A stretch of 64,000 bases of DNA, from positions 2,418,001 to 2,482,000 of the forward strand of contig CM120641.1 of NCBI GenBank assembly GCA_051362555.1. Direction: 5' to 3'. This stretch comes from Lingula anatina (taxonomy: Eukaryota; Animalia; Brachiopoda). The notes under the pieces are model-generated. The model did no database searches. It saw only the letters and a program-made list of their open reading frames with translations, and was not told the DNA's origin. Position numbers and translations under genes: made by a program. Of this stretch, positions 1 through 64,000 are shown in pieces. Numbering within the stretch: position 1 is the stretch's first letter; each line of letters starts with the position of its first letter.

Positions 1-1143
1 TATTGATCAAATCATATTTATTCTCAGGTGTCTCCCTGTAATAATGTAATCCTACCAAAGTCATACTTATCTTTCACAATAACAGCAAACTTGAAAGGTA
101 GAATTAAATATGAAGTCAAATTTTAGAAATAAAATAAACAATTTAATAAATAAAGACAATAGCAGATACACTTCAGAATGCACGATTTGCATAAAAAATT
201 TCCTCTTAAAGTTAGCAGCTAGCAAATTGAAGCATTTTACTGGTTTATTTACAGTAAAAGTTTTTCCAATTTGCCTCTCACACATTTTACAACCTGATAA
301 ATTAAGATTTAGTGTTATAGGATACGAAAAATTACAGCTTTTGATGATAAATATGGGTGTTAGCCTATCTCAGAATTGTTGGGGTCATTTCATGGCCTAA
401 AACACCCATATATGAAATTAATGACTTTTTGATTGTGTAAAAAAGAAAATGGGATCAGTTAGGTAACTTTTGATGATTTATGTTATGCACACATTTCATT
501 GAACATTTTTTTGTAAAATCGCTGACTTAGACATGGAAAGGAAGGTATTATCTTCTGATATGAATATAGTTACAAACATATGGTAGAACGAGGTGTCAGT
601 ATTATCCTTTGAAGTAATGCAGGTTTCAGGTAAACAAGGTCTATTTTTCTAGTTATAGGCTATTTAGACCGTAACGCTCGTTTGAAATCAAAGATGCAAG
701 CCGGGTATTACCTAAAAGAATGGAATGACTCTTCAGATAAAGAAAATTTATAGAGATGTTCGTTGCATTTTACTAAACTAAGAAGAGAGATGAAACACTT
801 TTGCCACTTTTGAAGAATAATTTTATTGTGACAGAAATCATTTTGACTAGCAATATATAACAGGTTAATGAATGTTTTTGTCTGGTGGCTGAATTGATCT
901 GGATCTAAACAGGATCGGGTCTCAGTTTAAGTCTAAACACACCTAGAAATACTCACATTACCATTTAGTCAATATCACTTCATTATCTGCTTCTTTATCA
1001 GACACATATTTCAAATCTGGTGACAAGAATGCTCCTTTGAAATGGCACCTTGAAGGCTGTGCATGGTTGAGTTAAAGCAAGGAGATGCCCTCACAGCCCA
1101 GCAGGTGAAGTTCACTTTCTGAATAAAGAACTTGCATTGCTAA

Positions 1144-1360
1144 AGCCCCTTTTACACTGGAGGGCATCCTTTCTGCATCTCGCAGTATGGCCCCATTTAA
1201 GAGTAAAAAAAAAAAACTTTCCGTTGACAACTGGCTTATCATCGAGCATTCGTTCTGCAACCAACGCGATGCCAGTGCTTCCTTTTTATGACCATAGCGA
1301 TGCCAGATTCATGGTCAGACAAAGGATGCAGAAAGGATGCCGTCCAGTGTAAAGGGGGTC
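1144..1360. mobile_element. PIF/Harbinger (Tourist-like) MITE, 217 bp
   Basis: ~36-bp terminal inverted repeats (AGCCCCTTTTACACTGGAGGGCATCCTTTCTGCATC vs GATGCAGAAAGGATGCCGTCCAGTGTAAAGGGGGTC), flanked on both sides by TAA (1141-1143, 1361-1363); no transposase ORF. Confidence 0.8.
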
Positions 1361-1641
1361 TAATGAACGTCCAGGAGTTATTCACCCAACCTGCCACAAC
1401 TCATATGCTATAGCATTTTCTCATATATCATATGAAATTGTTTAAATTACATTATACATTTTGCGCAGTTTTATCTCTAAGTGAGTCCCCGGTTCAAACT
1501 AACTAAGAAATGTAAAGAAATTGATTGGAAATACATTATGGACAATAATAACCAAATTTCTGAATGTGATCCAATAACCCATCCGTGCCACATATTAAGG
1601 ATAAATTCCTGGCACAATCTGATAACATGTATGAACATTAC

Positions 1642-4600
1642 CTGATTCCAGTAATCTTTTTTTTATCAAGTCTTGAAGATGACAAAAATAAGTTTACACC
1701 TGTGGAGCTGCTGAGCTCATACTGAATGTTTTCACCAGTGTCTAAAATAATTTGTCTAGTCAGAAGAAAAAGAGAATAAATACCATGTACTTTTCAAAGA
1801 CTTTACCACCAGCAATTTCACGTTTTAATGTTTTTTCTGAGAGTGCCGAAACAAATAATACAGTTGAGCCAATATCTCACCTTATCTCATACCAAGTCCT
1901 CATATAAATAATAATAATGTTAAAAAAACAAGGCAGTATCTTTGAGCTGGTCCCTAATGAACTTCTGCATTACCTGGCCTGTGTGCCGTTCTCTGTGGGT
2001 TCCCCATCTGGCAGTATACATCAACAGCGTTCTCAGCCTTCACTGAGTCACGGCACAGATGCAGGGTTTTCCTCTTTTGATTTCCAACGTCAGGTTCACC
2101 AACACCACCACCACCAACCCAGTTTGCCAGAGAGTTCAGAAGTCATTATCAGCGTTTCTTGGTCTGTGGAGTTCAATCGACCCCCTGTCCCTATGTGTAT
2201 AGGTAATCTCCTGCCCAGTAACTGGAAATCACGGCTGGATATTATGAAATTGATGTGGGATGAAATGGTCTATTAAGTAACAGAACCACGTAGCCATGTG
2301 TAGACGAGATGGTCTGACAGGATTTCTACTTTGATCTACAACTTGAGACAAGCAGTTTTTGCACCATCTTAAGCCAGATATTCATTCATCATGTTTTATG
2401 ACAAGAAAGGTATGGCATGTTACTACAACTTTTTAACAACAGCTATCACTGTTATAAATCATACGGTACATATAGTTTCTAGAGCAGGCTTGAGTAAAAC
2501 TATATTTAATTAATCACCTTTTAGATACCTGCTTTCTTAACTGAGCATTGGCTAACATACTTCATATGGACAGGAAAGTTTCAAACAAATGATTGATGGA
2601 TAATTTAAATTCCTCTCCTAATTCTCAAACCAGCAATATTTTGATGCATGAATGGATATTATACTTTACCACTGAAACAAAAGTTTGTCATAGATGCTTC
2701 AAGTATTGAAAATAATGTACTTAATGTTAATTTAATTTGGCAGATGCAGATGCCATTAGTGAAGCAAATATCACTTTAAAGCATGCGCATGGCAACAATT
2801 TAATATACATGAACATCTCTTAATTAACAAAATTCAATTTTATAGTGATCTTGCTTTTATCATTTTCATAATCCTTTTTAAATGTCCTTACAAAATGAAC
2901 TCTATAAATATTCAAAGTTTGCCAGTGTTACATATATGGTAAGGATCACATTTTCACAATTCTTGGTGTTAAGAGGTGTCAGAATATGAGCCTTGCATCT
3001 TAGCGTAACCTCTACCTTTTATCTGACTGCGCAGACTTTTTCGGCTGTTAGGTTGCCTCTCGAGATGTGAACCATTTCTGAAGTAGCTCCAGGTGGAAAT
3101 GCAGCACTACGAGAGGAATAAATAACATAAAAAATGAGGGTAAAAAACTAAAACATCCAGGAGCAGTTTCTGCAGGTGCTGGAGGTGTTTTTATGGGGTT
3201 TGCCATGCAGAGATTACATGCATGTTTTGTTAGTCAGTGGCTAATGCTATTATGGCATATATTATAATGATTTGCTTCCTTTCAATAAATTGTCGATATA
3301 TCATTTATTATAAAAAAAAATGGTTTTGAGAGATTCCAAGCTCATCTACGCACACTAGGTCACCGAACTCCCTAAATCTATTAGTATCATTTAATGGTTT
3401 TATAAGGCTCATAAATTGGTGAAACTTATAATTTTAGTTAAATTTTTTAAAAAATGATTCTCTTGAATTTTAACAGCTTAAACGTCCTTGCAACATCTGT
3501 ATAATGCTAAAGACCCGTGATTGATGTGTAAGTGCTTTTGATATCTTGACCATTTTGATTATCATCATTCCGCAGAGTTTTGTAAATGTCAGTTGAACAC
3601 TGGACACCACAAGAAGATGCTCTCCTAACCTTTACTTTCTAAGTACTGGATGTATTGATTCAATCCCTCCACTAGTGCCAAAAAAGAAAAAAAAAGAACA
3701 GCTATACCCATTAACTGTATTTATATTTTGTTTGTTTGCTGCTTTTGCGTGTGGAATTCAGCATGTAAACATACATCACACTTTTGATTTCCCCAAGATG
3801 TCAGAGAAGCTAAACATGTATTATTAGCAGTGATATTCTGGAGGGTCTATGACTTTCTGTTCCTGTAATTTCTTTTTTATTATTGAATGTACTGCTCAAT
3901 TCAAGTGAATGACTTGCTATATTATGATCGAGGCATGCAATAAAAATGTTTTATTAGTAAAGCATTACTTAATGGAGCTTGATCCATGTTCCAGTGCTAA
4001 ACATTTACACCTGCTTCTAACTATCAAACAACAGCATAAGGACTATTTCTTCAAATAAATGAAAATACGAACTTCACATAAATGCAATGCTTTAACTAAG
4101 AGAAGAAAATAACTAAGCCTTCCTTGCAGTTTTACTTCTACATAAAAATGCTGTTTATATGAACAAGTTTGAAAGCAAGAGTAAATACATAATCATCAAG
4201 AGTAAATAGATAATTACTTCACATTTGATACCCCCTTGCCATCTTGATGTCTGAATTTGCTTCAATCAATTTTTGTACCCAAAAAAAATTAATTAATGGG
4301 AGATATGACATACTGCATTCAGCTGTGGGCATGCTGGATAAAAATATCAAGAATCAATGAGAAGAGTTCCCAAAAACATTACTTGGCATTTATGACCTAG
4401 GCCCGTTGAGGTTGTAATTTTGAATGCCCAAAAATGATACAGTGCTCATCGTACAGTAGCAGGACGCTTCATGCGTTAGCACTGATTTGCGGTTTCTAAT
4501 ATGTTATGTGCACCTAACAACGTTCTTTCGTGCGTTAACACAAATAATGCATATATGTGAATAGGAGCGCTAAGCCCCGCTTTAAACGATTAAGAAAGAA
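1642..4600 (-). ncRNA. Possible spliced divergent transcript (lncRNA or 5' UTR exons) from the SVIL promoter
   Basis: Minus-strand polypyrimidine acceptors at 3107 (ttattcctctcgtag) and 1756 (ttctctttttcttctgactag); donors at 4382, 3015, 1973 and 1641 (the last two CAG|GTAATG). No convincing ORF across them. Confidence 0.25.
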
Positions 4601-4953
4601 AATGAGTCGTCGTCCTTGTTGATTTTTAATATTTTCAACCCTGTTTTTTTTCTTGACACCCCTTCTCCACCTGTCTATCACACGTGGTCTTGGATGACAA
4701 GTGATCGCGGCGTCACGTGCTGCACTTGTCCCTTTTGTTTACATGGGAGTTCTTTGGGGAAAGGAGAACGGAATTATTCCTGCTGCGGGGACGAGCAAGA
4801 AAGTGAAGGGGGAATTTTGAATATCGAAAATGTTCTTACAGTAACCGTTAAAAACATCGCTTGATTTAGCAGTGTAGCTATTCTCAATAGCACGCAACAT
4901 CTAGAAAATTCACAGACGCTCCGTGATTTGATGATCACGCTGTAATTTTTAAG
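4440..4953 (+). promoter_or_regulatory. CpG-enriched putative promoter of the long SVIL isoform
   Basis: Local CpG enrichment against a CpG-poor background, two CACGTG E-boxes (4681, 4714; the second is GTCACGTG), followed by a strong donor AAG|GTAAGA at 4953/4954. Confidence 0.55.
4780..4953 (+). other. SVIL: Putative non-coding first exon (5' boundary approximate)
   Basis: Ends at AAG|GTAAGA immediately downstream of the CpG-rich region; an in-frame TAA just before the donor argues it is UTR. Confidence 0.45.
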
Positions 4954-5801
4954 GTAAGATCGTTTAGAACACTCGTTGATTGATTTTGAATCTGATGAAA
5001 TTGATGAAGGGTTACTGCATACTCGGCATACGGTTAACCATGAAAATAATTAGCAGTACGTTTTTCTCAGGTCTTTCCCACAGCACTATACGTATTTGAG
5101 ACGCAGTCGTATCATACTCTTTTCTTTTTGAAAAAACCTACTTCCAAGAGCTTGCACATTCCACCAAACCGCTGTCCTTCACTGCTTCAGGTGAAATGCT
5201 TTTTGTAGAAAAAGACATACAATCTCATGATCTTTGCCATAATGCCTTGAACAATGACTTGTCTAGCCCCAAGTGGAATGGTTTGAAAAAATGCGCGTTA
5301 TAAATGACATGTGCAGATACGGTGCAACGCTCTTAATGTATTTAGAGAATTAATGGCCAAGTTTAGTACATTTAAATACTGTGAATGTAATTACTGCTTG
5401 CACAGATTAGTCTGTCACTGCCACATATAAAATGGATTGCTTGGTAAAGCGAAGAGTAGCGGCGTTTGAAGGTTAGTTACTTTCTGGTCATTTCAAACCG
5501 CACTTACCCTTCCACATGGTATGTCTGTTATGTCAATGAATCAGAGTACATGTCCATGTAGTACAGTGGATGATTAGAGAAATCTTGAAGTCCTGTGTTT
5601 ATTCCCACCCTTTTGATGTTGAAACATGGGCCTGCAATATTGATTGAGTTTCCTTGTAGGTGAAATCCTGTTTATTAAAAAAAGCCAGTTTCTGACCTGT
5701 GTCTTAAGAAATACAGGGACTGGGTACAGTATGGATTATTGCCTAGCGTTATTGTTCACAGTGGCCAGATTAGGAAATTTTGGAGATCTATGGGTTTAGA
5801 G

Positions 5802-5958
5802 GGGGCGTGTCGATAGTCTGAAGGTTCTTTGGTCCGAAAAATGGAAGCATTTTCATTGGTTTTTTAATCAAGGGTTCATTGGTCCGAAGGTTCTATAGTG
5901 AACATTCGGACCAATGAACCTTCAGACTATTGCACCTTCGGACTATTGCTACGGCCCT
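5802..5958. mobile_element. Small non-autonomous DNA transposon (hAT-like, 8-bp TSD)
   Basis: Perfect 8-bp direct repeat GTTTAGAG at 5794-5801 and 5959-5966; imperfect TIRs; internal ~15-bp subterminal repeats (GGTTCATTGGTCCGAA) in both orientations. Confidence 0.7.
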
Positions 5959-8894
5959 GTTTAGAGTATCAACTTGTTTTGGTGATTATACTCCAGTGCT
6001 CACGAATATTTTGTACAAATGAAAAATTGGTTTCATTCCAGTGGTTTATTTCTGAACATTAAAAAGCAATTAGGGAACTGTTAGGTAATTTGGTCCTGAA
6101 AGAGTACATGATTTGTAGTATTAAATGAAACACTCCTGCTTCTGTTTAATAAATTAACACTGTTCTTGAAAAGGAACTTGGTGCAAACTTATATCGTCAG
6201 TTTTCACTGTACTGTATTTAAACTGTGTTCTTCATGGAAAGCAAGGATAGTGAGTTTGAAAGTCAATAGAAAATGTATCGGATTGTGTTGTGCATCAAAT
6301 TTTGAACTTTGGGACATATTGGATGCCAAAGAAAATGGGATTGTTTTTATGTCACTATAAGGTTGCTAGGTAGTTCTGGTACTAAATAGGTACGATCAGA
6401 TGAATATGCTATATAATATAAGAACCCCTCAAAAGTATATTAGAGGAAGCCTTAATAGCATATAGCCTTGAGTGAATCCGTAAAGAAAGTAAATTTCTGT
6501 TCTATGGTCTGTTTGCTCTTTTGAATTAAGGTTAATGTAGCTTAGCATCCTTATATTTATCTAAAGCATCAGATTCAGAGAAGTAATGATACAGTTTAAG
6601 TTTTCACATAATTATAATTAAATCATTTTATTAGGATATTAACAGGCTTGATATTTTTATCAATACTAGTACATACATTTTTGACAATTTATCTGCTGTT
6701 TACCACAGATATAAGATATTTCCCCCTTAGTTCTGTGCCATTCATAATATTACTACAGAAGAAAATATTCCGACAGTGTCCGATTAAAAGTAAGTAGACT
6801 TTGGCTGCAATTTGTTGATTTCCTTAAAGAAAATACTCATTTACGGAGGAGCCTTTAGCTAATGCATATTTTCTTGTTGCACTCAAAATCAACAAGTTTC
6901 TGCGTGGGTCATATTTATTGATTCAACTTAAGAAATGGGCTGGGAGTGTCAAGACTATAGCACAAAGGCAGGGGTATGAACATGAAATGAGCAAAGAAAT
7001 GTACACATGAAATGTACATGCAATATACACACGTGGCCGTGTCAGAAACCATATCTGGGATAACAGCAGCCTGTTTTCTTCACTAACAAAGTTCTGAATG
7101 CAAATAATTTTCAAAATTGAATGCATAGTTTGACTTGGATATGAGAGGAAATCTTCTGCAAGGGAAGTTAAATACTGATTGCTTTGTTCACTCTCTCTCT
7201 CTCTCTCTCTCATTTAATTTTATTCATAGAGATACCCTTATAAACAATAAAGGCAACAAACTTTTCAAAACATTCTAATCAACATTTCAAGTATAACTTA
7301 CAAAAACATTGTTTTGACAATTGTAGAAAATTACTGATTTACTAATTCTTGTAATTGCATATAAGTGGGCATATTATGTATCTAATAATCTCATACAGGT
7401 ATCACATTTTACTGTCATTTTATCTAGTATTTGAAAGCCCCTGTAACTTAATAATTGATATATTGGTAAAATCAGACTAAGGAAGCACTATAACAAGAAA
7501 TTTGTTTTTAGATATGTATCAAGGGGTATGTTGTTTATATTACAATATGTGAAAGCAAAGATGAGAGTTTCTGATGTTGAAGATGTATTTTACTAGAGGC
7601 CAATGTGCTGTACAGTATGTACAGTATTTCTATGGAGTAATTATGCTGGTTTTGTGGGCATTAGGGAAATTAATTTGTCTGCTTCATGTTTGTATGCATA
7701 CACCATCTTTAGTCTCCACTAAGTGCCAACATTTCTCCTATTCAGTGAAAATTGACAGTTTTTATATGCAGTTTTTTCCCTTTTATACATAGGAAAATGT
7801 GTCTAAAATAATTCAGTTTCATTATCATGTATCCCTGTATAGAAATACACAAAATACTTTATGGGCCACTATATTCACAGTCAAGAGTTTGTCACTTTCA
7901 CAAATTTTTCATTTTGACCAAATCCGTGATATCTTGGTAAGAGTAGATTTATTGAAAATAAAATAATGAAGCCAAAATTATTAATTGTCTTTGCTATACT
8001 AGACCTAAATGTATGTTCCATGATTGTGTGAGCCTGTATATATGTGTGTGTGCGTGCATGCATGTGCGTGCACCCTGAGAATTTGAGGATGGATGATGAC
8101 ACTCCTGTAACAATCATTATTTATGTTGAACCAAAATTTAAAATGGAATCTGAATATTGGAGTGTGCTAGCTAGAGTTTAAAAACATCAGTTTTAAAACT
8201 GTCTTCATTTATATAAATAGTAGATAACCACAGCAGTGCTTGCATGATAAAAGCCAATTCCACTTCCTTTATTAGGCAGAACTTGTGCATTGTTGTAGGC
8301 TGATAAGCAGAAAATAGAAGATGGTCTGTCTTCGTGTCCTAGATCATTAATAGTGATTGTCACCAAACCCCTGTGTCATCTTGCAGGTACCATAGAAATC
8401 TATATATCACATTTTAATTGTTATTGGTGAGTAACCTTGTGCACAAGGAGTAACATTAGAGCATATGTTGTTGTCTTTTTGAATATAAAGGAGCAATAGA
8501 GGATTACCATTAATAAGCTTGATAGTCTTTATTATTACCAGTACATTTGTGCCCCTGGATTAATTGTTTGTAAACCACATCCAAGTGGAAAAACTACTTA
8601 AGAGAAGTATATGAAACAGATGAATATGCCAGTTGTCTGTGTGAGGTAAGTTCTCATCAAATAGATTTATTATTGATGCAACTAATGGCAACTGGCGGAC
8701 TGCTTATCAGAATTTACTTAATCGGGAGGTTTAACGTGAAGGTGTCCCTGATTGTGGGTTTTATGCTGGTGAAATATGTGTGTCTTATATTAAGTAGTCA
8801 CAAAAGAAGTCTTTGGTATGCTGACTGAACTGTTTACTAAAGTCTGAAGAGGTTTAAGCAGAATTTCGCACAAATATTTGTTGTCAGTGTACCA

Positions 8895-9015
8895 CATGTA
8901 TATCGAATTGCCAGTTTTTCCAAAGAGGAAATTTAATTTTTGAAAGGCAGATGCATGTATATCAAATTGCCAGTTTTTTCAAAAGAGGAAATTTAATTTT
9001 TGAAAGGCAGATGCA
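8895..9015. repeat. Tandem duplication, ~59-60 bp x2
   Basis: CATGTATATC(G/A)AATTGCCAGTTTTT..AAAGAGGAAATTTAATTTTTGAAAGGCAGATG repeated head-to-tail. Confidence 0.9.
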
Positions 9016-9584
9016 GCAAGATCCGTTCAGTATTACTAAGATATCTCATTCTAGGTGAGGTGTTTAAATCCCGAGTATACATGATTCTAGTTGTTGAATG
9101 ACATTCAGGCTTCACTACGGTCTCAAATTGGACCAAGTCTGGACACGCCTTGGCTTATCACATACAAGCTACATATAGATAGGCCACAGGATATTCTAAA
9201 AAGATAAAATGGAAGTGAAGATGGTGGGTTATTGACCTGCTTTCTCCCTATTTTCCCAACCAAGTGCAGCTCGCCCTGTGGAGTAACCTGTGGATATCAG
9301 ATGTAAGTGCACAGCTGTAGATGATACCTTGTTTAGTGGTATAGTTTTAATGTCCAGCTCATATCTATGGCAGTCTACCTGCTTCTATTTCAATTGGTAT
9401 TGAGAATAGCTGTTTACTGTAGTCTGTTTGGGGTTTGACATTTGCTTTAACGTGTGGAAGTTTGGGACAAATTATTATCAGTTTGACATGAAAAGTTTTA
9501 CACTAATGTTGATGTTGTTTTAAGTGTTTGTGCATGTGTGTGTAAGTGTATGCAAGCAGGTGTGTGTGTATATATATATATGTT

Positions 9585-9751
9585 CAGGGGCAGATTTAGG
9601 CCGTCTTCTGGGTCTTCCGGAAGACGGTCAGATTTTCAAGTTTACATTGACGGGTATCTAATTTTTTTGTCAGAAGATGGTCAAAAATTGAGGGTTGATC
9701 AATGAAGATGATTTGGAAGCCTGTCATAAAATATATCTGGATCCGCCCCTG
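9585..9751. mobile_element. MITE with CAGGGGCGGATCCAG-type TIRs
   Basis: Begins CAGGGGCAGATTTAG and ends CTGGATCCGCCCCTG; ATGTT directly flanks both ends. Confidence 0.7.
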
Positions 9752-10274
9752 ATGTTTATGTGCTAGCAAAGTTTTATAAATTGGTGGATGAAGTTAAAGG
9801 GGAGACTTATAGATTGGCATCATAATATAGATGGTAAAATTTCCTTAGACATATATCAATGGAGTAAATCATAAGTTCCTAATAATTTTGCAATGCCAGT
9901 AAATGAAAGATTCATATTTGTCTTTAAGAATTTAATTGAAAGGCACTTTTCTAGTATTGTAGTGTTGGCTTTATAACATCTAACTTCTATCCTGTAGGCA
10001 AGGGGGTTCGGGGAGATACAAAAGAACAGCTTTTGTGGGTAGAAAAGGTTATCTCTGAATCTGCTGTAGGTTCTTGTTGGTCCACTTTATAAAAAAGAAA
10101 AGAAAAAGAATCCTTTGTGAAATTGCTGGCTACAGACAAGAACACTCATGGATTAGACAGCATTGTAACTATTTCTAACCATGAGAAACCTATCTAATCA
10201 CTCTTTTGCCCCCCCCCTCCCCACACACATACACATGCACACACACACACAGTCGGCAGACACTGTCATTAGAA

Positions 10275-10305
10275 ATGGTATCGACGAAGTTGTCTTTTAT
10301 GGTAC
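10275..10305 (+). CDS. SVIL: Putative start-codon exon of the long isoform (MVSTKLSFMV-R); exon ~10253-10305
   Basis: Acceptor CAG ending 10252, gaaATGg context, donor C|GTAAGT in phase 1, matching the phase-1 acceptor at 14481. Confidence 0.5.
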
Positions 10306-10879
10306 GTAAGTTAATACAGTAGTAAGCTGTATACTAGTAACTAATAGCTTGCATGGTAATGTTGCTACAATCTGATAAAAATCTGTGGCCTGAATTTCAG
10401 TTTTCACACGGAGATGAAACTACAAAAAAAAAAAAAGAAAAGAAAAGACATGCTTAGTTATCATGTTTGCAAGGTCATCTCTACAACTCTGTCTACACCA
10501 AGAGAGTTTCCGTCATGCTGATCTTGGGTTAGGAGATCCAGATTTCTATCTTTTCCCAATACCTCAGGTGTTAGTCAGGGTTTTGCCACAGTATCCAGGT
10601 TAATTTGGTCTTCCCAGGCAGCTTATTTATATGTTAGGACAAGTGTTGTTCCTAGTTTGTGGTCAGCATGGTGGATATTATGGCAGCAGGGAGATAGAAA
10701 ATGATTCATAAAGCAAACAGAATGTTGAGATAATTTTTTCTGGTATACCAAGACCATCTAGATGAGATATTAATGTACGAGGATGTACTGTATACTGAAG
10801 GAAAACTCTCTAAGATGATGGGTTTCATGATCTTTGTTATGGAGCTTGATTGCTAAGTCTCCATTTCTAAAGACACGTT

Positions 10880-11400
10880 TAAACTTGGCAAACAACACTG
10901 TGACAACAACCATAATCTAACAATGGCTTCTTTGGACAGGGTTTATTGTTCAGCATCATTGTGATACAACATTGTTTTCTGACTAAGTACTTTGTTCACT
11001 TACCAGTGAATAAATTTCTTGAGAAAGCCCCAAGACAAATCTATGAACCTGTTTCCTTTATCATTTGGAAATTATGTAGCTGAAATGAGTTCTTATTAGG
11101 TTATTGTCGGCATTTGTAAAGTCAATTACAAAATCAATAAACTCATTGAACTCACTTGACCAGGCGTCAGCTCCCCCCCCCCTCCTCCCCTCCTCAATCA
11201 ACAAAACCCAAACCTTTATCAATAATATGGCACAAACATTTGTATTGCTTTGCATGCATTCCTCTTTTGAAAGACCTCTCCGTCCTGTTAAATCACTAAT
11301 ATTATCCAACAGTTCAATTGTGGTCAATGCTTGAAAAGTGATTGTGGTCATTTCATTGGGAGTTCCCACAGGCTTTAACCCATATTTGTTACTGTAGACC
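10880..11400 (-). mobile_element. Heavily decayed Penelope-like reverse-transcriptase remnant
   Basis: Minus-strand peptides in the expected order, broken by frameshifts: VGTP (cf. GT(A/P)MG), Y-IDKGLG (cf. YIDD), WSSEFNEFIDF, RFIDL (cf. FLDL). Motifs recognised by eye only. Confidence 0.35.
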
Positions 11401-11427
11401 CTGCAAGGGATATCTAAAGTTAAATCA

Positions 11428-11536
11428 GGCTGTAAAGAAATGACCAAATCATAGTTTGGCTATAAAGAAATGACCAAATCATGACCAGGCTGTAACGAAA
11501 TGATCAAATCATGGCCAAGCTATAAAGAAATGACCA
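11428..11536. repeat. 30-bp tandem repeat, ~3.6 copies
   Basis: Unit GGCT(G/A)TAAAGAAATGACCAAATCATxxxxx repeated at a 30-bp period. Confidence 0.85.
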
Positions 11537-13665
11537 GACTGTGGTGTCCATTGCGTGGCCAAGTTAGATTAAGACAGTGACATAGTCTGGTTACTGTGAT
11601 AAATGACACTAAGACATGAAAGCCCAGATGGAGGTGGACATGGGAAAGTCTTGAGGTGAAAGCACCTGTATCTGAAGGTATCAAAACTTGTTGGAATACA
11701 CTTCCTCTGGCAGGATTAACAAGCAGCAATATAAAAGTTATGTCAAAGGATGTATTGTAGTCTATCATGGTGTGGTTTTTGCAAAGCTGTGGTTATAGCT
11801 GCTTATGTTTATCTTTATAGTGCTGTTTGGTAAATTTAGATATAATTTTATGCTGGCCACCTGAAACAGGTCTCTTAGTGGAAAAGTGGAAATAAATGTT
11901 AACAGACTTTTTGCAGCATTATTTGTGATCAGCTGGATTGGAATATACGAGGTATGTTATGGAAAAACTATGTGAGATTTTATTGACAAGGAGCATAGAG
12001 CATCTTTCAGAGGATTTATATACCAGTAATGATGTCCTCCAGTACCTTCTACTAACATCAGAACAGGATTTATTGCCATTAATGGAGGGGAATGTTTCAC
12101 AAGCTTGAAGTAGTTATATTCACTTGTACAGCGTGCATTGTCATATGCTCAGACATGCTACACATCCACACAAGCACACACTCATACCTGCTCATGCACC
12201 CTTACATGCACATACACGCATGCATTCACACGAAAGCACATGTACACAGTTTTTTTCTGTAGGTTTGAAATTTACGAGAAAAAAAGATATCCCTATGTTA
12301 TGGTTTTTGTGATTACTAGTAAAAAGGCTGCATCATAAAGAATAAATTGATATCAACACAAATCTTAATTATGACTTTTATGAGAGACGGGTATTGCAAT
12401 TGAAAACATTAGTCATCTAAACAATGGAAGGGTTGTCATAGGACATTTATTGACACAAAATTATAACAGGTAGAGTCATGTTATTGATAACCTAATTGTT
12501 GAATTACTATACCATAATGGTGTGATAACAGATAACAGGCCACTTGTTGGAACTGTTAGACTTAATTACTTAATTGCTGGCTGAGTAAATGATTATACCT
12601 TTGTCACTGGCATACCTATGCTGGACCTGTTCAGACAGGATAATTTTAGACCCGACCTAAGCTTGCTGGCAGTATAAATGGACTAGACCTGTAAGTTTTC
12701 ACTAAAACTCTTATCCAATCACCTGATTATGTGATTAAGACATATTTCTGGTGTAAAGTAATCCTGGTTTGAATGCGACTTAAATCTCAGTGTTGTTTGC
12801 CTTTTGTGAAATGTTTTCCCATCTTTTTTCCTGAGGGGTAAGTTATGACATAATGTGACCACTTCAGTGTGGAGAAAAATTTCACTTGCAAATCCTGTTG
12901 ACTAGACTACAATGGATTGAATATGTAATGGTGACAGCACATTTGAATGGGTCTATTCAAAGGGTTTGTGACATGAAATTGCTTTCAGTGAGTGTAGGGT
13001 CATGGAGAGAGGTTAGAAATTCCCACTGGCACTGTAGTTTGCTGAGTAGCACCATTTCAGACAGACAATTACAAGTGACAGAACAGTAATTAAATTGTGT
13101 TGGTAAGTAGTGACATTTCGTTTATATGGTTTGTTATTTGGGCTTGGTGGATATGTGAGTTTCTAAATTTATAATTCTTTCTCTGTTTAAGAGACTTATT
13201 TGTGAGCTAACCAGTTTTTGCATTCAAAGTAATAAGGCAGTGGTTCAGAGTTGATGGTAACTGCAATTAAACTTCTGTCCACAGCATGTAGTCCAAGCAA
13301 TCAGTAACACAAATCATGTACTCGGACATCATTTTCTATTCAATTAAACAGTCCCAATCCCCAGGTGCAGGTTGGGCTACCTGTGTGTTGTTTAGAATGC
13401 ACTAGTTTGTCTTTGTGATCAGGCTGGCCTCGTGTTATACTTGTTTACCAGTCAGGTGCCATTGTAAGCACTTACTGGCGTGTTGTGGTTCATTACACTT
13501 TGAAAATAAAGTCACCCTGCACTCCTGTGCACTGTCTTATTTCTCCAGTACAGAAGGTGGGTGGTCACAGTAGCTTTATAAGAAATGACTGAAGTGTTGT
13601 CAGCTGTAGTGTATGTTATGCATTTAGGGCACAAAGCTCTATATACTTAACTTTATTTTGAAATT

Positions 13666-13680
13666 ACACACACACGCACG

Positions 13681-13719
<39 letters not shown>
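13666..13719. repeat. (CA)n/(CACG)n microsatellite
   Basis: Directly visible. Confidence 0.95.
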
Positions 13720-13722
<3 letters not shown>

Positions 13723-14480
13723 AGAACTATCCAAAATTGTCAGTTTTACACATTTAGAGAATTCTATTCATATTTGCCAATTATTGTGATTTTATAACTT
13801 ACATTGTAACACAACAAAACCAGGCCTTGTATAGATTTTCTTTATTGCAAATTTTATTCTTTGTCAATTTATAACAGAGATACCCTTGCCTTGACTATAG
13901 AGCTATGTGACAAGCATTGGACTTCACTGCACCATGTTACAAACCTGATGTGATAAAACATTGCAGTCAGTGTCAATTTACATGAGAATAACATCCATCA
14001 AATCAGATCTGACTGTTAAAAAAAACTAGGCCCAAGTTGTGGAAGTGGTGTGAAAGGCAGTGTGTCTATCTGCCACCAGTTGACCTGGGAGGAATAACAC
14101 ACCGCGCTGATCAGCCATGCGTGCGTGCAGGGCACATGCACATGGAATTGAATTATAATTGAAATGCATTGACTTGACATTCATTTTGGCTTCCATCATT
14201 TTGGCAAGGTGGCTGGGTGGTATACAGCCTTCTGTGCAGTCTGGGACTTAACAAGCCTAGGGTTTAATTTATGTGTGGGAGGAGGGGGAGATTATCACTA
14301 AAATGATGAAAAACGGTTTTGATAAATATCTTCTCAATCAACAATTCAAAAGTGCACTTAGCATTTTCACCAGTGAAATAAAAAATGGATGGAGATATGG
14401 GGATTTAACACATCTCTTCGATATGATTATTAAATTTTGTTAACTTTGGTAGTAAATAGAAAAGTAACTTTTATTTACAG

Positions 14481-14597
14481 GGCGCCGCCGTTACATCACT
14501 CGTTCTGAGTCTGAAAAATACTCCAGCCCTAGCACTGGCTACGACAGCGGCTATTTGCGTTCCAAATACGTTTCAGGAAGTGGCGACTACAACACAG
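14481..14597 (+). CDS. SVIL: SVIL exon, 117 nt, phase 1-1 (RRYITRSESEKYSSPSTGYDSGYLRSKYVSGSGDYNT)
   Basis: ttttatttacag| acceptor, CAG|GTAAGG donor, open frame continuous with the next exon. Confidence 0.75.
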
Positions 14598-17500
14598 GTA
14601 AGGACGGTGTGTGCATGCATGCATTTTTTTGTGTGTATGTGTTTGTGTGAGCATGCATGTTTGTTTGTGTGAGCATGCATGTTTGTGTGCATGTGACTGT
14701 GTGTGTGTATTAATAAGATCACTCTGCACCCAGGGAAGTAGTAAGACAACATATTTACACATGTCACAAAAGAAAGTTATTAATTTATTCTACAGTGGAG
14801 ACATAGGCATGCATGGGCTGGTGTAAGTATTATGGAACACACTTCTACCATATGACTTGAAAAAAAAATAAAAGTGAATGTGGTTTGATAAAACTGTGAT
14901 GATTTTGCAGTTGTTCTTTTGTTTTCATGTGCTTTTCAATGATTCATGTGCTTTACAAAATATTTGGTCTTTGAGGGATGAGATAGAAGAGGCCTTTGAT
15001 ATTAGCTTCAAGTTTGCCTAATACATGTAGATGTTCTGTGTTCCATTTTATCCAGTAATGTTCACAGATATTAAAACCATAAATAAGGTGAAGCAGTGAG
15101 ACATTCAAAGTAAATATATATATTAATTTTTAAGAGTTATCCAAGTTATGTCATTAAAAGTTGCATGTAAATTGTGAACACTATGTCCAACTGCTGCTGT
15201 TATTTGTAGGGTTTTAAGCAACTGTTGTCAGTAAGTATTCTACATTTTAACGCTGAAGTCAGCATGAATGATCAATATTTATTCAAGGTATGATTTCGTA
15301 AGTAAATATCCAAATGCGACAAGCAGTACATAAACGGTGTATGCTGTCTACAGGCATGAAGTCTTGAAGTGTATCTAAGTTTTAGGTAAGATCTGTTCTA
15401 TTGTGCAGGTGCTTGCAATAGACGCATTTACACCTGGACAGACTTAGATTGGAAATAGACTGAATGATGTCACTAGATGACCAGATAACATAGGGATTGC
15501 CATCACACTATATAACTTAATGTAAATCCAGTGTAATGCAATCTGGAGATTTGGTGACTCAATGTAGTCAAGTTCTGGTTAATGTTAGACCAGGTTTGAA
15601 CATGCCCTGTGTCTGTCCTTATGTGTGTTGTGAAAACCCTCTCATGGCTCATTTTGAAGGTGGTATAGGGCCTTGTATGTATGCTTTTTATTACCTCATA
15701 TTGAAACCACAACCTTTGTTAAGATGAGAGATCCTTTGTTAATTAAATCTGCTTCTCAGACAGATATTACTCACACCAGTTTGCACATCCGTATTTATAT
15801 AAATTGACTACTTACAAGCTAACAAAGGCTCACTGGAGATGGAGATTTGACACGTTCAGGTAAGTCACCTGGTACAGGTACATCTCAGGTAAATGTACAC
15901 ATAGCAGTAAAGAATAGCACAAGACTTCTAGTCCTTGGGACTTTTCCATTAATAAGCAAAGAAATGGATTCTGAAAAGTACACTCAAAAGAAATGCTAAT
16001 GCAGTTGAAATGATATTTGTTTTGGTAAAAGGAAAAGGAAATGGCAGTACTAGTACAATTAATATCTGTTGCACATTGCATCTTGCTCATTGAGGTAAGT
16101 GTATTGCATTGGGCTAATGAATTAAGATAATTGCCCTACAGGTGTGAAACAATATTTGTGCAATTTTATAATGGACCATGTATGTAAATAAGTTTAAGAA
16201 GTATTTGAAAATTGTAAATTAATTGTCACACCGTTTGTAAAATGTTTTTTTTTCTATGTATTTTACATTCCTTGTACTCTGTGTTATTGACCTTTCACTC
16301 CCCTCCTGTAAGACTAGTACCAGCTTCTGTTCAAAGCACCCAATTAAAAAAAAAAATTCTTTTGCATGAAAGAGGTACTATCCTGCATTTGGCAATAGCT
16401 AACAAATCTCATCCTCCATGCTAACTGTACTATCCTATTTTTTCAGAACTTATTGTATTTACTGAGTCATAAAAGCATACGTACAGTTGCAAACTGAACT
16501 TTTTCTTTTTTAAGAACTTTTAAACAATCTTTTAAATTATTACTGGAAAAAACCTGATTTTGGAAAATACAATTCATCAGTTTTGTTCAAATTTAGTGAG
16601 TGAGTGATTGTGGTACCTTTAAGGTTGATACAGAACACAATGAACTGATAGCAGGTCATGACGAAGACTTGGTAACCACTCGTCCCCAGCGTCTTTGTCA
16701 AGTTTTATGTACGACTAAAATATCATGTCCCTAAAAAGATATCAAGTTTTTTTGTCAGACCAGCTATTGACTATAGAAGGCAGGCTTTGACAGTAGCCTT
16801 GTATAAACAAACTGCTAACAAGGTACTTTTATTCCCAACCTAGATAATGAAATTCCCAAGCTAGATAATATAAAAGGAAGCGAATGTCTTGTTAGGATCT
16901 GTTTGGAATATTTGTTATTCTTTTTCTGAGTAGAGGTGCCAGAGTGTGCAAGTGAATCTATTTAGTTTTTTGGGACCAAATTTTCTCCAGAAAACAGTTA
17001 AGGTTTATGTTAGGTGACTTATCTGGACTGTGGTGTTATCTTGTATTATCTACCTAATATTCAGTTGTTTTTCAGTGAATGACATTCTTTTCAGAATAGC
17101 ATTAAGATAAATTGGCAATAAAATTTTCATCTTGTAGTATAAGATAAGATCTTTGCTTTACAATAGTGTCTTATGACCTGACGTTACAGTTTAGAGCAGT
17201 AATTTCAAGGCAACATGCACAATCCCTGTTTACATCGTCTTCTGATTGACTGAGACTGATTTGGGTTTTATCAATGCACAAAGTCTTGACGACATCCTGT
17301 CCAGGTTTTTCCTGCCAAATAAACATTTACAAAAAAAAATAATAATAATAATAATAAATACTTAGCTGTTTTCTCCTATTCAGGGATAATTGTTCAGAAG
17401 GAAATATCAAAATCAGGTACTTTTATTTTAGGGCTTTTATCATTTTCAGTCTTGAAAATCAAGAAAGATAAGTAGCTTTGAAGCAAACATAGGAATTGTG

Positions 17501-17600
17501 ATGATGGTATATTTTAGAGGTGGATTATGGATAGAATACCTTTAATCAAGAATGGAAATGAATTAACTCACATTATATAACACTGTCTTCATATTTTCAG

Positions 17601-17796
17601 GATCCAGTCTAAGAACTCCATACATCAATAGAAGTCATACGTTTGATGTGGCTGACTTCAGCAATGACAGCACCATGAGCTCCAGATACAGCAGTTACGA
17701 TACTGGCAGGAGTTCTCGGGGGTCTGGGCGATCTTATGATACATCTTATACCTCTTCCAGGGGGACTGAGCCTCTGTCCTCCGCTTCTAGGTCAAA
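17601..17796 (+). CDS. SVIL: SVIL exon, 196 nt, phase 1-2 (GSSLRTPYINRSHTFDVADFSND...PLSSASRS)
   Basis: atattttcag| acceptor, AA|GTAAGT donor, open Ser/Tyr/Arg-rich frame. Confidence 0.8.
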
Positions 17797-19370
17797 GTAA
17801 GTTATCTGTTAGGACATTTAGACAGTTTTATATGTTGTAGACTTGCTTTAGAATTTATAAATGACTGGGTATATATTTTTATAGTAAACTTTCATCAAGT
17901 CCTAAACATTTTCTTTTTTTGCTCATAAAGGAATATTTCACTGGTTTTTGCCAAAATTTCATTGCCTTAGTTTGTTTCTGTTTAAGCCAATCCCTGGATA
18001 GTTTACAGCAAGTAAAGAAAACTAATATAGAAAACTTTTTTATTATTATAGCAAAGTAAAAATACAGCTTTTCCTATCATCTTACCTTGTGCTCTTATAT
18101 AATGCAATATTTGACTATTGAAAAAGAATCGGATAGGAATTGGTTAAGTTGCAACAAGTATTTTGGATTAGAGCTACAAACCAAAAAAATGCTTCAGTGT
18201 GTCACCCATTTTTTAATAAAGAAAATAAGCTTGACACCTGAATATAATTAGCCATTAGATGATTAGGTTCATGCATATATTGTAAAAGGTAAAGCTAGCT
18301 TCTCATGCTAGATTTATATTACAGCCCTTACAAACAAAGTTAATTTTTTTAAATACAAAAATGGATATTATGTCACAGTGAAATGTTTTTTTTTAAATTG
18401 CATCACAAATATCTTAAGACATGCTATGATTCTTATTTTAGATGACTAATGCAGAATTTTATATTATTATAATATGACGTGACAAATATGTTGCAGAAAC
18501 ATAAAGAAACTTAGGATATTTTCCCCGCCTGTCTAATCTCACCAATTATCCTCAAAATTGCACCATTTACCTTATGATGTTACAAGCTGTACAAAAAGTG
18601 TGACCTATTATTAGGAGAGAGGTACAAGTAAAGTCTGGGTAAATGGCTTATCCTCAGCCAACCCAGATATGGGTAAAAGGCCAGTTCACATCAGGTGTAA
18701 CTTAGCCTCTACCAGGTGTCCTTATTGTTGAGATCTACAGAGCCTACAGAGGTAAACATTTTTGTACAGAATAAAGCAAGTTTTATATCTGATGGGAATT
18801 ATGTGACTTGAAATGCCTTGTATCAAGTACATAACCTTTAAAAGATGTTAAAGAAAGAAGGTTATAATGACCAAAGAATGGTGAAATTTGGTTTGGATAA
18901 CTGCAATAAAAATTATCAGGAAAGTGGGTTTGGATCTAGTGTTTGAAGGTACAAAAATAGATTTGATTGGGTATAAAGTAAAAAGTTTCAAATGGAAGAT
19001 AAATATCTGGTATGTTAGGCACTTTGCACAAATGATTTAGGGTTTTGAGACCGTGTTTGGGGAGCCATATTTGATGTGTTAATGCAGTGACTTATTCAAA
19101 CCAAGTGGTATTTAAGTTGGAAATGATGTGAGAGGGTCCAGAATACCTGTGTTCACAGAATCTAGCAGTCTTGTCTGACAGTAAAGGAGCTTCTTGTGGT
19201 GATAGTAATGATGTTCACAGGTGTAACCCTGATATGGTGCCAAGCTGGGGTACTGTAATTGTGACTTTCTTGTTTCCATTTATACACTATCACAGGTATA
19301 TTTAACATGGAGCAAATATGTTTGTGTTTGGTTTTGCCCAACAAACAGAGTTTTGTGTAGCAATTTTTTT

Positions 19371-19610
19371 ATTGTTGCCTTTGCTAAGGAGGTTGTTTTT
19401 GCCAAGGAGGTTGTTAATTGGTTGTTAGTTAACAGTAAACAAATACTCAGAAATTGATAGGTGGATTTTGAAATAAAAATTCAAGATAGGTCAGAAATAG
19501 GATAACATAGAATTGATTAGATTTTGATGGTGATCCATTTATTACTCAGTTCATAAATATTTAGAATTAAGCTGCCTTGGCGGAGGTCTGCCTCTGAGTG
19601 CTTTTCTAGT
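19371..19610 (+). mobile_element. Non-autonomous Helentron/HINE-like element
   Basis: 5' GCCAAGGAGGTT motif, inverted copy CCTTGGCGGAGG near the 3' end, terminus TGAGTGCTTTTCTAGT; related copies at 22138 and 22772. Confidence 0.6.
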
Positions 19611-19874
19611 AATGTATGTAATTCTCTTACTCTATTTGTGATCATGTCATATTGTTCATCAGTAGTTTCCATCATGTTTTTCATGCCTGGCATTCTTTCT
19701 TCCTCAGCTTGGTTTTCTGATGCTTACCACACACAGGCTACATGAAACTTAACCTGTTTGATTTTTTGCTGAAAAATACTTCTGAAATACATCTGCTTAT
19801 GGCCCTGATCATCTTATTTAAATGAAGATGTTTGTAATATAAAATGAACACACATTTTGTTTCTTTTCTTCCAG

Positions 19875-19949
19875 GCTGAGGGCTGATGGTTCCAGTGGCT
19901 CATCCAGAAAAATAAGTGAAAGTGTCACTGAAAGAAATGGATCTAGCAG
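19875..19949 (+). CDS. SVIL: SVIL exon, 75 nt, phase 2-2 (LRADGSSGSSRKISESVTERNGSS)
   Basis: ttcttttcttccag| acceptor, CAG|GTAAAA donor, in frame; paralogous to the next exon. Confidence 0.8.
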
Positions 19950-20174
19950 GTAAAATTGTCTCTGTGAAAATTTAAACACCATAATCATATGAAATAACAA
20001 TTCTGATGTATCTGATGTCCTATATATAATTCCCTTGCAGTCTAAATAAAATGATGAGTCATTTTGCTATAATTGTGCTGAAAGGATATTGCTATTTCAA
20101 TTGCTACATATATTTGATATTGAGAAGATTAAGAATGTGTTTAACAATTACCATATGTTTTTCTTTCTCTTTAG

Positions 20175-20240
20175 GTTGCGACCAGACAGTTCTATCAGGA
20201 AGAGCAGTGAAAGTGTCACAGAGAGAAACGGATCCAGCAG
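20175..20240 (+). CDS. SVIL: SVIL exon, 66 nt, phase 2-2 (LRPDSSIRKSSESVTERNGSS)
   Basis: ttctttctctttag| acceptor, CAG|GTAAAT donor, in frame. Confidence 0.8.
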
Positions 20241-20629
20241 GTAAATAAGTGCATGAAAGAATGAGAAATTTGGTCCTATGATATTTATATTGATGAGATG
20301 ATGATGTGTGTTCTTTAATGAATTCATCTGGAGCCATTATATCTATATGCTATTGTGTAATTGAGTCTCTGTCTAAAATATACACGTCTTAGGATCAGAA
20401 TCAGACATTTGGCCAAATTATTTTTACTTTTTTGCATATGAAAGAATCCATATGCCTAATTTACTTTTACAAGAAATATGATTTTAGGTATTTTTGATAT
20501 GCCCAATGTATGTTGTAGCTCGTCTTTGCAATTGCTGCATTGCATTTTGGTAAATTGTGTTAGTAGTTCATGATTGAGTTTTCACAGAGTATGATTGTGT
20601 TTTCAAAGATTGTGATTGTGTTTTCACAG

Positions 20630-21844
20630 ATATTCAAGGCAAGGATCTACAGACAGTAAAGATTCAGACAAGGGGTCAGATCGCTACAACTGGAGGTCAA
20701 GGATAAAGGAATATTCCACAGAGCAAGATGGTGGGACAGGGACTGGGACGCGAAAAAACAGGTCCACAGTAACCCCACCAAAAGAAACATTATCTTCAAG
20801 ACTTCGAGCTGCCAGAAATTCCAAGTCATCTTCAAAAACTGAAGAAAGTGCTGGACCAGAGAAACAGTCCAGTTTTCTAAGTTCTCGACGACGGCAAGCT
20901 GAATCGAGTAGAACGACAGGAAGCAGCAGTGCTGATGTTTCCAAGAGTTCTCGGGTTTCTCCGCCTTCTTCTGGCACCAGCGAGAGCTTGGGAACTCGTT
21001 CTACACGGGCATCACGAGGAATATCGTCAAATCACGAGAAGTCTACAAAGACTCGTGTTGGATCTTCGCATTCTTCTGTTGACTCAACAAACGAAGATAG
21101 TAAAGAGAAGGTTTCCAGTACATCATCTTCACAGAGGTTGTCTTCACAGCGGAATAAATCTAGGCCAGTTTCAGAAGTTGCTGAACATAATGGACAGGTG
21201 ACATCACTGAAAGATAATGCCAAGACTCAATCAAGAACAGCGACCACAACTAGACGTGACAGAATTAGCGACAGAAAATCTCAGGAGTCAGATTCTTCCT
21301 CTGATGTTGTAAAAAATGAAAACACTGTCATGACCAACTCTGAAAGCCGTACAGAGAGGAGGTCACGCTACAAAGATGAAGGTAAAAAGCCACTTTCTGA
21401 GGACTCTGATTCTAAACAAACAGTAGCATCTTCAGTTAAACATGGCAGCAGCAAAGCCCAGGAGTCAAATTCTTCATCAGATGTTTCAAAAAATGAAAAG
21501 CCAACACTGACTGAAGCAGAAAAAACTACATACTTTGACACAGAGAGCCGAGCAGAGCGAATGTCTCGCTATAAAGAAGAACGTAGAAAGCAGCTGGCAG
21601 CTGTGTCTACAAAGTACGGACCAGAGACAACGTCTTCCAGTGAACCTGAGGCAGGTCTGCAACCTTCCTACCTGCGATATTCTAAACGTTGGAAAAAAGA
21701 CAAAGAAAAAGAGGAATCAAAAGAAGAAAAACCTGCAGAAAAGTCCACAGATAAAAGCGAGATCACTGCCCAAGAAGACACACTTGAAGACAAGCCTGAT
21801 GAAAACCAGAATGTCAAGGTTTCAGTGTCCAGCGAAACTGACAG
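20630..21844 (+). CDS. SVIL: SVIL large exon, 1215 nt, phase 2-2; contains the conserved N-terminal motif ESRAERMSRYKEERRKQLA..KYG
   Basis: 415-aa ORF in the track; acceptor ttttcacag|, donor CAG|GTTTGT. The motif resembles vertebrate supervillin [22 protein letters not shown] (recalled from memory). Confidence 0.9.
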
Positions 21845-22137
21845 GTTTGTAAAAAGTGTTTGAGAATAAAATCGTACATGATTTGAAATTATTGAAGCTC
21901 ATTATTTTTTAGGTTGTTTGGGCTTCATTTTAATGCAGGGAGACAAAGTTTCTTGTTCCAACATGATCGTTTCATTTTCAGCCCAAACTTTGTTCCATTT
22001 TGAATATCTAAAATTTGTCAATTCCTAGATTATTTAAAAAATTTAATTTTTATACAAACATCTTAACTAGAAAATGGAGTGTTATGTGAATAGAGAAATG
22101 AAAATTTTCTTCTGACAGATGTCTACTAGGTTTTAAG

Positions 22138-22178
22138 CAGGGGTGAAAACATAACCTCCTTGGCGGAGGTAATAAAAA
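22138..22178 (-). mobile_element. 5' end fragment of the same Helentron/HINE-like family
   Basis: Reverse complement reads TTATTACCTCCGCCAAGGAGGTTATGTTTTCACCC. Confidence 0.6.
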
Positions 22179-22624
22179 ATAAGAGAATGAAAAAATTCAG
22201 AAGTTCACTGAATAGGTAGGGATAATAACCGCATAAAGCATGTACAGTGACTTCTATATCACTTTGAACTTCCTTTAGGAAAGCTTGGCAAAAAATTATG
22301 AAACGAAATGTAAGGAATTTAATGAGTGGGCTTAGACATTTAACTGATGTGTCTAGCACTTAACGTATATCTTTTAAGACACTCAGGATAGGAATGTGAA
22401 ATTAATGTTTAAAAAAAATTGAAGAATTCAACGAGTAGGCCGAAATATTTTGCTGACTCACCTGCTTGCATCAAGCTAGTAGTGTGATTAATTCGAGAAA
22501 ATTATTTTCCATCTTTTTTTTCATTTACCTAATAAAAGTCCTATGCATTAGGCAAAAACTAGATAAAGACCAGTGGGATACTGTATCTGAAATGAACTGC
22601 TGTGCACTATTTTTAACCATTCAG

Positions 22625-22650
22625 AGATGTCAAAAGATATAAAAAGTCAG
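22625..22650 (+). CDS. SVIL: Putative 26-nt microexon, phase 2-1 (R-DVKRYKKS-D)
   Basis: ctatttttaaccattcag| acceptor, CAG|GTGAGA donor; bridges the exon ending 21844 (phase 2) to exon 43508 (phase 1) without a stop. Confidence 0.6.
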
Positions 22651-22771
22651 GTGAGATACAGGTGCACTAGCTAATTAAACCAGATCCCCACCTCTCTACT
22701 GCTGTGCCTATGTGATTAGGAAGCAAAGCACAGACTTGCTTCATACTTGCTGCACACATTACTGGCAGTTT

Positions 22772-22796
22772 ATATCCCCCCACCAAGGAGGTTGTT

Positions 22797-22847
<51 letters not shown>

Positions 22848-22985
22848 TTGGTTAATAGACTAACTTAAAATGTTATGGATTGATTTTGATAAAAATGTCA
22901 GGATAAGTCAGAAATGGGCTTATTTAGATTTTGGCAATTATTTATTAATTGATTAATTTACAACAGTGAGAATTAAGCTGTCTCA
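22772..22985 (+). mobile_element. Decayed Helentron/HINE-like copy with internal (TTTA)n
   Basis: CCAAGGAGGTTGTTTT, (TTTA)n, GGATTGATTTTG..GTCAGAAAT..TTAGATTTTG..GAATTAAGCTG, collinear with the 19371 copy. Confidence 0.55.
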
Positions 22986-23953
22986 GGGTTTTTTTTTAGT
23001 GAATTCCTTGTATTAAAATTGCTTTTATTTGCTTTCATTGAACATCGTTTGTTTGCTTTTATGATGTTATTTACAAGCTATAATGTTTTATCTCAAAACT
23101 GCAATAATGATAGAGGCTTGTGTACAATGTCATTTGGTAGGGTAAAAAATTGGATGACAATTCTGTACAATGAATATTTCAGTCAACTTTTTTGGTTATC
23201 TTTAGTTATTTATTCTATAAAGCACAGCACATTTAACATCATGCTAAATTGCATGTACAAGATGAAAAAGGTGAAATATTGTTGGATGGGATTAGGGAGA
23301 GCACCTTTACCATCAGAATCTCCAGAATGTTTGCTAATTATGTTCTCCCGACTCCCCACTGTGGGTAGTTTTCTGCCTGTCTAAGCCTCTGAAATCTGCC
23401 TGTAAATACTAATGTTTGCTGCTCACTTACAGCACGGACTCCCCTTCACAAGGTTAATGGTAGTAACAAGCGGTGAACCACATCTACTTGGGGAGTTGTA
23501 ATTAATCAGATGTGACTACCTGAATGTTACACCTGGATAAATAGGTGACAGGTAGCAGGGAACATGACACACGCGTCCATTGCTGAGGCAGAGATTTAGT
23601 TGCTTTTCTTTTTTTCTTGGCTTGGTGACTTTTTCTGCCTGCCTGCCTGTCTTTCTCACTTCAGGTAGCAACAGCACCGTATCCCATTTCAAGTGGGAGA
23701 ACATTAAAAAGAAGTCGAGGCAAAACTCAGTTCTCCTAAAGCTTAGTTTGCTGTGTAAGCCCTCGCTGAGTTAACCCTCGCAGGCAGTTTACTATTAAAC
23801 CAGCCAGCTAGGAGCAAAGTAGATGTTTATTAGTTGTGAATGTTAAAAGACTTGACCTGGGATTGCTAGCAGTGGATTTTTTCTCTGAAAATAACTTATG
23901 ATGTGAGCACATGAGATACTAGCTGACTGTCTGCTAGCAGAAGAGGACTCGCA

Positions 23954-23964
23954 ATGGGGCACTG
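23954..23964 (+). CDS. SVIL: Putative alternative first coding exon (MGH-C), joining exon 28699 to give MGHCLSTK
   Basis: gcaATGg context, TG|GTAACT donor in phase 2; the spliced product fits the N-myristoylation consensus MGxxxS with Cys4. Confidence 0.5.
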
Positions 23965-26835
23965 GTAACTATGATTTCCTCTGGAGTGAAGGTTGGCAAG
24001 TTGATAGGAGACTCGATATGATGATTTGTAGCTGATGGTGGTATTTATTAAACAGAACAGACAAAAAATGAAACAGGAGTTGTGTGTGATTATTTAAGAC
24101 CATCTTTCCTGATCATAATATATAGTTATTGATGGGCTTTACTTCTTATGTAAAAAATAATCATCACAGTTGACTTTAGAAAGTGATATACTGTTGTTTT
24201 ATCATAACAACTGTAACATGCAATGGTAGACATGATATTTATTCTTGATACTTACTACAGCAATCAACCCAAAGGAGAAACATAATTATAAATCACTGTT
24301 GATAGTTGTTAAAAATGACGTTGACATGTTAAGTTGACATCTTTATTCTTCACTAGATAGCCCCTATTGCTTACTTTACACATGGTTCTGTTTTTATTTG
24401 GGGACAAGTTATTTGTAGCATTTGTATGTAGCAGTGTCATACATGGTCTACACCAACTTGTGCATGTAGGTATAATGGTAGTATTTTGAACTTGATGCCA
24501 AGTGAGATCATAGTTTTGATTAGTGTACAGAAAGGACTTAATATTTTAGTTTAGCAGGAAATAAGTGAAAAGTTGTTTGCTGCTCACTTACAACACGGTT
24601 GATGTTATGAGAGATTTATTTATTATTTTAATTTAATGAGTTTTTAAATATTTTTATTCATTTATTTATTGATTATTTTCATCATAGATTTTGCAGGGCA
24701 GTTTGTTCTTGTTGTACCTAGATAGTTTCTCCTTTATTTCAACAGTCAAATGGTGAATGTTTTGGTTTGTGGTTGGTTAGTTAGTGACAAAGTTGGTCTT
24801 ATTTCTCATTCAACTGCCTTTCTGTTTGTGCTTAGGTATATGTTCAGAAGCTTTAATGAGTTCAGTAAAAAAAGTTTTTATTTTGAAACTTTGGTGGCAA
24901 CTAAAACGGGCATTGTTTCATGTTTGTGAACTGTAACAAGAAGTTTACATTTCACTTTGAATTTTTTTAATGTTCCATGATTTATCAAAAGTCCAAAGAT
25001 GCTCATTTTCCCATAGGTTCAAAAATAACATGTAGCAGATTGTGGATTTTTTAAAAATTTGTTTCATAAATCACTGTTAAGATAAAAGATATTGAAAAAA
25101 GATATGTAAAAAAAATCCAACTTTTCAGTGTCAAATGTTAAACACTAGCTAATCCAGCAGGAGTTCTCAGCAGTTGCTGCTGCCAAATTGCACATAAAGC
25201 AACCACATGGAAAATACACATGGTTCTACATGCTGAAAACCGTTTTCAAGTATTATACACAGGTTGACATGATGTGTGTTTGAGCTGGCATTGTGGAGTG
25301 TGCATTCATTCCAGTCAGTTTCTTTGCATGCTAAAAGTCATCTGAGAAGTTTTGAGAGTCTGATAGCTTCTAGTTTTTGACAACAGGGTTGGTAATAACT
25401 TGCTGAATTTGAACAAAGCTGAAAAATACTATTTTAGAAAATTTGTTATTGCTTTCAGAAAAATATGGTGTGAAAAATCCTTAAGCTCTTGTCAAAAATT
25501 AATTTTTTTGTGATAAATTGAAAATACAAAAACTTGAAAATCAAGAAAAAAAATATTAGTAAGGAGTTTGAAAATTGTGATTAATTACCGTATCAGATGG
25601 GGTTGCCCTGCTTGTTGCAGGTTATATTCTATTATATCAATTTCTACCAAGAATGCCTGATGTTTGCTGATTACAGCTATTAACTGTCTTATCGGATTTA
25701 AATGTTATTTGAAAGAGTTGAGTAGAAGGTATGCCTCATCATGGCAGTATTTTATGTTAGGGTAATTTTTTTTCAGCTGGTTATTTTGCTGTAAAATCCT
25801 GGCTTCTGTTATCCTTGGTTACGGGGAAATGTTGAAATTGATTTAAAAACTAAAAAAGAAAGAAAAAAATGAAGACAGGGAAGCAGTTAGTATGTTTACC
25901 TATTTGAGTATATAGGCGGTGGAGGGGGTGGGGGCACTTGTTATGAAATAATTCTGGAGCATCAAATTCATGTGGGCTTCACCAGTTTTTAATCCAGCCT
26001 CCGAGGAGAAGAATGAAGGTATGAAATTTTTGATACTGCTCTCCAGATACTGGTCATCAAGACACAAACAAGGCTGCTATGGAAGTACTGCCTAAAGTCC
26101 TATTCATAACTTGTAGATCAGATGAAAAACAGAAAATGACCTTTCCAGCCATGTAAATCGGGTTAAAAAGGATCACCATCTGTTTAGCTCCCATGTTAAG
26201 TAATCTGGCTGCCTGATGAAGTAAGATTGCCTATTTATGATCTAATTTAGACCTATTGTGAATGTGATCCACCCATGCTCATGACTGCCTTTATGGACCT
26301 GTTGCTGTTCCTATACATGTAAACACAGCTGGACATTTGCAGTAATAACCCAAACTCCCTTTCACTGGGTTTTGTAGTTCTACCATGGACTAGGTCAAGG
26401 GCATTTTCATTGTAGTCTATCATGTCAAACCACAGGTATCACAGCTGTGCATATTTCTAGTTTTTCCAATTATTTCTTTTATGGGAAAGCATGCTAAGAA
26501 AAATGTTGTTTTGTAGTGTTCCTGTTATTCTTTAATATATAATATGTACATTAGCAATATGGCCACTCCCTTGACCTTATCAATATCAGTAGCAGTCATC
26601 AATTTGAGTTGATGTCATGTTAAAGGAGATCAGAATTTCAGTACAATATAAAAGTTATTTGTCATATAGAAATTGCCTTTTAAACTAAAACAGTATTTTT
26701 TGGGAGTCAACCAACATGACCTGTATTATTCTCCTTATAAACTGGTTCTTCATGAAAAAAATCTTCAAAGCCACTTTGAAGGGCAATATGTACAAGGAAC
26801 ATGTACAAGGCAACCCCAAGGCCAACAGCTGGCTG

Positions 26836-26868
<33 letters not shown>

Positions 26869-27695
26869 GATTTAATTATTATTTTTTAAAATATCTCACA
26901 GGACAAAAATGCGTACAAAATTTGCCAGTAAAAATATCTGTGATCATCCAGTGAAAAAAAAAAATGTGGCCCTGATAGGTAAATAATGGACTGTGTTAAC
27001 TGTGTATATATCTCTGTCTTCCTCAAACCTTCAAGGACAACAGTTGGGTTCTTCCATTACATTACAACAAGGACTGTATTTTAGCAACTTAATCGATCCC
27101 GTTTTAATGGCAGTTGTATTGAGTTACTAAGTCGTAATAAGGTGTAATCTATCACTCTGATAGATAGGACTACACCCCAATACACAAACCTCCAAACATA
27201 AAAAAGATTTACAATAAAGTTCCCATTCACAAACTTTTAAATTTAAACCATCATAAGATTCCAAAGAAAGTGATCTGATTACAGACTTCAAATAAAACGT
27301 GTTTTCCATCACAGACACATTTTCTTTAATTGCACTGTTGCGCCTGTTTATATCCCATGGTTTTCTGATTAAGCAGGTGTCCGCTTGAAAATTTGCACAT
27401 TGTGTAAATGCTTGTCTGTGATGATATATTTCAAACCATGGAGGTCCTTCCATGACATGTAGTCTTTCCAGATTGTTCATGTGTTTTGTCCAGTGAACAT
27501 TTTTGTCCTGTGGGGACTTTTGATTAAACAGGTGTCTGTTTACGCATGTGCACAATGCGAAAATGTGAAAATGTTCGTCAGTTGAGATATCGTTGTTGTT
27601 GTTGAAACCCTGGGAAGTATTCGTGTACTGGTGTACTGGCAGCCTGTGATGTATGAAATGTCAGCTTTCTGCTTGACTGGAGCAGAGAGAGGGTG

Positions 27696-27743
<48 letters not shown>

Positions 27744-28698
27744 ATGGATTATTTGAAGTGGCCAAATTTAGTATGAATAAATTAAGCATTCATTTACTTT
27801 GATATGATACTGAGAAAATTTTTTTAAAAGACCTTTTGTTAATTGATGTGTATGAAGGATGAAAGGATTTATTTGTATGGACATTTTAATCAACCATGGA
27901 AATTTAATTTAGTCAGGAATACTGCAGATGTTTTCCTAATATTAAAAAATTCGATTTACAGGATTTATTTTTTACATCTCAAGAATTTAACTGTGTATAA
28001 TATGGCTTAAATAGTCTGAACTAGACAAAACAAAACTGCAATGTTTAAATTTTCTTAAAACAGCATGAAAAGGTCTCATTGAAAGCGTGTCTAAGGAAGG
28101 AAATGATAAACCTTTATAGCTCTATATATTTTACCATTTACTTGATAGAAAGGGGAAAAATGAGAATTTACCAGATATACTGAGATTAACACCTGCTTCT
28201 ACCTGATAATAGCAATATGTATTAAGAGCTGATTTAACAACCACCCCTTAAGGACATAATAAGTTTATGGTTGTATGAACTGGAGACTTAACATGAAATT
28301 AGTAGTTTTTTGGTCTTGGCACACATATTGTTCTGTCAAAAGCAGTTGATAATGTTTCATGAATATGTATTTTTGATTAACCCTTGTATGGTGCAAAGAG
28401 CTCTTATTGTGATTTATGCCTAGAAGTAACAGTGGGAATTCCATAGGGAAATATACTTAAGTTCTGAAGTCATGAGGCATAGTTTTATATAGCTTTTCAT
28501 AGTGTAAGAAATATTTGAGTATCTTTGTATTAGATATAGACTTATGCATAACAAGGACTGATACATTAAATGTCCTCTTTTCCCAATATGTTTTTGAATG
28601 GTTAAATCTTCCAAAAACTGATGTTCTCTTCTCCGCTAATATAAAGATATTATCTGTGTTTTACTTTTAATGAAAATGTAATATTTTCCTTCTTTCAG

Positions 28699-29846
28699 TT
28701 TAAGTACCAAAAGCGAAAAGGCTAAGCGCACAGCAGACTCCTTAGTTGAATCAAGAAAAGAAATCATAGGAAGACGCAGAGCAGACGACAAATCAAAATC
28801 TTTCATCCTTGAAACCCAAAATGATGACTATTCACACAAAAACCTTGACGAGGAAGATAGATTAGGAAAAGAGGAAACAAAAGTGGTGGGAAAACAAAAC
28901 AAAGATTCTGTTTCAGAAGACATCATCCAAAGATCTTCCATTTCTGATAAGACATCTCCCTTGCCAAGCCCTTCTGAGGAGAAAGGACAGATCTCTTCTT
29001 TCAGAAGTGGATCTATCGGGAGGAAGAAACCTGTGGACAGTGACGTGCCTTCTGCCTTGAATTCCCACAAGATGGCACCAAGAGAGGAGCAAGTGATGGA
29101 GGAAGTCTCCTTACCATTCAAAAAGAGCTCTGCCACGGACACACCCAGTTCATTTGACAAGACCTCTCCAGAGCAAGGTCCAGACAAAACCTCAAAGACA
29201 AGTTCTCTTGAGAGAAAAACAGATAAGAGCAAACCATGGATGAGTTCTCTTGACAGACAGGCAGATAATGAGAGCAAGTCATCTCAAAATAAGAAAAGTG
29301 ACGCACCAGTTAGGAAGTTGTCAACGGAAAGAGAAAAGGAGAAAGATAGCACCAAGTTTTGGTCTATTGGAAGAGAAGCAAAAAAAGAAAACATTGATAT
29401 TTCTGGCAATAAACAAGCGATCACAAAGAGTGACAAAAAGTTGTCTGAGAGAAATTCTTCTGTAGAAGGTAGTAGAGAGAGTTTGAAGACAAAAGACACA
29501 TCCAAAAAAAGCAATACAATTACCAACAATAAGAACCTTATTGAAACACACATAACTCCTAGAGCTGAGAGTGCTAAAAAGCCACTTGAAAAGAGCATCT
29601 CCGCAGATGGCAGAGACATTGTAAAAGAAAAAGACACTTATAGCATACCAGACACACAACATTCTACACCTGACAAAAAAGCCAGTGAGAAAGATGAGGT
29701 GGTTCCCAGTGCTACTTCACCCGTAGATACTGGTAAAGAAAAGAAGACCAGGGATGCAGATGGTGTCCATCGGCATGTGAAGACCAGGAAGGACAAGAGT
29801 GAACAGCGTAAATCAGAATTAAACAAGTCTGAAGACTCTGTTTCTG
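28699..29846 (+). CDS. SVIL: SVIL large Lys/Ser/Glu-rich exon, 1148 nt, phase 2-1
   Basis: ttttccttctttcag| acceptor, frame open from 28700 through the 325-aa track ORF, donor CTG|GTAAGT. Confidence 0.85.
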
Positions 29847-30147
29847 GTAAGTTTTTCTAATGTGTTGTCATAAAAGGAAATTTACTTGCCTATTGTCAAT
29901 TTTTTTTTATTTTAAGTGCATTTTTTATTATACAGTCTTGGAAGATAATTCTTTAAGTAATGAATTCCCTTGTGAATCTGTTAAATGTCATACCCAGACT
30001 GAAGCCAATGGTTCTGTCCATTGGAAAGGTTGTTAATTTCCAAACCTGCAGGCATAAAAGCCATGGCTATGAGAAGTATTTTCACTCAATATTTTTGAGT
30101 CTGACCTTTCTTACAGATGGGTTAAGAAGTGTTGAAATCCCAGCACT

Positions 30148-30150
<3 letters not shown>

Positions 30151-30237
<87 letters not shown>
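30151..30237. repeat. (TG)n microsatellite
   Basis: Directly visible. Confidence 0.97.
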
Positions 30238-30241
<4 letters not shown>

Positions 30242-31199
30242 GTGTGCATGAGTTTGTGTGCATACACACATTAATTTTTTAGAGTTTTTTATCTTTCAAT
30301 TTTTATGTTGTTACACTTCCTTTCATAGGTGTTATAAAGATATTTTTATCTCATATCACTGGCTGACTGATGTTTAAGTATTATGGATTTCTCAGAAAAG
30401 AAGTTTTTATTTAAAAATTGTGTGAGTACTTGGATGCCCTCCAGTTCCGAAGCTTGAGGTAAAGATTGAAATTGCAGATGTTAGCTTTTCTTTGACATGA
30501 TGATGCTTAAAGTTGCTGTTTTATTTCAACAAAATAGCCCAATCAAAAGTCAGCATTTTTTACTGAATAAAAAAAGGTGTGGATATCTGTTTGTTAATTT
30601 GGCATAACTTTTGCAAAAATGTCACTAAACTATGGTTAGCCAAATGGCAAGCAGGCTAGCAAGGTCAGGTGAGGTAGAATGTGCCCATAGCAGACATGAC
30701 ACAGTTGCAGCAGGCTTAGTTTTTTTTAAACCAGTCTGATTGCAGTTGTTGTGCTTCATTCACTTTGTACCCTGTACACAATGGGGACTCTCAGATAGGG
30801 GTGAATGATACCACTTGTACAAAGTTCCACTGCTGAGATTTCTTTCAAATATTTGAATAAAAAGAATTTACTTTTGTTAATGCCAAGAAGAAAAAATGAG
30901 ACACGGATTTAATTTTCAAAGACATATAGATATATAGATGTATTTCATGAAAGTTCTACAGGTTTATTTTTACTCAAAGTGGACTTAGGTATTCAGTATT
31001 TAAGTTTAGACCAACTTTTCTCTTCAGACGTTCATTTAAGGTTGCTTCATGTCCTGTTGTATAAACCTGACTGGATTTCTCCTAGTTCTGTTGTATAAAC
31101 TTGAACTGTTTCACTAAGCTGTTCCAAGTTCTGTTATGTCACCTGTACCCGCCTTCCACAAAAAAAAACAAAAAACAAAACGTAAATGTTTTAAAAAAC

Positions 31200-31623
31200 C
31201 CTGATGTAAACCTGTTCCCCTGTGTGGGTACCTGATGTACCAGGTGTGGTGGGTATAGACCTGATGTAAACCTGTTCCCCTGCATGGGTACCTGATGTAC
31301 CAGGTGTGGTGGGTATAGACCTGATGTAAACCTGTTCCCCTGCGTGGGTACCTGATGTACCAGGTGTGGTGGGTATAGACCTGATGTAAACCTGTTCCCC
31401 TGCGTGGGTACCTGATGTACCAGGTGTGGTGGGTATAGACCTGATGTAAACCTGTTCCCCTGCGTGGGTACCTGATGTACCAGGTGTGGTGGGTATAGAC
31501 CTGATGTAAACCTGTTCCCCTGCATGGGTACTTGATGTACCAGGTGTGGTGGATATAGACCTGATGTAAACCTGTTCCCCTGCGTGGGTACCTGATGTAC
31601 CAGGTGTGGTGGATATAGACCTG
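31200..31623. repeat. 60-bp minisatellite, 7 near-identical copies
   Basis: Unit CCTGATGTAAACCTGTTCCCCTGCGTGGGTACCTGATGTACCAGGTGTGGTGGGTATAGA with 0-3 substitutions per copy. Confidence 0.97.
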
Positions 31624-34594
31624 TCACCGTGCCAAGGTTATCTATGACAGCATTACCTGCCTTTAACACAGTGGAGATAACAGTAGGAGGTCAGGCCAGG
31701 TCGGGTATGTTTTATACTTAATGGTACAAACTTTTGCTAGGTTTTGTAAATCGCAGGCGTAGGTACCAGGTAAATAGTCTGATAAAAGGTCACCAAGGTG
31801 TGTGATGTTGATACCATGTTGTTACTGTCAGCCACCATCCTGGCCCTGCATCAGTTACATCAGATGATGTAGACCACACAGGCTGCTGCAGAAGAAAGTC
31901 AGTTTTTTTCTTGAAAGTCAGATTTTTTTTCTAGTTGAATGTGATCTGTTATCCAGAATTAACACTATTTTAAAAAAGTTTTGTTTATTGTACAGAGTAT
32001 TCTGTTCTATTTTGAGTAACATGATAACCCACCAGTGATATCACTGTGATAAACTGTAATACTGGTGTCCCAGAAGTTTATTACACAAACTGTTATATTT
32101 TCCACATGGGACACTTGTGTATCACCCCTCCCATGACTAATGGAGGTCTCTCACTCTGTGGTGCATATATAGTCTACCAGGGGATCAGCTGAAAGATTTA
32201 TGTTCTTAACCAGGGGAGCTTATCTCAGGTAGAAAGTGATGACAGGTAAGGATATTTTTGTTTCAAATTACGTCACCAAAGCCAGTCTAGTTAATTATCA
32301 GGTGCACTGCCTGAGTCTAACCAACAAGCGGACGGCCTGGATACACTGACAGATTTAACGCAGAGATTTACAAAACGGGCGGAGGCCTTTGGTTTCTAAG
32401 GTAAATCTTGAAGCTACTTTAACACACTTGGGTAATTGACAGTGTACTGGGGTAATTTATATGTCTATTTTGTGTCACTGTTGTCACAAGGTGTAGGTGT
32501 GATTTATTATGGCTCTCCACGGGACAGAAATAAAAGGTCTTATTGTCTGTTTGTTGGCGTGTCCTGTGTCAACATCTTGGACCTAACTGATACTTAACTT
32601 AGTCTTGAAGTATTGTTTTATCTCTTGACCGATACCAGGGTCTCAGGATGAAAGTTTGGTATGTGGTATGTATGTATTTATACACGTACATTTTTTTACT
32701 ATAGAATGACTGTGAACAGGGAAGTGCCTTGTGGGTCCTTTTGTTAAAATCGTGACTTTGAAGAAGGTCAGGTCACAAATTCTTTAGACACAAAAGGAAT
32801 ATCTAGTATTGCTGGGTATTTTTAGAGGTTGATTTAAGATTTTTTACCTCTGTGTTTGGATACATGGGGAATGTATTAGGCACCCTGACCAGAGGAGCTG
32901 GAGCAGGGTTAGGATCACTTTGCCCATGTATATGTAAGTATAGTGTACAGTGAAGGTGCTGATCACACCCCTCAGCCATTACAGTGTATATAGTCCTTCT
33001 GTCTATTGCATCAAACTGTTAACTAGGAGGTTGGGCTTTACCTGCTTGTGGAAGGTATGACTATGGAAAATATGTTGATTTCTTTTGCATTGGAGATTTT
33101 GTTATTGATATCATTTACTAGGTTCTTGATTGGTTTTGTATAAAAATTAGTTATTGAGTTGAGCAGAAATAAAACTAGATGCAAGTGAACCCAAGAAGTC
33201 TTTTTCATATAATGGCAAGATTAAAGTGAAATATCATTTGGCCCAAGGTTAGACAATGGTGATAGTTTAAGATTAATGTTTTTGAAGAAAATATCAAATT
33301 TATAAGGATGAAACTAAACTTTGAAAACTGTGATTTAGATTCATGATTTTGAAAAAAAAAACCTAAAGAGATTAATTCAAAAATGAAACTAACTTGATTT
33401 AATTTTGAGGAAAAAACATGTTGAGGAAAAAAACAAATGCATAAAAAAAGATATTACTCCAAAGATGAAAACCACTGATGACTGTGTTTGTGATCAGGTT
33501 GATAGTTATCTCTCACCTCCCGTGATATTTGGCATTTATACCTTGTTTTCTGTTCCCCCTGCATCCTTCTGGGTCAGTAATTTTGTGAGGAAAGAAACAG
33601 GAGTAGATGAGTTCCTGTAGAATAGCCTGCGGTTCTCCCTGCTCCTATTCCACAGTATGGTGTCTGCGGTTACAGGCTGTGTATACACATAAATATATAT
33701 CATCTCTTTGTGACTGTCCTCAACAATAGGGAGGATGCACTTAACACCATTCAACGCAACAAAAACTCTCCTGTTGTTTGCAGTAGTAAGAGGCGGTAGT
33801 AGACTCAGTGAGCTTCATTGATGGGCTATTGTATTTTGGAGGCGGAACCAAGATGTGTATTTTGGGTCCATAAGCATGGGAAATGCCTTTGTGGCCAGAG
33901 ATGTGACTGGGACGTGTGTTTATTAGCGGATTATGCAAGTGCGGTCAACTGACTTAGTTTTCCGTCCAAACACTACATTTTGATTTACGTAGGAAAACAT
34001 GCTTGTGAACTGAGGAATCTTTTTCGGGGGTATTATTATTCATGTGTAGCTGACTAAGTTGGGTTTCCAGTACTTAGTGTGCCATACAAATACCAAGTCA
34101 TGATTTGTGGCACAGCTTACCTGTGAGCCTGAATCATAACTGTTACAGCACTTTATCACAGATTTTGGAAATACAACAGACTTTTTTTCTTCATCTTTTC
34201 CAAACAGTGGCTTTAGTTTTTGGAAATTGGTTATTAACCCAAGGACCATGTCCCACGGATTATGAAGGCGTGTCGGACATTATTATAGCTACTGAAGTTG
34301 TGTTTTGTGATGGAGAATATTTCTTTAAACAAAAATTCACAGAGGGTACAAGTGCAGCTGACTCAGCCTTACTTTCCGGTATTATGAGGTATTAAGAACC
34401 ACTTCATAGACTGAGAAAGAGAAACTGACTGACTCAATTAATTCTTGGATGCCGAGGTTAGGAGTTGTACCATAGTGAGCTATACTTCTAAAAGATCAAC
34501 TGGCTCACCTGTGGGGAAATCATTAGGATGAAAAGATCCTATGTTAGTAAATAAAATGGCATCACAGAAATAGACTTAGTCCAAGATACAGAAG

Positions 34595-34676
34595 ATGGAG
34601 CTGGATAGAGTTGCATTAACCGTTGTTTGGACTTTCGTTTTGGCTATTTTGGGTGTTTTGGTATGGTTTGTGAAAG
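34595..34676 (+). CDS. SVIL: Putative alternative first coding exon encoding a transmembrane anchor (MELDRVALTVVWTFVLAILGVLVWFVK-D)
   Basis: aagATGg context, 27 codons with 21 consecutive uncharged, mostly hydrophobic residues, strong donor AAG|GTTAGT in phase 1 matching acceptor 43508. Confidence 0.7.
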
Positions 34677-34718
34677 GTTAGTAGATGCACACACATGAAT
34701 ACATGCATGTGCACGCAT

Positions 34719-34719
<1 letters not shown>

Positions 34720-34765
<46 letters not shown>
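34720..34765. repeat. (CA)n microsatellite
   Basis: Directly visible. Confidence 0.95.
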
Positions 34766-34766
<1 letters not shown>

Positions 34767-35614
34767 CTATGTAGGTAGGCTTTATCCTGGTTAAATACAC
34801 TATTAAGAGCATGAATATAGTATCACAAAGTCTGTTACGGGACATGCTATAACTTAAACTGTGGAAATTTTAAGTCTTAAACAGTCTTGTTCACTGTAAT
34901 CATGTTACTACTAACAAACATTGTCATCACGGTGCCATATTGTATCGGAAATTTTAAAATCACAATCAGGGTTATCTGGTGACATGGGGGAGGGTGAGGA
35001 CAGTCTTATGAAATGAGTCTGTCTTGGTAATAGAATATATACACTTCAGACCCTTGTCATCATCCAAAATTTTTATTTACTTTTTCATAAGTTTTTGCTA
35101 GATTCTTTAACAATTAATTAATAATTTAAAAGTTGATTGATGGAGAATCAGAATTCAAATTATCTTATTCTAAAGCAAGCCCCAGGTTTTTCATGCTTGA
35201 ACATGCTCAAAATCTTTTTCATAAGTTTTTGGTGAATACTTTATATGTACAGTAAGGAAAAAAGCCTAAATTCTATTTTTCTCTCTAGATGTAAATAAGA
35301 AGTACATCCTGTTTGGAAGGCTATATTTATTCTTGGTTTACCTGCTCAATCTCCCTGGTATTCTAGTAACCCATGAAGTTTGTAAACACAGCTCTCTCTT
35401 TACATGATTACTGACTTAAAAAGGAGGGTGTTTCCTTCTTAATCAAATATCAGGTGCTCTCCTCTGAGATATATGGGCAAGTTCTTTTACTCTAATGGAT
35501 AGGGCACTGGTAAGTTATGTTACCTCACTTGACACAAAAATTATTATGGACGTTTTACATTTTAAAGCAGACTATTTATAATATATTTTATTTATTTGTA
35601 TCCTATTTCAATAA

Positions 35615-36593
35615 GGCCACACTTTTTTAATTTTATGGATGACATCCTGCGCGCGCACGGATTTTCGCCCGTTCTCAAAAAAAAAAAAAAAAAAACAAAA
35701 GCCCCCCCCCCCCCCCCCCCAGCCCCCAACGAAGTCGGTTGTCGCAAACGTTGTTATTGAATTTGCAAGGAAATGAGCTTTCTGCGCATGCGTATTTTCG
35801 CCACGTGGAAATGCGGCCACTTTGCTGTCAAATTCATCTCTAGGATTACTTTCAAATTACACAACAATAAAAGTCATAAAGAGAACGGGCGCCATCGTTT
35901 TGGATTGGTATGCCATTGATATTGGGCATGGAGATATCACCTTTTTACAATTGTGCGAAAGGCTGGCGGCGGCCGAAACATTTCTGTGACATTCTGTATA
36001 AAGCAGCACATTAATACCAGGTTTTCTGTAGCGAAAAAAGGGTCGACAAGGGCGTCGAGGTATTTGGTGGGCTGAAGGTCGGACAGGCCACCTGACAGTT
36101 TAGCTGCTTCGTGTGAGTTGAAGTTGACAAAATGGCATCGTCTGAAATGACCTTTAATAGATTTGGTAGTATTAAGCATATCTTTGCATCATTTTTTAAA
36201 CATTTCTGTGAAGTGTTCAAAATGTTTTAATATTCTGAGAATACAAATAAAGACACACTGTTTGATTGATATTTGTTTTATTGATTGCTATACCAAATGA
36301 ATGCATGAAATAACCTTAAATAGATTTGGTAATATGAAGTATATCAATTCATGACTTTTTTTACATTTCTACGAAGTATTCACAATGCTTTAATATTTTG
36401 AGAGCATGGATAAAGACATATTGTTAGTTTGATACGTGTTTCTGTGGTTAAATTTGTGTTTCCAGCTGTGTACTGACAGCATTCCTTTACTTAAGCAGTT
36501 TTTTTTTTTGGACTGTTTTTTTTTTTTTCGCCCTCTCGCACCGATTTTGGGGTACCCAGAGGATGTCATCCATAAAAATAAAAAAGTGTGGCC
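35615..36593. mobile_element. Non-autonomous PIF/Harbinger-type DNA transposon, 979 bp
   Basis: 34-bp TIRs GGCCACACTTTTTTA(A/T)TTTTATGGATGACATCCT with one mismatch, TAA on both flanks (35612-35614, 36594-36596), CpG-rich interior, no transposase ORF. Confidence 0.9.
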
Positions 36594-36778
36594 TAACATC
36601 TTTTCAAAAATGGACAATTTTCTCTTTCTGTATATTGATGAAATGAAGGAACAGGGTGATAACAATGTCAAAAGTTGGGTTCAGGTCAATTTTGTCAAAC
36701 ATCTGTCATAGTGATAAACACTAACATCAGGAAGTATACATTTAATTGCACCCCGCCCCCCTTATGTAGTCTTTCTAT

Positions 36779-37034
36779 GACCCCATTCCCATACCTGGAT
36801 CAATCTAGCAGGATCGACCCATCTCTGAGAGATTTCTCGCTAAATTAAATTCAGTTTAAGTGGCTCTGATGTCTGGCACACCGACTGAATCTGTTAGGGG
36901 GTAATTAACTATTGTTTAGCTGCTTCAGTAGGCATGCCAGACATGTAAGCTGCTTAATTCGAATGCAATTTAACAAGAATCCCCGCGGAGATGGGTCGAT
37001 CCTGCTAGATCAATGTAGGTATGGGAATGGGATC
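36779..37034. mobile_element. Fold-back (whole-length palindromic) MITE, 256 bp
   Basis: Left arm GACCCCATTCCCATACCT..CTAGCAGGATCGACCCATCTC pairs with the right arm along nearly the full length; TAT on both flanks. Confidence 0.85.
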
Positions 37035-39284
37035 TATGATCCCATGGTTCAGTATGATGACGGGGTAAATGGAGTGATTGTTTAACAGGTAAGATTGTAA
37101 GCAAGCTACAACACCTGGAAATCAGAACTAAATCATTAAACTAAACCAATCTGAAGCAGTTTCAGGCATGTTATGCAGTATCAGGTCCCTTATTACTAGT
37201 CATTTGTGCAGCCATTTTTAAAAAATTGAACAGATTTTGTCTATTTTAGTGCAATCATAGTTGGATAAACCCATGACCTAGGGCATAAACCATGCCATGT
37301 TTTCTTTGATTCTTTACAATAAATGGTGACATTAATTATATGTTGGTCCTAGTGGTAACAGACAAACTTCAGTAGCTTGTTTTTTGTATTTGGACTAAGT
37401 TTTTAACATTGTTAAGCTCTCTAATTTGCATAAGATTTGAGGTGGGATGTTGTAGTTGTCTGGCCAGACATGAAAAAATGAAGTTAGACAAGTTGAGAGC
37501 AACTTCTTATGTTTTTTTTTTTTTTTTTTTTTTTTTCCGCAGTTTGTTTTATACTCCAAAGGTATTCATTAATATATGTTACCATTTTATCATTAATTCC
37601 AGCTGGTTTGTAAGGAAATAGCAAAATGCAAGGTGATCCATGCCTCTCTCAGGACTGCAAAATGAGTGTTTTCAGTGCTTTTTATGATGCTATCAATTTT
37701 AGGAAGTTAATTTTCACTTACGTGATGTTCTCAGTGAAAATGAGAATATTAATGTCATGTTAAGAAGTAGAAAGAGGGTTGGTAGACTTAATGGCCTGCA
37801 GACACGCTAAGACCAATCTTAAGAATAAATAAGTTGAGATGAGAAGCAGTTTATGATGTGACTTGCGAACATTAACCAATTCTTCATATGATTACCTGTA
37901 GTTTTTTTAATAGAACAGAACTTAATACTTGGTAGATTTCTCCCTTTTTTCCTTTCTGAAAAAGATAACATCTGGTGTGTAAGAAGCCACTGTGAATATT
38001 TGATCATATGTGTCTCTTCGAACCTACCACAGCTGCTCTCGGAAAAGTCCAAGCATTCAGCGGAACATCTGTGTACAGAAATATTTATGACGGGATGAAG
38101 AAACATCCACGATATGACAGCGCTGTGTGACTTGCTCGACTGGTTGAGGTGCGGGAGGAACTGTCCATGGGGAAAAGGATCGTATATCTCCTCTATTTAA
38201 TGTATTGATTAGGCAAGCAGAGGTCTAGGTACTGGCTTAGTGAGAGGTGTGTTTTAGGTACTGTATGACCACTTGCTTTGAGCTGTCCTGTGACAGCCTG
38301 TCAGACCATAGAAGTTCTTCATGCAAACCTCACCTGGTAATCTTGATACATTGTATCTGTCACTGGAAGAAGTAACTGCAGGTATTGATTGGTATGATAG
38401 TCTGGCTGATGTTCAGGTAATCAGAGATCGGAGATCACTTAATGAAGACGGTGACTTTTTATGAAGCCATAGGATATCTTGCAAACTTAACTGCAATCAA
38501 GATCTGTCCCCTGGGAGTGATAGTTCCACTATAGGTATTGATCAGTTTGCCTGTTGATCAGAAATGAAGGTTCTGTCAATTATGAACTGTGTGGAACTCT
38601 TCCATTAGCCTGGACAAGATCAAGTTGGAACACTTACACTCACTGATAACTGTGGAAGATATCTCCACATGTTCAACCATTAAGACAAACAGACATCAAG
38701 TGAGAATGAAACGGGAGACGAAAGGCATCATACTGCTACATTTTAATGTAAGGGTTTTAATTAATTGATGCCACACAACGATTATTACCCTGAATGGTTA
38801 TTCATCAGTTGCCATTTTTACCCCGAGAGTTTGCCATTTTTCATCTGATAATCTGTAGCAGCATTGTATGCCACCTGCTATGAGATGGAAAAAATATACA
38901 ATAAAAGGAATCGAGTATTGATTGTAAAGACTATAGAGCAGAGTTAGGTTACATGACGGCTATCCAGACTTGGAAATGATTTCTTGGAGCTAGGGTTAAC
39001 GTACAGCAAATGTGAACTGCCAGGAGACAAAAACTATGTGGAGAAACCAAAGAAGATTGACACAGCCAAGAAACTAAGAAAAAACTGGTGTCCATGGTAA
39101 CTGTGAGATATAATATATTTGTGCTTAGAGTCGAATTGTTGTTTGAGAAAAACCAAGGAAAAATACTAACAGTGAAGAAGCTTCTTAAGCATTTGGGAAA
39201 ACTTCAAGAGAAATTTTAGGAAAAGAGAGAGCAGGAACAAGTCTAAGGAGGCTACAAACTGAAGAACAAATTGTACCAAGAAAA

Positions 39285-39348
39285 ATGATGCCCACTTATC
39301 CAGGGCCATGTTCTGTAATTTATGTATCTACCTACATTTGGAGGCCAA
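39285..39348 (+). CDS. SVIL: Putative alternative first coding exon (MMPTYPGPCSVIYVSTYIWRP-N)
   Basis: aaaATG after a long purine-rich UTR-like stretch, 21 open codons, donor CAA|GTAAGC in phase 1 matching acceptor 43508. Confidence 0.5.
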
Positions 39349-42291
39349 GTAAGCAAAGTTTTATCTCTCTGTGAACACCCAAGTAAGCTTTCAAATTAGA
39401 TTTCCTCTCTGTTTCCTGCTACTACAAAAGCAGGGTTGGCAATTTAAGTGGTCACCCTTATCAATTTTATAGATAAATTGTTAATGAAAAAGTTACAAGC
39501 TAAAATTTTTACTTTCTAAAACAAACCGATAAGGTTTTAACTTATGGTAAAGCAATTTTTCATAACCCTCTGTCAGGCTCGCCGTGGTATAACGTGTCTG
39601 TTAACTTAGTTGAATCCACAACTTGCATCCTTTCAAATCCAGTGGTGCATGTTTTATCAAGTTGCAGGAGTTCACCTTAAATGTGGTTATTGAGTGATGC
39701 TGAGTAAAGTGTTAGGATAACAATACTGCTGTCTTACCACTTTAGGAATGGTTTTATATAAATGTGTGGAAGTATGTGTGTGTGTGTGTGGCTACAATAA
39801 ATCTTCTCTATGTACTTAGGTTTAGATTAAAAATTGTATCATAATTTATTTAAATGTGCATTTTTGTATGGCTTATTATTGTACATTTTAAGTTATGATA
39901 AGATATGGGTAGTGTTGCCCCACTCCAGGTCATTTGGCAATGAATCATGATATTTCTATGGATTATCACACACATGCATGCACGTGCGCCCACACATACA
40001 CACGGGCGCACACACACATTGTCCAAGCATATTTAATTCTGTGATGTTTTACACACATTCTCTGATATCTGCTAGTATTTTCTAATTCTTTAACAGAGTG
40101 GAAAGAGTGGTTATGTAGATTAAGGTGGAGTAAGCTTGTATAATGCTGTCACCAGATGAAACATAAGGTTTAATGATATTGGACTTGCCACAGCTGGGAG
40201 AATTATGAAAGCTTCTCTCTTGTATAATATCTGTCCGTCTCGATTGCTTTAAAAAAATAGCATTTCCCAATGCATCTAACCAAGATTTTCATTTTACCTG
40301 TAAGGAGTGAAAAATTGTACAACCATGAGCAAGGTCTTTTAAGGGAGGGACATTTATGAGCAGATTGAGTATTTTAATGATACAGTAGAACACAGTTTTA
40401 TTTATTCATTTCATTCAGAAATTCCGCCTTCAGCTTCCTTTTTCCAGTTTGGATCAGATATTCCCTCTACCATCAAAAACGTTTTTTGTTGTTGAAATGC
40501 ATTTATAACAGAATTTCTGTAAATTATATGGTAGAATTAGGCTGACAGAGAAGATGATATATTCAGATATGTATACAGGGCATAAGTGACACATTAAATA
40601 TGACCCTGTTCATTAATTTTGTATTTATATAAACAAAGACTGGTTTAAAAGATAATAAACTTTTAATTTTTTAAAATAAAGTTGTGTCCTGAGTAGATCC
40701 TAATTTTTCTGGGATGTACCAATTGTCCCATATTGAACAAGTCATTTTCTTGTCCCATGAGAATTTAAAAAAGATTTCTCTTTGTTTGACTCTAATCAAG
40801 CCCCTTCAGTAATTTTTTGTCTTTTGAGAAATCAGAGATGATGATGAATATTGCATAAGTGAGTGGTGATTTATTCAAGTGAAGGGGATTATTCAGTGTG
40901 TAAATTTATTCAGCACTGCAGGTAGATTTGGAGTCCAAAGCAGTGCACCCTGAGGCTCAGAATCTTTCATTAATTTCCAAACCAGGAAACGGGGAGGTGT
41001 CTTTTTTACCCTCTTACAAGCACCAACCTGAGAAATGGCATAGAATCTATGTAAAATTTTGATTCAGATTGGACCTTACTGTTCCTGCCTATATGTCCAT
41101 GCTAAAGCAGATCACCCTGAATGTCACAATCTTTTATCAGTCTTATGGTTATTGTCACCAGAAGCAGTAGGCTGTGTAACTCAGGGTTGCAGTATAGAAC
41201 TGTGTCATATCGTATCACAGTGAGTAATGAGGCGTGATGAGTTGACTGTGTTCAGGTGGCATAAGGAATAAGCAGGTGTGTCTTTGCAGGGTTTGTTTCA
41301 GTTCACTAGTTTGAACATGGTAGTGAAAGAAGCAGGTGATTTTAAGGACATGATTCTGTGATTTGTTCCTAGAAATGTGTCATGGCATGGAATAGAGGCA
41401 GAAAGCAAAGCTGGACACAATCCTGTGAAGTTGTGTGTTATTAGGTCATGATTCCAAGAGGTTTTCTCATTTCTCATCTTTTTTAAACAACTTGGATTAC
41501 TCTGCATGTGGAGACATTTGAAATGAATTCTGAGAGGATAAGCTGCGGAAAGATTGATTCCAAAATATACTCTCATAAATCTCAAACAGTGGAAGATTTA
41601 TTGTCAATTATTTAACAATAGGATGTCTGCATTAGATGATCCTATGGCACAAACGAAATGCACTTCTTGGAGAAATAATGTTCATCAGAGATCATTGTCT
41701 TGAAACCCTTAATATACAAACCTGTGTTGAGATAGTTATCAGCAGACAAAGTGTTCATGTGACTAATACTGGAAGTCTGTCCTGGAAAAAACCAATATAC
41801 ACCTTATACTGCTTCACAGAAAAAGCTATGACCAACAGACAATAGAATGATCTCAATAGGTAGGTAACAAACCTGATGGATGGATCAGAATTATTGAAGG
41901 TGGGTTTCATCTGAAAGAGGTGGATGAAGATAGATAAGATGGATTCTTATTTCCAGGTGCCTGATTTAATTCTGTTTTATCTTTGTAAAAGTATAGACCC
42001 CAGACTCAAAGAAAAAGGACAAGGGTATCAATGTTATGTGGTGCATTTGGAATTGCCATCTTGATTCTATAACAAAGTCAAATTAATGTGATCAGTTTAA
42101 TTGATCCCACCGAACCTCCCTCTTGCACCTTTAAGTTTTAAAACCATTTAGAGGTATACTGTCTGGGATTTTTTTTTCTGCCAAATAACATTTTCTTAAA
42201 AAAAACAACAATTTTTCTCCTACTCGTGAATCATTGCTTAACCCATCCATGCACTTGGACTCGATGTTTTATATAATCACTTATGAAATAA

Positions 42292-42293
<2 letters not shown>

Positions 42294-42355
<62 letters not shown>
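42294..42355. repeat. (TTA)n microsatellite
   Basis: Directly visible. Confidence 0.95.
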
Positions 42356-42358
<3 letters not shown>

Positions 42359-43507
42359 TAGCAAATAAATATACAATCTTACAGCTTTTGGCCTATGAAT
42401 CACACACACACATACACTTACATACTTGGACTCTCTTTCTCTCTCTCAGTAAAAAAAGGTTGAACAGTAACAGTATTGTATAAAAGGGTACAAGCAGAGA
42501 TTGGCAATTCATGTTGTTAACCTCTTATGAAATAATTTAGTTATAGTAGTCTAGTCTCAGAAAGAAATACTGACATCAGGCACTTTTGTTATAGAGGTTT
42601 ATCATTGTTAAGGTCTGGATTGGGAAAGTTAAGTAGCTGTAAATATGCAAGATCTGTAGAAAAAATATGACTTTGAAGCATTAAAAAAAACTGTCTTAGG
42701 ATCAAGTAAGTGACTGTTTGCCCCTGAATCCTCTTATTTTTGTGAAATAATTGAAAAAACTGCTAACGGAAACCACGACAGTTGAATTGGTCTCCTTGGA
42801 AGAATTTCATTAGAGAAATTGTATTACGTCTGTCAGTTGACAAATGGTGCATCTCGTGGGATCTGAATTATTTCTGCATCAGCTGGATTGTCTGGAACAG
42901 ACAGACTCAGACACACTTTGGTTGCTAGCCTACTATTTTAATTACCAGGTACAGCTCGAATGTGTCCCTGAATAGTGGCAGTCAAGAATTGATAAGACTG
43001 CTGGGGTAGGCCTAGCCTGCTAGGGTAGTCGTAGCCTGCTATGGTCGCTGTAGCCTGCTAGGGTTGCCAATCTGTATTCACTACACACACATGATATATT
43101 GCAGGGTGTATGAGTGCTAGCTCTGTTGTTCTTGTGATTTGACATGTGTATAATCCATGAGCATAGGTTTCTTTAACAATTGAATTACTTTCCCTGCCAT
43201 CTCTGGTTTATTAACAATAGGCCAGTATCTGTACCACGGCAATGCCAAAAAATCACTCGCTTTTGCCAAAGATTGTAGATGTAATTCTGCGTGAATACTA
43301 CAGAAGCACAGTGGTACAGTAACCCTTATGACCCAGGCTAGGCTAGCAGACTGGGCTTGACAGTACACCTTTTGTTTGTATGGATTTTAATAATAGACTT
43401 CAGAGAGTGAGCTGCAGTTTTCCAATCAGGAAAGGACTGTCAAATTCTCCATTTTATATCTGCCACACACAGACATCTGATATGTAAGTTATCCTTTCTG
43501 TTTGTAG

Positions 43508-43662
43508 ATTTGAGTAGAAAAGGCAGTGATGACAATGAGGCCAAACCACGGAGAAGGGTAACGAGTCAGCAGGCGAGAGGCAGCAGAAATAAGACGCAGC
43601 CAGTGACCACAGAGGAGCTGCAGCAGGCTGAGAGTATCAAGGAAGAGAATAAGGCTGAATTG
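43508..43662 (+). CDS. SVIL: SVIL exon, 155 nt, phase 1-0; likely first common exon (LSRKGSDD...RNKTQPVTTEELQQAE...)
   Basis: cctttctgtttgtag| acceptor, TTG|GTAAGG donor, supervillin TQPVT motif. Confidence 0.9.
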
Positions 43663-43682
43663 GTAAGGGGAGTCTCATTAAG

Positions 43683-43684
<2 letters not shown>

Positions 43685-43767
<83 letters not shown>
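43685..43767. repeat. (AT)n microsatellite
   Basis: Directly visible, 22 nt after the donor site. Confidence 0.97.
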
Positions 43768-43769
<2 letters not shown>

Positions 43770-45725
43770 AAAAATAGTGGAAGTAAATTGGGAAGGGTTA
43801 TTGTCTGTAAGGCCTGAAATTACAAAATGAATATTCATAAATAGTTGATATTGCTAAGGATTTAACAAAGGCTTCCATGGTCTCTCTCGTCATTTCAAAT
43901 TTTGTCAAATTTTTCAGTTTGAAAGGTTAAAAGGGTTTCAGCAAACAAGCAATTCAGAATATTTGAGATATTGTAAAATTCTGGTTAAAACCCTCTACAC
44001 AGTTGTACATGATCTAGTACAGCATATTGATCCTTGCTCCAATGCATGGCCCATGTATTAGCTTAAAGCATTGCATGTCCCTTTGATGCAAACTATGAAG
44101 ATTTAAAATTGTTTGACAGATGATCTGCGGATTATCACCCCTTCTATTCATTTGCTATAATGCTCTGAATGATGCTCCAAACCAAGCCTTTGCTTTGCTG
44201 CAGATTTCATTAATGCGCGTATGGTAGCTAGATCAGTAATGAAATTGACGAGGGAATTGTCATCTTGTCATCCTATTTCATTTGAAGCTTGACCCAGAAG
44301 GAAATCACTTCACAAAGCATGTTTTTAAAAACGCTAATTGATGAGTCAGCTTTGTCCTGTTTTTGATTTTCCGACAGAGATGAACACCTGCTGTGTTTAC
44401 CAGCTGTCACCAAGCACAGGTACATGATGGAAATTGCTCAGTTTTGATGTACAACCAATTCTGGCTATTTGAAGGCATGTCTGGAACACAATAATGCCAT
44501 CCCAAAAGTAAATAATTGGTTAGCTTTGATGATTTATTACTTTATTATGTGAAGTGCTCATCTGTCAAAGAATAAAAGAAATTTTGCAGGCAGCTTTTTA
44601 TCCCCCCCCCTTAAAAAAAATAGAAAGAAAAAAGAATATAATATATTTGTCAACTTATACTGAAACCTTGAGTATTCTAATTTATTCATTAATTTTGTCA
44701 GCTAGGAAATGAGGGTATCATTTCAGTTGACAGTGAAGGGTTTTAAGAAAATGGGAGAAGCTTAGTAATTTCAGAAACAGTTTTCATTAAATGTAAACAA
44801 GAGTGAAATGAACTAAAAAAAAACAACTGTTACAGAGATTTGCTCTAATCAGAAATTTACTTTGTCAGGACAGTACAATTATCGTATAATTAATGATGTC
44901 AAAATCATATGTTTGATTTGCTCAGCTGTTGAGAAAAATTTGTATTATTGATTTCCATGCTAAAAATTCAAAACATTTTCAATGGCAGGTGCTTTATGTA
45001 AATTGAACTTAATCACCAGACTGGGAATAGAGCCACTATTGACACTGTACATAAGACAGTGATGGTGGGCAATCTCTGTGAACTTGCTAGCAGTGACTAC
45101 AGGAATATGGGTTGAATAATTACAATGTTAGCTATTATACCATACATAAGATATCATTTTGATCAACATAGGGGACCCGGCGTATTGATCAATTATGTTG
45201 TAGCACTGGCTGCAAGGTGAACAGAGTGATGGCAGTTAAGTTAGTGCAAAATTGTCACAGTTTGTAGTTGAGCAGTCACACAAGGTTCAAGTTAGACTGG
45301 TTCACAACTAAAATGCATCAGCACAAAGCAACATTGATTCACTTTGATATAGATGTGGGAGGTTCAGTGAGGGATCTGTAAACAAGAGTGAGGGGGGAGG
45401 GGGGGGGAATCAGGGGATTTGAAAGAATTGCCCCTTTGTCCAAAAATGGCCTGTTCTCAATCAAAATTGGATCTAGGCTTCATGCCAATTTTCAAGTTGG
45501 TTCTACTTAAAGGGTAAAAAAGGTTCACTTTTTCAAAAAAAAAGCACCTCGCTCCTTCTGAAGTTGTTCCCTACGGGGTGGTGGTCTCTAACCATCCATA
45601 CTACACCACAGACAGCTCAATGTATTATTGAATTTTAATGTGTGTGACTTGCCTCAGTGCATGATATCAGTGCATGTTGTTACTGCGTCGTTTACCCTTG
45701 TTTTTCTCTCCTCTTGCCTTTGCAG

Positions 45726-45887
45726 CCTATCTATTCAGACGCCCCGCGCTCCTCTAGCTTCCATCATTTTTCCAAGTCAATCGAGGATGTGATGAAAAGG
45801 CTTGAAAGCAAAACCCAAGCAGACGCCAACCATGTTGGCCCTCACAAACCTCCTGCTGAAGTTCAACACATGATTAAAAGTCACAAG
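45726..45887 (+). CDS. SVIL: SVIL exon, 162 nt, phase 0-0 (PIYSDAPRSSSFHHF...MIKSHK); possible cassette
   Basis: Long polypyrimidine acceptor, AAG|GTAATT donor, open frame. Confidence 0.8.
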
Positions 45888-46944
45888 GTAATTTTTAACA
45901 TACCGCAAGAGACTGCAAACCAAAGATTATTAAAATGATTGGAAAATTTTTTTCAGGAATAAGAGAGTTTGTGTACTTGTGGTATGAGTTTTAATGATCA
46001 AGTGCCACAGGTAAATATGTGGTTGTCAGGAAAAATTAGATGTAAAACAATTTTTGAAATATGTCAAATTTTTGTGATTTTTTGAAACTTTTGAAATCAT
46101 GATTAAGGCCATTGCAGTATTTCAACAATCTTAACAGCAACCAGTGGGGACAACATTAGTGTTGCAAGTAATTCAGGTGTTCAAAGTTCTGGCTAATTAT
46201 AAAACTGTAGATAAAAAATTCAACAAGATCATGCATAGGCTTTTAGATTCCTATGACAGCCAGTGATGTGTGCCCCCCGCATGTGCTTCTGGTCGTGTTC
46301 ACAATTGGATCAACTTAGATGCGAAATAGTCATTGTAACAACATTACCAGGTCACCAGTGCATGAAGAACCTTATGTCTTGTCTTTTAATTCAGTGTGAA
46401 GTAATCTGGTTACCTGAGGGTGGTATTAAGTCTATTTCCACATTTAATTTATTTCCAGTTGTGAACATGACATTATCCAGCACGAACTCAAATGTTTCTA
46501 GCATGTTCTACTCAGCTGTCTTCTGTGGTATAATATTATACAGAAAGAAAGTGATACTGATGGTGCCATTGTTCATTCCACAAATAGAATATGTACAGGA
46601 AGAGCATTTCCATGTTTCTGTGAATACTAGGCACTGTGAGAGGGGGCCATGCAGTTTTGCTATGGTTCATATCATTGATTGTTCACAATAGTTTCATGTA
46701 CCATTTAAGGTTGTATATGTTAAAGATAGAAGAAAGCTAGCAATTTGTTTCACAAAACTTAATTGCTCCTCTTTCTAACAATACAGTTATAAGTTGTGAG
46801 ATTTTGAAAGGTAGGTGGGTTGAAAACATATAATTTTTTCCTCATCAATTATTCATGACTTGAACTTCTGGAATTGAATAAAAAAATAAAAAATGTTCCA
46901 ATAGTCATAGTTAGGCCTTTTTAACATGGAGAAGTACATTTTAA

Positions 46945-47115
46945 GAGCGTATTCAGAACAGCAGACTAACAGATCCATGGATCAAATATGGCGACCCACT
47001 AAAAAGCTTGCCACTTAATTCCTGAATAGATTCCTCATGGGGATTACACAAGCATTTGAGTGGGTTGAGTATATTTGATCCACAGATCTGTTAGTCCACT
47101 GTTCTGCATGTGCTC
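46945..47115. mobile_element. Fold-back Harbinger/Tourist-like MITE, 171 bp
   Basis: ~65-bp imperfect inverted arms (GAGC..CAGAACAG..GACTAACAGATC..GGATCAAATAT..ACCCACT), TAA on both flanks. Confidence 0.8.
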
Positions 47116-48290
47116 TAACTGGACCAGTCCAGTTTGAAAGGGCTCGACACATGTTCTCTGCAAGTTTGCTTCTCCTGGTGTGTAGTTAAGTCAATATTTT
47201 GGCCATGTCAAACACACGTGTGTGTTGGGGGTTGTGGGGGGGGGGGGGGGGGAGTTGAGTGACAAGCTGTGAAGTTCCCTATCTCTCAGAGTGGACTGGT
47301 ACAGATAGATGAGTATACCATATGAAAAGAGCCATTTAGTATTTCAATATGCAAGCTCTCACAACAGAGTTCACTTCATCAGAGGCAGTACACACATGTT
47401 GAACCTGAACAGGTCTCCAGGGTTAGAAATTAAGTGGCAGAAATAATTCATTAGTCCAGATATATTGCCTGTTAATAAGGAGCTGGTAACAAATCAATCA
47501 TGGACGCTATGGCAAAATTGCGTAGGAGAAGTAAGATCAAGTTGCTTTATTAAATCTGGGTAGTGGTTTGGAAACCTGTCTGCCATTAGATTGAGTCTGC
47601 ATCAGAACTGGTCACTTGTGATAAGTACCTGCTTGCTGTAAACTTTAGATAAAAAAAATCTTCCACAATTTTAGCTTTAGATTTGTAATGAAATATCCAT
47701 TATAACTGATGAAATTTTGCCTCATAATTCTCCTTGGTAATGGCGATGACATAAAAAATATTTTACTTGATTGATTTGGTAAAGACAGCGCTTCCCTTAA
47801 TACAATTTATCAAATGCCAAAGATGTGATGCAGTACATAAATGTCATAGTCTCTTTTGAAGTATCATAGAAATTATGATCAATCAAGTCTTCTAAGTCAC
47901 CTTTTTTTTTCACCGAGGGGAATCTCAGAAACAGTGGTCTATTGGATTACAAGTTTTGGGTTGCAGTTAATTGATTAGATTTTGAGAAAAAGTGCAATAT
48001 TACAGTAGAACCCGTATAAAAAAATCACAAAACCTTTAATATAACTTAAGGTAGCATGTTCTCTATTTTCATACAATTATATTATATATTTAATGCCTGA
48101 TATGGATAGCTTGTGCATAATTTACTGTTCAGAGTTGGCAACCCTGGGCCTTTAATTACTGGAAAATTTTACTTTATTACCATATGCCTATATAATGCAC
48201 TTTGTGAGCTTGTTTACTGAATTAGTTATGCTTATATATGATTTAGTGGCTCATATAAATACCTGATTATAACATGTATGGATTTTGCAG

Positions 48291-49693
48291 GTTGAGAATA
48301 CCATTGGAAAATTTGCCAGAGATATAGGACGTCCAAGTCCAGAGAGGGATGCGGAGCATGAGCCTTCACCGCCAAAGAAGATCAACACAGGCCAGAAAGA
48401 CATCCATGTCTCAGACTTGGTGAAAAGATTCACAAGCACTGGGACCAGCTCTGATGTGTCCAGTTCTGATTCTGAACCAAATGCCACAAAGGCTCCTCCC
48501 AAAAGACTAGTTTTACCACAGAGGTTTCGACCCCAAGATTTCTCAAGCAGCAGCGACGATCGCAGTTCTGCTGAGAGAGAACTTGAAATCCCCAAACGTC
48601 CAACAAGATCTGCAAGTTTTAGGGAGAGAAAAAAGGAAGCTATGGGTGACCAAGATGGTGAAAATGCTCCATTTCAAAGGTCTGCAAGCTTCAAGACCGG
48701 TCATTTGCGAAGACAATTTGCCACAGAACAGACAGACAAGCCTACTGCGGAATTAGCAAAGATCTTGAAAAACAGGAGTAAAGGCATTGAAAAGCATTCA
48801 GAAGAGGGGAAAAAGAAAGTGCTAGACTATGAGAGGAAGCTTGAAGAAGCCAAAAGAAACAGTAAAGATCTAGAGGAGTCTGAAGGCTCTGGTGCAGAAC
48901 AGGTCAAATCAGTGATGAAGGCCAAAGAATTGCTGGAAAGCAAAATGACTGTTGGTCAGGAACCAGAGCTGCCATCTTGTGTCTTTATTCAACCAAAAGA
49001 AAAGATGGAGCCACCAGTACCTGCACAGAGTAGCAATGTCACAGCTGTTAATGACAATGACACTAAACCTGAAGAACAGATAAGACCCTCTTCCATTTTG
49101 AAACTGAGAAATTCTTTTGAGGAAAAGACAGAGCAGCTTCATCCAATTCTTAAGCACAAGTCGTCTGAAAATCAGGAAACGTCTGCCCCAGCCAGCAATA
49201 CCTCTGAACAGGAGCAACTCCCACATTCCATTCTCAAACATGGCGTGAAAGAGGACAGCAAACCAGATCCCCACTCCATTCTCAAACTTCACAAGGAGGA
49301 AAAGCAACAAATTTCAAAAGTCCAATCAATACTGAAAAGCAAGGATTCTACCGAACAAGATTTGGAAATCCCAGAACCAAAACCAATTCTGAAACGACGG
49401 GAAAGTGATCCAAAGTCTGTTCTGTCCAGCTCAGATGAACAGGGCGACATCAAACATCCTTCCATATTGAAAAACAAAGACCATGGCGGGGAAGAAGAAC
49501 CTGAGGTGAAACCAATTTTAAAATCTTCTCTGTTGAAAAAAGCCTCTTCCTTTGGAGAGGCAGATGCCGAGACTGAGTTTTTATGTGCTCTACGTGTACG
49601 ACGTGAGGAAGAACAAGCAAGTGATACCCAGAAACCAACAGCTCCTGTTGATGTAGCAGCAGACGTTGTCAAGGAAATTGAAAGAGTTAGAAT
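48291..49693 (+). CDS. SVIL: SVIL large exon, 1403 nt, phase 0-2, with eight (S/P)ILK repeats
   Basis: 470-aa track ORF, ttttgcag| acceptor, AAT|GTAAGC donor. Confidence 0.9.
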
Positions 49694-49963
49694 GTAAGCA
49701 GTCATAATGGCTTTTGATTCTCCTCACACATGTCCAGTGGACCTGAACTTAGTTATAAAACATTAATGTTTAGTTATACATTACACAGGCATTTAATTCC
49801 AAAGTTTGCATGATTTCAATGGAGAGTTTGGTATTCACATTAATGTATAAAATGTCTGAAACTTCCTAGAAATGTTTGCCATTTCAGTGGAAGACATGAT
49901 GATTGAAAGTATTGTGTTTTTTAACTTGCTTAATGGCATTTTTATTTTTCCCCTTTTTCTAAG

Positions 49964-50128
49964 GCTTGAGAGAAAGGAAAAACAAGGCTCAGATTCAGAG
50001 GAAGAAGCTCCCAAATCTGTCTTTGAAATCCGTTCTCGACTAGAGTCTAAAATTGAAGAAGCCAATTCTGGAGTTCAATCAAGATCTCGATCAGGAGGGG
50101 TGACGCCAAATAGGCATGGGTCCTTTAG
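49964..50128 (+). CDS. SVIL: SVIL exon, 165 nt, phase 2-2 (LERKEKQGSDSEEE...RHGSF)
   Basis: Polypyrimidine tract with AAG acceptor, TAG|GTAAGA donor, in frame. Confidence 0.85.
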
Positions 50129-52480
50129 GTAAGATATTAATTTTAGACACTTTTCCTAAAAAATTTGTAGGAAAAAATATTTTATGTTAAGTGTTAAGTA
50201 AGTTTAAGCTAAACTCCCCTAAATATGTTTCATTAGAAGCTGAGATTGCTTGAAATAGTAAGTAAAGAAAAATGATGTTTTAGTCATTGAGCTATGCATT
50301 TTGCTGAAAAGATTTGACATCGGTGACTGAGTGAACAATGAATAAATACTAAATAAATACTGGCCATAACTTAATTCAAGCAGCAGACAAAAAAGTGCAC
50401 ATCCCATCTTAGCCCCAGTCAGGGTAAAATTTTACCTGTGATCTTAGTATTTCACTGTGAAGTTACCTCTCAGAGAATTGTCACAGCTGACACAATGGTG
50501 TTTGCATTGTGAGCTCAACTAACACAATGCAGGCAGCAGGCTAGAGTTCATGGTACAATTTATAGATACCTTGATGCAGATTATTCTATCAATAAATGAA
50601 AGACTTCTAAGGATTGATTGACTTAAATTGAAGAGAATGGTCGGTGTTTTTTTTTTTGTTTGTTTGTTTGTTTGTTTTTTTTTTCTTTTTCCAAGGAATG
50701 GCTTTTGTCTCAAAGAAAACATCAAATAATGTCTGGAAATCAATCCCAAAACTTAGTCGGTGAGTTAAGGCTGGTAAACCCATAAAGCAAATGTCAAACA
50801 CTGAAATGATGCACATAAAATGCAGGATTGCACCAGTGCCTTTCAACTTGACCTATAATACCCCCATTTAATATGAGTACCTCATATTTAAAATGGCAGT
50901 CCCAAAAGTTTCCCAGACACGCCTTTTGGGTTTTCTTCTCAGTTTAACATCTTCTGCTGTTTTTCTAAACCATCTGATTGATGTTTATTGCTGTGCAGCA
51001 GCAGCAGATAGGGTTAAAAGTGTGTTTTGGAAGGACCTAATGATTTCCCCATTGATTAGCTGTCTGAGTTAAAGTGGAGTAACTCTAGACCAGTCTCTGT
51101 ATGCCTGCAATCTGATCATTTACGTCATTGATAGTCAGATTTTTTTTTATAAAAGTGCACAGATGATATAGCACAAGTGGAGCACATAGGACCAAGGTCA
51201 TGGAGTTCGGTTACATGAATATTGCAGAGAAAGAATAGGTTATCCTTGTAAAGTGCTGTGTACATGAAAATGTATCATTATAACAAAATATAGCCTATAA
51301 TATGACTGCTCTTGATATGCTGTACTATTGGGGTGTGCAACCAGCAGTATAAACATTTGAATCATTTTCTTGCTACGCTAGTGGATATTCCAATATCACA
51401 GTATGTATTTCATTCTTTTTTCCTGAATAAGATAAAATCTCTTTCCATTCCTTTTATTACATCTGTACATAATTTTCTTAAATCTTTGTGTAATTTGGTT
51501 CGATCCCCAGTGACATATTTTATATCCCAATCAGTAAAAACATGTGGCAGAATATACCCCAAGTTTTATGGCATTGCTAAGGCACCATTGCAAAAAGAGA
51601 TTGTTTGAACTTTCTGTGAAATTGTCTGAACCATCTGGTACATTTGGTGCACCCTATTGGCCTTTAATGTCTGCATTCTGGCATCTAACTGGGTATCTCA
51701 TCCTACTTCTGAAAGCAACACTTGAGACTATCATACCTGTGGAAAGTATCCTAGCTGTAGGACAGGTACATTGAGGTAGGTCAAACTGTTGAAAGCACAA
51801 AGGATTTTAAATACTCTGTATGTTTTCTTTTTCAAATGGAAAATGAAACTACTTTTATATCTCATTATTGGTCTTGATTTGCAACATGATTGAACTAAGA
51901 AGATTTTAATGATCAAATTTAACAAATATTATGTTTAAGTAGGCTCAGTTTTCATATCAAGGTGTGGGGAAGTTTGGGAATGGTACTGCCGCCGGAAACG
52001 TTTAGGGCAAACAATAAAGATTGTGTGGTCAGAAGCAAAAATACTCTTGTTTTCTTACATGGTCTAAATTTGAGAGAAAAATATCCTCAGGAGATTAAAA
52101 CACCTCTGTTTGATAAGATTTGTGTTGGAAATGTAATGATGTTTATCTGTTGCTATTGTCCGTGTATTTTTTCCTAATTGACATACTGCCTTGTATGTGT
52201 TTATAATTCTGTTCATGATTTTCATTTAATTAAGTTCTTATGACTGGTTATGTACATTTTCTTCCATGCTAGAGTGATTATGTTCTTATTATTTTCACTG
52301 CAGTGAATGCAGTTGGGGTCATGTTACAGAAGTTTTTACCTTAACCAAATAATTATATTTCATGTTTCTCACTTCTTTATACAGTATAAATTATCCACAG
52401 CATTTGATAAACATCATATATCTAAGTGTGAGCAAAGACCATATTTTCAGTGATTAATTTTTTGGGGGGTTCTCTTGCAG

Positions 52481-52681
52481 ATCTTCTGGCTCCACCACCC
52501 CTCAGTTTGAGGCGCAGTCTGGAATTAATATGGAGGACAAGCTGATGGAACGCCTGGCAGGGGTTGCAGATGCTTCTAATGCCGCAGCTGCAAGGAGGCG
52601 ACGCTTTCAAAGGAGAAGTCACGACGACTGGAGAACACGCACACAACCTATAACAGAAGAGGAGGTGAAGGAGGCTGACAG
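52481..52681 (+). CDS. SVIL: SVIL exon, 201 nt, phase 2-2 (SSGSTTPQF...WRTRTQPITEEEVKEAD)
   Basis: tctcttgcag| acceptor, CAG|GTAAGA donor, TQPIT motif; not listed as a + strand ORF in the track. Confidence 0.9.
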
Positions 52682-53607
52682 GTAAGATGTGTGGGGAATC
52701 AGTGTTTGTAGCAGGGTAGTATGATTTGTAATCTAAGAATGTCAGTTTCTTGTTTCGTGGGACACAGAAATGATTTCATCAAGTCCAATTCTTCCTGTTA
52801 TTTTACAATAATGCCAAAGTGCTTTATATTGCCACCATAGCCATTTCTTTTTTTGTCTTCCGTTTAATTCTGGAAAAAATTAATATTGTACTTTCCAGTA
52901 ATACTGCCTAGTTTGTTACACATTAAAAAAGTAGGTAAAAACGTGGATGTTCTATGGAGTACTTTTTATTTAAAAAAAAAAGCTCACTATTTTGTTTGAA
53001 ACCTCAACTTCCCATCACTATTTGCCTTGAGTAAGCCTCTCTAGCTACTGATAAAAAAAATAATTGAATAAAATGTAATGTGATCTCATGTCAACAAATG
53101 TCCAAGTGGTAGATGGTCGGTGAAGTTCATGTTGATTTATTACTCAATAAGCAAAAGTATTACGTACTTTTTTGTTTTCACACAGATGTTACTTATGATT
53201 TATATGGCTTTCATTCCTGTAGGCCACAATGCTAGCGTTTGTAGAGAAAATTTATGGTGGTATATGTAAGCACCTGCATTTGTGCAGAAATGTGATAAAA
53301 TTATTGATTCATAATATAGACATATGTACACCTGCCATTGATAGTGTGGAGGATAGAGAATTCTCCATGTCTTAGATGACTCAAACATCCCTTCCTCCAT
53401 GACATCACACCAGAAATACCCTCATAAAATGGCCATCATACAAGTACACTTTGGGGGATTTTATGACAGCATCTTTCAAATTACTGTGGTCATAAAATCA
53501 CTTGATATTGTAGTATAAGGACTTATTCATTATTTTGGGTGATTTATGATGCTTAAAGTACATTCTGATTTGGTTTATATTATATACGTCCTTGTCTCTC
53601 CTTTCAG

Positions 53608-54441
53608 TCTGCCAACTGTTATTGCCTTTCGAGCAGAAGTGACAAAGCAAGCCTCGTTAAATGTGTTCCAACAACTGAAGAAGAAGGAAGAGGTCAAGCC
53701 ATGGGTATCCCACGAGGCCACCTACAAACCAGGAGATAAACTAGAATATCCCGAGCCTCTATCCAAAACCTTGAAGAAGCAGAAAAAGAAAAAGACCAGC
53801 AGTGCTGAGAAGCGGCGACAGGGAAGATACAAAACCCTGCCCATCACTGGAGAAGAGCTCAGTGCTATACCAGAGTACGACGTACTGACTAAGACCACGC
53901 CTGCAGTGACTGTACCTGAGCTACAGCTTAGTGTATTTAAAGGACCATCCACGGTGTCTGCTGTTCTTCCCACAAGACCTTTGAGACAAGGCACCACTCC
54001 AGTTAAACAACAAGAATCTGGTATCTTCTCTTCACCCGAGTTGGATTCATCGAGACTAGATACCTCGGAATCTCTCCAAGGTGACATCAGTGACAGCGAT
54101 GTGGATAGGTTAGTGGCTCTGAATGCAAGAGAACTGGAAAATTTACAAGATCTTGCTTTGGATTACGATTTACCCGATGACGATTCAGCTCGCATGAGCG
54201 TTTCTGTTAAAACTACAATATTCAACAAGCTCACCAAAGAACAGATTGAAGCAGCAGCCAAGGAACCAAGACACAAGGACATTGCACCGCCAGCTCGATT
54301 TGCCGAGAAAAAAAGGGTTCGACCCAAGACGCAGCCTGTCACAGAGGAGGAAGTCAAAGTGGCGGCCAGGATGAGGCAACCAGAAGTAGTGAACAAAAAG
54401 AAAGAAGAGACTACGTCAGATTCAGATGAGGATGCCTCGAG
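53608..54441 (+). CDS. SVIL: SVIL exon, 834 nt, phase 2-2 (RYKTLPIT, MSVSVKTTIFNKL, RPKTQPVTEEEV)
   Basis: 299-aa track ORF, ctcctttcag| acceptor, GAG|GTAGGC donor, supervillin motifs. Confidence 0.9.
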
Positions 54442-55021
54442 GTAGGCTTCTTTTTCTGAGGGCAGAATGGAGATTTCTTACCCCCTAAATGTTTTGCAGT
54501 TTCTATTTGGATCTTAGTTCACCCAAGTATTGATCTGGATTGATTTGTTAAATATTGTGATGCATAAAAATATTTGTAAGTAAAAACCTTACAAAAGTAT
54601 AACCTTTTGAGATATACCCCCTGTATGCTCGAAATTTGATGCTCTCGAAGCATTTTAAATCTCACATCTGACTTCATTGAAATGATAGGAACATTCAAAG
54701 ATTCTCAGCTATTGTGAATATAGTTCCTGTTTAGATGTTTTTACTGTTCCAAAATACCTTTTCACAGTGAAGAAAACTTCTTTAAAAATTATTCTTGAAG
54801 ATTTGTTTATATTCCTTTTAATAAAATAATTCTGTACCTGAACATGAAAGATAAAGATTTATTTAGCAAGTAAATTATACAGGTATACATGTTTGTATAA
54901 TGAGAATAGCAAGCCATGTCAGCATCCACATAATATATCACAATTGTAAGCCAATATCCAATAAAAAAGAAATAATGTTGTAATCAGGGCACAATGTCAC
55001 TGCTTGTATATTTTCCATCAG

Positions 55022-55163
55022 GTTGAGTCTGGCAGAGAAGATGAAACTTTTTTCACAGAAGATTGAAGAAAAGAAGGAACCAAAGAGCAAGAAACCATTG
55101 CGTCCTGATGCGCCAGTCACCAGGCGGCGAATGAGAAGATTGGGTTCAAGGTTTAAGACACAG
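55022..55163 (+). CDS. SVIL: SVIL exon, 142 nt, phase 2-0 (LSLAEKMKLF...RRLGSRFKTQ)
   Basis: Resembles vertebrate LSLAEKLALF...RYQTQ (recalled); CAG|GTGAGA donor. Confidence 0.9.
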
Positions 55164-56399
55164 GTGAGATACGTAGAAATGGTAAAAAGATGTATTAGTT
55201 ATATATTGTATATAGTGGTTTATGCTGACCTGGTTAGACACATCTTGTAAATGGGACATTCCAAAAAAAACTTCATTATATGAGTCATGTCAGTGGTGCA
55301 CATATTTTGTGTAATATTTGCATAATCATGACATGCCCCATTATTGTCTATAATACTATAGTACACTCCAATATGAGAAGTAATAAGCAGTTATCAAAAA
55401 GTGATAAAAACAATAATGCAGGTATTACACATATAGTATGTATATCACTGATGCAACTCGTAGAATAGCTTTATTTTTGTGATATGACTCAAATATTACC
55501 ATGATATTTGAGGGGTAATGATTGAAATGGGTTTAGAAGTAAAATGGGTTTAGTTAAGTTAATGAAAATGTACTTTTAGTGAACACCTATTTCAGGTTAA
55601 GGTATTGTTGCTTTTCATGGGTGTCAACATATAGACACTAATGTAGAGTACTAAATGCCAAAGTTTAAGCCTTAGCTACCAGAGCCAAATTTTGACATTT
55701 TGCTCTTCCACTCTTCTATCAAGTTGTTGGTGACATACTATCTTGATACATCTATATGCGCCAAGATCATTCTGCTAAAAGGTTTTGTAATGTGATTTCA
55801 TTATGTATTCAAGATAAAAGTAGTGCTGTCTTTAGTTGGTATGAGCAAGTTCTCACCAGATTTTCTCTAAACTACCATATCTCTGACCATGGTTTTGAAT
55901 TTAGCTTAGCCAAAGAGGTACTCCTCCAAGGTGTAGCTTAAATTGAAATATTTCAACATTGATCAATCCCTTAATTCATGAAAGGTTAAACCTGAGAGTG
56001 GAGTAAGTTATAGACCTACCACCCATGATGAGTGAATCTTAGGTTTCTGTTTTGATTGAATTTATTTTGTGAAGTGGTTTTCAATCGGCAAGAATCTGTG
56101 TTTTTGTAGACGGGTATATCATTAGAGTGTTATGTCATTAGCCTTGAAGCCATGTTAAATTGTAAGAGGGGTGGAGGGCCTTGGCATGAATGAGATTCAA
56201 AAATAATTGATGAGATTGATATAATCTTCTATATTGATAATCACTCTGAGATGAGATTTTGATTGATTTCATATTGGGTAGGTTTGAATCCAAGGTATAC
56301 CCTGTGTTTTTGTAGCAGGGTGTATCATTGGAGCTCAGTCGCATGCCCAGCAGCCATGGTTACCTGGTCTTTGTAAAGTTAGAGATGAGATACTTTATA

Positions 56400-57000
56400 A
56401 TGGACTCCATTTCCCTTTCGTGACCAGTGTAAGATGACACTGAAATTTTCTCAAACGGTGAGGAAACATAAAAGGCCATTAAAGTAATTCAGAGCTGGGT
56501 TATTGCTACTCCAGTGGAAGGAGATCGGGCAGTTACTAATTCATCTGAAGGATGGTCCTCTGTCCCAGTGAATGGCATATCGCATTGGCCATCACCAGCT
56601 TGACCAGTTTTGAGCCAGTCTTGAATTAGTTCTTCACTAGTTCTTGCAATCAGCTTCAAAATTGATTGCAGTTATTTTCCAAATCAAGAAAAGCAACAGT
56701 TACTGTTAACTCCTAGTACTTGAAGGCACTAAAGCAGGTTTTAACTGGTTTTCAACCAAGCCAGAATTCTGCCTGGTGTCAACCTAGCCCAAAGGAAGTG
56801 GAGATGGACCCAAGGTGTCACCTTCTTACCCTCCTAGGACGGATGGCTACCCAAGAGGAAAATTTCTAGTTTGGTTGATGATCTGACCCCTGATGGCTGA
56901 GGGATAGGAAGTTCACTGAAAAGGTGCAACTTACACCTCAACTGTTTTTAAGCGGCAAGGTTATTACCAGGGTTTGGAGATAATTTGGCAGAGGTACAAA
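56400..57000 (-). mobile_element. Possible decayed RTE-clade LINE 5' region
   Basis: Minus strand CCTCTTGGGTAGCCATCCGTCCTAGGAGGGTAAGAAGG resembles RTE 5'-UTR motifs (recalled); locally higher GC; no intact ORF. Confidence 0.25.
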
Positions 57001-57307
57001 TATGTAGCTGTACCAGTGCCTGGAGGTCAGGGGTCTTGTGGATGGGGGGCTATCACTGGGGGGGGGGGTATCTATGTGACTGTCACATATTCAACATTGA
57101 GATATGTGTTGATTTATGAACACAGAATTTGTTGAGTTTGCACAACAGGTAGACAGTGGCAGAGGTAAATGGAAAGCAAGAGCTCTGAAGCACTTTCATT
57201 TATATTTCAGCTCTGGTTCAGTTTACATGTGTACCCCCTCTGATACCCTCTGATGTGACTATATATACACATATTCACATATATATGTAGTTTCTGTTCT
57301 CTTCCAG

Positions 57308-57404
57308 CCTGTTACTTCAGAGGAGGTAGAGAAAGCCAGCACTTCTAGGATATCACCCTTGGCCATTACCTTCATCAAGCCTCCAGATCCAGAAATTCTG
57401 GCTG
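57308..57404 (+). CDS. SVIL: SVIL exon, 97 nt, phase 0-1 (PVTSEEVEKASTSRISPLAITFIKPPDPEILA)
   Basis: Completes the split TQ|PVT motif; ttctcttccag| acceptor, CTG|GTAAGT donor. Confidence 0.92.
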
Positions 57405-60400
57405 GTAAGTGGAATAGAGAAGTATACCATATGCCCCCCCTCCCCCGTCAGCAGCTACAGGGGGGGGGGGGGAGGTGGAGGAAAGTAGATCTTTGTTGCT
57501 TTACTCTATCTTGGTAGGTAAATACATAATATGAATTTGTTTGTATATGGGTATAAATATTTTCACAGTGATTACCTCTTTTCATATCATTTATTTGAAA
57601 TGACAAATAAGCAGGCTTTAGATATATGATTTAAGAGACCTTGCAATTATTGTCTTAATATAAAGTAGAATTGTTTTTTAGGCTGCTAATATTCATATAG
57701 TCTATGTCTGAACTTGCATAGGGTTATAGATACATAGGTTATGCTTAGTGTGTGGTTATTATTTCAGCAAGATGGCAAAAGATAATTCTTAGCCATAAAA
57801 AATGCCATGACCTTTTGTCACCTGTCATGTCATCACAGGTAAAGGTACTTAAAATGAAATGGTGAGCCAAGAAAATGATGGCAAAATGATTTCATGTTAA
57901 TTGAGACAATGCAAGATTTAATGTTGGGATTTATGAAGGAAATGTATGATTTATTACTAGTAATTTATGAAAAATGTTACACAAGGATATTCCCCATTAT
58001 ACATGTACACGTGCGCACACTATTGCCCTTAAAAAAAAAACCGCAGGACTCGAGTTCTGGCTGATGCAGCTTTGCAAATAACAGTCCTCATTTCTCCAAA
58101 ATACAGAAATTTTCCCTGTTAATTACTAAGATTCCACAGCCCAGAGAGGAAGTCTGACATGTAGACCTGCCAATGTAAGTACAGTTCCAGTTGTTATAAT
58201 ATCCTTTTACCATCTGGATATCCATTCATCACTATTATTTGACCCAAGTTTTGGTATAATAGGAGGAAGGAGCTGCTTCCTTTACAAATTAGGCACTTAT
58301 TTCTTTTTCCTCCAAAACTTACTTTGTATCAGAAATATTACATTTTGGGTTTCGTACGTCTTTGTATGTTGTATTTGTATGGGAAACAGCAGGGTGGTTG
58401 TTCAGTATTTTTCAAAAGCATACTCCATGTAAAAGGGCTGCTAGTTATCTCATACATTTACCAGCCAATCTGTCAAAGTGAATGGCCATGGTGGGGAGTT
58501 TTTCCCCTTGGCTATTCAGGGCAGTGCAGCGTTCTCTCAATCTTCAGCAAACATTCTTTTTGATGTGGTCCGTGGCAGCCAGCTAGGTGTACTTCTTTGG
58601 TTACCTCTGAAGCAAATTGGCCAAAATGTTCTTTGTTTTTAAGGAAAATTATGTTTTTATAGTAGTTTTTTTCCGAGATTGATGAGCTTTATCAGGAGTT
58701 TTAAATAAAAGATAATTGGTGGTTTGTGATAACAGAAGGGGATAACTTATTTCAGCTTCAGCAGATCATTTCCCACAATAAAAAGTTCAGTTGATTCAAC
58801 AAGAAATAATCATCCAGTTAACTAATTCTGTGTGTATGAAACCTCAGTAAATGTAAAGTAAATGTTAAATCAAGCATGCTTATCTAAAAAAAACCTGCCT
58901 TTAATCATAAAGTTCAGTTTCAGTAGGAGCATTTCATTAGTAATGTCCAAGAAACCAGTAGTAATATAACATTAACAAAGTAATAAACCAACTTTCAAGA
59001 ATCAGATCCAAAACAAAAAAGACAAGGATCTAAAACTGCTGAGAAAAAAATTTTAGCATAGACCCTTTTCATATTGCATGGTACAGTTTTCTGTATGGCA
59101 TCAGTTTGAAAGATGAACAACGTGGTAGACTGGTTATTACAGAAGAGGGTCACCACATAAACAGAGCTCCTGTGTTCAACACGACCAGTTAACCAGATAG
59201 ATAACAATTAGAATATAGGGCTTGTGAAAGTGTGTAGCCCCCTTTCCCCAATTGATCATATATAAGGATTGATAGTACAGAAAACTTGTGCTGCTGGACG
59301 TGAAAAGGATCTTAATTGACAAAGTTAACAGGGATATTTTGTACTGGTCCAGGACCTTGCAGCTTACATTTTATCACACTGTTGTACATGGGGTGGGTTT
59401 TTTATTTGTCCTAATTAGTATGCCCTAAGACACCCGTTATAACAGTGACAGGAGATGATGTGCCAGAACAGTAAACTGGGGGCCGCAGGCATAGTGTCTG
59501 GTCAACATGATCAAAGCCTACAATGTTGAGACCTGTAGTCCTATCTTGTTAGTAATTACCAGCTGGGGGCAGAAAAAAACAGCATTGCACTCAGTTGACC
59601 CCGATGCACATGTACCTAAGAGTGAAAAATTTCCAGCAAGACTAATAAAGTTAGTAAGCTGGAGCTTGAAGGGATTATTTATTAACAGCAAGTGAACTGA
59701 GAACAAGTTTTGCAGCTGGCGTGTTCTAAATAAATAGAATGCCTATCACTTACACGTATTGAACTGATAGTAAATTCAAGGTGTATGGTTTTACTTCATT
59801 GTAAATAATAGGAAAACATTTTATCTGTAAATTCCAATAAATGATAAGATAGTGTGAGTAACGCCAGGAAAAAACACGGATGACGTGAATCACCTTCCAC
59901 TCTGTGTGTACATTGTGTTAGAATATTTACCATCTGAACCATAATTCCTTCCACTTTGAATACCATTTGTTGTTCAATTTAAAACTACATCTGCCATGAA
60001 ATTCGGAGCTTTGCAACATTTACCACATCTCAAGCAGTCATAGGGGGTCACTATGGTTCATGGTCCCTCCATTTCTGGGTGATTGAAAATGGAAGATAAT
60101 GAATAGATTATGCGTGCGGAGCGCACTAATGCCATCCCGAGAGCTTACGTGAACAAAAGCCTTTCTTTTGACAAGATAGGCGTAGCCTAATGCAGCAGGA
60201 AACTTGTAGTAATGGTTGAATGACAACAAAAGTTTTGTCCAACTCTGGTTCCTCGGCCATGAAAATCAAGGTGTGTCTAGTCAAGGACAGTTGAGATGGA
60301 AAAAGCAATAGGCATCAACAGAGAATCAAACCTAAGGTTTATTTGTCTGATGTCTCTGATAAGAAAGAATTCATTCAGTTTCAAGTTTGAAGAAGTCCTG

Positions 60401-60623
60401 TTTTTCAGTTTGTATAAGTAACGTTAAGGTCACTATCTTTTGTTGGGTGGAAGATATCTCTCAAAATACATGGCATGATATGATATGACAGCTCTAATTA
60501 ATAATTTTAATCAACCTATGGTTCTGCCATACATTGTTAATTAAAATTGCAATTTATCTACGTCACATTTTATATTTGATTGTCATTATAAGGACCTCCT
60601 CAACCTGTTTATTTGTTACATGT

Positions 60624-60643
60624 TTTTTTTTGTTTTTGTTTTT

Positions 60644-60688
<45 letters not shown>

Positions 60689-60698
60689 TTTTTTTTTA
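60624..60698. repeat. Poly-T / (TTTTTG)n tract
   Basis: Directly visible. Confidence 0.9.
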
Positions 60699-60957
60699 GG
60701 AAAGATTTGAAATAGAATATTTGTAGGGAATAACTTACCCAGCAAAGACATTGTACATGTACATTATATGCTATTGGCTCATATTTTGGCTTGTTTGGAA
60801 ATATGCTAATTAAAATGATGAGTGAAAATGGAAACATCCTATCACCATCCATCAGATCTATTAATTAATTAATATTGACATGTAAGTTGCAGTGATTTAA
60901 TATTACTGTCATTATAATGTATTAATGTGTAAACTTTATTTTCTCCTCTGTCTTCAG

Positions 60958-61146
60958 GTCTTCCATTGAGTGCCCAGAGGGATATTATGGTCCAACACGC
61001 TGGAGCAGTTCTCTCTGCCCCCAACTCACAGCCCAACTCTCAGCCCAACTCTCAGCCTAACTCCCAGCCTAGTTCCCAGCCTAATTCACAGCCTGGTTCA
61101 CAGCCTGGATCAAGAAGAAGCTCCATGTCAGATAACAAAGCCAAAG
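60958..61146 (+). CDS. SVIL: SVIL exon, 189 nt, phase 1-1, with a coding 12-bp repeat (P[N/S/G]SQ)
   Basis: ttctcctctgtcttcag| acceptor, AAG|GTATTC donor, open frame. Confidence 0.85.
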
Positions 61147-63000
61147 GTATTCTTTTTCTGCTGCCTACATGTATGTAAGTGTATGAATACTACTAAAAAA
61201 AGCAAAATCTTTTCAAACTTTTTGATTTGATTTGTGAAGTTGCTTATTGTTCTGACTTATTTTCATCAAAAAATATATGCTGTCAAGAAAGGGAAATATT
61301 GGAGGTGTGAACATCTCTTGGGGTCAAAACTTACTCATATGGTTTGTTCAGACAAGTTCTAAAATTGCCCAAAATACATGTATGTTCAAATACTAAGTTG
61401 AAACTGATCTGAACAGGTATGTTGATTAACTTAAGTCAGGGTAGAGATTCTGCATGCTGTAATGCAATCAACATCATTAATACCTGATATGAACTATTTG
61501 TTAATTGACTGTACATAATTGAATGAAAACATGTTGATCTTCAAATCTGAAGAGAGTATGGTTGGAAGTTTATTTGCTGTATAGAAAGATTAGGCAAGTC
61601 AAGTTACTCAAGTTGAAAGTTAATTCCTTTGAGTATGGTGACTTACATATGGAAACTGAAACAGCACTGTATTTACTCTTATTATATTAATTAATAAACA
61701 AAGGGCCTGACAATGTGGGAAGGGGTACTTGTAGAAGAATTGTAAGTACCCTTACCTTATACGTAGAATTGGTCAATTTCAGGGCCATATCAGGACTGGC
61801 CAAAATTGTCGACCCCTGTGAAAGACTTATATTAATTGATTAATGAGCACCTGTTGTGATAGCATAGGGGGCAACCTGTTAATACCCTGGTCCTTATTGC
61901 AAAGGAATGCCATTTGCTTTAAGCAGATCATAATGGCACTTGTGCCTCAGCTTGCTTACATAACACGTCAAACTTAGTAATTTCTTAAGGAGGGGTTTTG
62001 TATGGAGTAAACTAGGTCACGCTTGCTCAGTGGAGGACAGGTGAGAGACAGGTAGATACATTTGGCATATACTGTTAGACATGTTTATCAAGGTAAAGGA
62101 CGATTTGGTCCAATTCCTTCATGATAAATTATAATGAAATTTCATGTTTGCCTCTCTAAGTAAAACCTGTATCAGTTTTATAACCGTGATTTATTTACAC
62201 TGCATATAAACATAGGACTGTGTAGCATTGTATGGGATACCCAGCCCAGAGTGTAACAGTATAGTATCCTAGTTTACAGTTCAATACATCAATGGTAATC
62301 TAACCCAGGTCTTTAGTAATACAAACCAGCTTTAAGTCTAGAGATTGAACTAGTGCCTGCTCTTCCATAGTGTGTGTAGGCTGGCCTAGAAATGATCCCA
62401 GTGAATACATGGGTTTATAGGCTCCAGTTTGCCTGCCACAGGAAAGAAGCTGGAAGTGGCAGCTAGTGGCCTGGGTGGAGTAATGAAGTAGCTAAAGGAT
62501 ACTGATGTGGCTCACTCCTAGGTCAGGAACATAGTTATTATACAGTGGTTGCTGACTGGAGCCCTGGTGGCTCTACTTGTGAGTAATGTGTGGTTTGCTT
62601 AAGAATTTCAGCTGATGCTATGTGTCATGTTATTACACAGCAGTTAATGTTGTGGGCATATTGTCGCTGTTGGTGAATTATAACACTGGAGAGTGGAGGG
62701 AAGGGTTTCAAAGACACTTAGGAAGATATATATGTGTTACAGTGGACCAGGGCTATGACTGAGAGTAATTTACGGTTGCTGTGAAAATGTCTCTAGACCA
62801 GTTAGCTTTTGGCTCATTCTAGGTACATTTCCCTTACTTGCTAGCAGAAGCTGCATTCAGACAAATTTTAAGATATAACAGGTTGAGGTTCATGTGGTGT
62901 CACCAGAAGGAAAACTGATATCACCATTGTAAGTGTTTGAAGAGCAAGGTAAAAGGGCCTTGCATGGAAAGAGGCATCAAGGAAAAAAAATATATATATA

Positions 63001-63006
63001 TACACA

Positions 63007-63051
<45 letters not shown>
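63001..63051. repeat. (CA)n microsatellite
   Basis: Directly visible. Confidence 0.95.
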
Positions 63052-63053
<2 letters not shown>

Positions 63054-63119
63054 TGGACTAGAAGGAAAACATGTTGTTTATTACATGATAACATACTTTT
63101 TTTTTTTCGCAACCTCCAG

Positions 63120-63834
63120 GTGTTTTAGGATCCAGAGAGTCATCCATGTCTGAAGAATCAGCCAAAGAAGACCCCAGACAAATTCTGAAACAGCTTGAAA
63201 AAGAAATAACAGCTGGGAGAGATGTTAAAGGGAAGAGCATCCTTAAGGAGTCTTCCAAGGGTGAAACAACCACCCCGGAGACTGGGAAAGGCATCCTTAA
63301 AAGTGCTGCACCAACAGCGACCAGTGCCTCTGAGGACAGAATGATGGCGCCACCGTCAGCATCAGAAATCACCAGAGGGATTCTAAAAAGTGGTACAGAG
63401 AAAAAATCTGCAGACACAGCCTCCAAAAGTGAAGTGGCTGAACCGAAAAGCATTCTGAAAAAGGACAGCTTGAAAGAGACTTCACCTCCTTCTGCAGCAA
63501 CAGAACCTGAGAAGGGAGTTCTGAAGAAAGAAAGCTCCTTTGACAAGTCCAAAGGTCACATCAAGAGCATACTGAAACCAGACTCCAACTTTGACAAATC
63601 CAAAGAATCGCTGTCGCATCCAGGTGTCGTTCACAGCAACGGTACAGAAACCAAAGAGGAAGATACGTCATTGTCAGAGTCTGACCTGGATACTCTTGTG
63701 CAGGAAAACAAAAATGATGTATCTGTTGTAAAAGCCGGAGACCTGGATGACATCATTCAAGCCAACGAGCACGTGAAGACCCCGAGTAAAGACACTCCAC
63801 CCAGTAAGAGAAAGGAAAGGAAGGCTAACGAGAG
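63120..63834 (+). CDS. SVIL: SVIL exon, 715 nt, phase 1-2, with seven (S/G)ILK-like repeats; last exon seen in the window
   Basis: 230-aa track ORF extended to the acceptor aacctccag|, donor GAG|GTAGGT. Confidence 0.9.
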
Positions 63835-64000
63835 GTAGGTGCATGGGTAACCATGCTGATCAGTATGCATGTTTATATATATATTTTACATTGTTAAGGA
63901 TCCGATTAACAGGGTGGCTATCTTCTAAACCGGACAAGATTTACCAACATTTGCATATCAATAGAAAGCTTATTTCAACTGCTTTTCATTCCATATCCTT

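What the first reader, a model, noticed from the sequence alone, without database searches (positions are those of the whole stretch)
22625..43662. Predicted N-terminal membrane-anchor switch: alternative first exons converge on one common supervillin exon
Seen: four phase-compatible routes into acceptor 43508. These are the long soluble N-terminus via the microexon, MGHCLS plus exon 28699, a transmembrane exon at 34595, and MMPTYPGPCSVIYVSTYIWRP at 39285. Established: dystonin and plectin use alternative first exons for targeting (dystonin-a2 transmembrane, dystonin-a3 myristoylated), whereas vertebrate supervillin is described as a peripheral membrane protein. Inference: promoter choice selects soluble, lipid-anchored or integral-membrane forms of this actin scaffold. 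I do not know of this being described for supervillin. These short exons are absent from the ORF track.
Basis: partly seen in the sequence, partly recalled or inferred. Interest (0 to 1): 0.88.

Follow-up and report, generated by a model that had tools for sequence, protein, structure and literature searches.

The report
Supervillin with switchable membrane anchors
This invertebrate gene for the actin-binding scaffold supervillin splices at least three different upstream exons onto one shared exon, and it likely uses separate promoters to make versions that start with a myosin-binding arm, a predicted fatty-acid anchor or possibly a membrane-spanning helix, a pattern also present in predicted gene models of molluscs, ribbon worms and an acorn worm.

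Summary
The window holds the N-terminal part of a lophotrochozoan (probably molluscan) supervillin. All four claimed routes into acceptor 43508 have the stated splice sites and open frames, but phase fit alone is chance (14 candidates against 11 expected). The transmembrane and MMPT joints were not listed; the MGH and microexon joints have no direct read test. Relatives support the design: Littorina and Patella models carry a 4-residue Met-Gly start joined to an internal exon, as predicted here. Of 50 distinct N-termini in 15 invertebrate genera, 5 have a myristoylation motif and 2 a transmembrane helix; 0 of 82 vertebrate proteins do. The short forms drop the myosin II site. Verdict: alternative 5' exons are real, lipid anchoring is likely, the transmembrane form is plausible but unproven, MMPT is unsupported. 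It works like dystonin a1/a2/a3; my searches found no such description for supervillin.

The parts
20631..21844 (+). Exon A of the long form; holds the myosin II-binding-type motif (about 21537-21611); ends phase 2
   Evidence: ORF; splice sites; tblastn to mollusc supervillins at 21537-21674; RY-x3-RR motif aligned with homologues; no read test
22625..22650 (+). Predicted 26-nt microexon (phase 2 to 1) that would bypass exon B
   Evidence: Good acceptor and donor (score 7.1), frame open; not evident among loose ends at 43507 in X4 or X7; unconfirmed
23954..23964 (+). Predicted 11-nt coding end of a first exon, Met-Gly-His plus a split Cys codon; Ser6 comes from exon B
   Evidence: same build in Littorina X4 and Patella X5 models; no read test
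28699..29846 (+). Exon B, large hydrophilic exon ending in a conserved RKSxLN motif; main input to 43508
   Evidence: Joint 29846->43508 in 31 (X4) and 20 (X7) reads; motif in the longest model of 13 of 15 genera
32300..32400 (+). Non-coding 5' exon (5' end unknown); in-frame stop just before its donor, so translation would start downstream without an anchor
   Evidence: Joint to 43508, 4 reads, 3 starts, GT..AG, run X7; stop codon; first in-frame Met at codon 74 or 169 of the shared part
32864..32933 (+).
   Evidence: Joint 32933->43508, 4 reads, 2 starts, run X7; only one of 14 candidates with a myristoylation motif
34595..34676 (+). Predicted first exon coding a 27-residue signal-anchor-like helix
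   Evidence: Hydropathy 2.56, 1.5% by chance; A at -3 and G at +4 of the ATG, 1 basic residue before and 4 after the helix; about 2 sense reads in its bin in X4, no joint listed
39285..39348 (+). MMPT candidate exon; unsupported
   Evidence: Hydropathy 0.56; no joint, reads in X1 lie mostly past the donor
43508..43662 (+). Shared exon C with a KTQPVT motif; phase-1 acceptor on which the 5' exons converge
   Evidence: Reads on both sides; matching junction and motif in nemertean models
45726..45887 (+). In-frame cassette exon, joined to exon C in X7 and skipped in X4
   Evidence: Loose end behind 43662, 14 reads in X7; 9 reads to 48291 in X4; frame; its 3' end is predicted
48291..49693 (+). Next shared coding exon D
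   Evidence: Joint from 43662 in X4; tblastn to mollusc supervillins

Best explanation
This supervillin gene splices at least three different upstream exons onto the shared exon at 43508, and it likely runs from several promoters whose first exons give the same predicted actin-binding body either a long myosin II-binding arm, a predicted myristoyl-plus-palmitoyl anchor, possibly a transmembrane helix, or no anchor. Shown: the joints from 29846, 32400 and 32933; open frames; orthology to supervillin; the myosin-type motif lies only in exon A, upstream of all short starts. Inferred: (1) the far promoter gives exon A, then B, then C, a soluble form tied to the cortex through myosin II and actin; (2) a promoter before 23954 gives Met-Gly-His-Cys completed by exon B to a Gly2/Ser6 signal (probability about 0.85 that the exon is real); (3) a promoter before 32864 gives a second Met-Gly start with two Cys (about 0.7 that it is translated so); (4) a promoter before 34595 gives an uncleaved N-out, C-in signal anchor that leaves the scaffold in the cytosol (about 0.6); (5) the 32400 leader gives an anchor-less short form. 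Promoter choice would thus swap myosin-based for direct membrane tethering.
For: Read joints. The read-supported 32933 donor is the only one of 14 candidates with a myristoylation motif. Littorina X4 and Patella X5 have 4 unique residues starting Met-Gly, joined to an internal exon that supplies Ser6; in Littorina that exon ends in the same RKSxLN motif as exon B. Short unique starts join 4-11 residues after RKSxLN in Littorina, Gigantopelta, Tubulanus, Lineus and a Mya model. 13 of 15 genera have more than one N-terminus; 5 of 50 distinct N-termini have the strict motif against 9 of 924 internal Mets (p 1e-4; p 0.017 if 3% is assumed) and 2 of 50 have a helix against 0 of 904. Myosin site spacing R107/Y108, R112/R113 (PMC3842989) matches exon A. 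Precedent: dystonin a2 and a3 (PMC3352950).
Against: No joint from 34676 or 39348 in 4 runs, though only X4 and X7 had useful depth and 6-25% of each run was read. The two new joints rest on 4 reads each in one run, one with only 2 start places. No transcription start was located. The 23954 exon has no read test. Its His at the residue after Gly is excluded by the PROSITE pattern as I recall it, and the 32864 start has Gly, not Ser/Thr, at the favoured position (PMC5492501). First-exon peptides show no evident sequence likeness across taxa beyond Met-Gly-x-x-x-Ser (read by eye), transmembrane starts in relatives join other exons than C, and 8 of 15 genera showed no anchor by my cut-offs. Relatives' isoforms are predicted models whose own RNA support I did not see.
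Confidence: 0.7

Rival explanations
1. Lipid-anchored starts are real but the transmembrane and MMPT exons are chance intronic frames; the gene has soluble and acylated forms only.
For: No joint for either exon; a helix of hydropathy >=2.0 arises in 8% of simulations and once on the 64-kb reverse strand; no relative has a helix joined at the C junction.
Against: At its real score (2.56) chance is 1.5%; good start context and an in-frame stop just upstream; about 2 sense reads in its bin in stranded X4, whose neighbouring bins are near zero; helical starts occur in Tubulanus and Ptychodera models.
Confidence: 0.35
2. The minor 5' exons are low-level promoter noise: one main transcript (A, B, C) makes a soluble supervillin and the rare joints give little protein.
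For: Exon B supplies all 31 listed reads into 43508 in X4 and 20 of 28 in X7; relatives' long models include the exon B end; exons A and B are phase compatible.
Against: Anchor motifs are enriched among relatives' N-termini and the 4-residue Met-Gly start recurs in two distant gastropods; the rare joint picks the one motif-bearing candidate.
Confidence: 0.2
3. The hydrophobic exon is used, but as a cleaved signal peptide or a degradation-bound product, and the short forms matter mainly because they lose the myosin II site, not because of anchors.
For: All short starts lie downstream of the myosin motif; several relatives' short starts carry no anchor (Gigantopelta, Lineus, Littorina X5/X6); net flanking charge is 0 on both sides of the helix.
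Against: The helix fills a whole 19-residue window with 4 basic residues behind it; secreting an actin scaffold makes little sense (inference).
Confidence: 0.1

Closest known systems
Dystonin/BPAG1 a1, a2, a3 (spectraplakins)
   Same: One cytoskeletal scaffold gene with several start sites giving a short actin-binding, a transmembrane or a myristoylated N-terminus (PMC3352950, passages).
   Different: Unrelated protein family. Here the anchors are predictions, and the short forms also drop a myosin II-type site.
Vertebrate supervillin / archvillin (SVIL, SV1-SV5)
   Same: Orthologous: colinear N-terminal motifs, myosin II site spacing, gelsolin and headpiece domains in the matching mollusc protein.
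   Different: Described as a peripheral, not integral, membrane protein (PMC2140202, passages); isoforms arise from internal splicing and a muscle-specific 5' leader, with an N-terminus common to SV1 and SV2 (PMC6192639, PMC7447519, passages). 0 of 82 vertebrate (mostly fish) proteins retrieved had an anchor motif; these were cluster representatives, not all isoforms.
Predicted RefSeq isoforms of invertebrate supervillins (Littorina XP_070186681, Patella XP_055959080, Mya XP_052813198, Mercenaria XP_053386342, Tubulanus XP_074660484, Ptychodera XP_070569858)
   Same: Short unique N-termini with Met-Gly motifs or a helix, joined to internal exons.
   Different: Peptides differ from the window's; the bivalve Met-Gly starts join near the far N-terminus and the helices join other exons; the record names I saw make no mention of anchors.

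Membership tests
Supervillin | C-terminal gelsolin repeats and villin headpiece | tested here: inconclusive
   Not found in the six window exons scanned, presumably beyond the window's end; present in the best full-length match P0007, which is colinear with the window at 5 places
Supervillin | N-terminal myosin II heavy-chain site (R107/Y108, R112/R113 spacing) | tested here: met
   RY-x3-RR in exon A, aligned with mollusc and fish proteins; residues from PMC3842989; binding itself untested
Supervillin | Repeated T-[QL]-P-[VI]-T motifs of the N-terminal and middle region | tested here: met
   Exon C and downstream exons and homologues; their role in actin binding is recalled, not tested
N-myristoylated proteins | Gly directly after the initiator Met | tested here: met
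   ATG 23954 and ATG 32864, if these ATGs are the starts
N-myristoylated proteins | Ser/Thr at position 5 after Met removal (PMC5492501) | tested here: inconclusive
   Met for the 23954 start (Ser from exon B); not met for the 32864 start (Gly, allowed by the PROSITE pattern as recalled)
N-myristoylated proteins | Modification shown on the protein | not testable with these tools
   Needs labelling or mass spectrometry
Type III (N-out) signal-anchor proteins | About 20 hydrophobic residues near the N-terminus | tested here: met
   Hydropathy 2.56 over 19 residues from residue 8
Type III (N-out) signal-anchor proteins | More positive charge behind the helix | tested here: inconclusive
   1 basic residue before, 4 in the 15 after, but net charge 0 on both sides
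Type III (N-out) signal-anchor proteins | Exon transcribed and spliced; helix not cleaved | tested here: inconclusive
   No joint listed in 4 runs; no cleavage predictor on hand
Dystonin-type multi-promoter N-terminal switch (works like, not a member) | Several 5' exons joined to one shared coding exon | tested here: met
   Three joints into 43508
Dystonin-type multi-promoter N-terminal switch (works like, not a member) | Separate promoters and start sites | tested here: inconclusive
   No start pile-up at these exons table 6; depth too low and the libraries are not capped-end

The most novel reading that the evidence does not exclude
Promoter-selected membrane anchoring is an ancient feature of bilaterian supervillin: fixed internal splice acceptors act as sockets into which lineages plug unrelated myristoyl, palmitoyl or transmembrane first exons, trading the myosin II arm for a direct membrane tether. 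This locus carries all classes at once, and vertebrates lost the anchors or have unnoticed ones, which would bear on how supervillin grips membranes.
Probability: 0.4. Interest if true: 0.78.

Novelty: new variant of a known kind. Interest (0 to 1): 0.6.

Why it matters
[quoted passage not shown] If invertebrate supervillins choose between a myosin-binding arm and a lipid or helical anchor by promoter, the same scaffold could be sent to different membranes in different cells, as dystonin is. It gives short, testable N-terminal signals and a reason to look for overlooked first exons in vertebrate SVIL, a myopathy and cardiomyopathy gene. The mechanism class is known, so the surprise is moderate and specific to this family.

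Tried and rejected
No whole genome is held for the window. A word-based homologue search with exon D among 820-2340-residue proteins found nothing; the protein atlas gave no usable hit; Pfam on 6 window exons gave only below-cut-off hits. The run search listed no indexed RNA holder, only 9 raw-read runs by species label; 4 of the 9 were laid, on 31700-43680 only, so the Met-Gly-His, microexon and A-to-B joints remain without a direct read test. A solved-structure search was mis-framed and dropped. Rejected: phase compatibility as evidence; MMPT as a membrane anchor (hydropathy 0.56); amphioxus as proof that junction C itself is conserved (three short starts converge on one exon with a similar motif, but RKSxLN lies far downstream); Octopus alignment to exon C (poor); Mactra (1.89) and Biomphalaria (1.25) hydrophobic starts, below my 1.9 cut-off and not counted. 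One frame test used a coordinate off by one and was redone. Literature searches (listings only) showed no paper on anchored or first-exon-switched supervillin; the library lacks most subscription papers and I opened no supplements.
Full report
Identity. The window has no complete domain of its own. A profile search with the exon at 53630 returned 19 proteins; the one full-length hit, P0007 from the bivalve Potamilus, has gelsolin repeats and a villin headpiece. It and gastropod, bivalve and octopus supervillins align in order along the window. The window therefore holds the N-terminal part of a lophotrochozoan, probably molluscan, supervillin on the + strand; the C-terminal domains would lie beyond base 64000.

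Sequence check. All claimed splice sites exist, and all routes are stop-free through exon 48291-49693. Phase fit is uninformative: 14 ATG-to-phase-1-donor candidates occur in 29.9-43.5 kb against 11.2 in 200 order-4 Markov simulations. What is not common by chance is the content: a helix scoring 2.5 or more appeared in 1.5% of simulations (8% at 2.0), and a Met-Gly motif in front of acceptor 28699 in 5.5%. For that test I relaxed the recalled PROSITE pattern to allow His after Gly, after seeing the sequence. The MMPT peptide scores 0.56 and has no anchor signal.

RNA. Nine raw-read runs with the same species label were listed; 4 were laid on 31700-43680, reading 6-25% of each. In X4, 31 reads entering 43508 carry the end of exon B (29846) with agreement 1.0; in X7, 20 reads with 0.99. 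X7 also shows joints from 32400 (4 reads, 3 starts) and 32933 (4 reads, 2 starts), both GT..AG. The 32400 exon has an in-frame stop just before its donor, so it is a leader; the 32933 exon codes from ATG 32864 a start MGNVLGT with two later Cys, the only one of the 14 candidates with a myristoylation motif. No joint was listed from 34676 (transmembrane) or 39348 (MMPT); the listing threshold is 3 reads. The bin with the transmembrane exon has about 300 sense letters in stranded X4 and about 316 in X7; X4 has a similar patch in plain intron near 37.7 kb, so this is only suggestive. X1 reads near the MMPT exon lie mostly beyond its donor. X1 and X2 barely express exon C, and 60 loose-end rows were not shown, so a minor microexon input cannot be excluded, though the high agreement argues that it is rare in X4 and X7. 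Downstream, exon C joins 48291 in X4 (9 reads) and a cassette at 45726 in X7 (14 reads). The locus upstream of 29846 has no read test, which leaves open whether exon B is fed by exon A, by the Met-Gly-His exon, or both.

Relatives. Two further searches and two cluster listings (some clusters shown only in part) gave isoform sets. Littorina X4 and Patella X5 have 4 unique residues (MGAG, MGAW) joined to an internal exon that supplies Ser6, the same build as predicted for ATG 23954 on exon B. In Littorina that exon ends in the RKSxLN motif that also ends exon B. The motif is in the longest model of 13 of 15 genera (the amphioxus match is probably not the same site), so exon B is most likely internal to the long form as well. 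Short unique starts join 4-11 residues behind the motif, at the junction matching 43508, in Littorina, Gigantopelta, Tubulanus, Lineus and a Mya GenBank model. Taking one genome per genus, 13 of 15 genera have more than one N-terminus; of 50 distinct N-termini, 5 match the strict myristoylation pattern (Littorina, Patella, Mya, Mercenaria, Branchiostoma) and 2 have a helix (Tubulanus 2.61, Ptychodera 2.41), against 9 of 924 and 0 of 904 internal Mets. The internal-Met control understates the rate at true N-termini; at an assumed 3% the motif excess has p 0.017. Single-model genera and partial models were left out of this count. The helices join other exons than C, and by eye the first-exon peptides do not resemble each other. 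None of 82 vertebrate proteins retrieved had either signal. All these isoforms are predicted models.

Mechanism. The myosin II site of bovine supervillin needs R107/Y108 and R112/R113 (PMC3842989, passages). Exon A has the same spacing in a segment conserved with mollusc and fish proteins. Every short start lies downstream of it. I infer that a far promoter gives a soluble, myosin-binding form, and internal promoters replace that arm with a myristoyl and palmitoyl anchor (ATG 23954, about 0.85 real; ATG 32864, about 0.7), a signal-anchor helix (about 0.6), or nothing (32400 leader). MMPT about 0.25, microexon about 0.45. Lipidation, topology, start sites and tissue pattern are untested.

Comparison. 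Dystonin a2 has an N-terminal transmembrane domain and a3 a myristoylation motif, from different start sites (PMC3352950, passages): this works like it but is unrelated in sequence family. Vertebrate supervillin is peripheral (PMC2140202, passages), and its isoforms differ by internal exons and a muscle 5' leader (PMC6192639; PMC7447519; passages). The myristoylation consensus is from PMC5492501 (passages); PMC13364712 (passages) lists supervillin among short-motif actin binders. Seven searches (listings) showed no report of anchored supervillin; coverage is limited to open papers and no supplements were read. An earlier unchecked AI note (e1-7497458) proposes a membrane-anchored short form in arthropods by donor read-through, a different device; I did not test it and do not count it as support.

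Verdict. Observation partly confirmed, interpretation partly supported and extended by two routes seen in reads. New variant of a known kind; interest 0.6.

Noticed in passing
window 35614-36594: About 980-bp element with 35-nt terminal inverted repeats (97%), covered by many divergent reads with loose ends at both termini: a MITE-like multi-copy DNA transposon between the transmembrane and MMPT candidates.
   Followed up: partly
window 36779-37034: 118-nt inverted arms (76%) 20 nt apart with multi-copy reads; probably a second small hairpin element.
   Followed up: no
window 45726-45887: In-frame 162-nt cassette exon joined to exon C in X7 and skipped in X4; it supplies an earlier Met for the leader-only form.
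   Followed up: partly
window 48291-49693 and 63092-63838: About ten [SG]ILK motifs (counted by eye), with similar repeats in P0007. SILK is a PP1 phosphatase docking motif (recalled), so the protein may be a multivalent PP1 scaffold.
   Followed up: no
window 30668, 32245, 34993: Strong phase-1 donors (scores 8.2, 8.4, 6.0) with an in-frame ATG upstream; possible further first exons. No joint was listed for the two inside the read-tested stretch.
   Followed up: partly
window 33700-34499: Depth of 1.5-3 in X7 upstream of the transmembrane exon; may be its leader or unspliced RNA.
   Followed up: no
window 31200-31623: Minisatellite of 7 copies of a 60-nt unit, 97% alike.
   Followed up: no
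P0261-P0295 (Branchiostoma models): Three unrelated short starts converge on one exon that holds an RYSTQPV motif, so convergent first exons also occur in amphioxus supervillin.
   Followed up: partly
window 4501-5000: CpG-rich patch (observed/expected 1.23) in a CpG-poor window; could mark a far promoter or a young repeat.
   Followed up: no

Follow-up and report, generated by a model that had tools for sequence, protein, structure and literature searches.

A gene in the 64,000 nucleotides of Lingula anatina DNA analysed here (the window), which by homology is a supervillin, contains an alternative first exon inside one of its introns. RNA from the + strand contains this exon, spliced at 34676^43508 to the exons that it shares with the long form of the protein. 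Its predicted product starts with a hydrophobic helix, and we think it probable, with moderate confidence, that the transcript encodes a shortened supervillin held by an uncleaved type III signal anchor and tethering actin to a membrane of the secretory pathway. If this is true, the villin/gelsolin family would include a direct actin-to-membrane tether that can be switched by the choice of promoter and is uncoupled from myosin II.

The supervillin gene of the window

The window is AT-rich DNA with large exons on the + strand that encode a polar, low-complexity protein. Between 14481 and 63834, splice signals allowed sixteen exons to be placed, all with predicted boundaries except for the acceptor at 43508, which is shown by reads. 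Joined together they form a single stop-free frame of 2292 codons, whose long, polar N-terminal region is of low complexity and rich in S, K, E and P. Exon 53609–54439 matches 24 proteins among 1.84 billion. Two full-length relatives, from Potamilus and Lymnaea, both contain gelsolin repeats and one of them has the villin headpiece as well; a search with the C-terminal part of the Potamilus protein gave 120 proteins among the matches listed, most of them named supervillin. The long form of the window's protein aligns at ~29–37% over 450–1000 residues with most of the mollusc, annelid and nemertean proteins tried, and the members from these three groups score alike against it, as would fit a lophotrochozoan animal. 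This collinear homology to annotated supervillins ending in gelsolin repeats and headpiece bears out the preliminary description of the DNA, in which the gene had been called a supervillin, and places it by sequence within the villin/gelsolin superfamily. The gelsolin repeats and headpiece of the gene itself would lie beyond the window; in Pfam searches with eight window segments neither was found, the only matches being sub-threshold ones to DUF4695 and PP1_bind. Word-based searches for homologues with exon 48273–49694 and exon 43510–43662 gave no match, nor did a sequence search of the PDB.

The N-terminal part of the long form carries a motif of the myosin-II-binding type, RYxxxRR, at 21567..21587 (+ strand) in exon 20630–21844, recognised by its spacing. 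Binding of myosin II by bovine supervillin is reported to need the pairs R107/Y108, R112/R113, R140/K141 and K148/R149 (PMC3842989). The spacing of RYxxxRR fits the first two of these, the R140/K141 and K148/R149 pairs are off at the same spacing, and overall the long form has 4 of the 8 critical residues where they would be expected on this spacing, plus a K in place of R149. The last exon of the long form upstream of the intron discussed below (28699..29846, +) ends just after the sequence RKSxLN with a phase-1 donor, the splice of which to 43508 is predicted.

On the other side of this intron, the shared acceptor exon at 43508..43662 (+), reached by junction reads from both 34676 and 32400, contains the first of the TQPVTxEE motifs. 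Nine further coding exons (45726..63834, +), predicted from splice signals, encode a disordered region with four more motifs of the TQPVTxEE type, 13 SILK-like repeats and four relaxed matches to VxxLxxxFE. The last is described as an F-actin motif in a paper with SVIL in its supplement listing (PMC13364712). The four relaxed matches were equalled in 2 of 2000 shuffles and the single strict match in 205 of 2000, and as the patterns were chosen post hoc these figures are to be taken as a lead only.

Some further features of the gene are worth recording. The five TQPVTxEE repeats, spread over 43558–57330, are R/K-rich and conserved in invertebrate and fish supervillins, and gave weak matches to DUF4695 only. 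SILK is a PP1-docking motif; the SILK-like repeats fall into two clusters, at 49083–49530 and 63227–63585, a search for the RVxF motif gave no match, and the weak, sub-threshold PP1_bind match in Pfam lies elsewhere, in exon 53608–54441. Exon 45726–45887, of 162 nt, can be left out without closing the frame and may therefore be a frame-neutral cassette. Two small exons at 19875–19949 and 20175–20240 are near-duplicates with similar peptides.

An expressed first exon within intron 29847–43507

The coding part of the exon, MELDRVALTVVWTFVLAILGVLVWFVK, lies at 34595..34676 (+) and consists of 27 codons opened by the ATG at 34595 (+), followed by a single G and the phase-1 donor GTTAGT at 34677..34682 (+). 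The donor has a score of 8.2, inside the spread of 5.9–12.5 of the gene's 16 other donors from which the scoring matrix was built, and its use is shown by reads. The acceptor at 43508 reads tttgtag followed by ATTTG and is also of phase 1, matching the donor, so that the 34676^43508 splice is in frame and opens 1381 codons, up to the window's final exon.

Eight of nine raw RNA runs carrying the same species label were used (run X3 was left out). Runs X1, X2, X4 and X7 were compared with the stretch 31700–34715 at likeness 95, and runs X5, X6, X8 and X9 with the stretch 33227–34715 at likeness 90, with a bin edge placed at the donor. Runs X1 and X2 gave 0 reads and are hence no test of the exon; depth over the exon was found in six of the eight runs. 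Over 33227–34715 the read totals are 12 in X5, 19 in X6, 15 in X8 and 28 in X9, and in all four the depth is above zero over 34627–34676 and zero over 34677–34715. Six reads of X6 and six of X9 have loose ends behind 34676 whose letters are those of the opening 30 bases of exon 43508, with an agreement of 1, giving 12 reads altogether for the 34676^43508 junction from two of the eight runs. Partly aligned reads at the donor were also present in X5 (2) and X8 (1), under the threshold for listing. Two reads cover the ATG and helix in run X4, and run X7 has 13 reads, ATG and helix included; at likeness 95 no junction read from 34676 was listed for either. All of the reads in X5 and X6 are first-mate-minus, as given by + strand RNA. 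Depth over the exon is low, ~10 at most. Both the expression and the junction anticipated in the preliminary description were found in this way, the junction in X6 and X9, with the drop in depth falling at the donor.

The size of the exon is another matter. It had been described as 34595..34676, and whilst the junction reads confirm that there is an exon, its extent has to be revised from 82 nt since the depth runs in the 5' direction to ~33640–33780. The onset of depth varies by run between 33627 and 33926. There is no depth at 33227–33626 in any of the four runs X5, X6, X8 and X9, nor at 32407–33719 in X1, X2, X4 and X7 (X1 and X2 being without any reads), and no loose read ends are listed at the 5' side of the exon. 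We therefore take it to be an alternative internal first exon of ~0.9–1.0 kb, at 33640..34676 (+) from read depth with an approximate 5' end. A promoter internal to the intron would drive it.

In-frame stops lie 5' of the ATG at 34571 and 34577, and no in-frame phase-1 acceptor precedes the ATG. A cassette exon in frame with both neighbours was tried and rejected: the exon upstream of it closes in phase 1 (29846), and the AGs between the in-frame stops and the ATG are in phase 0. With this rejected, the ATG at 34595 would be the start. The TAG at 34577 is polymorphic in the RNA runs (34577–34578); the N-terminus is not extended by this because the TAG at 34571 stays intact.

The same intron holds other elements. 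A second alternative first exon, at 32104..32400 (+), is joined to 43508 by three junction reads in run X7. When it is spliced from 32400, a TAA directly before the donor makes it non-coding in the main frame, and from 32400^43508 the first in-frame Met would lie in exon 45726. An ATG stands before a strong donor at 32239–32245 (score 12.4), and splicing from there to 43508 would add an in-frame Met-Thr, resembling the two-residue start of Lineus isoform X11; the depth of 0.81 in run X7 in the bin 32205–32305 is equivalent to two reads ending at 32245, with no junction listed. There is also a minisatellite at 31200–31623 (60-bp unit, 7.1 copies, 97% matches).

Predicted helix, translation start and topology

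The exon product is MELDR followed by a predicted TM helix of 21 apolar residues, V6–V26, at 34610..34672 (+), located with hydrophobicity scales. The helix has a mean hydrophobicity of 2.6 on the Kyte–Doolittle scale and a sum of −3.0 on the Hessa scale; outside it, the highest hydrophobic window in either isoform is 0.88. The whole window, both strands taken together, has 939 donor-by-phase sites, and no other ATG-to-donor frame among them has a TM-like window. The preliminary description had allowed that the hydrophobicity might be a by-product of TG-rich intron sequence, and 51 of the 63 bases of the helix DNA are indeed T or G. The by-product explanation fails, however, as the other two frames of the same DNA contain stops or are polar and local shuffles do not reproduce the helix. 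Its score was reached by none of 5000 dinucleotide shuffles, which keep the composition, in each of three regions (the exon in full, the final 200 nt of it, and the coding part plus 20 nt), and even a marginal score of 0 or less appeared in only 2, 0 and 4 of 5000, respectively. A chance hydrophobic open reading frame that belongs to no exon is, besides, already refuted by the 12 junction reads in two runs and the zero depth beyond the donor, and we give this explanation negligible weight.

Whether the helix is made depends on initiation at M34595, which we infer. The context is strong (aagATGG). The 5' leader, at 33650..34594 (+), has 19 upstream ATGs, four of which carry both a purine at −3 and a G at +4, as in a strong context, and their density of 20/kb compared with 23/kb in the intron shows no depletion. 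These numbers would be in keeping with a real exon serving mainly as a regulatory leader, in which uORFs divert ribosomes and little product arises from M34595, the protein being scarce or replaced by a soluble short supervillin from the Met in exon 45726. Also in its favour are the use of the same acceptor by the second, non-coding first exon (donor 32400) and the fact that, in other species, alternative starts within this intron are hydrophilic. We nevertheless consider it unlikely. An in-frame TM helix is not to be expected at the end of a neutral leader (none of 5000 shuffles has one of this score), every uORF closes before 34595 with its strong context, and the depth in run X5 has its maximum in the last 200 nt of the exon, compatible with additional, shorter leaders. 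Moreover, of 30 SNPs listed from RNA, 28 are in the leader, whilst each of the two in the coding part (34636 and 34663) is synonymous (chance 0.055).

Cleaved signals are described as combining a positive n-region with 7–15 apolar residues, whilst signal anchors have 19–27, and translocation of the N-terminus is favoured by long hydrophobic segments (PMC2139883). The first hydrophobic segment of the predicted protein, 21 residues after a five-residue tail, falls within the range of type III anchors and outside that of cleavable signal peptides, and the n-region has a net charge of −1 rather than a positive one. N-exo anchors are reported to show a positive-inside/negative-outside bias and to insert typically through the EMC (PMC13220792). 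The N-tail is at net −1 and the C-flank at +1, +2, 0, 0 and +3 over 5, 7, 10, 15 and 20 residues, respectively. The sequence after the helix, which had been called basic, is therefore so over 5–7 residues (+1, +2) and over 20 (+3) but neutral over 10 and 15 (net 0); the bias is modest and the charge case for type III is weaker than the preliminary description implied. A type III (N-exo) signal anchor is still the best fit for the topology, and would put the N-terminus outside and the C-terminus in the cytosol.

Plasma gelsolin is an extracellular isoform of the gelsolin family with a signal peptide, and a supervillin could be secreted or lumenal in the same manner if its C-terminus were translocated, by way of a cleaved signal peptide or a type II anchor. 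Apart from this precedent in the family, the weak charge difference over 15 residues would be in keeping with such an outcome, as would the small residues A17 and G20, which on inspection could be cleavage sites. We regard it as very unlikely, given the 21-residue helix and n-region of net −1, unlike the positive n-region and 7–15 residues given for cleaved signals, the preference of long hydrophobic segments for N-terminal translocation (PMC2139883), and the cytosolic actin-type motifs in the downstream protein.

The membrane could also be a different one. Plectin 1b anchors in the mitochondrial outer membrane with a comparable architecture, having a helix from its first exon at about residues 5–27 with positive residues behind it (PMC2426950). 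Predicting the organelle from the length of the TM segment (PMC2928124) gave no decisive answer. A translated helix that signal-anchors there is quite unlikely in our estimation: moderate hydrophobicity is needed, the value for plectin 1b being 1.49 as against 2.0 (residues 5–27) and 2.6 (helix) here, and there are acidic residues within 10 positions after the helix.

In the scheme that we favour, a type III anchor in a membrane of the secretory pathway, ribosomes would start at M34595 despite the uORF-rich leader and SRP would bring the helix to the ER, where, by the rules of topogenesis, the five-residue acidic tail is predicted to cross to the lumen and the remainder to stay cytosolic. The predicted cytosolic part of the TM isoform would begin with exon 43508..43662. 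At least 938 codons lie 5' of 43508 in the window and are absent from this isoform, among them the myosin motif, which is missing because its exon is upstream of the TM exon; the anchor would thus replace at least 938 N-terminal residues including this motif. What is kept downstream comprises the five TQPVTxEE-type motifs, the 13 SILK-like repeats and the four relaxed VxxLxxxFE matches, and motifs of the actin-binding type together with the gelsolin/headpiece end would remain in the TM isoform. Such a protein would tie F-actin directly to the ER, Golgi or plasma membrane, without the myosin II coupling of that motif.

Supervillin N-termini in other animals and known first-exon anchors

We compared 107 distinct N-termini from 249 fetched proteins of >1200 aa, consisting of the best 120 matches and the members of 20 chosen clusters and so not a census. 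TM-like N-termini were found in 3 of 64 from invertebrates and 0 of 43 from vertebrates. The three are from Tubulanus polymorphus (isoform X5, XP_074660484.1), Ptychodera flava (isoforms X5/X6, XP_070569858.1/9859.1) and Mactra antiquata, that is, a nemertean, a hemichordate and a bivalve, and all are predicted by automatic gene models. In addition, the first residues of Biomphalaria glabrata isoform X3 (P0172) form an amphipathic segment with Cys, and Patella vulgata isoform X5 (P0151) and Littorina saxatilis isoform X4 (P0187) have starts of the MGxxxS pattern; MGxxxS/T is a myristoylation pattern. Set aside were P0152 and P0153 (unnamed cluster members of 53–54 aa that include a hydrophobic stretch but lack any supervillin motif), which are below the 1200-aa cut, and P0181, which has a score of 2.4, under the TM threshold, and is probably intron read-through in the gene model. 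The myosin motif is absent from all six of the hydrophobic or MG-start isoforms checked, and is kept in three of the five long forms checked (Tubulanus, Patella and Littorina), with no match in Ptychodera and Biomphalaria.

RKSxLN, which precedes the window's intron, also marks the join in other species. The starts of Lineus isoform X11, Tubulanus isoform X6, Littorina isoform X5 and Gigantopelta isoform X5 all join just after it, and these same-intron starts are all hydrophilic or very short. The position of the internal start thus looks old, and among the N-termini compared a TM helix at exactly this intron is seen only in the window's gene. No homologue of the window's exon was found among them, the best being Tubulanus (48 of 2000 shuffles, in 10 pairwise tests), whose TM exon joins further upstream. 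Similarity among the hydrophobic starts is likewise not significant after 10 tests, which is compatible with repeated origin as well as with deep divergence.

A broader, tentative proposal, to which we assign a lower probability than an even chance, is that invertebrate supervillins (of protostomes and a hemichordate) may have a promoter switch, located where the head that binds myosin meets the body that binds actin. Time and again, an internal first exon would put a membrane anchor in place of the myosin-II-binding end, be it a TM segment, an amphipathic Cys helix or a myristoyl site. These isoforms would make up a class, so far unrecognised, of actin–membrane tethers of the villin family that are integral or held by a lipid, with none among the vertebrate forms fetched. 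The other predicted invertebrate isoforms (Tubulanus, Ptychodera, Mactra, Biomphalaria, Patella and Littorina) resemble that of the window in their short isoform-specific N-termini with the look of membrane targeting and in having no myosin motif; they differ in their join positions, have no significant similarity, and bear names that are silent on membrane anchoring.

Vertebrate supervillin/archvillin (SVIL, SV1–SV5) resembles the window's gene in its collinear homology, its long disordered N-terminal half and its myosin-II-binding motif. The mammalian isoforms are reported to share their N-terminus (PMC6192639), unlike the predicted TM isoform. Bovine supervillin is described as peripheral, being resistant to carbonate and freed only by NaOH (PMC2140202); the isoform departs from this family trait of having no TM segment, by prediction only, and the long form is without such a helix. 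Because peripheral supervillin also resists carbonate, the carbonate extraction suggested in the preliminary description would not discriminate the TM form from the ordinary one. In the open literature, the part covered here, no supervillin that spans the membrane or is anchored by a lipid was found described. Supervillin has been characterised as a peripheral protein of the membrane skeleton, first-exon anchors are known for small ankyrin-1 and plectin 1b, and anchor-like N-termini recur in unstudied gene models of distant invertebrates.

Small ankyrin-1 (sAnk1.5) is reportedly a 17 kDa protein of the sarcoplasmic reticulum that binds obscurin. Like the isoform considered here, it has an internal first exon and is a truncated cytoskeletal adaptor held to the membrane by a hydrophobic N-terminus (PMC2172649); it belongs to another gene family, and the part retained in the window's isoform is >1350 residues and of the actin-binding type. 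In plectin 1b, too, a signal anchor (about residues 5–27) comes from an alternative first exon, and the part that binds the cytoskeleton lies in the cytosol (PMC2426950), but plectin 1b is mitochondrial, is moderately hydrophobic (1.49 compared with 2.0–2.6 for the window's helix) and links intermediate filaments. The feature common to both, a first exon that lies inside the gene and continues in frame into the shared exons, is present here by the junction reads. On its predicted sequence, the design works like that of sAnk1.5 or plectin 1b in a protein that is a member of neither family and, by homology, is an isoform of supervillin.
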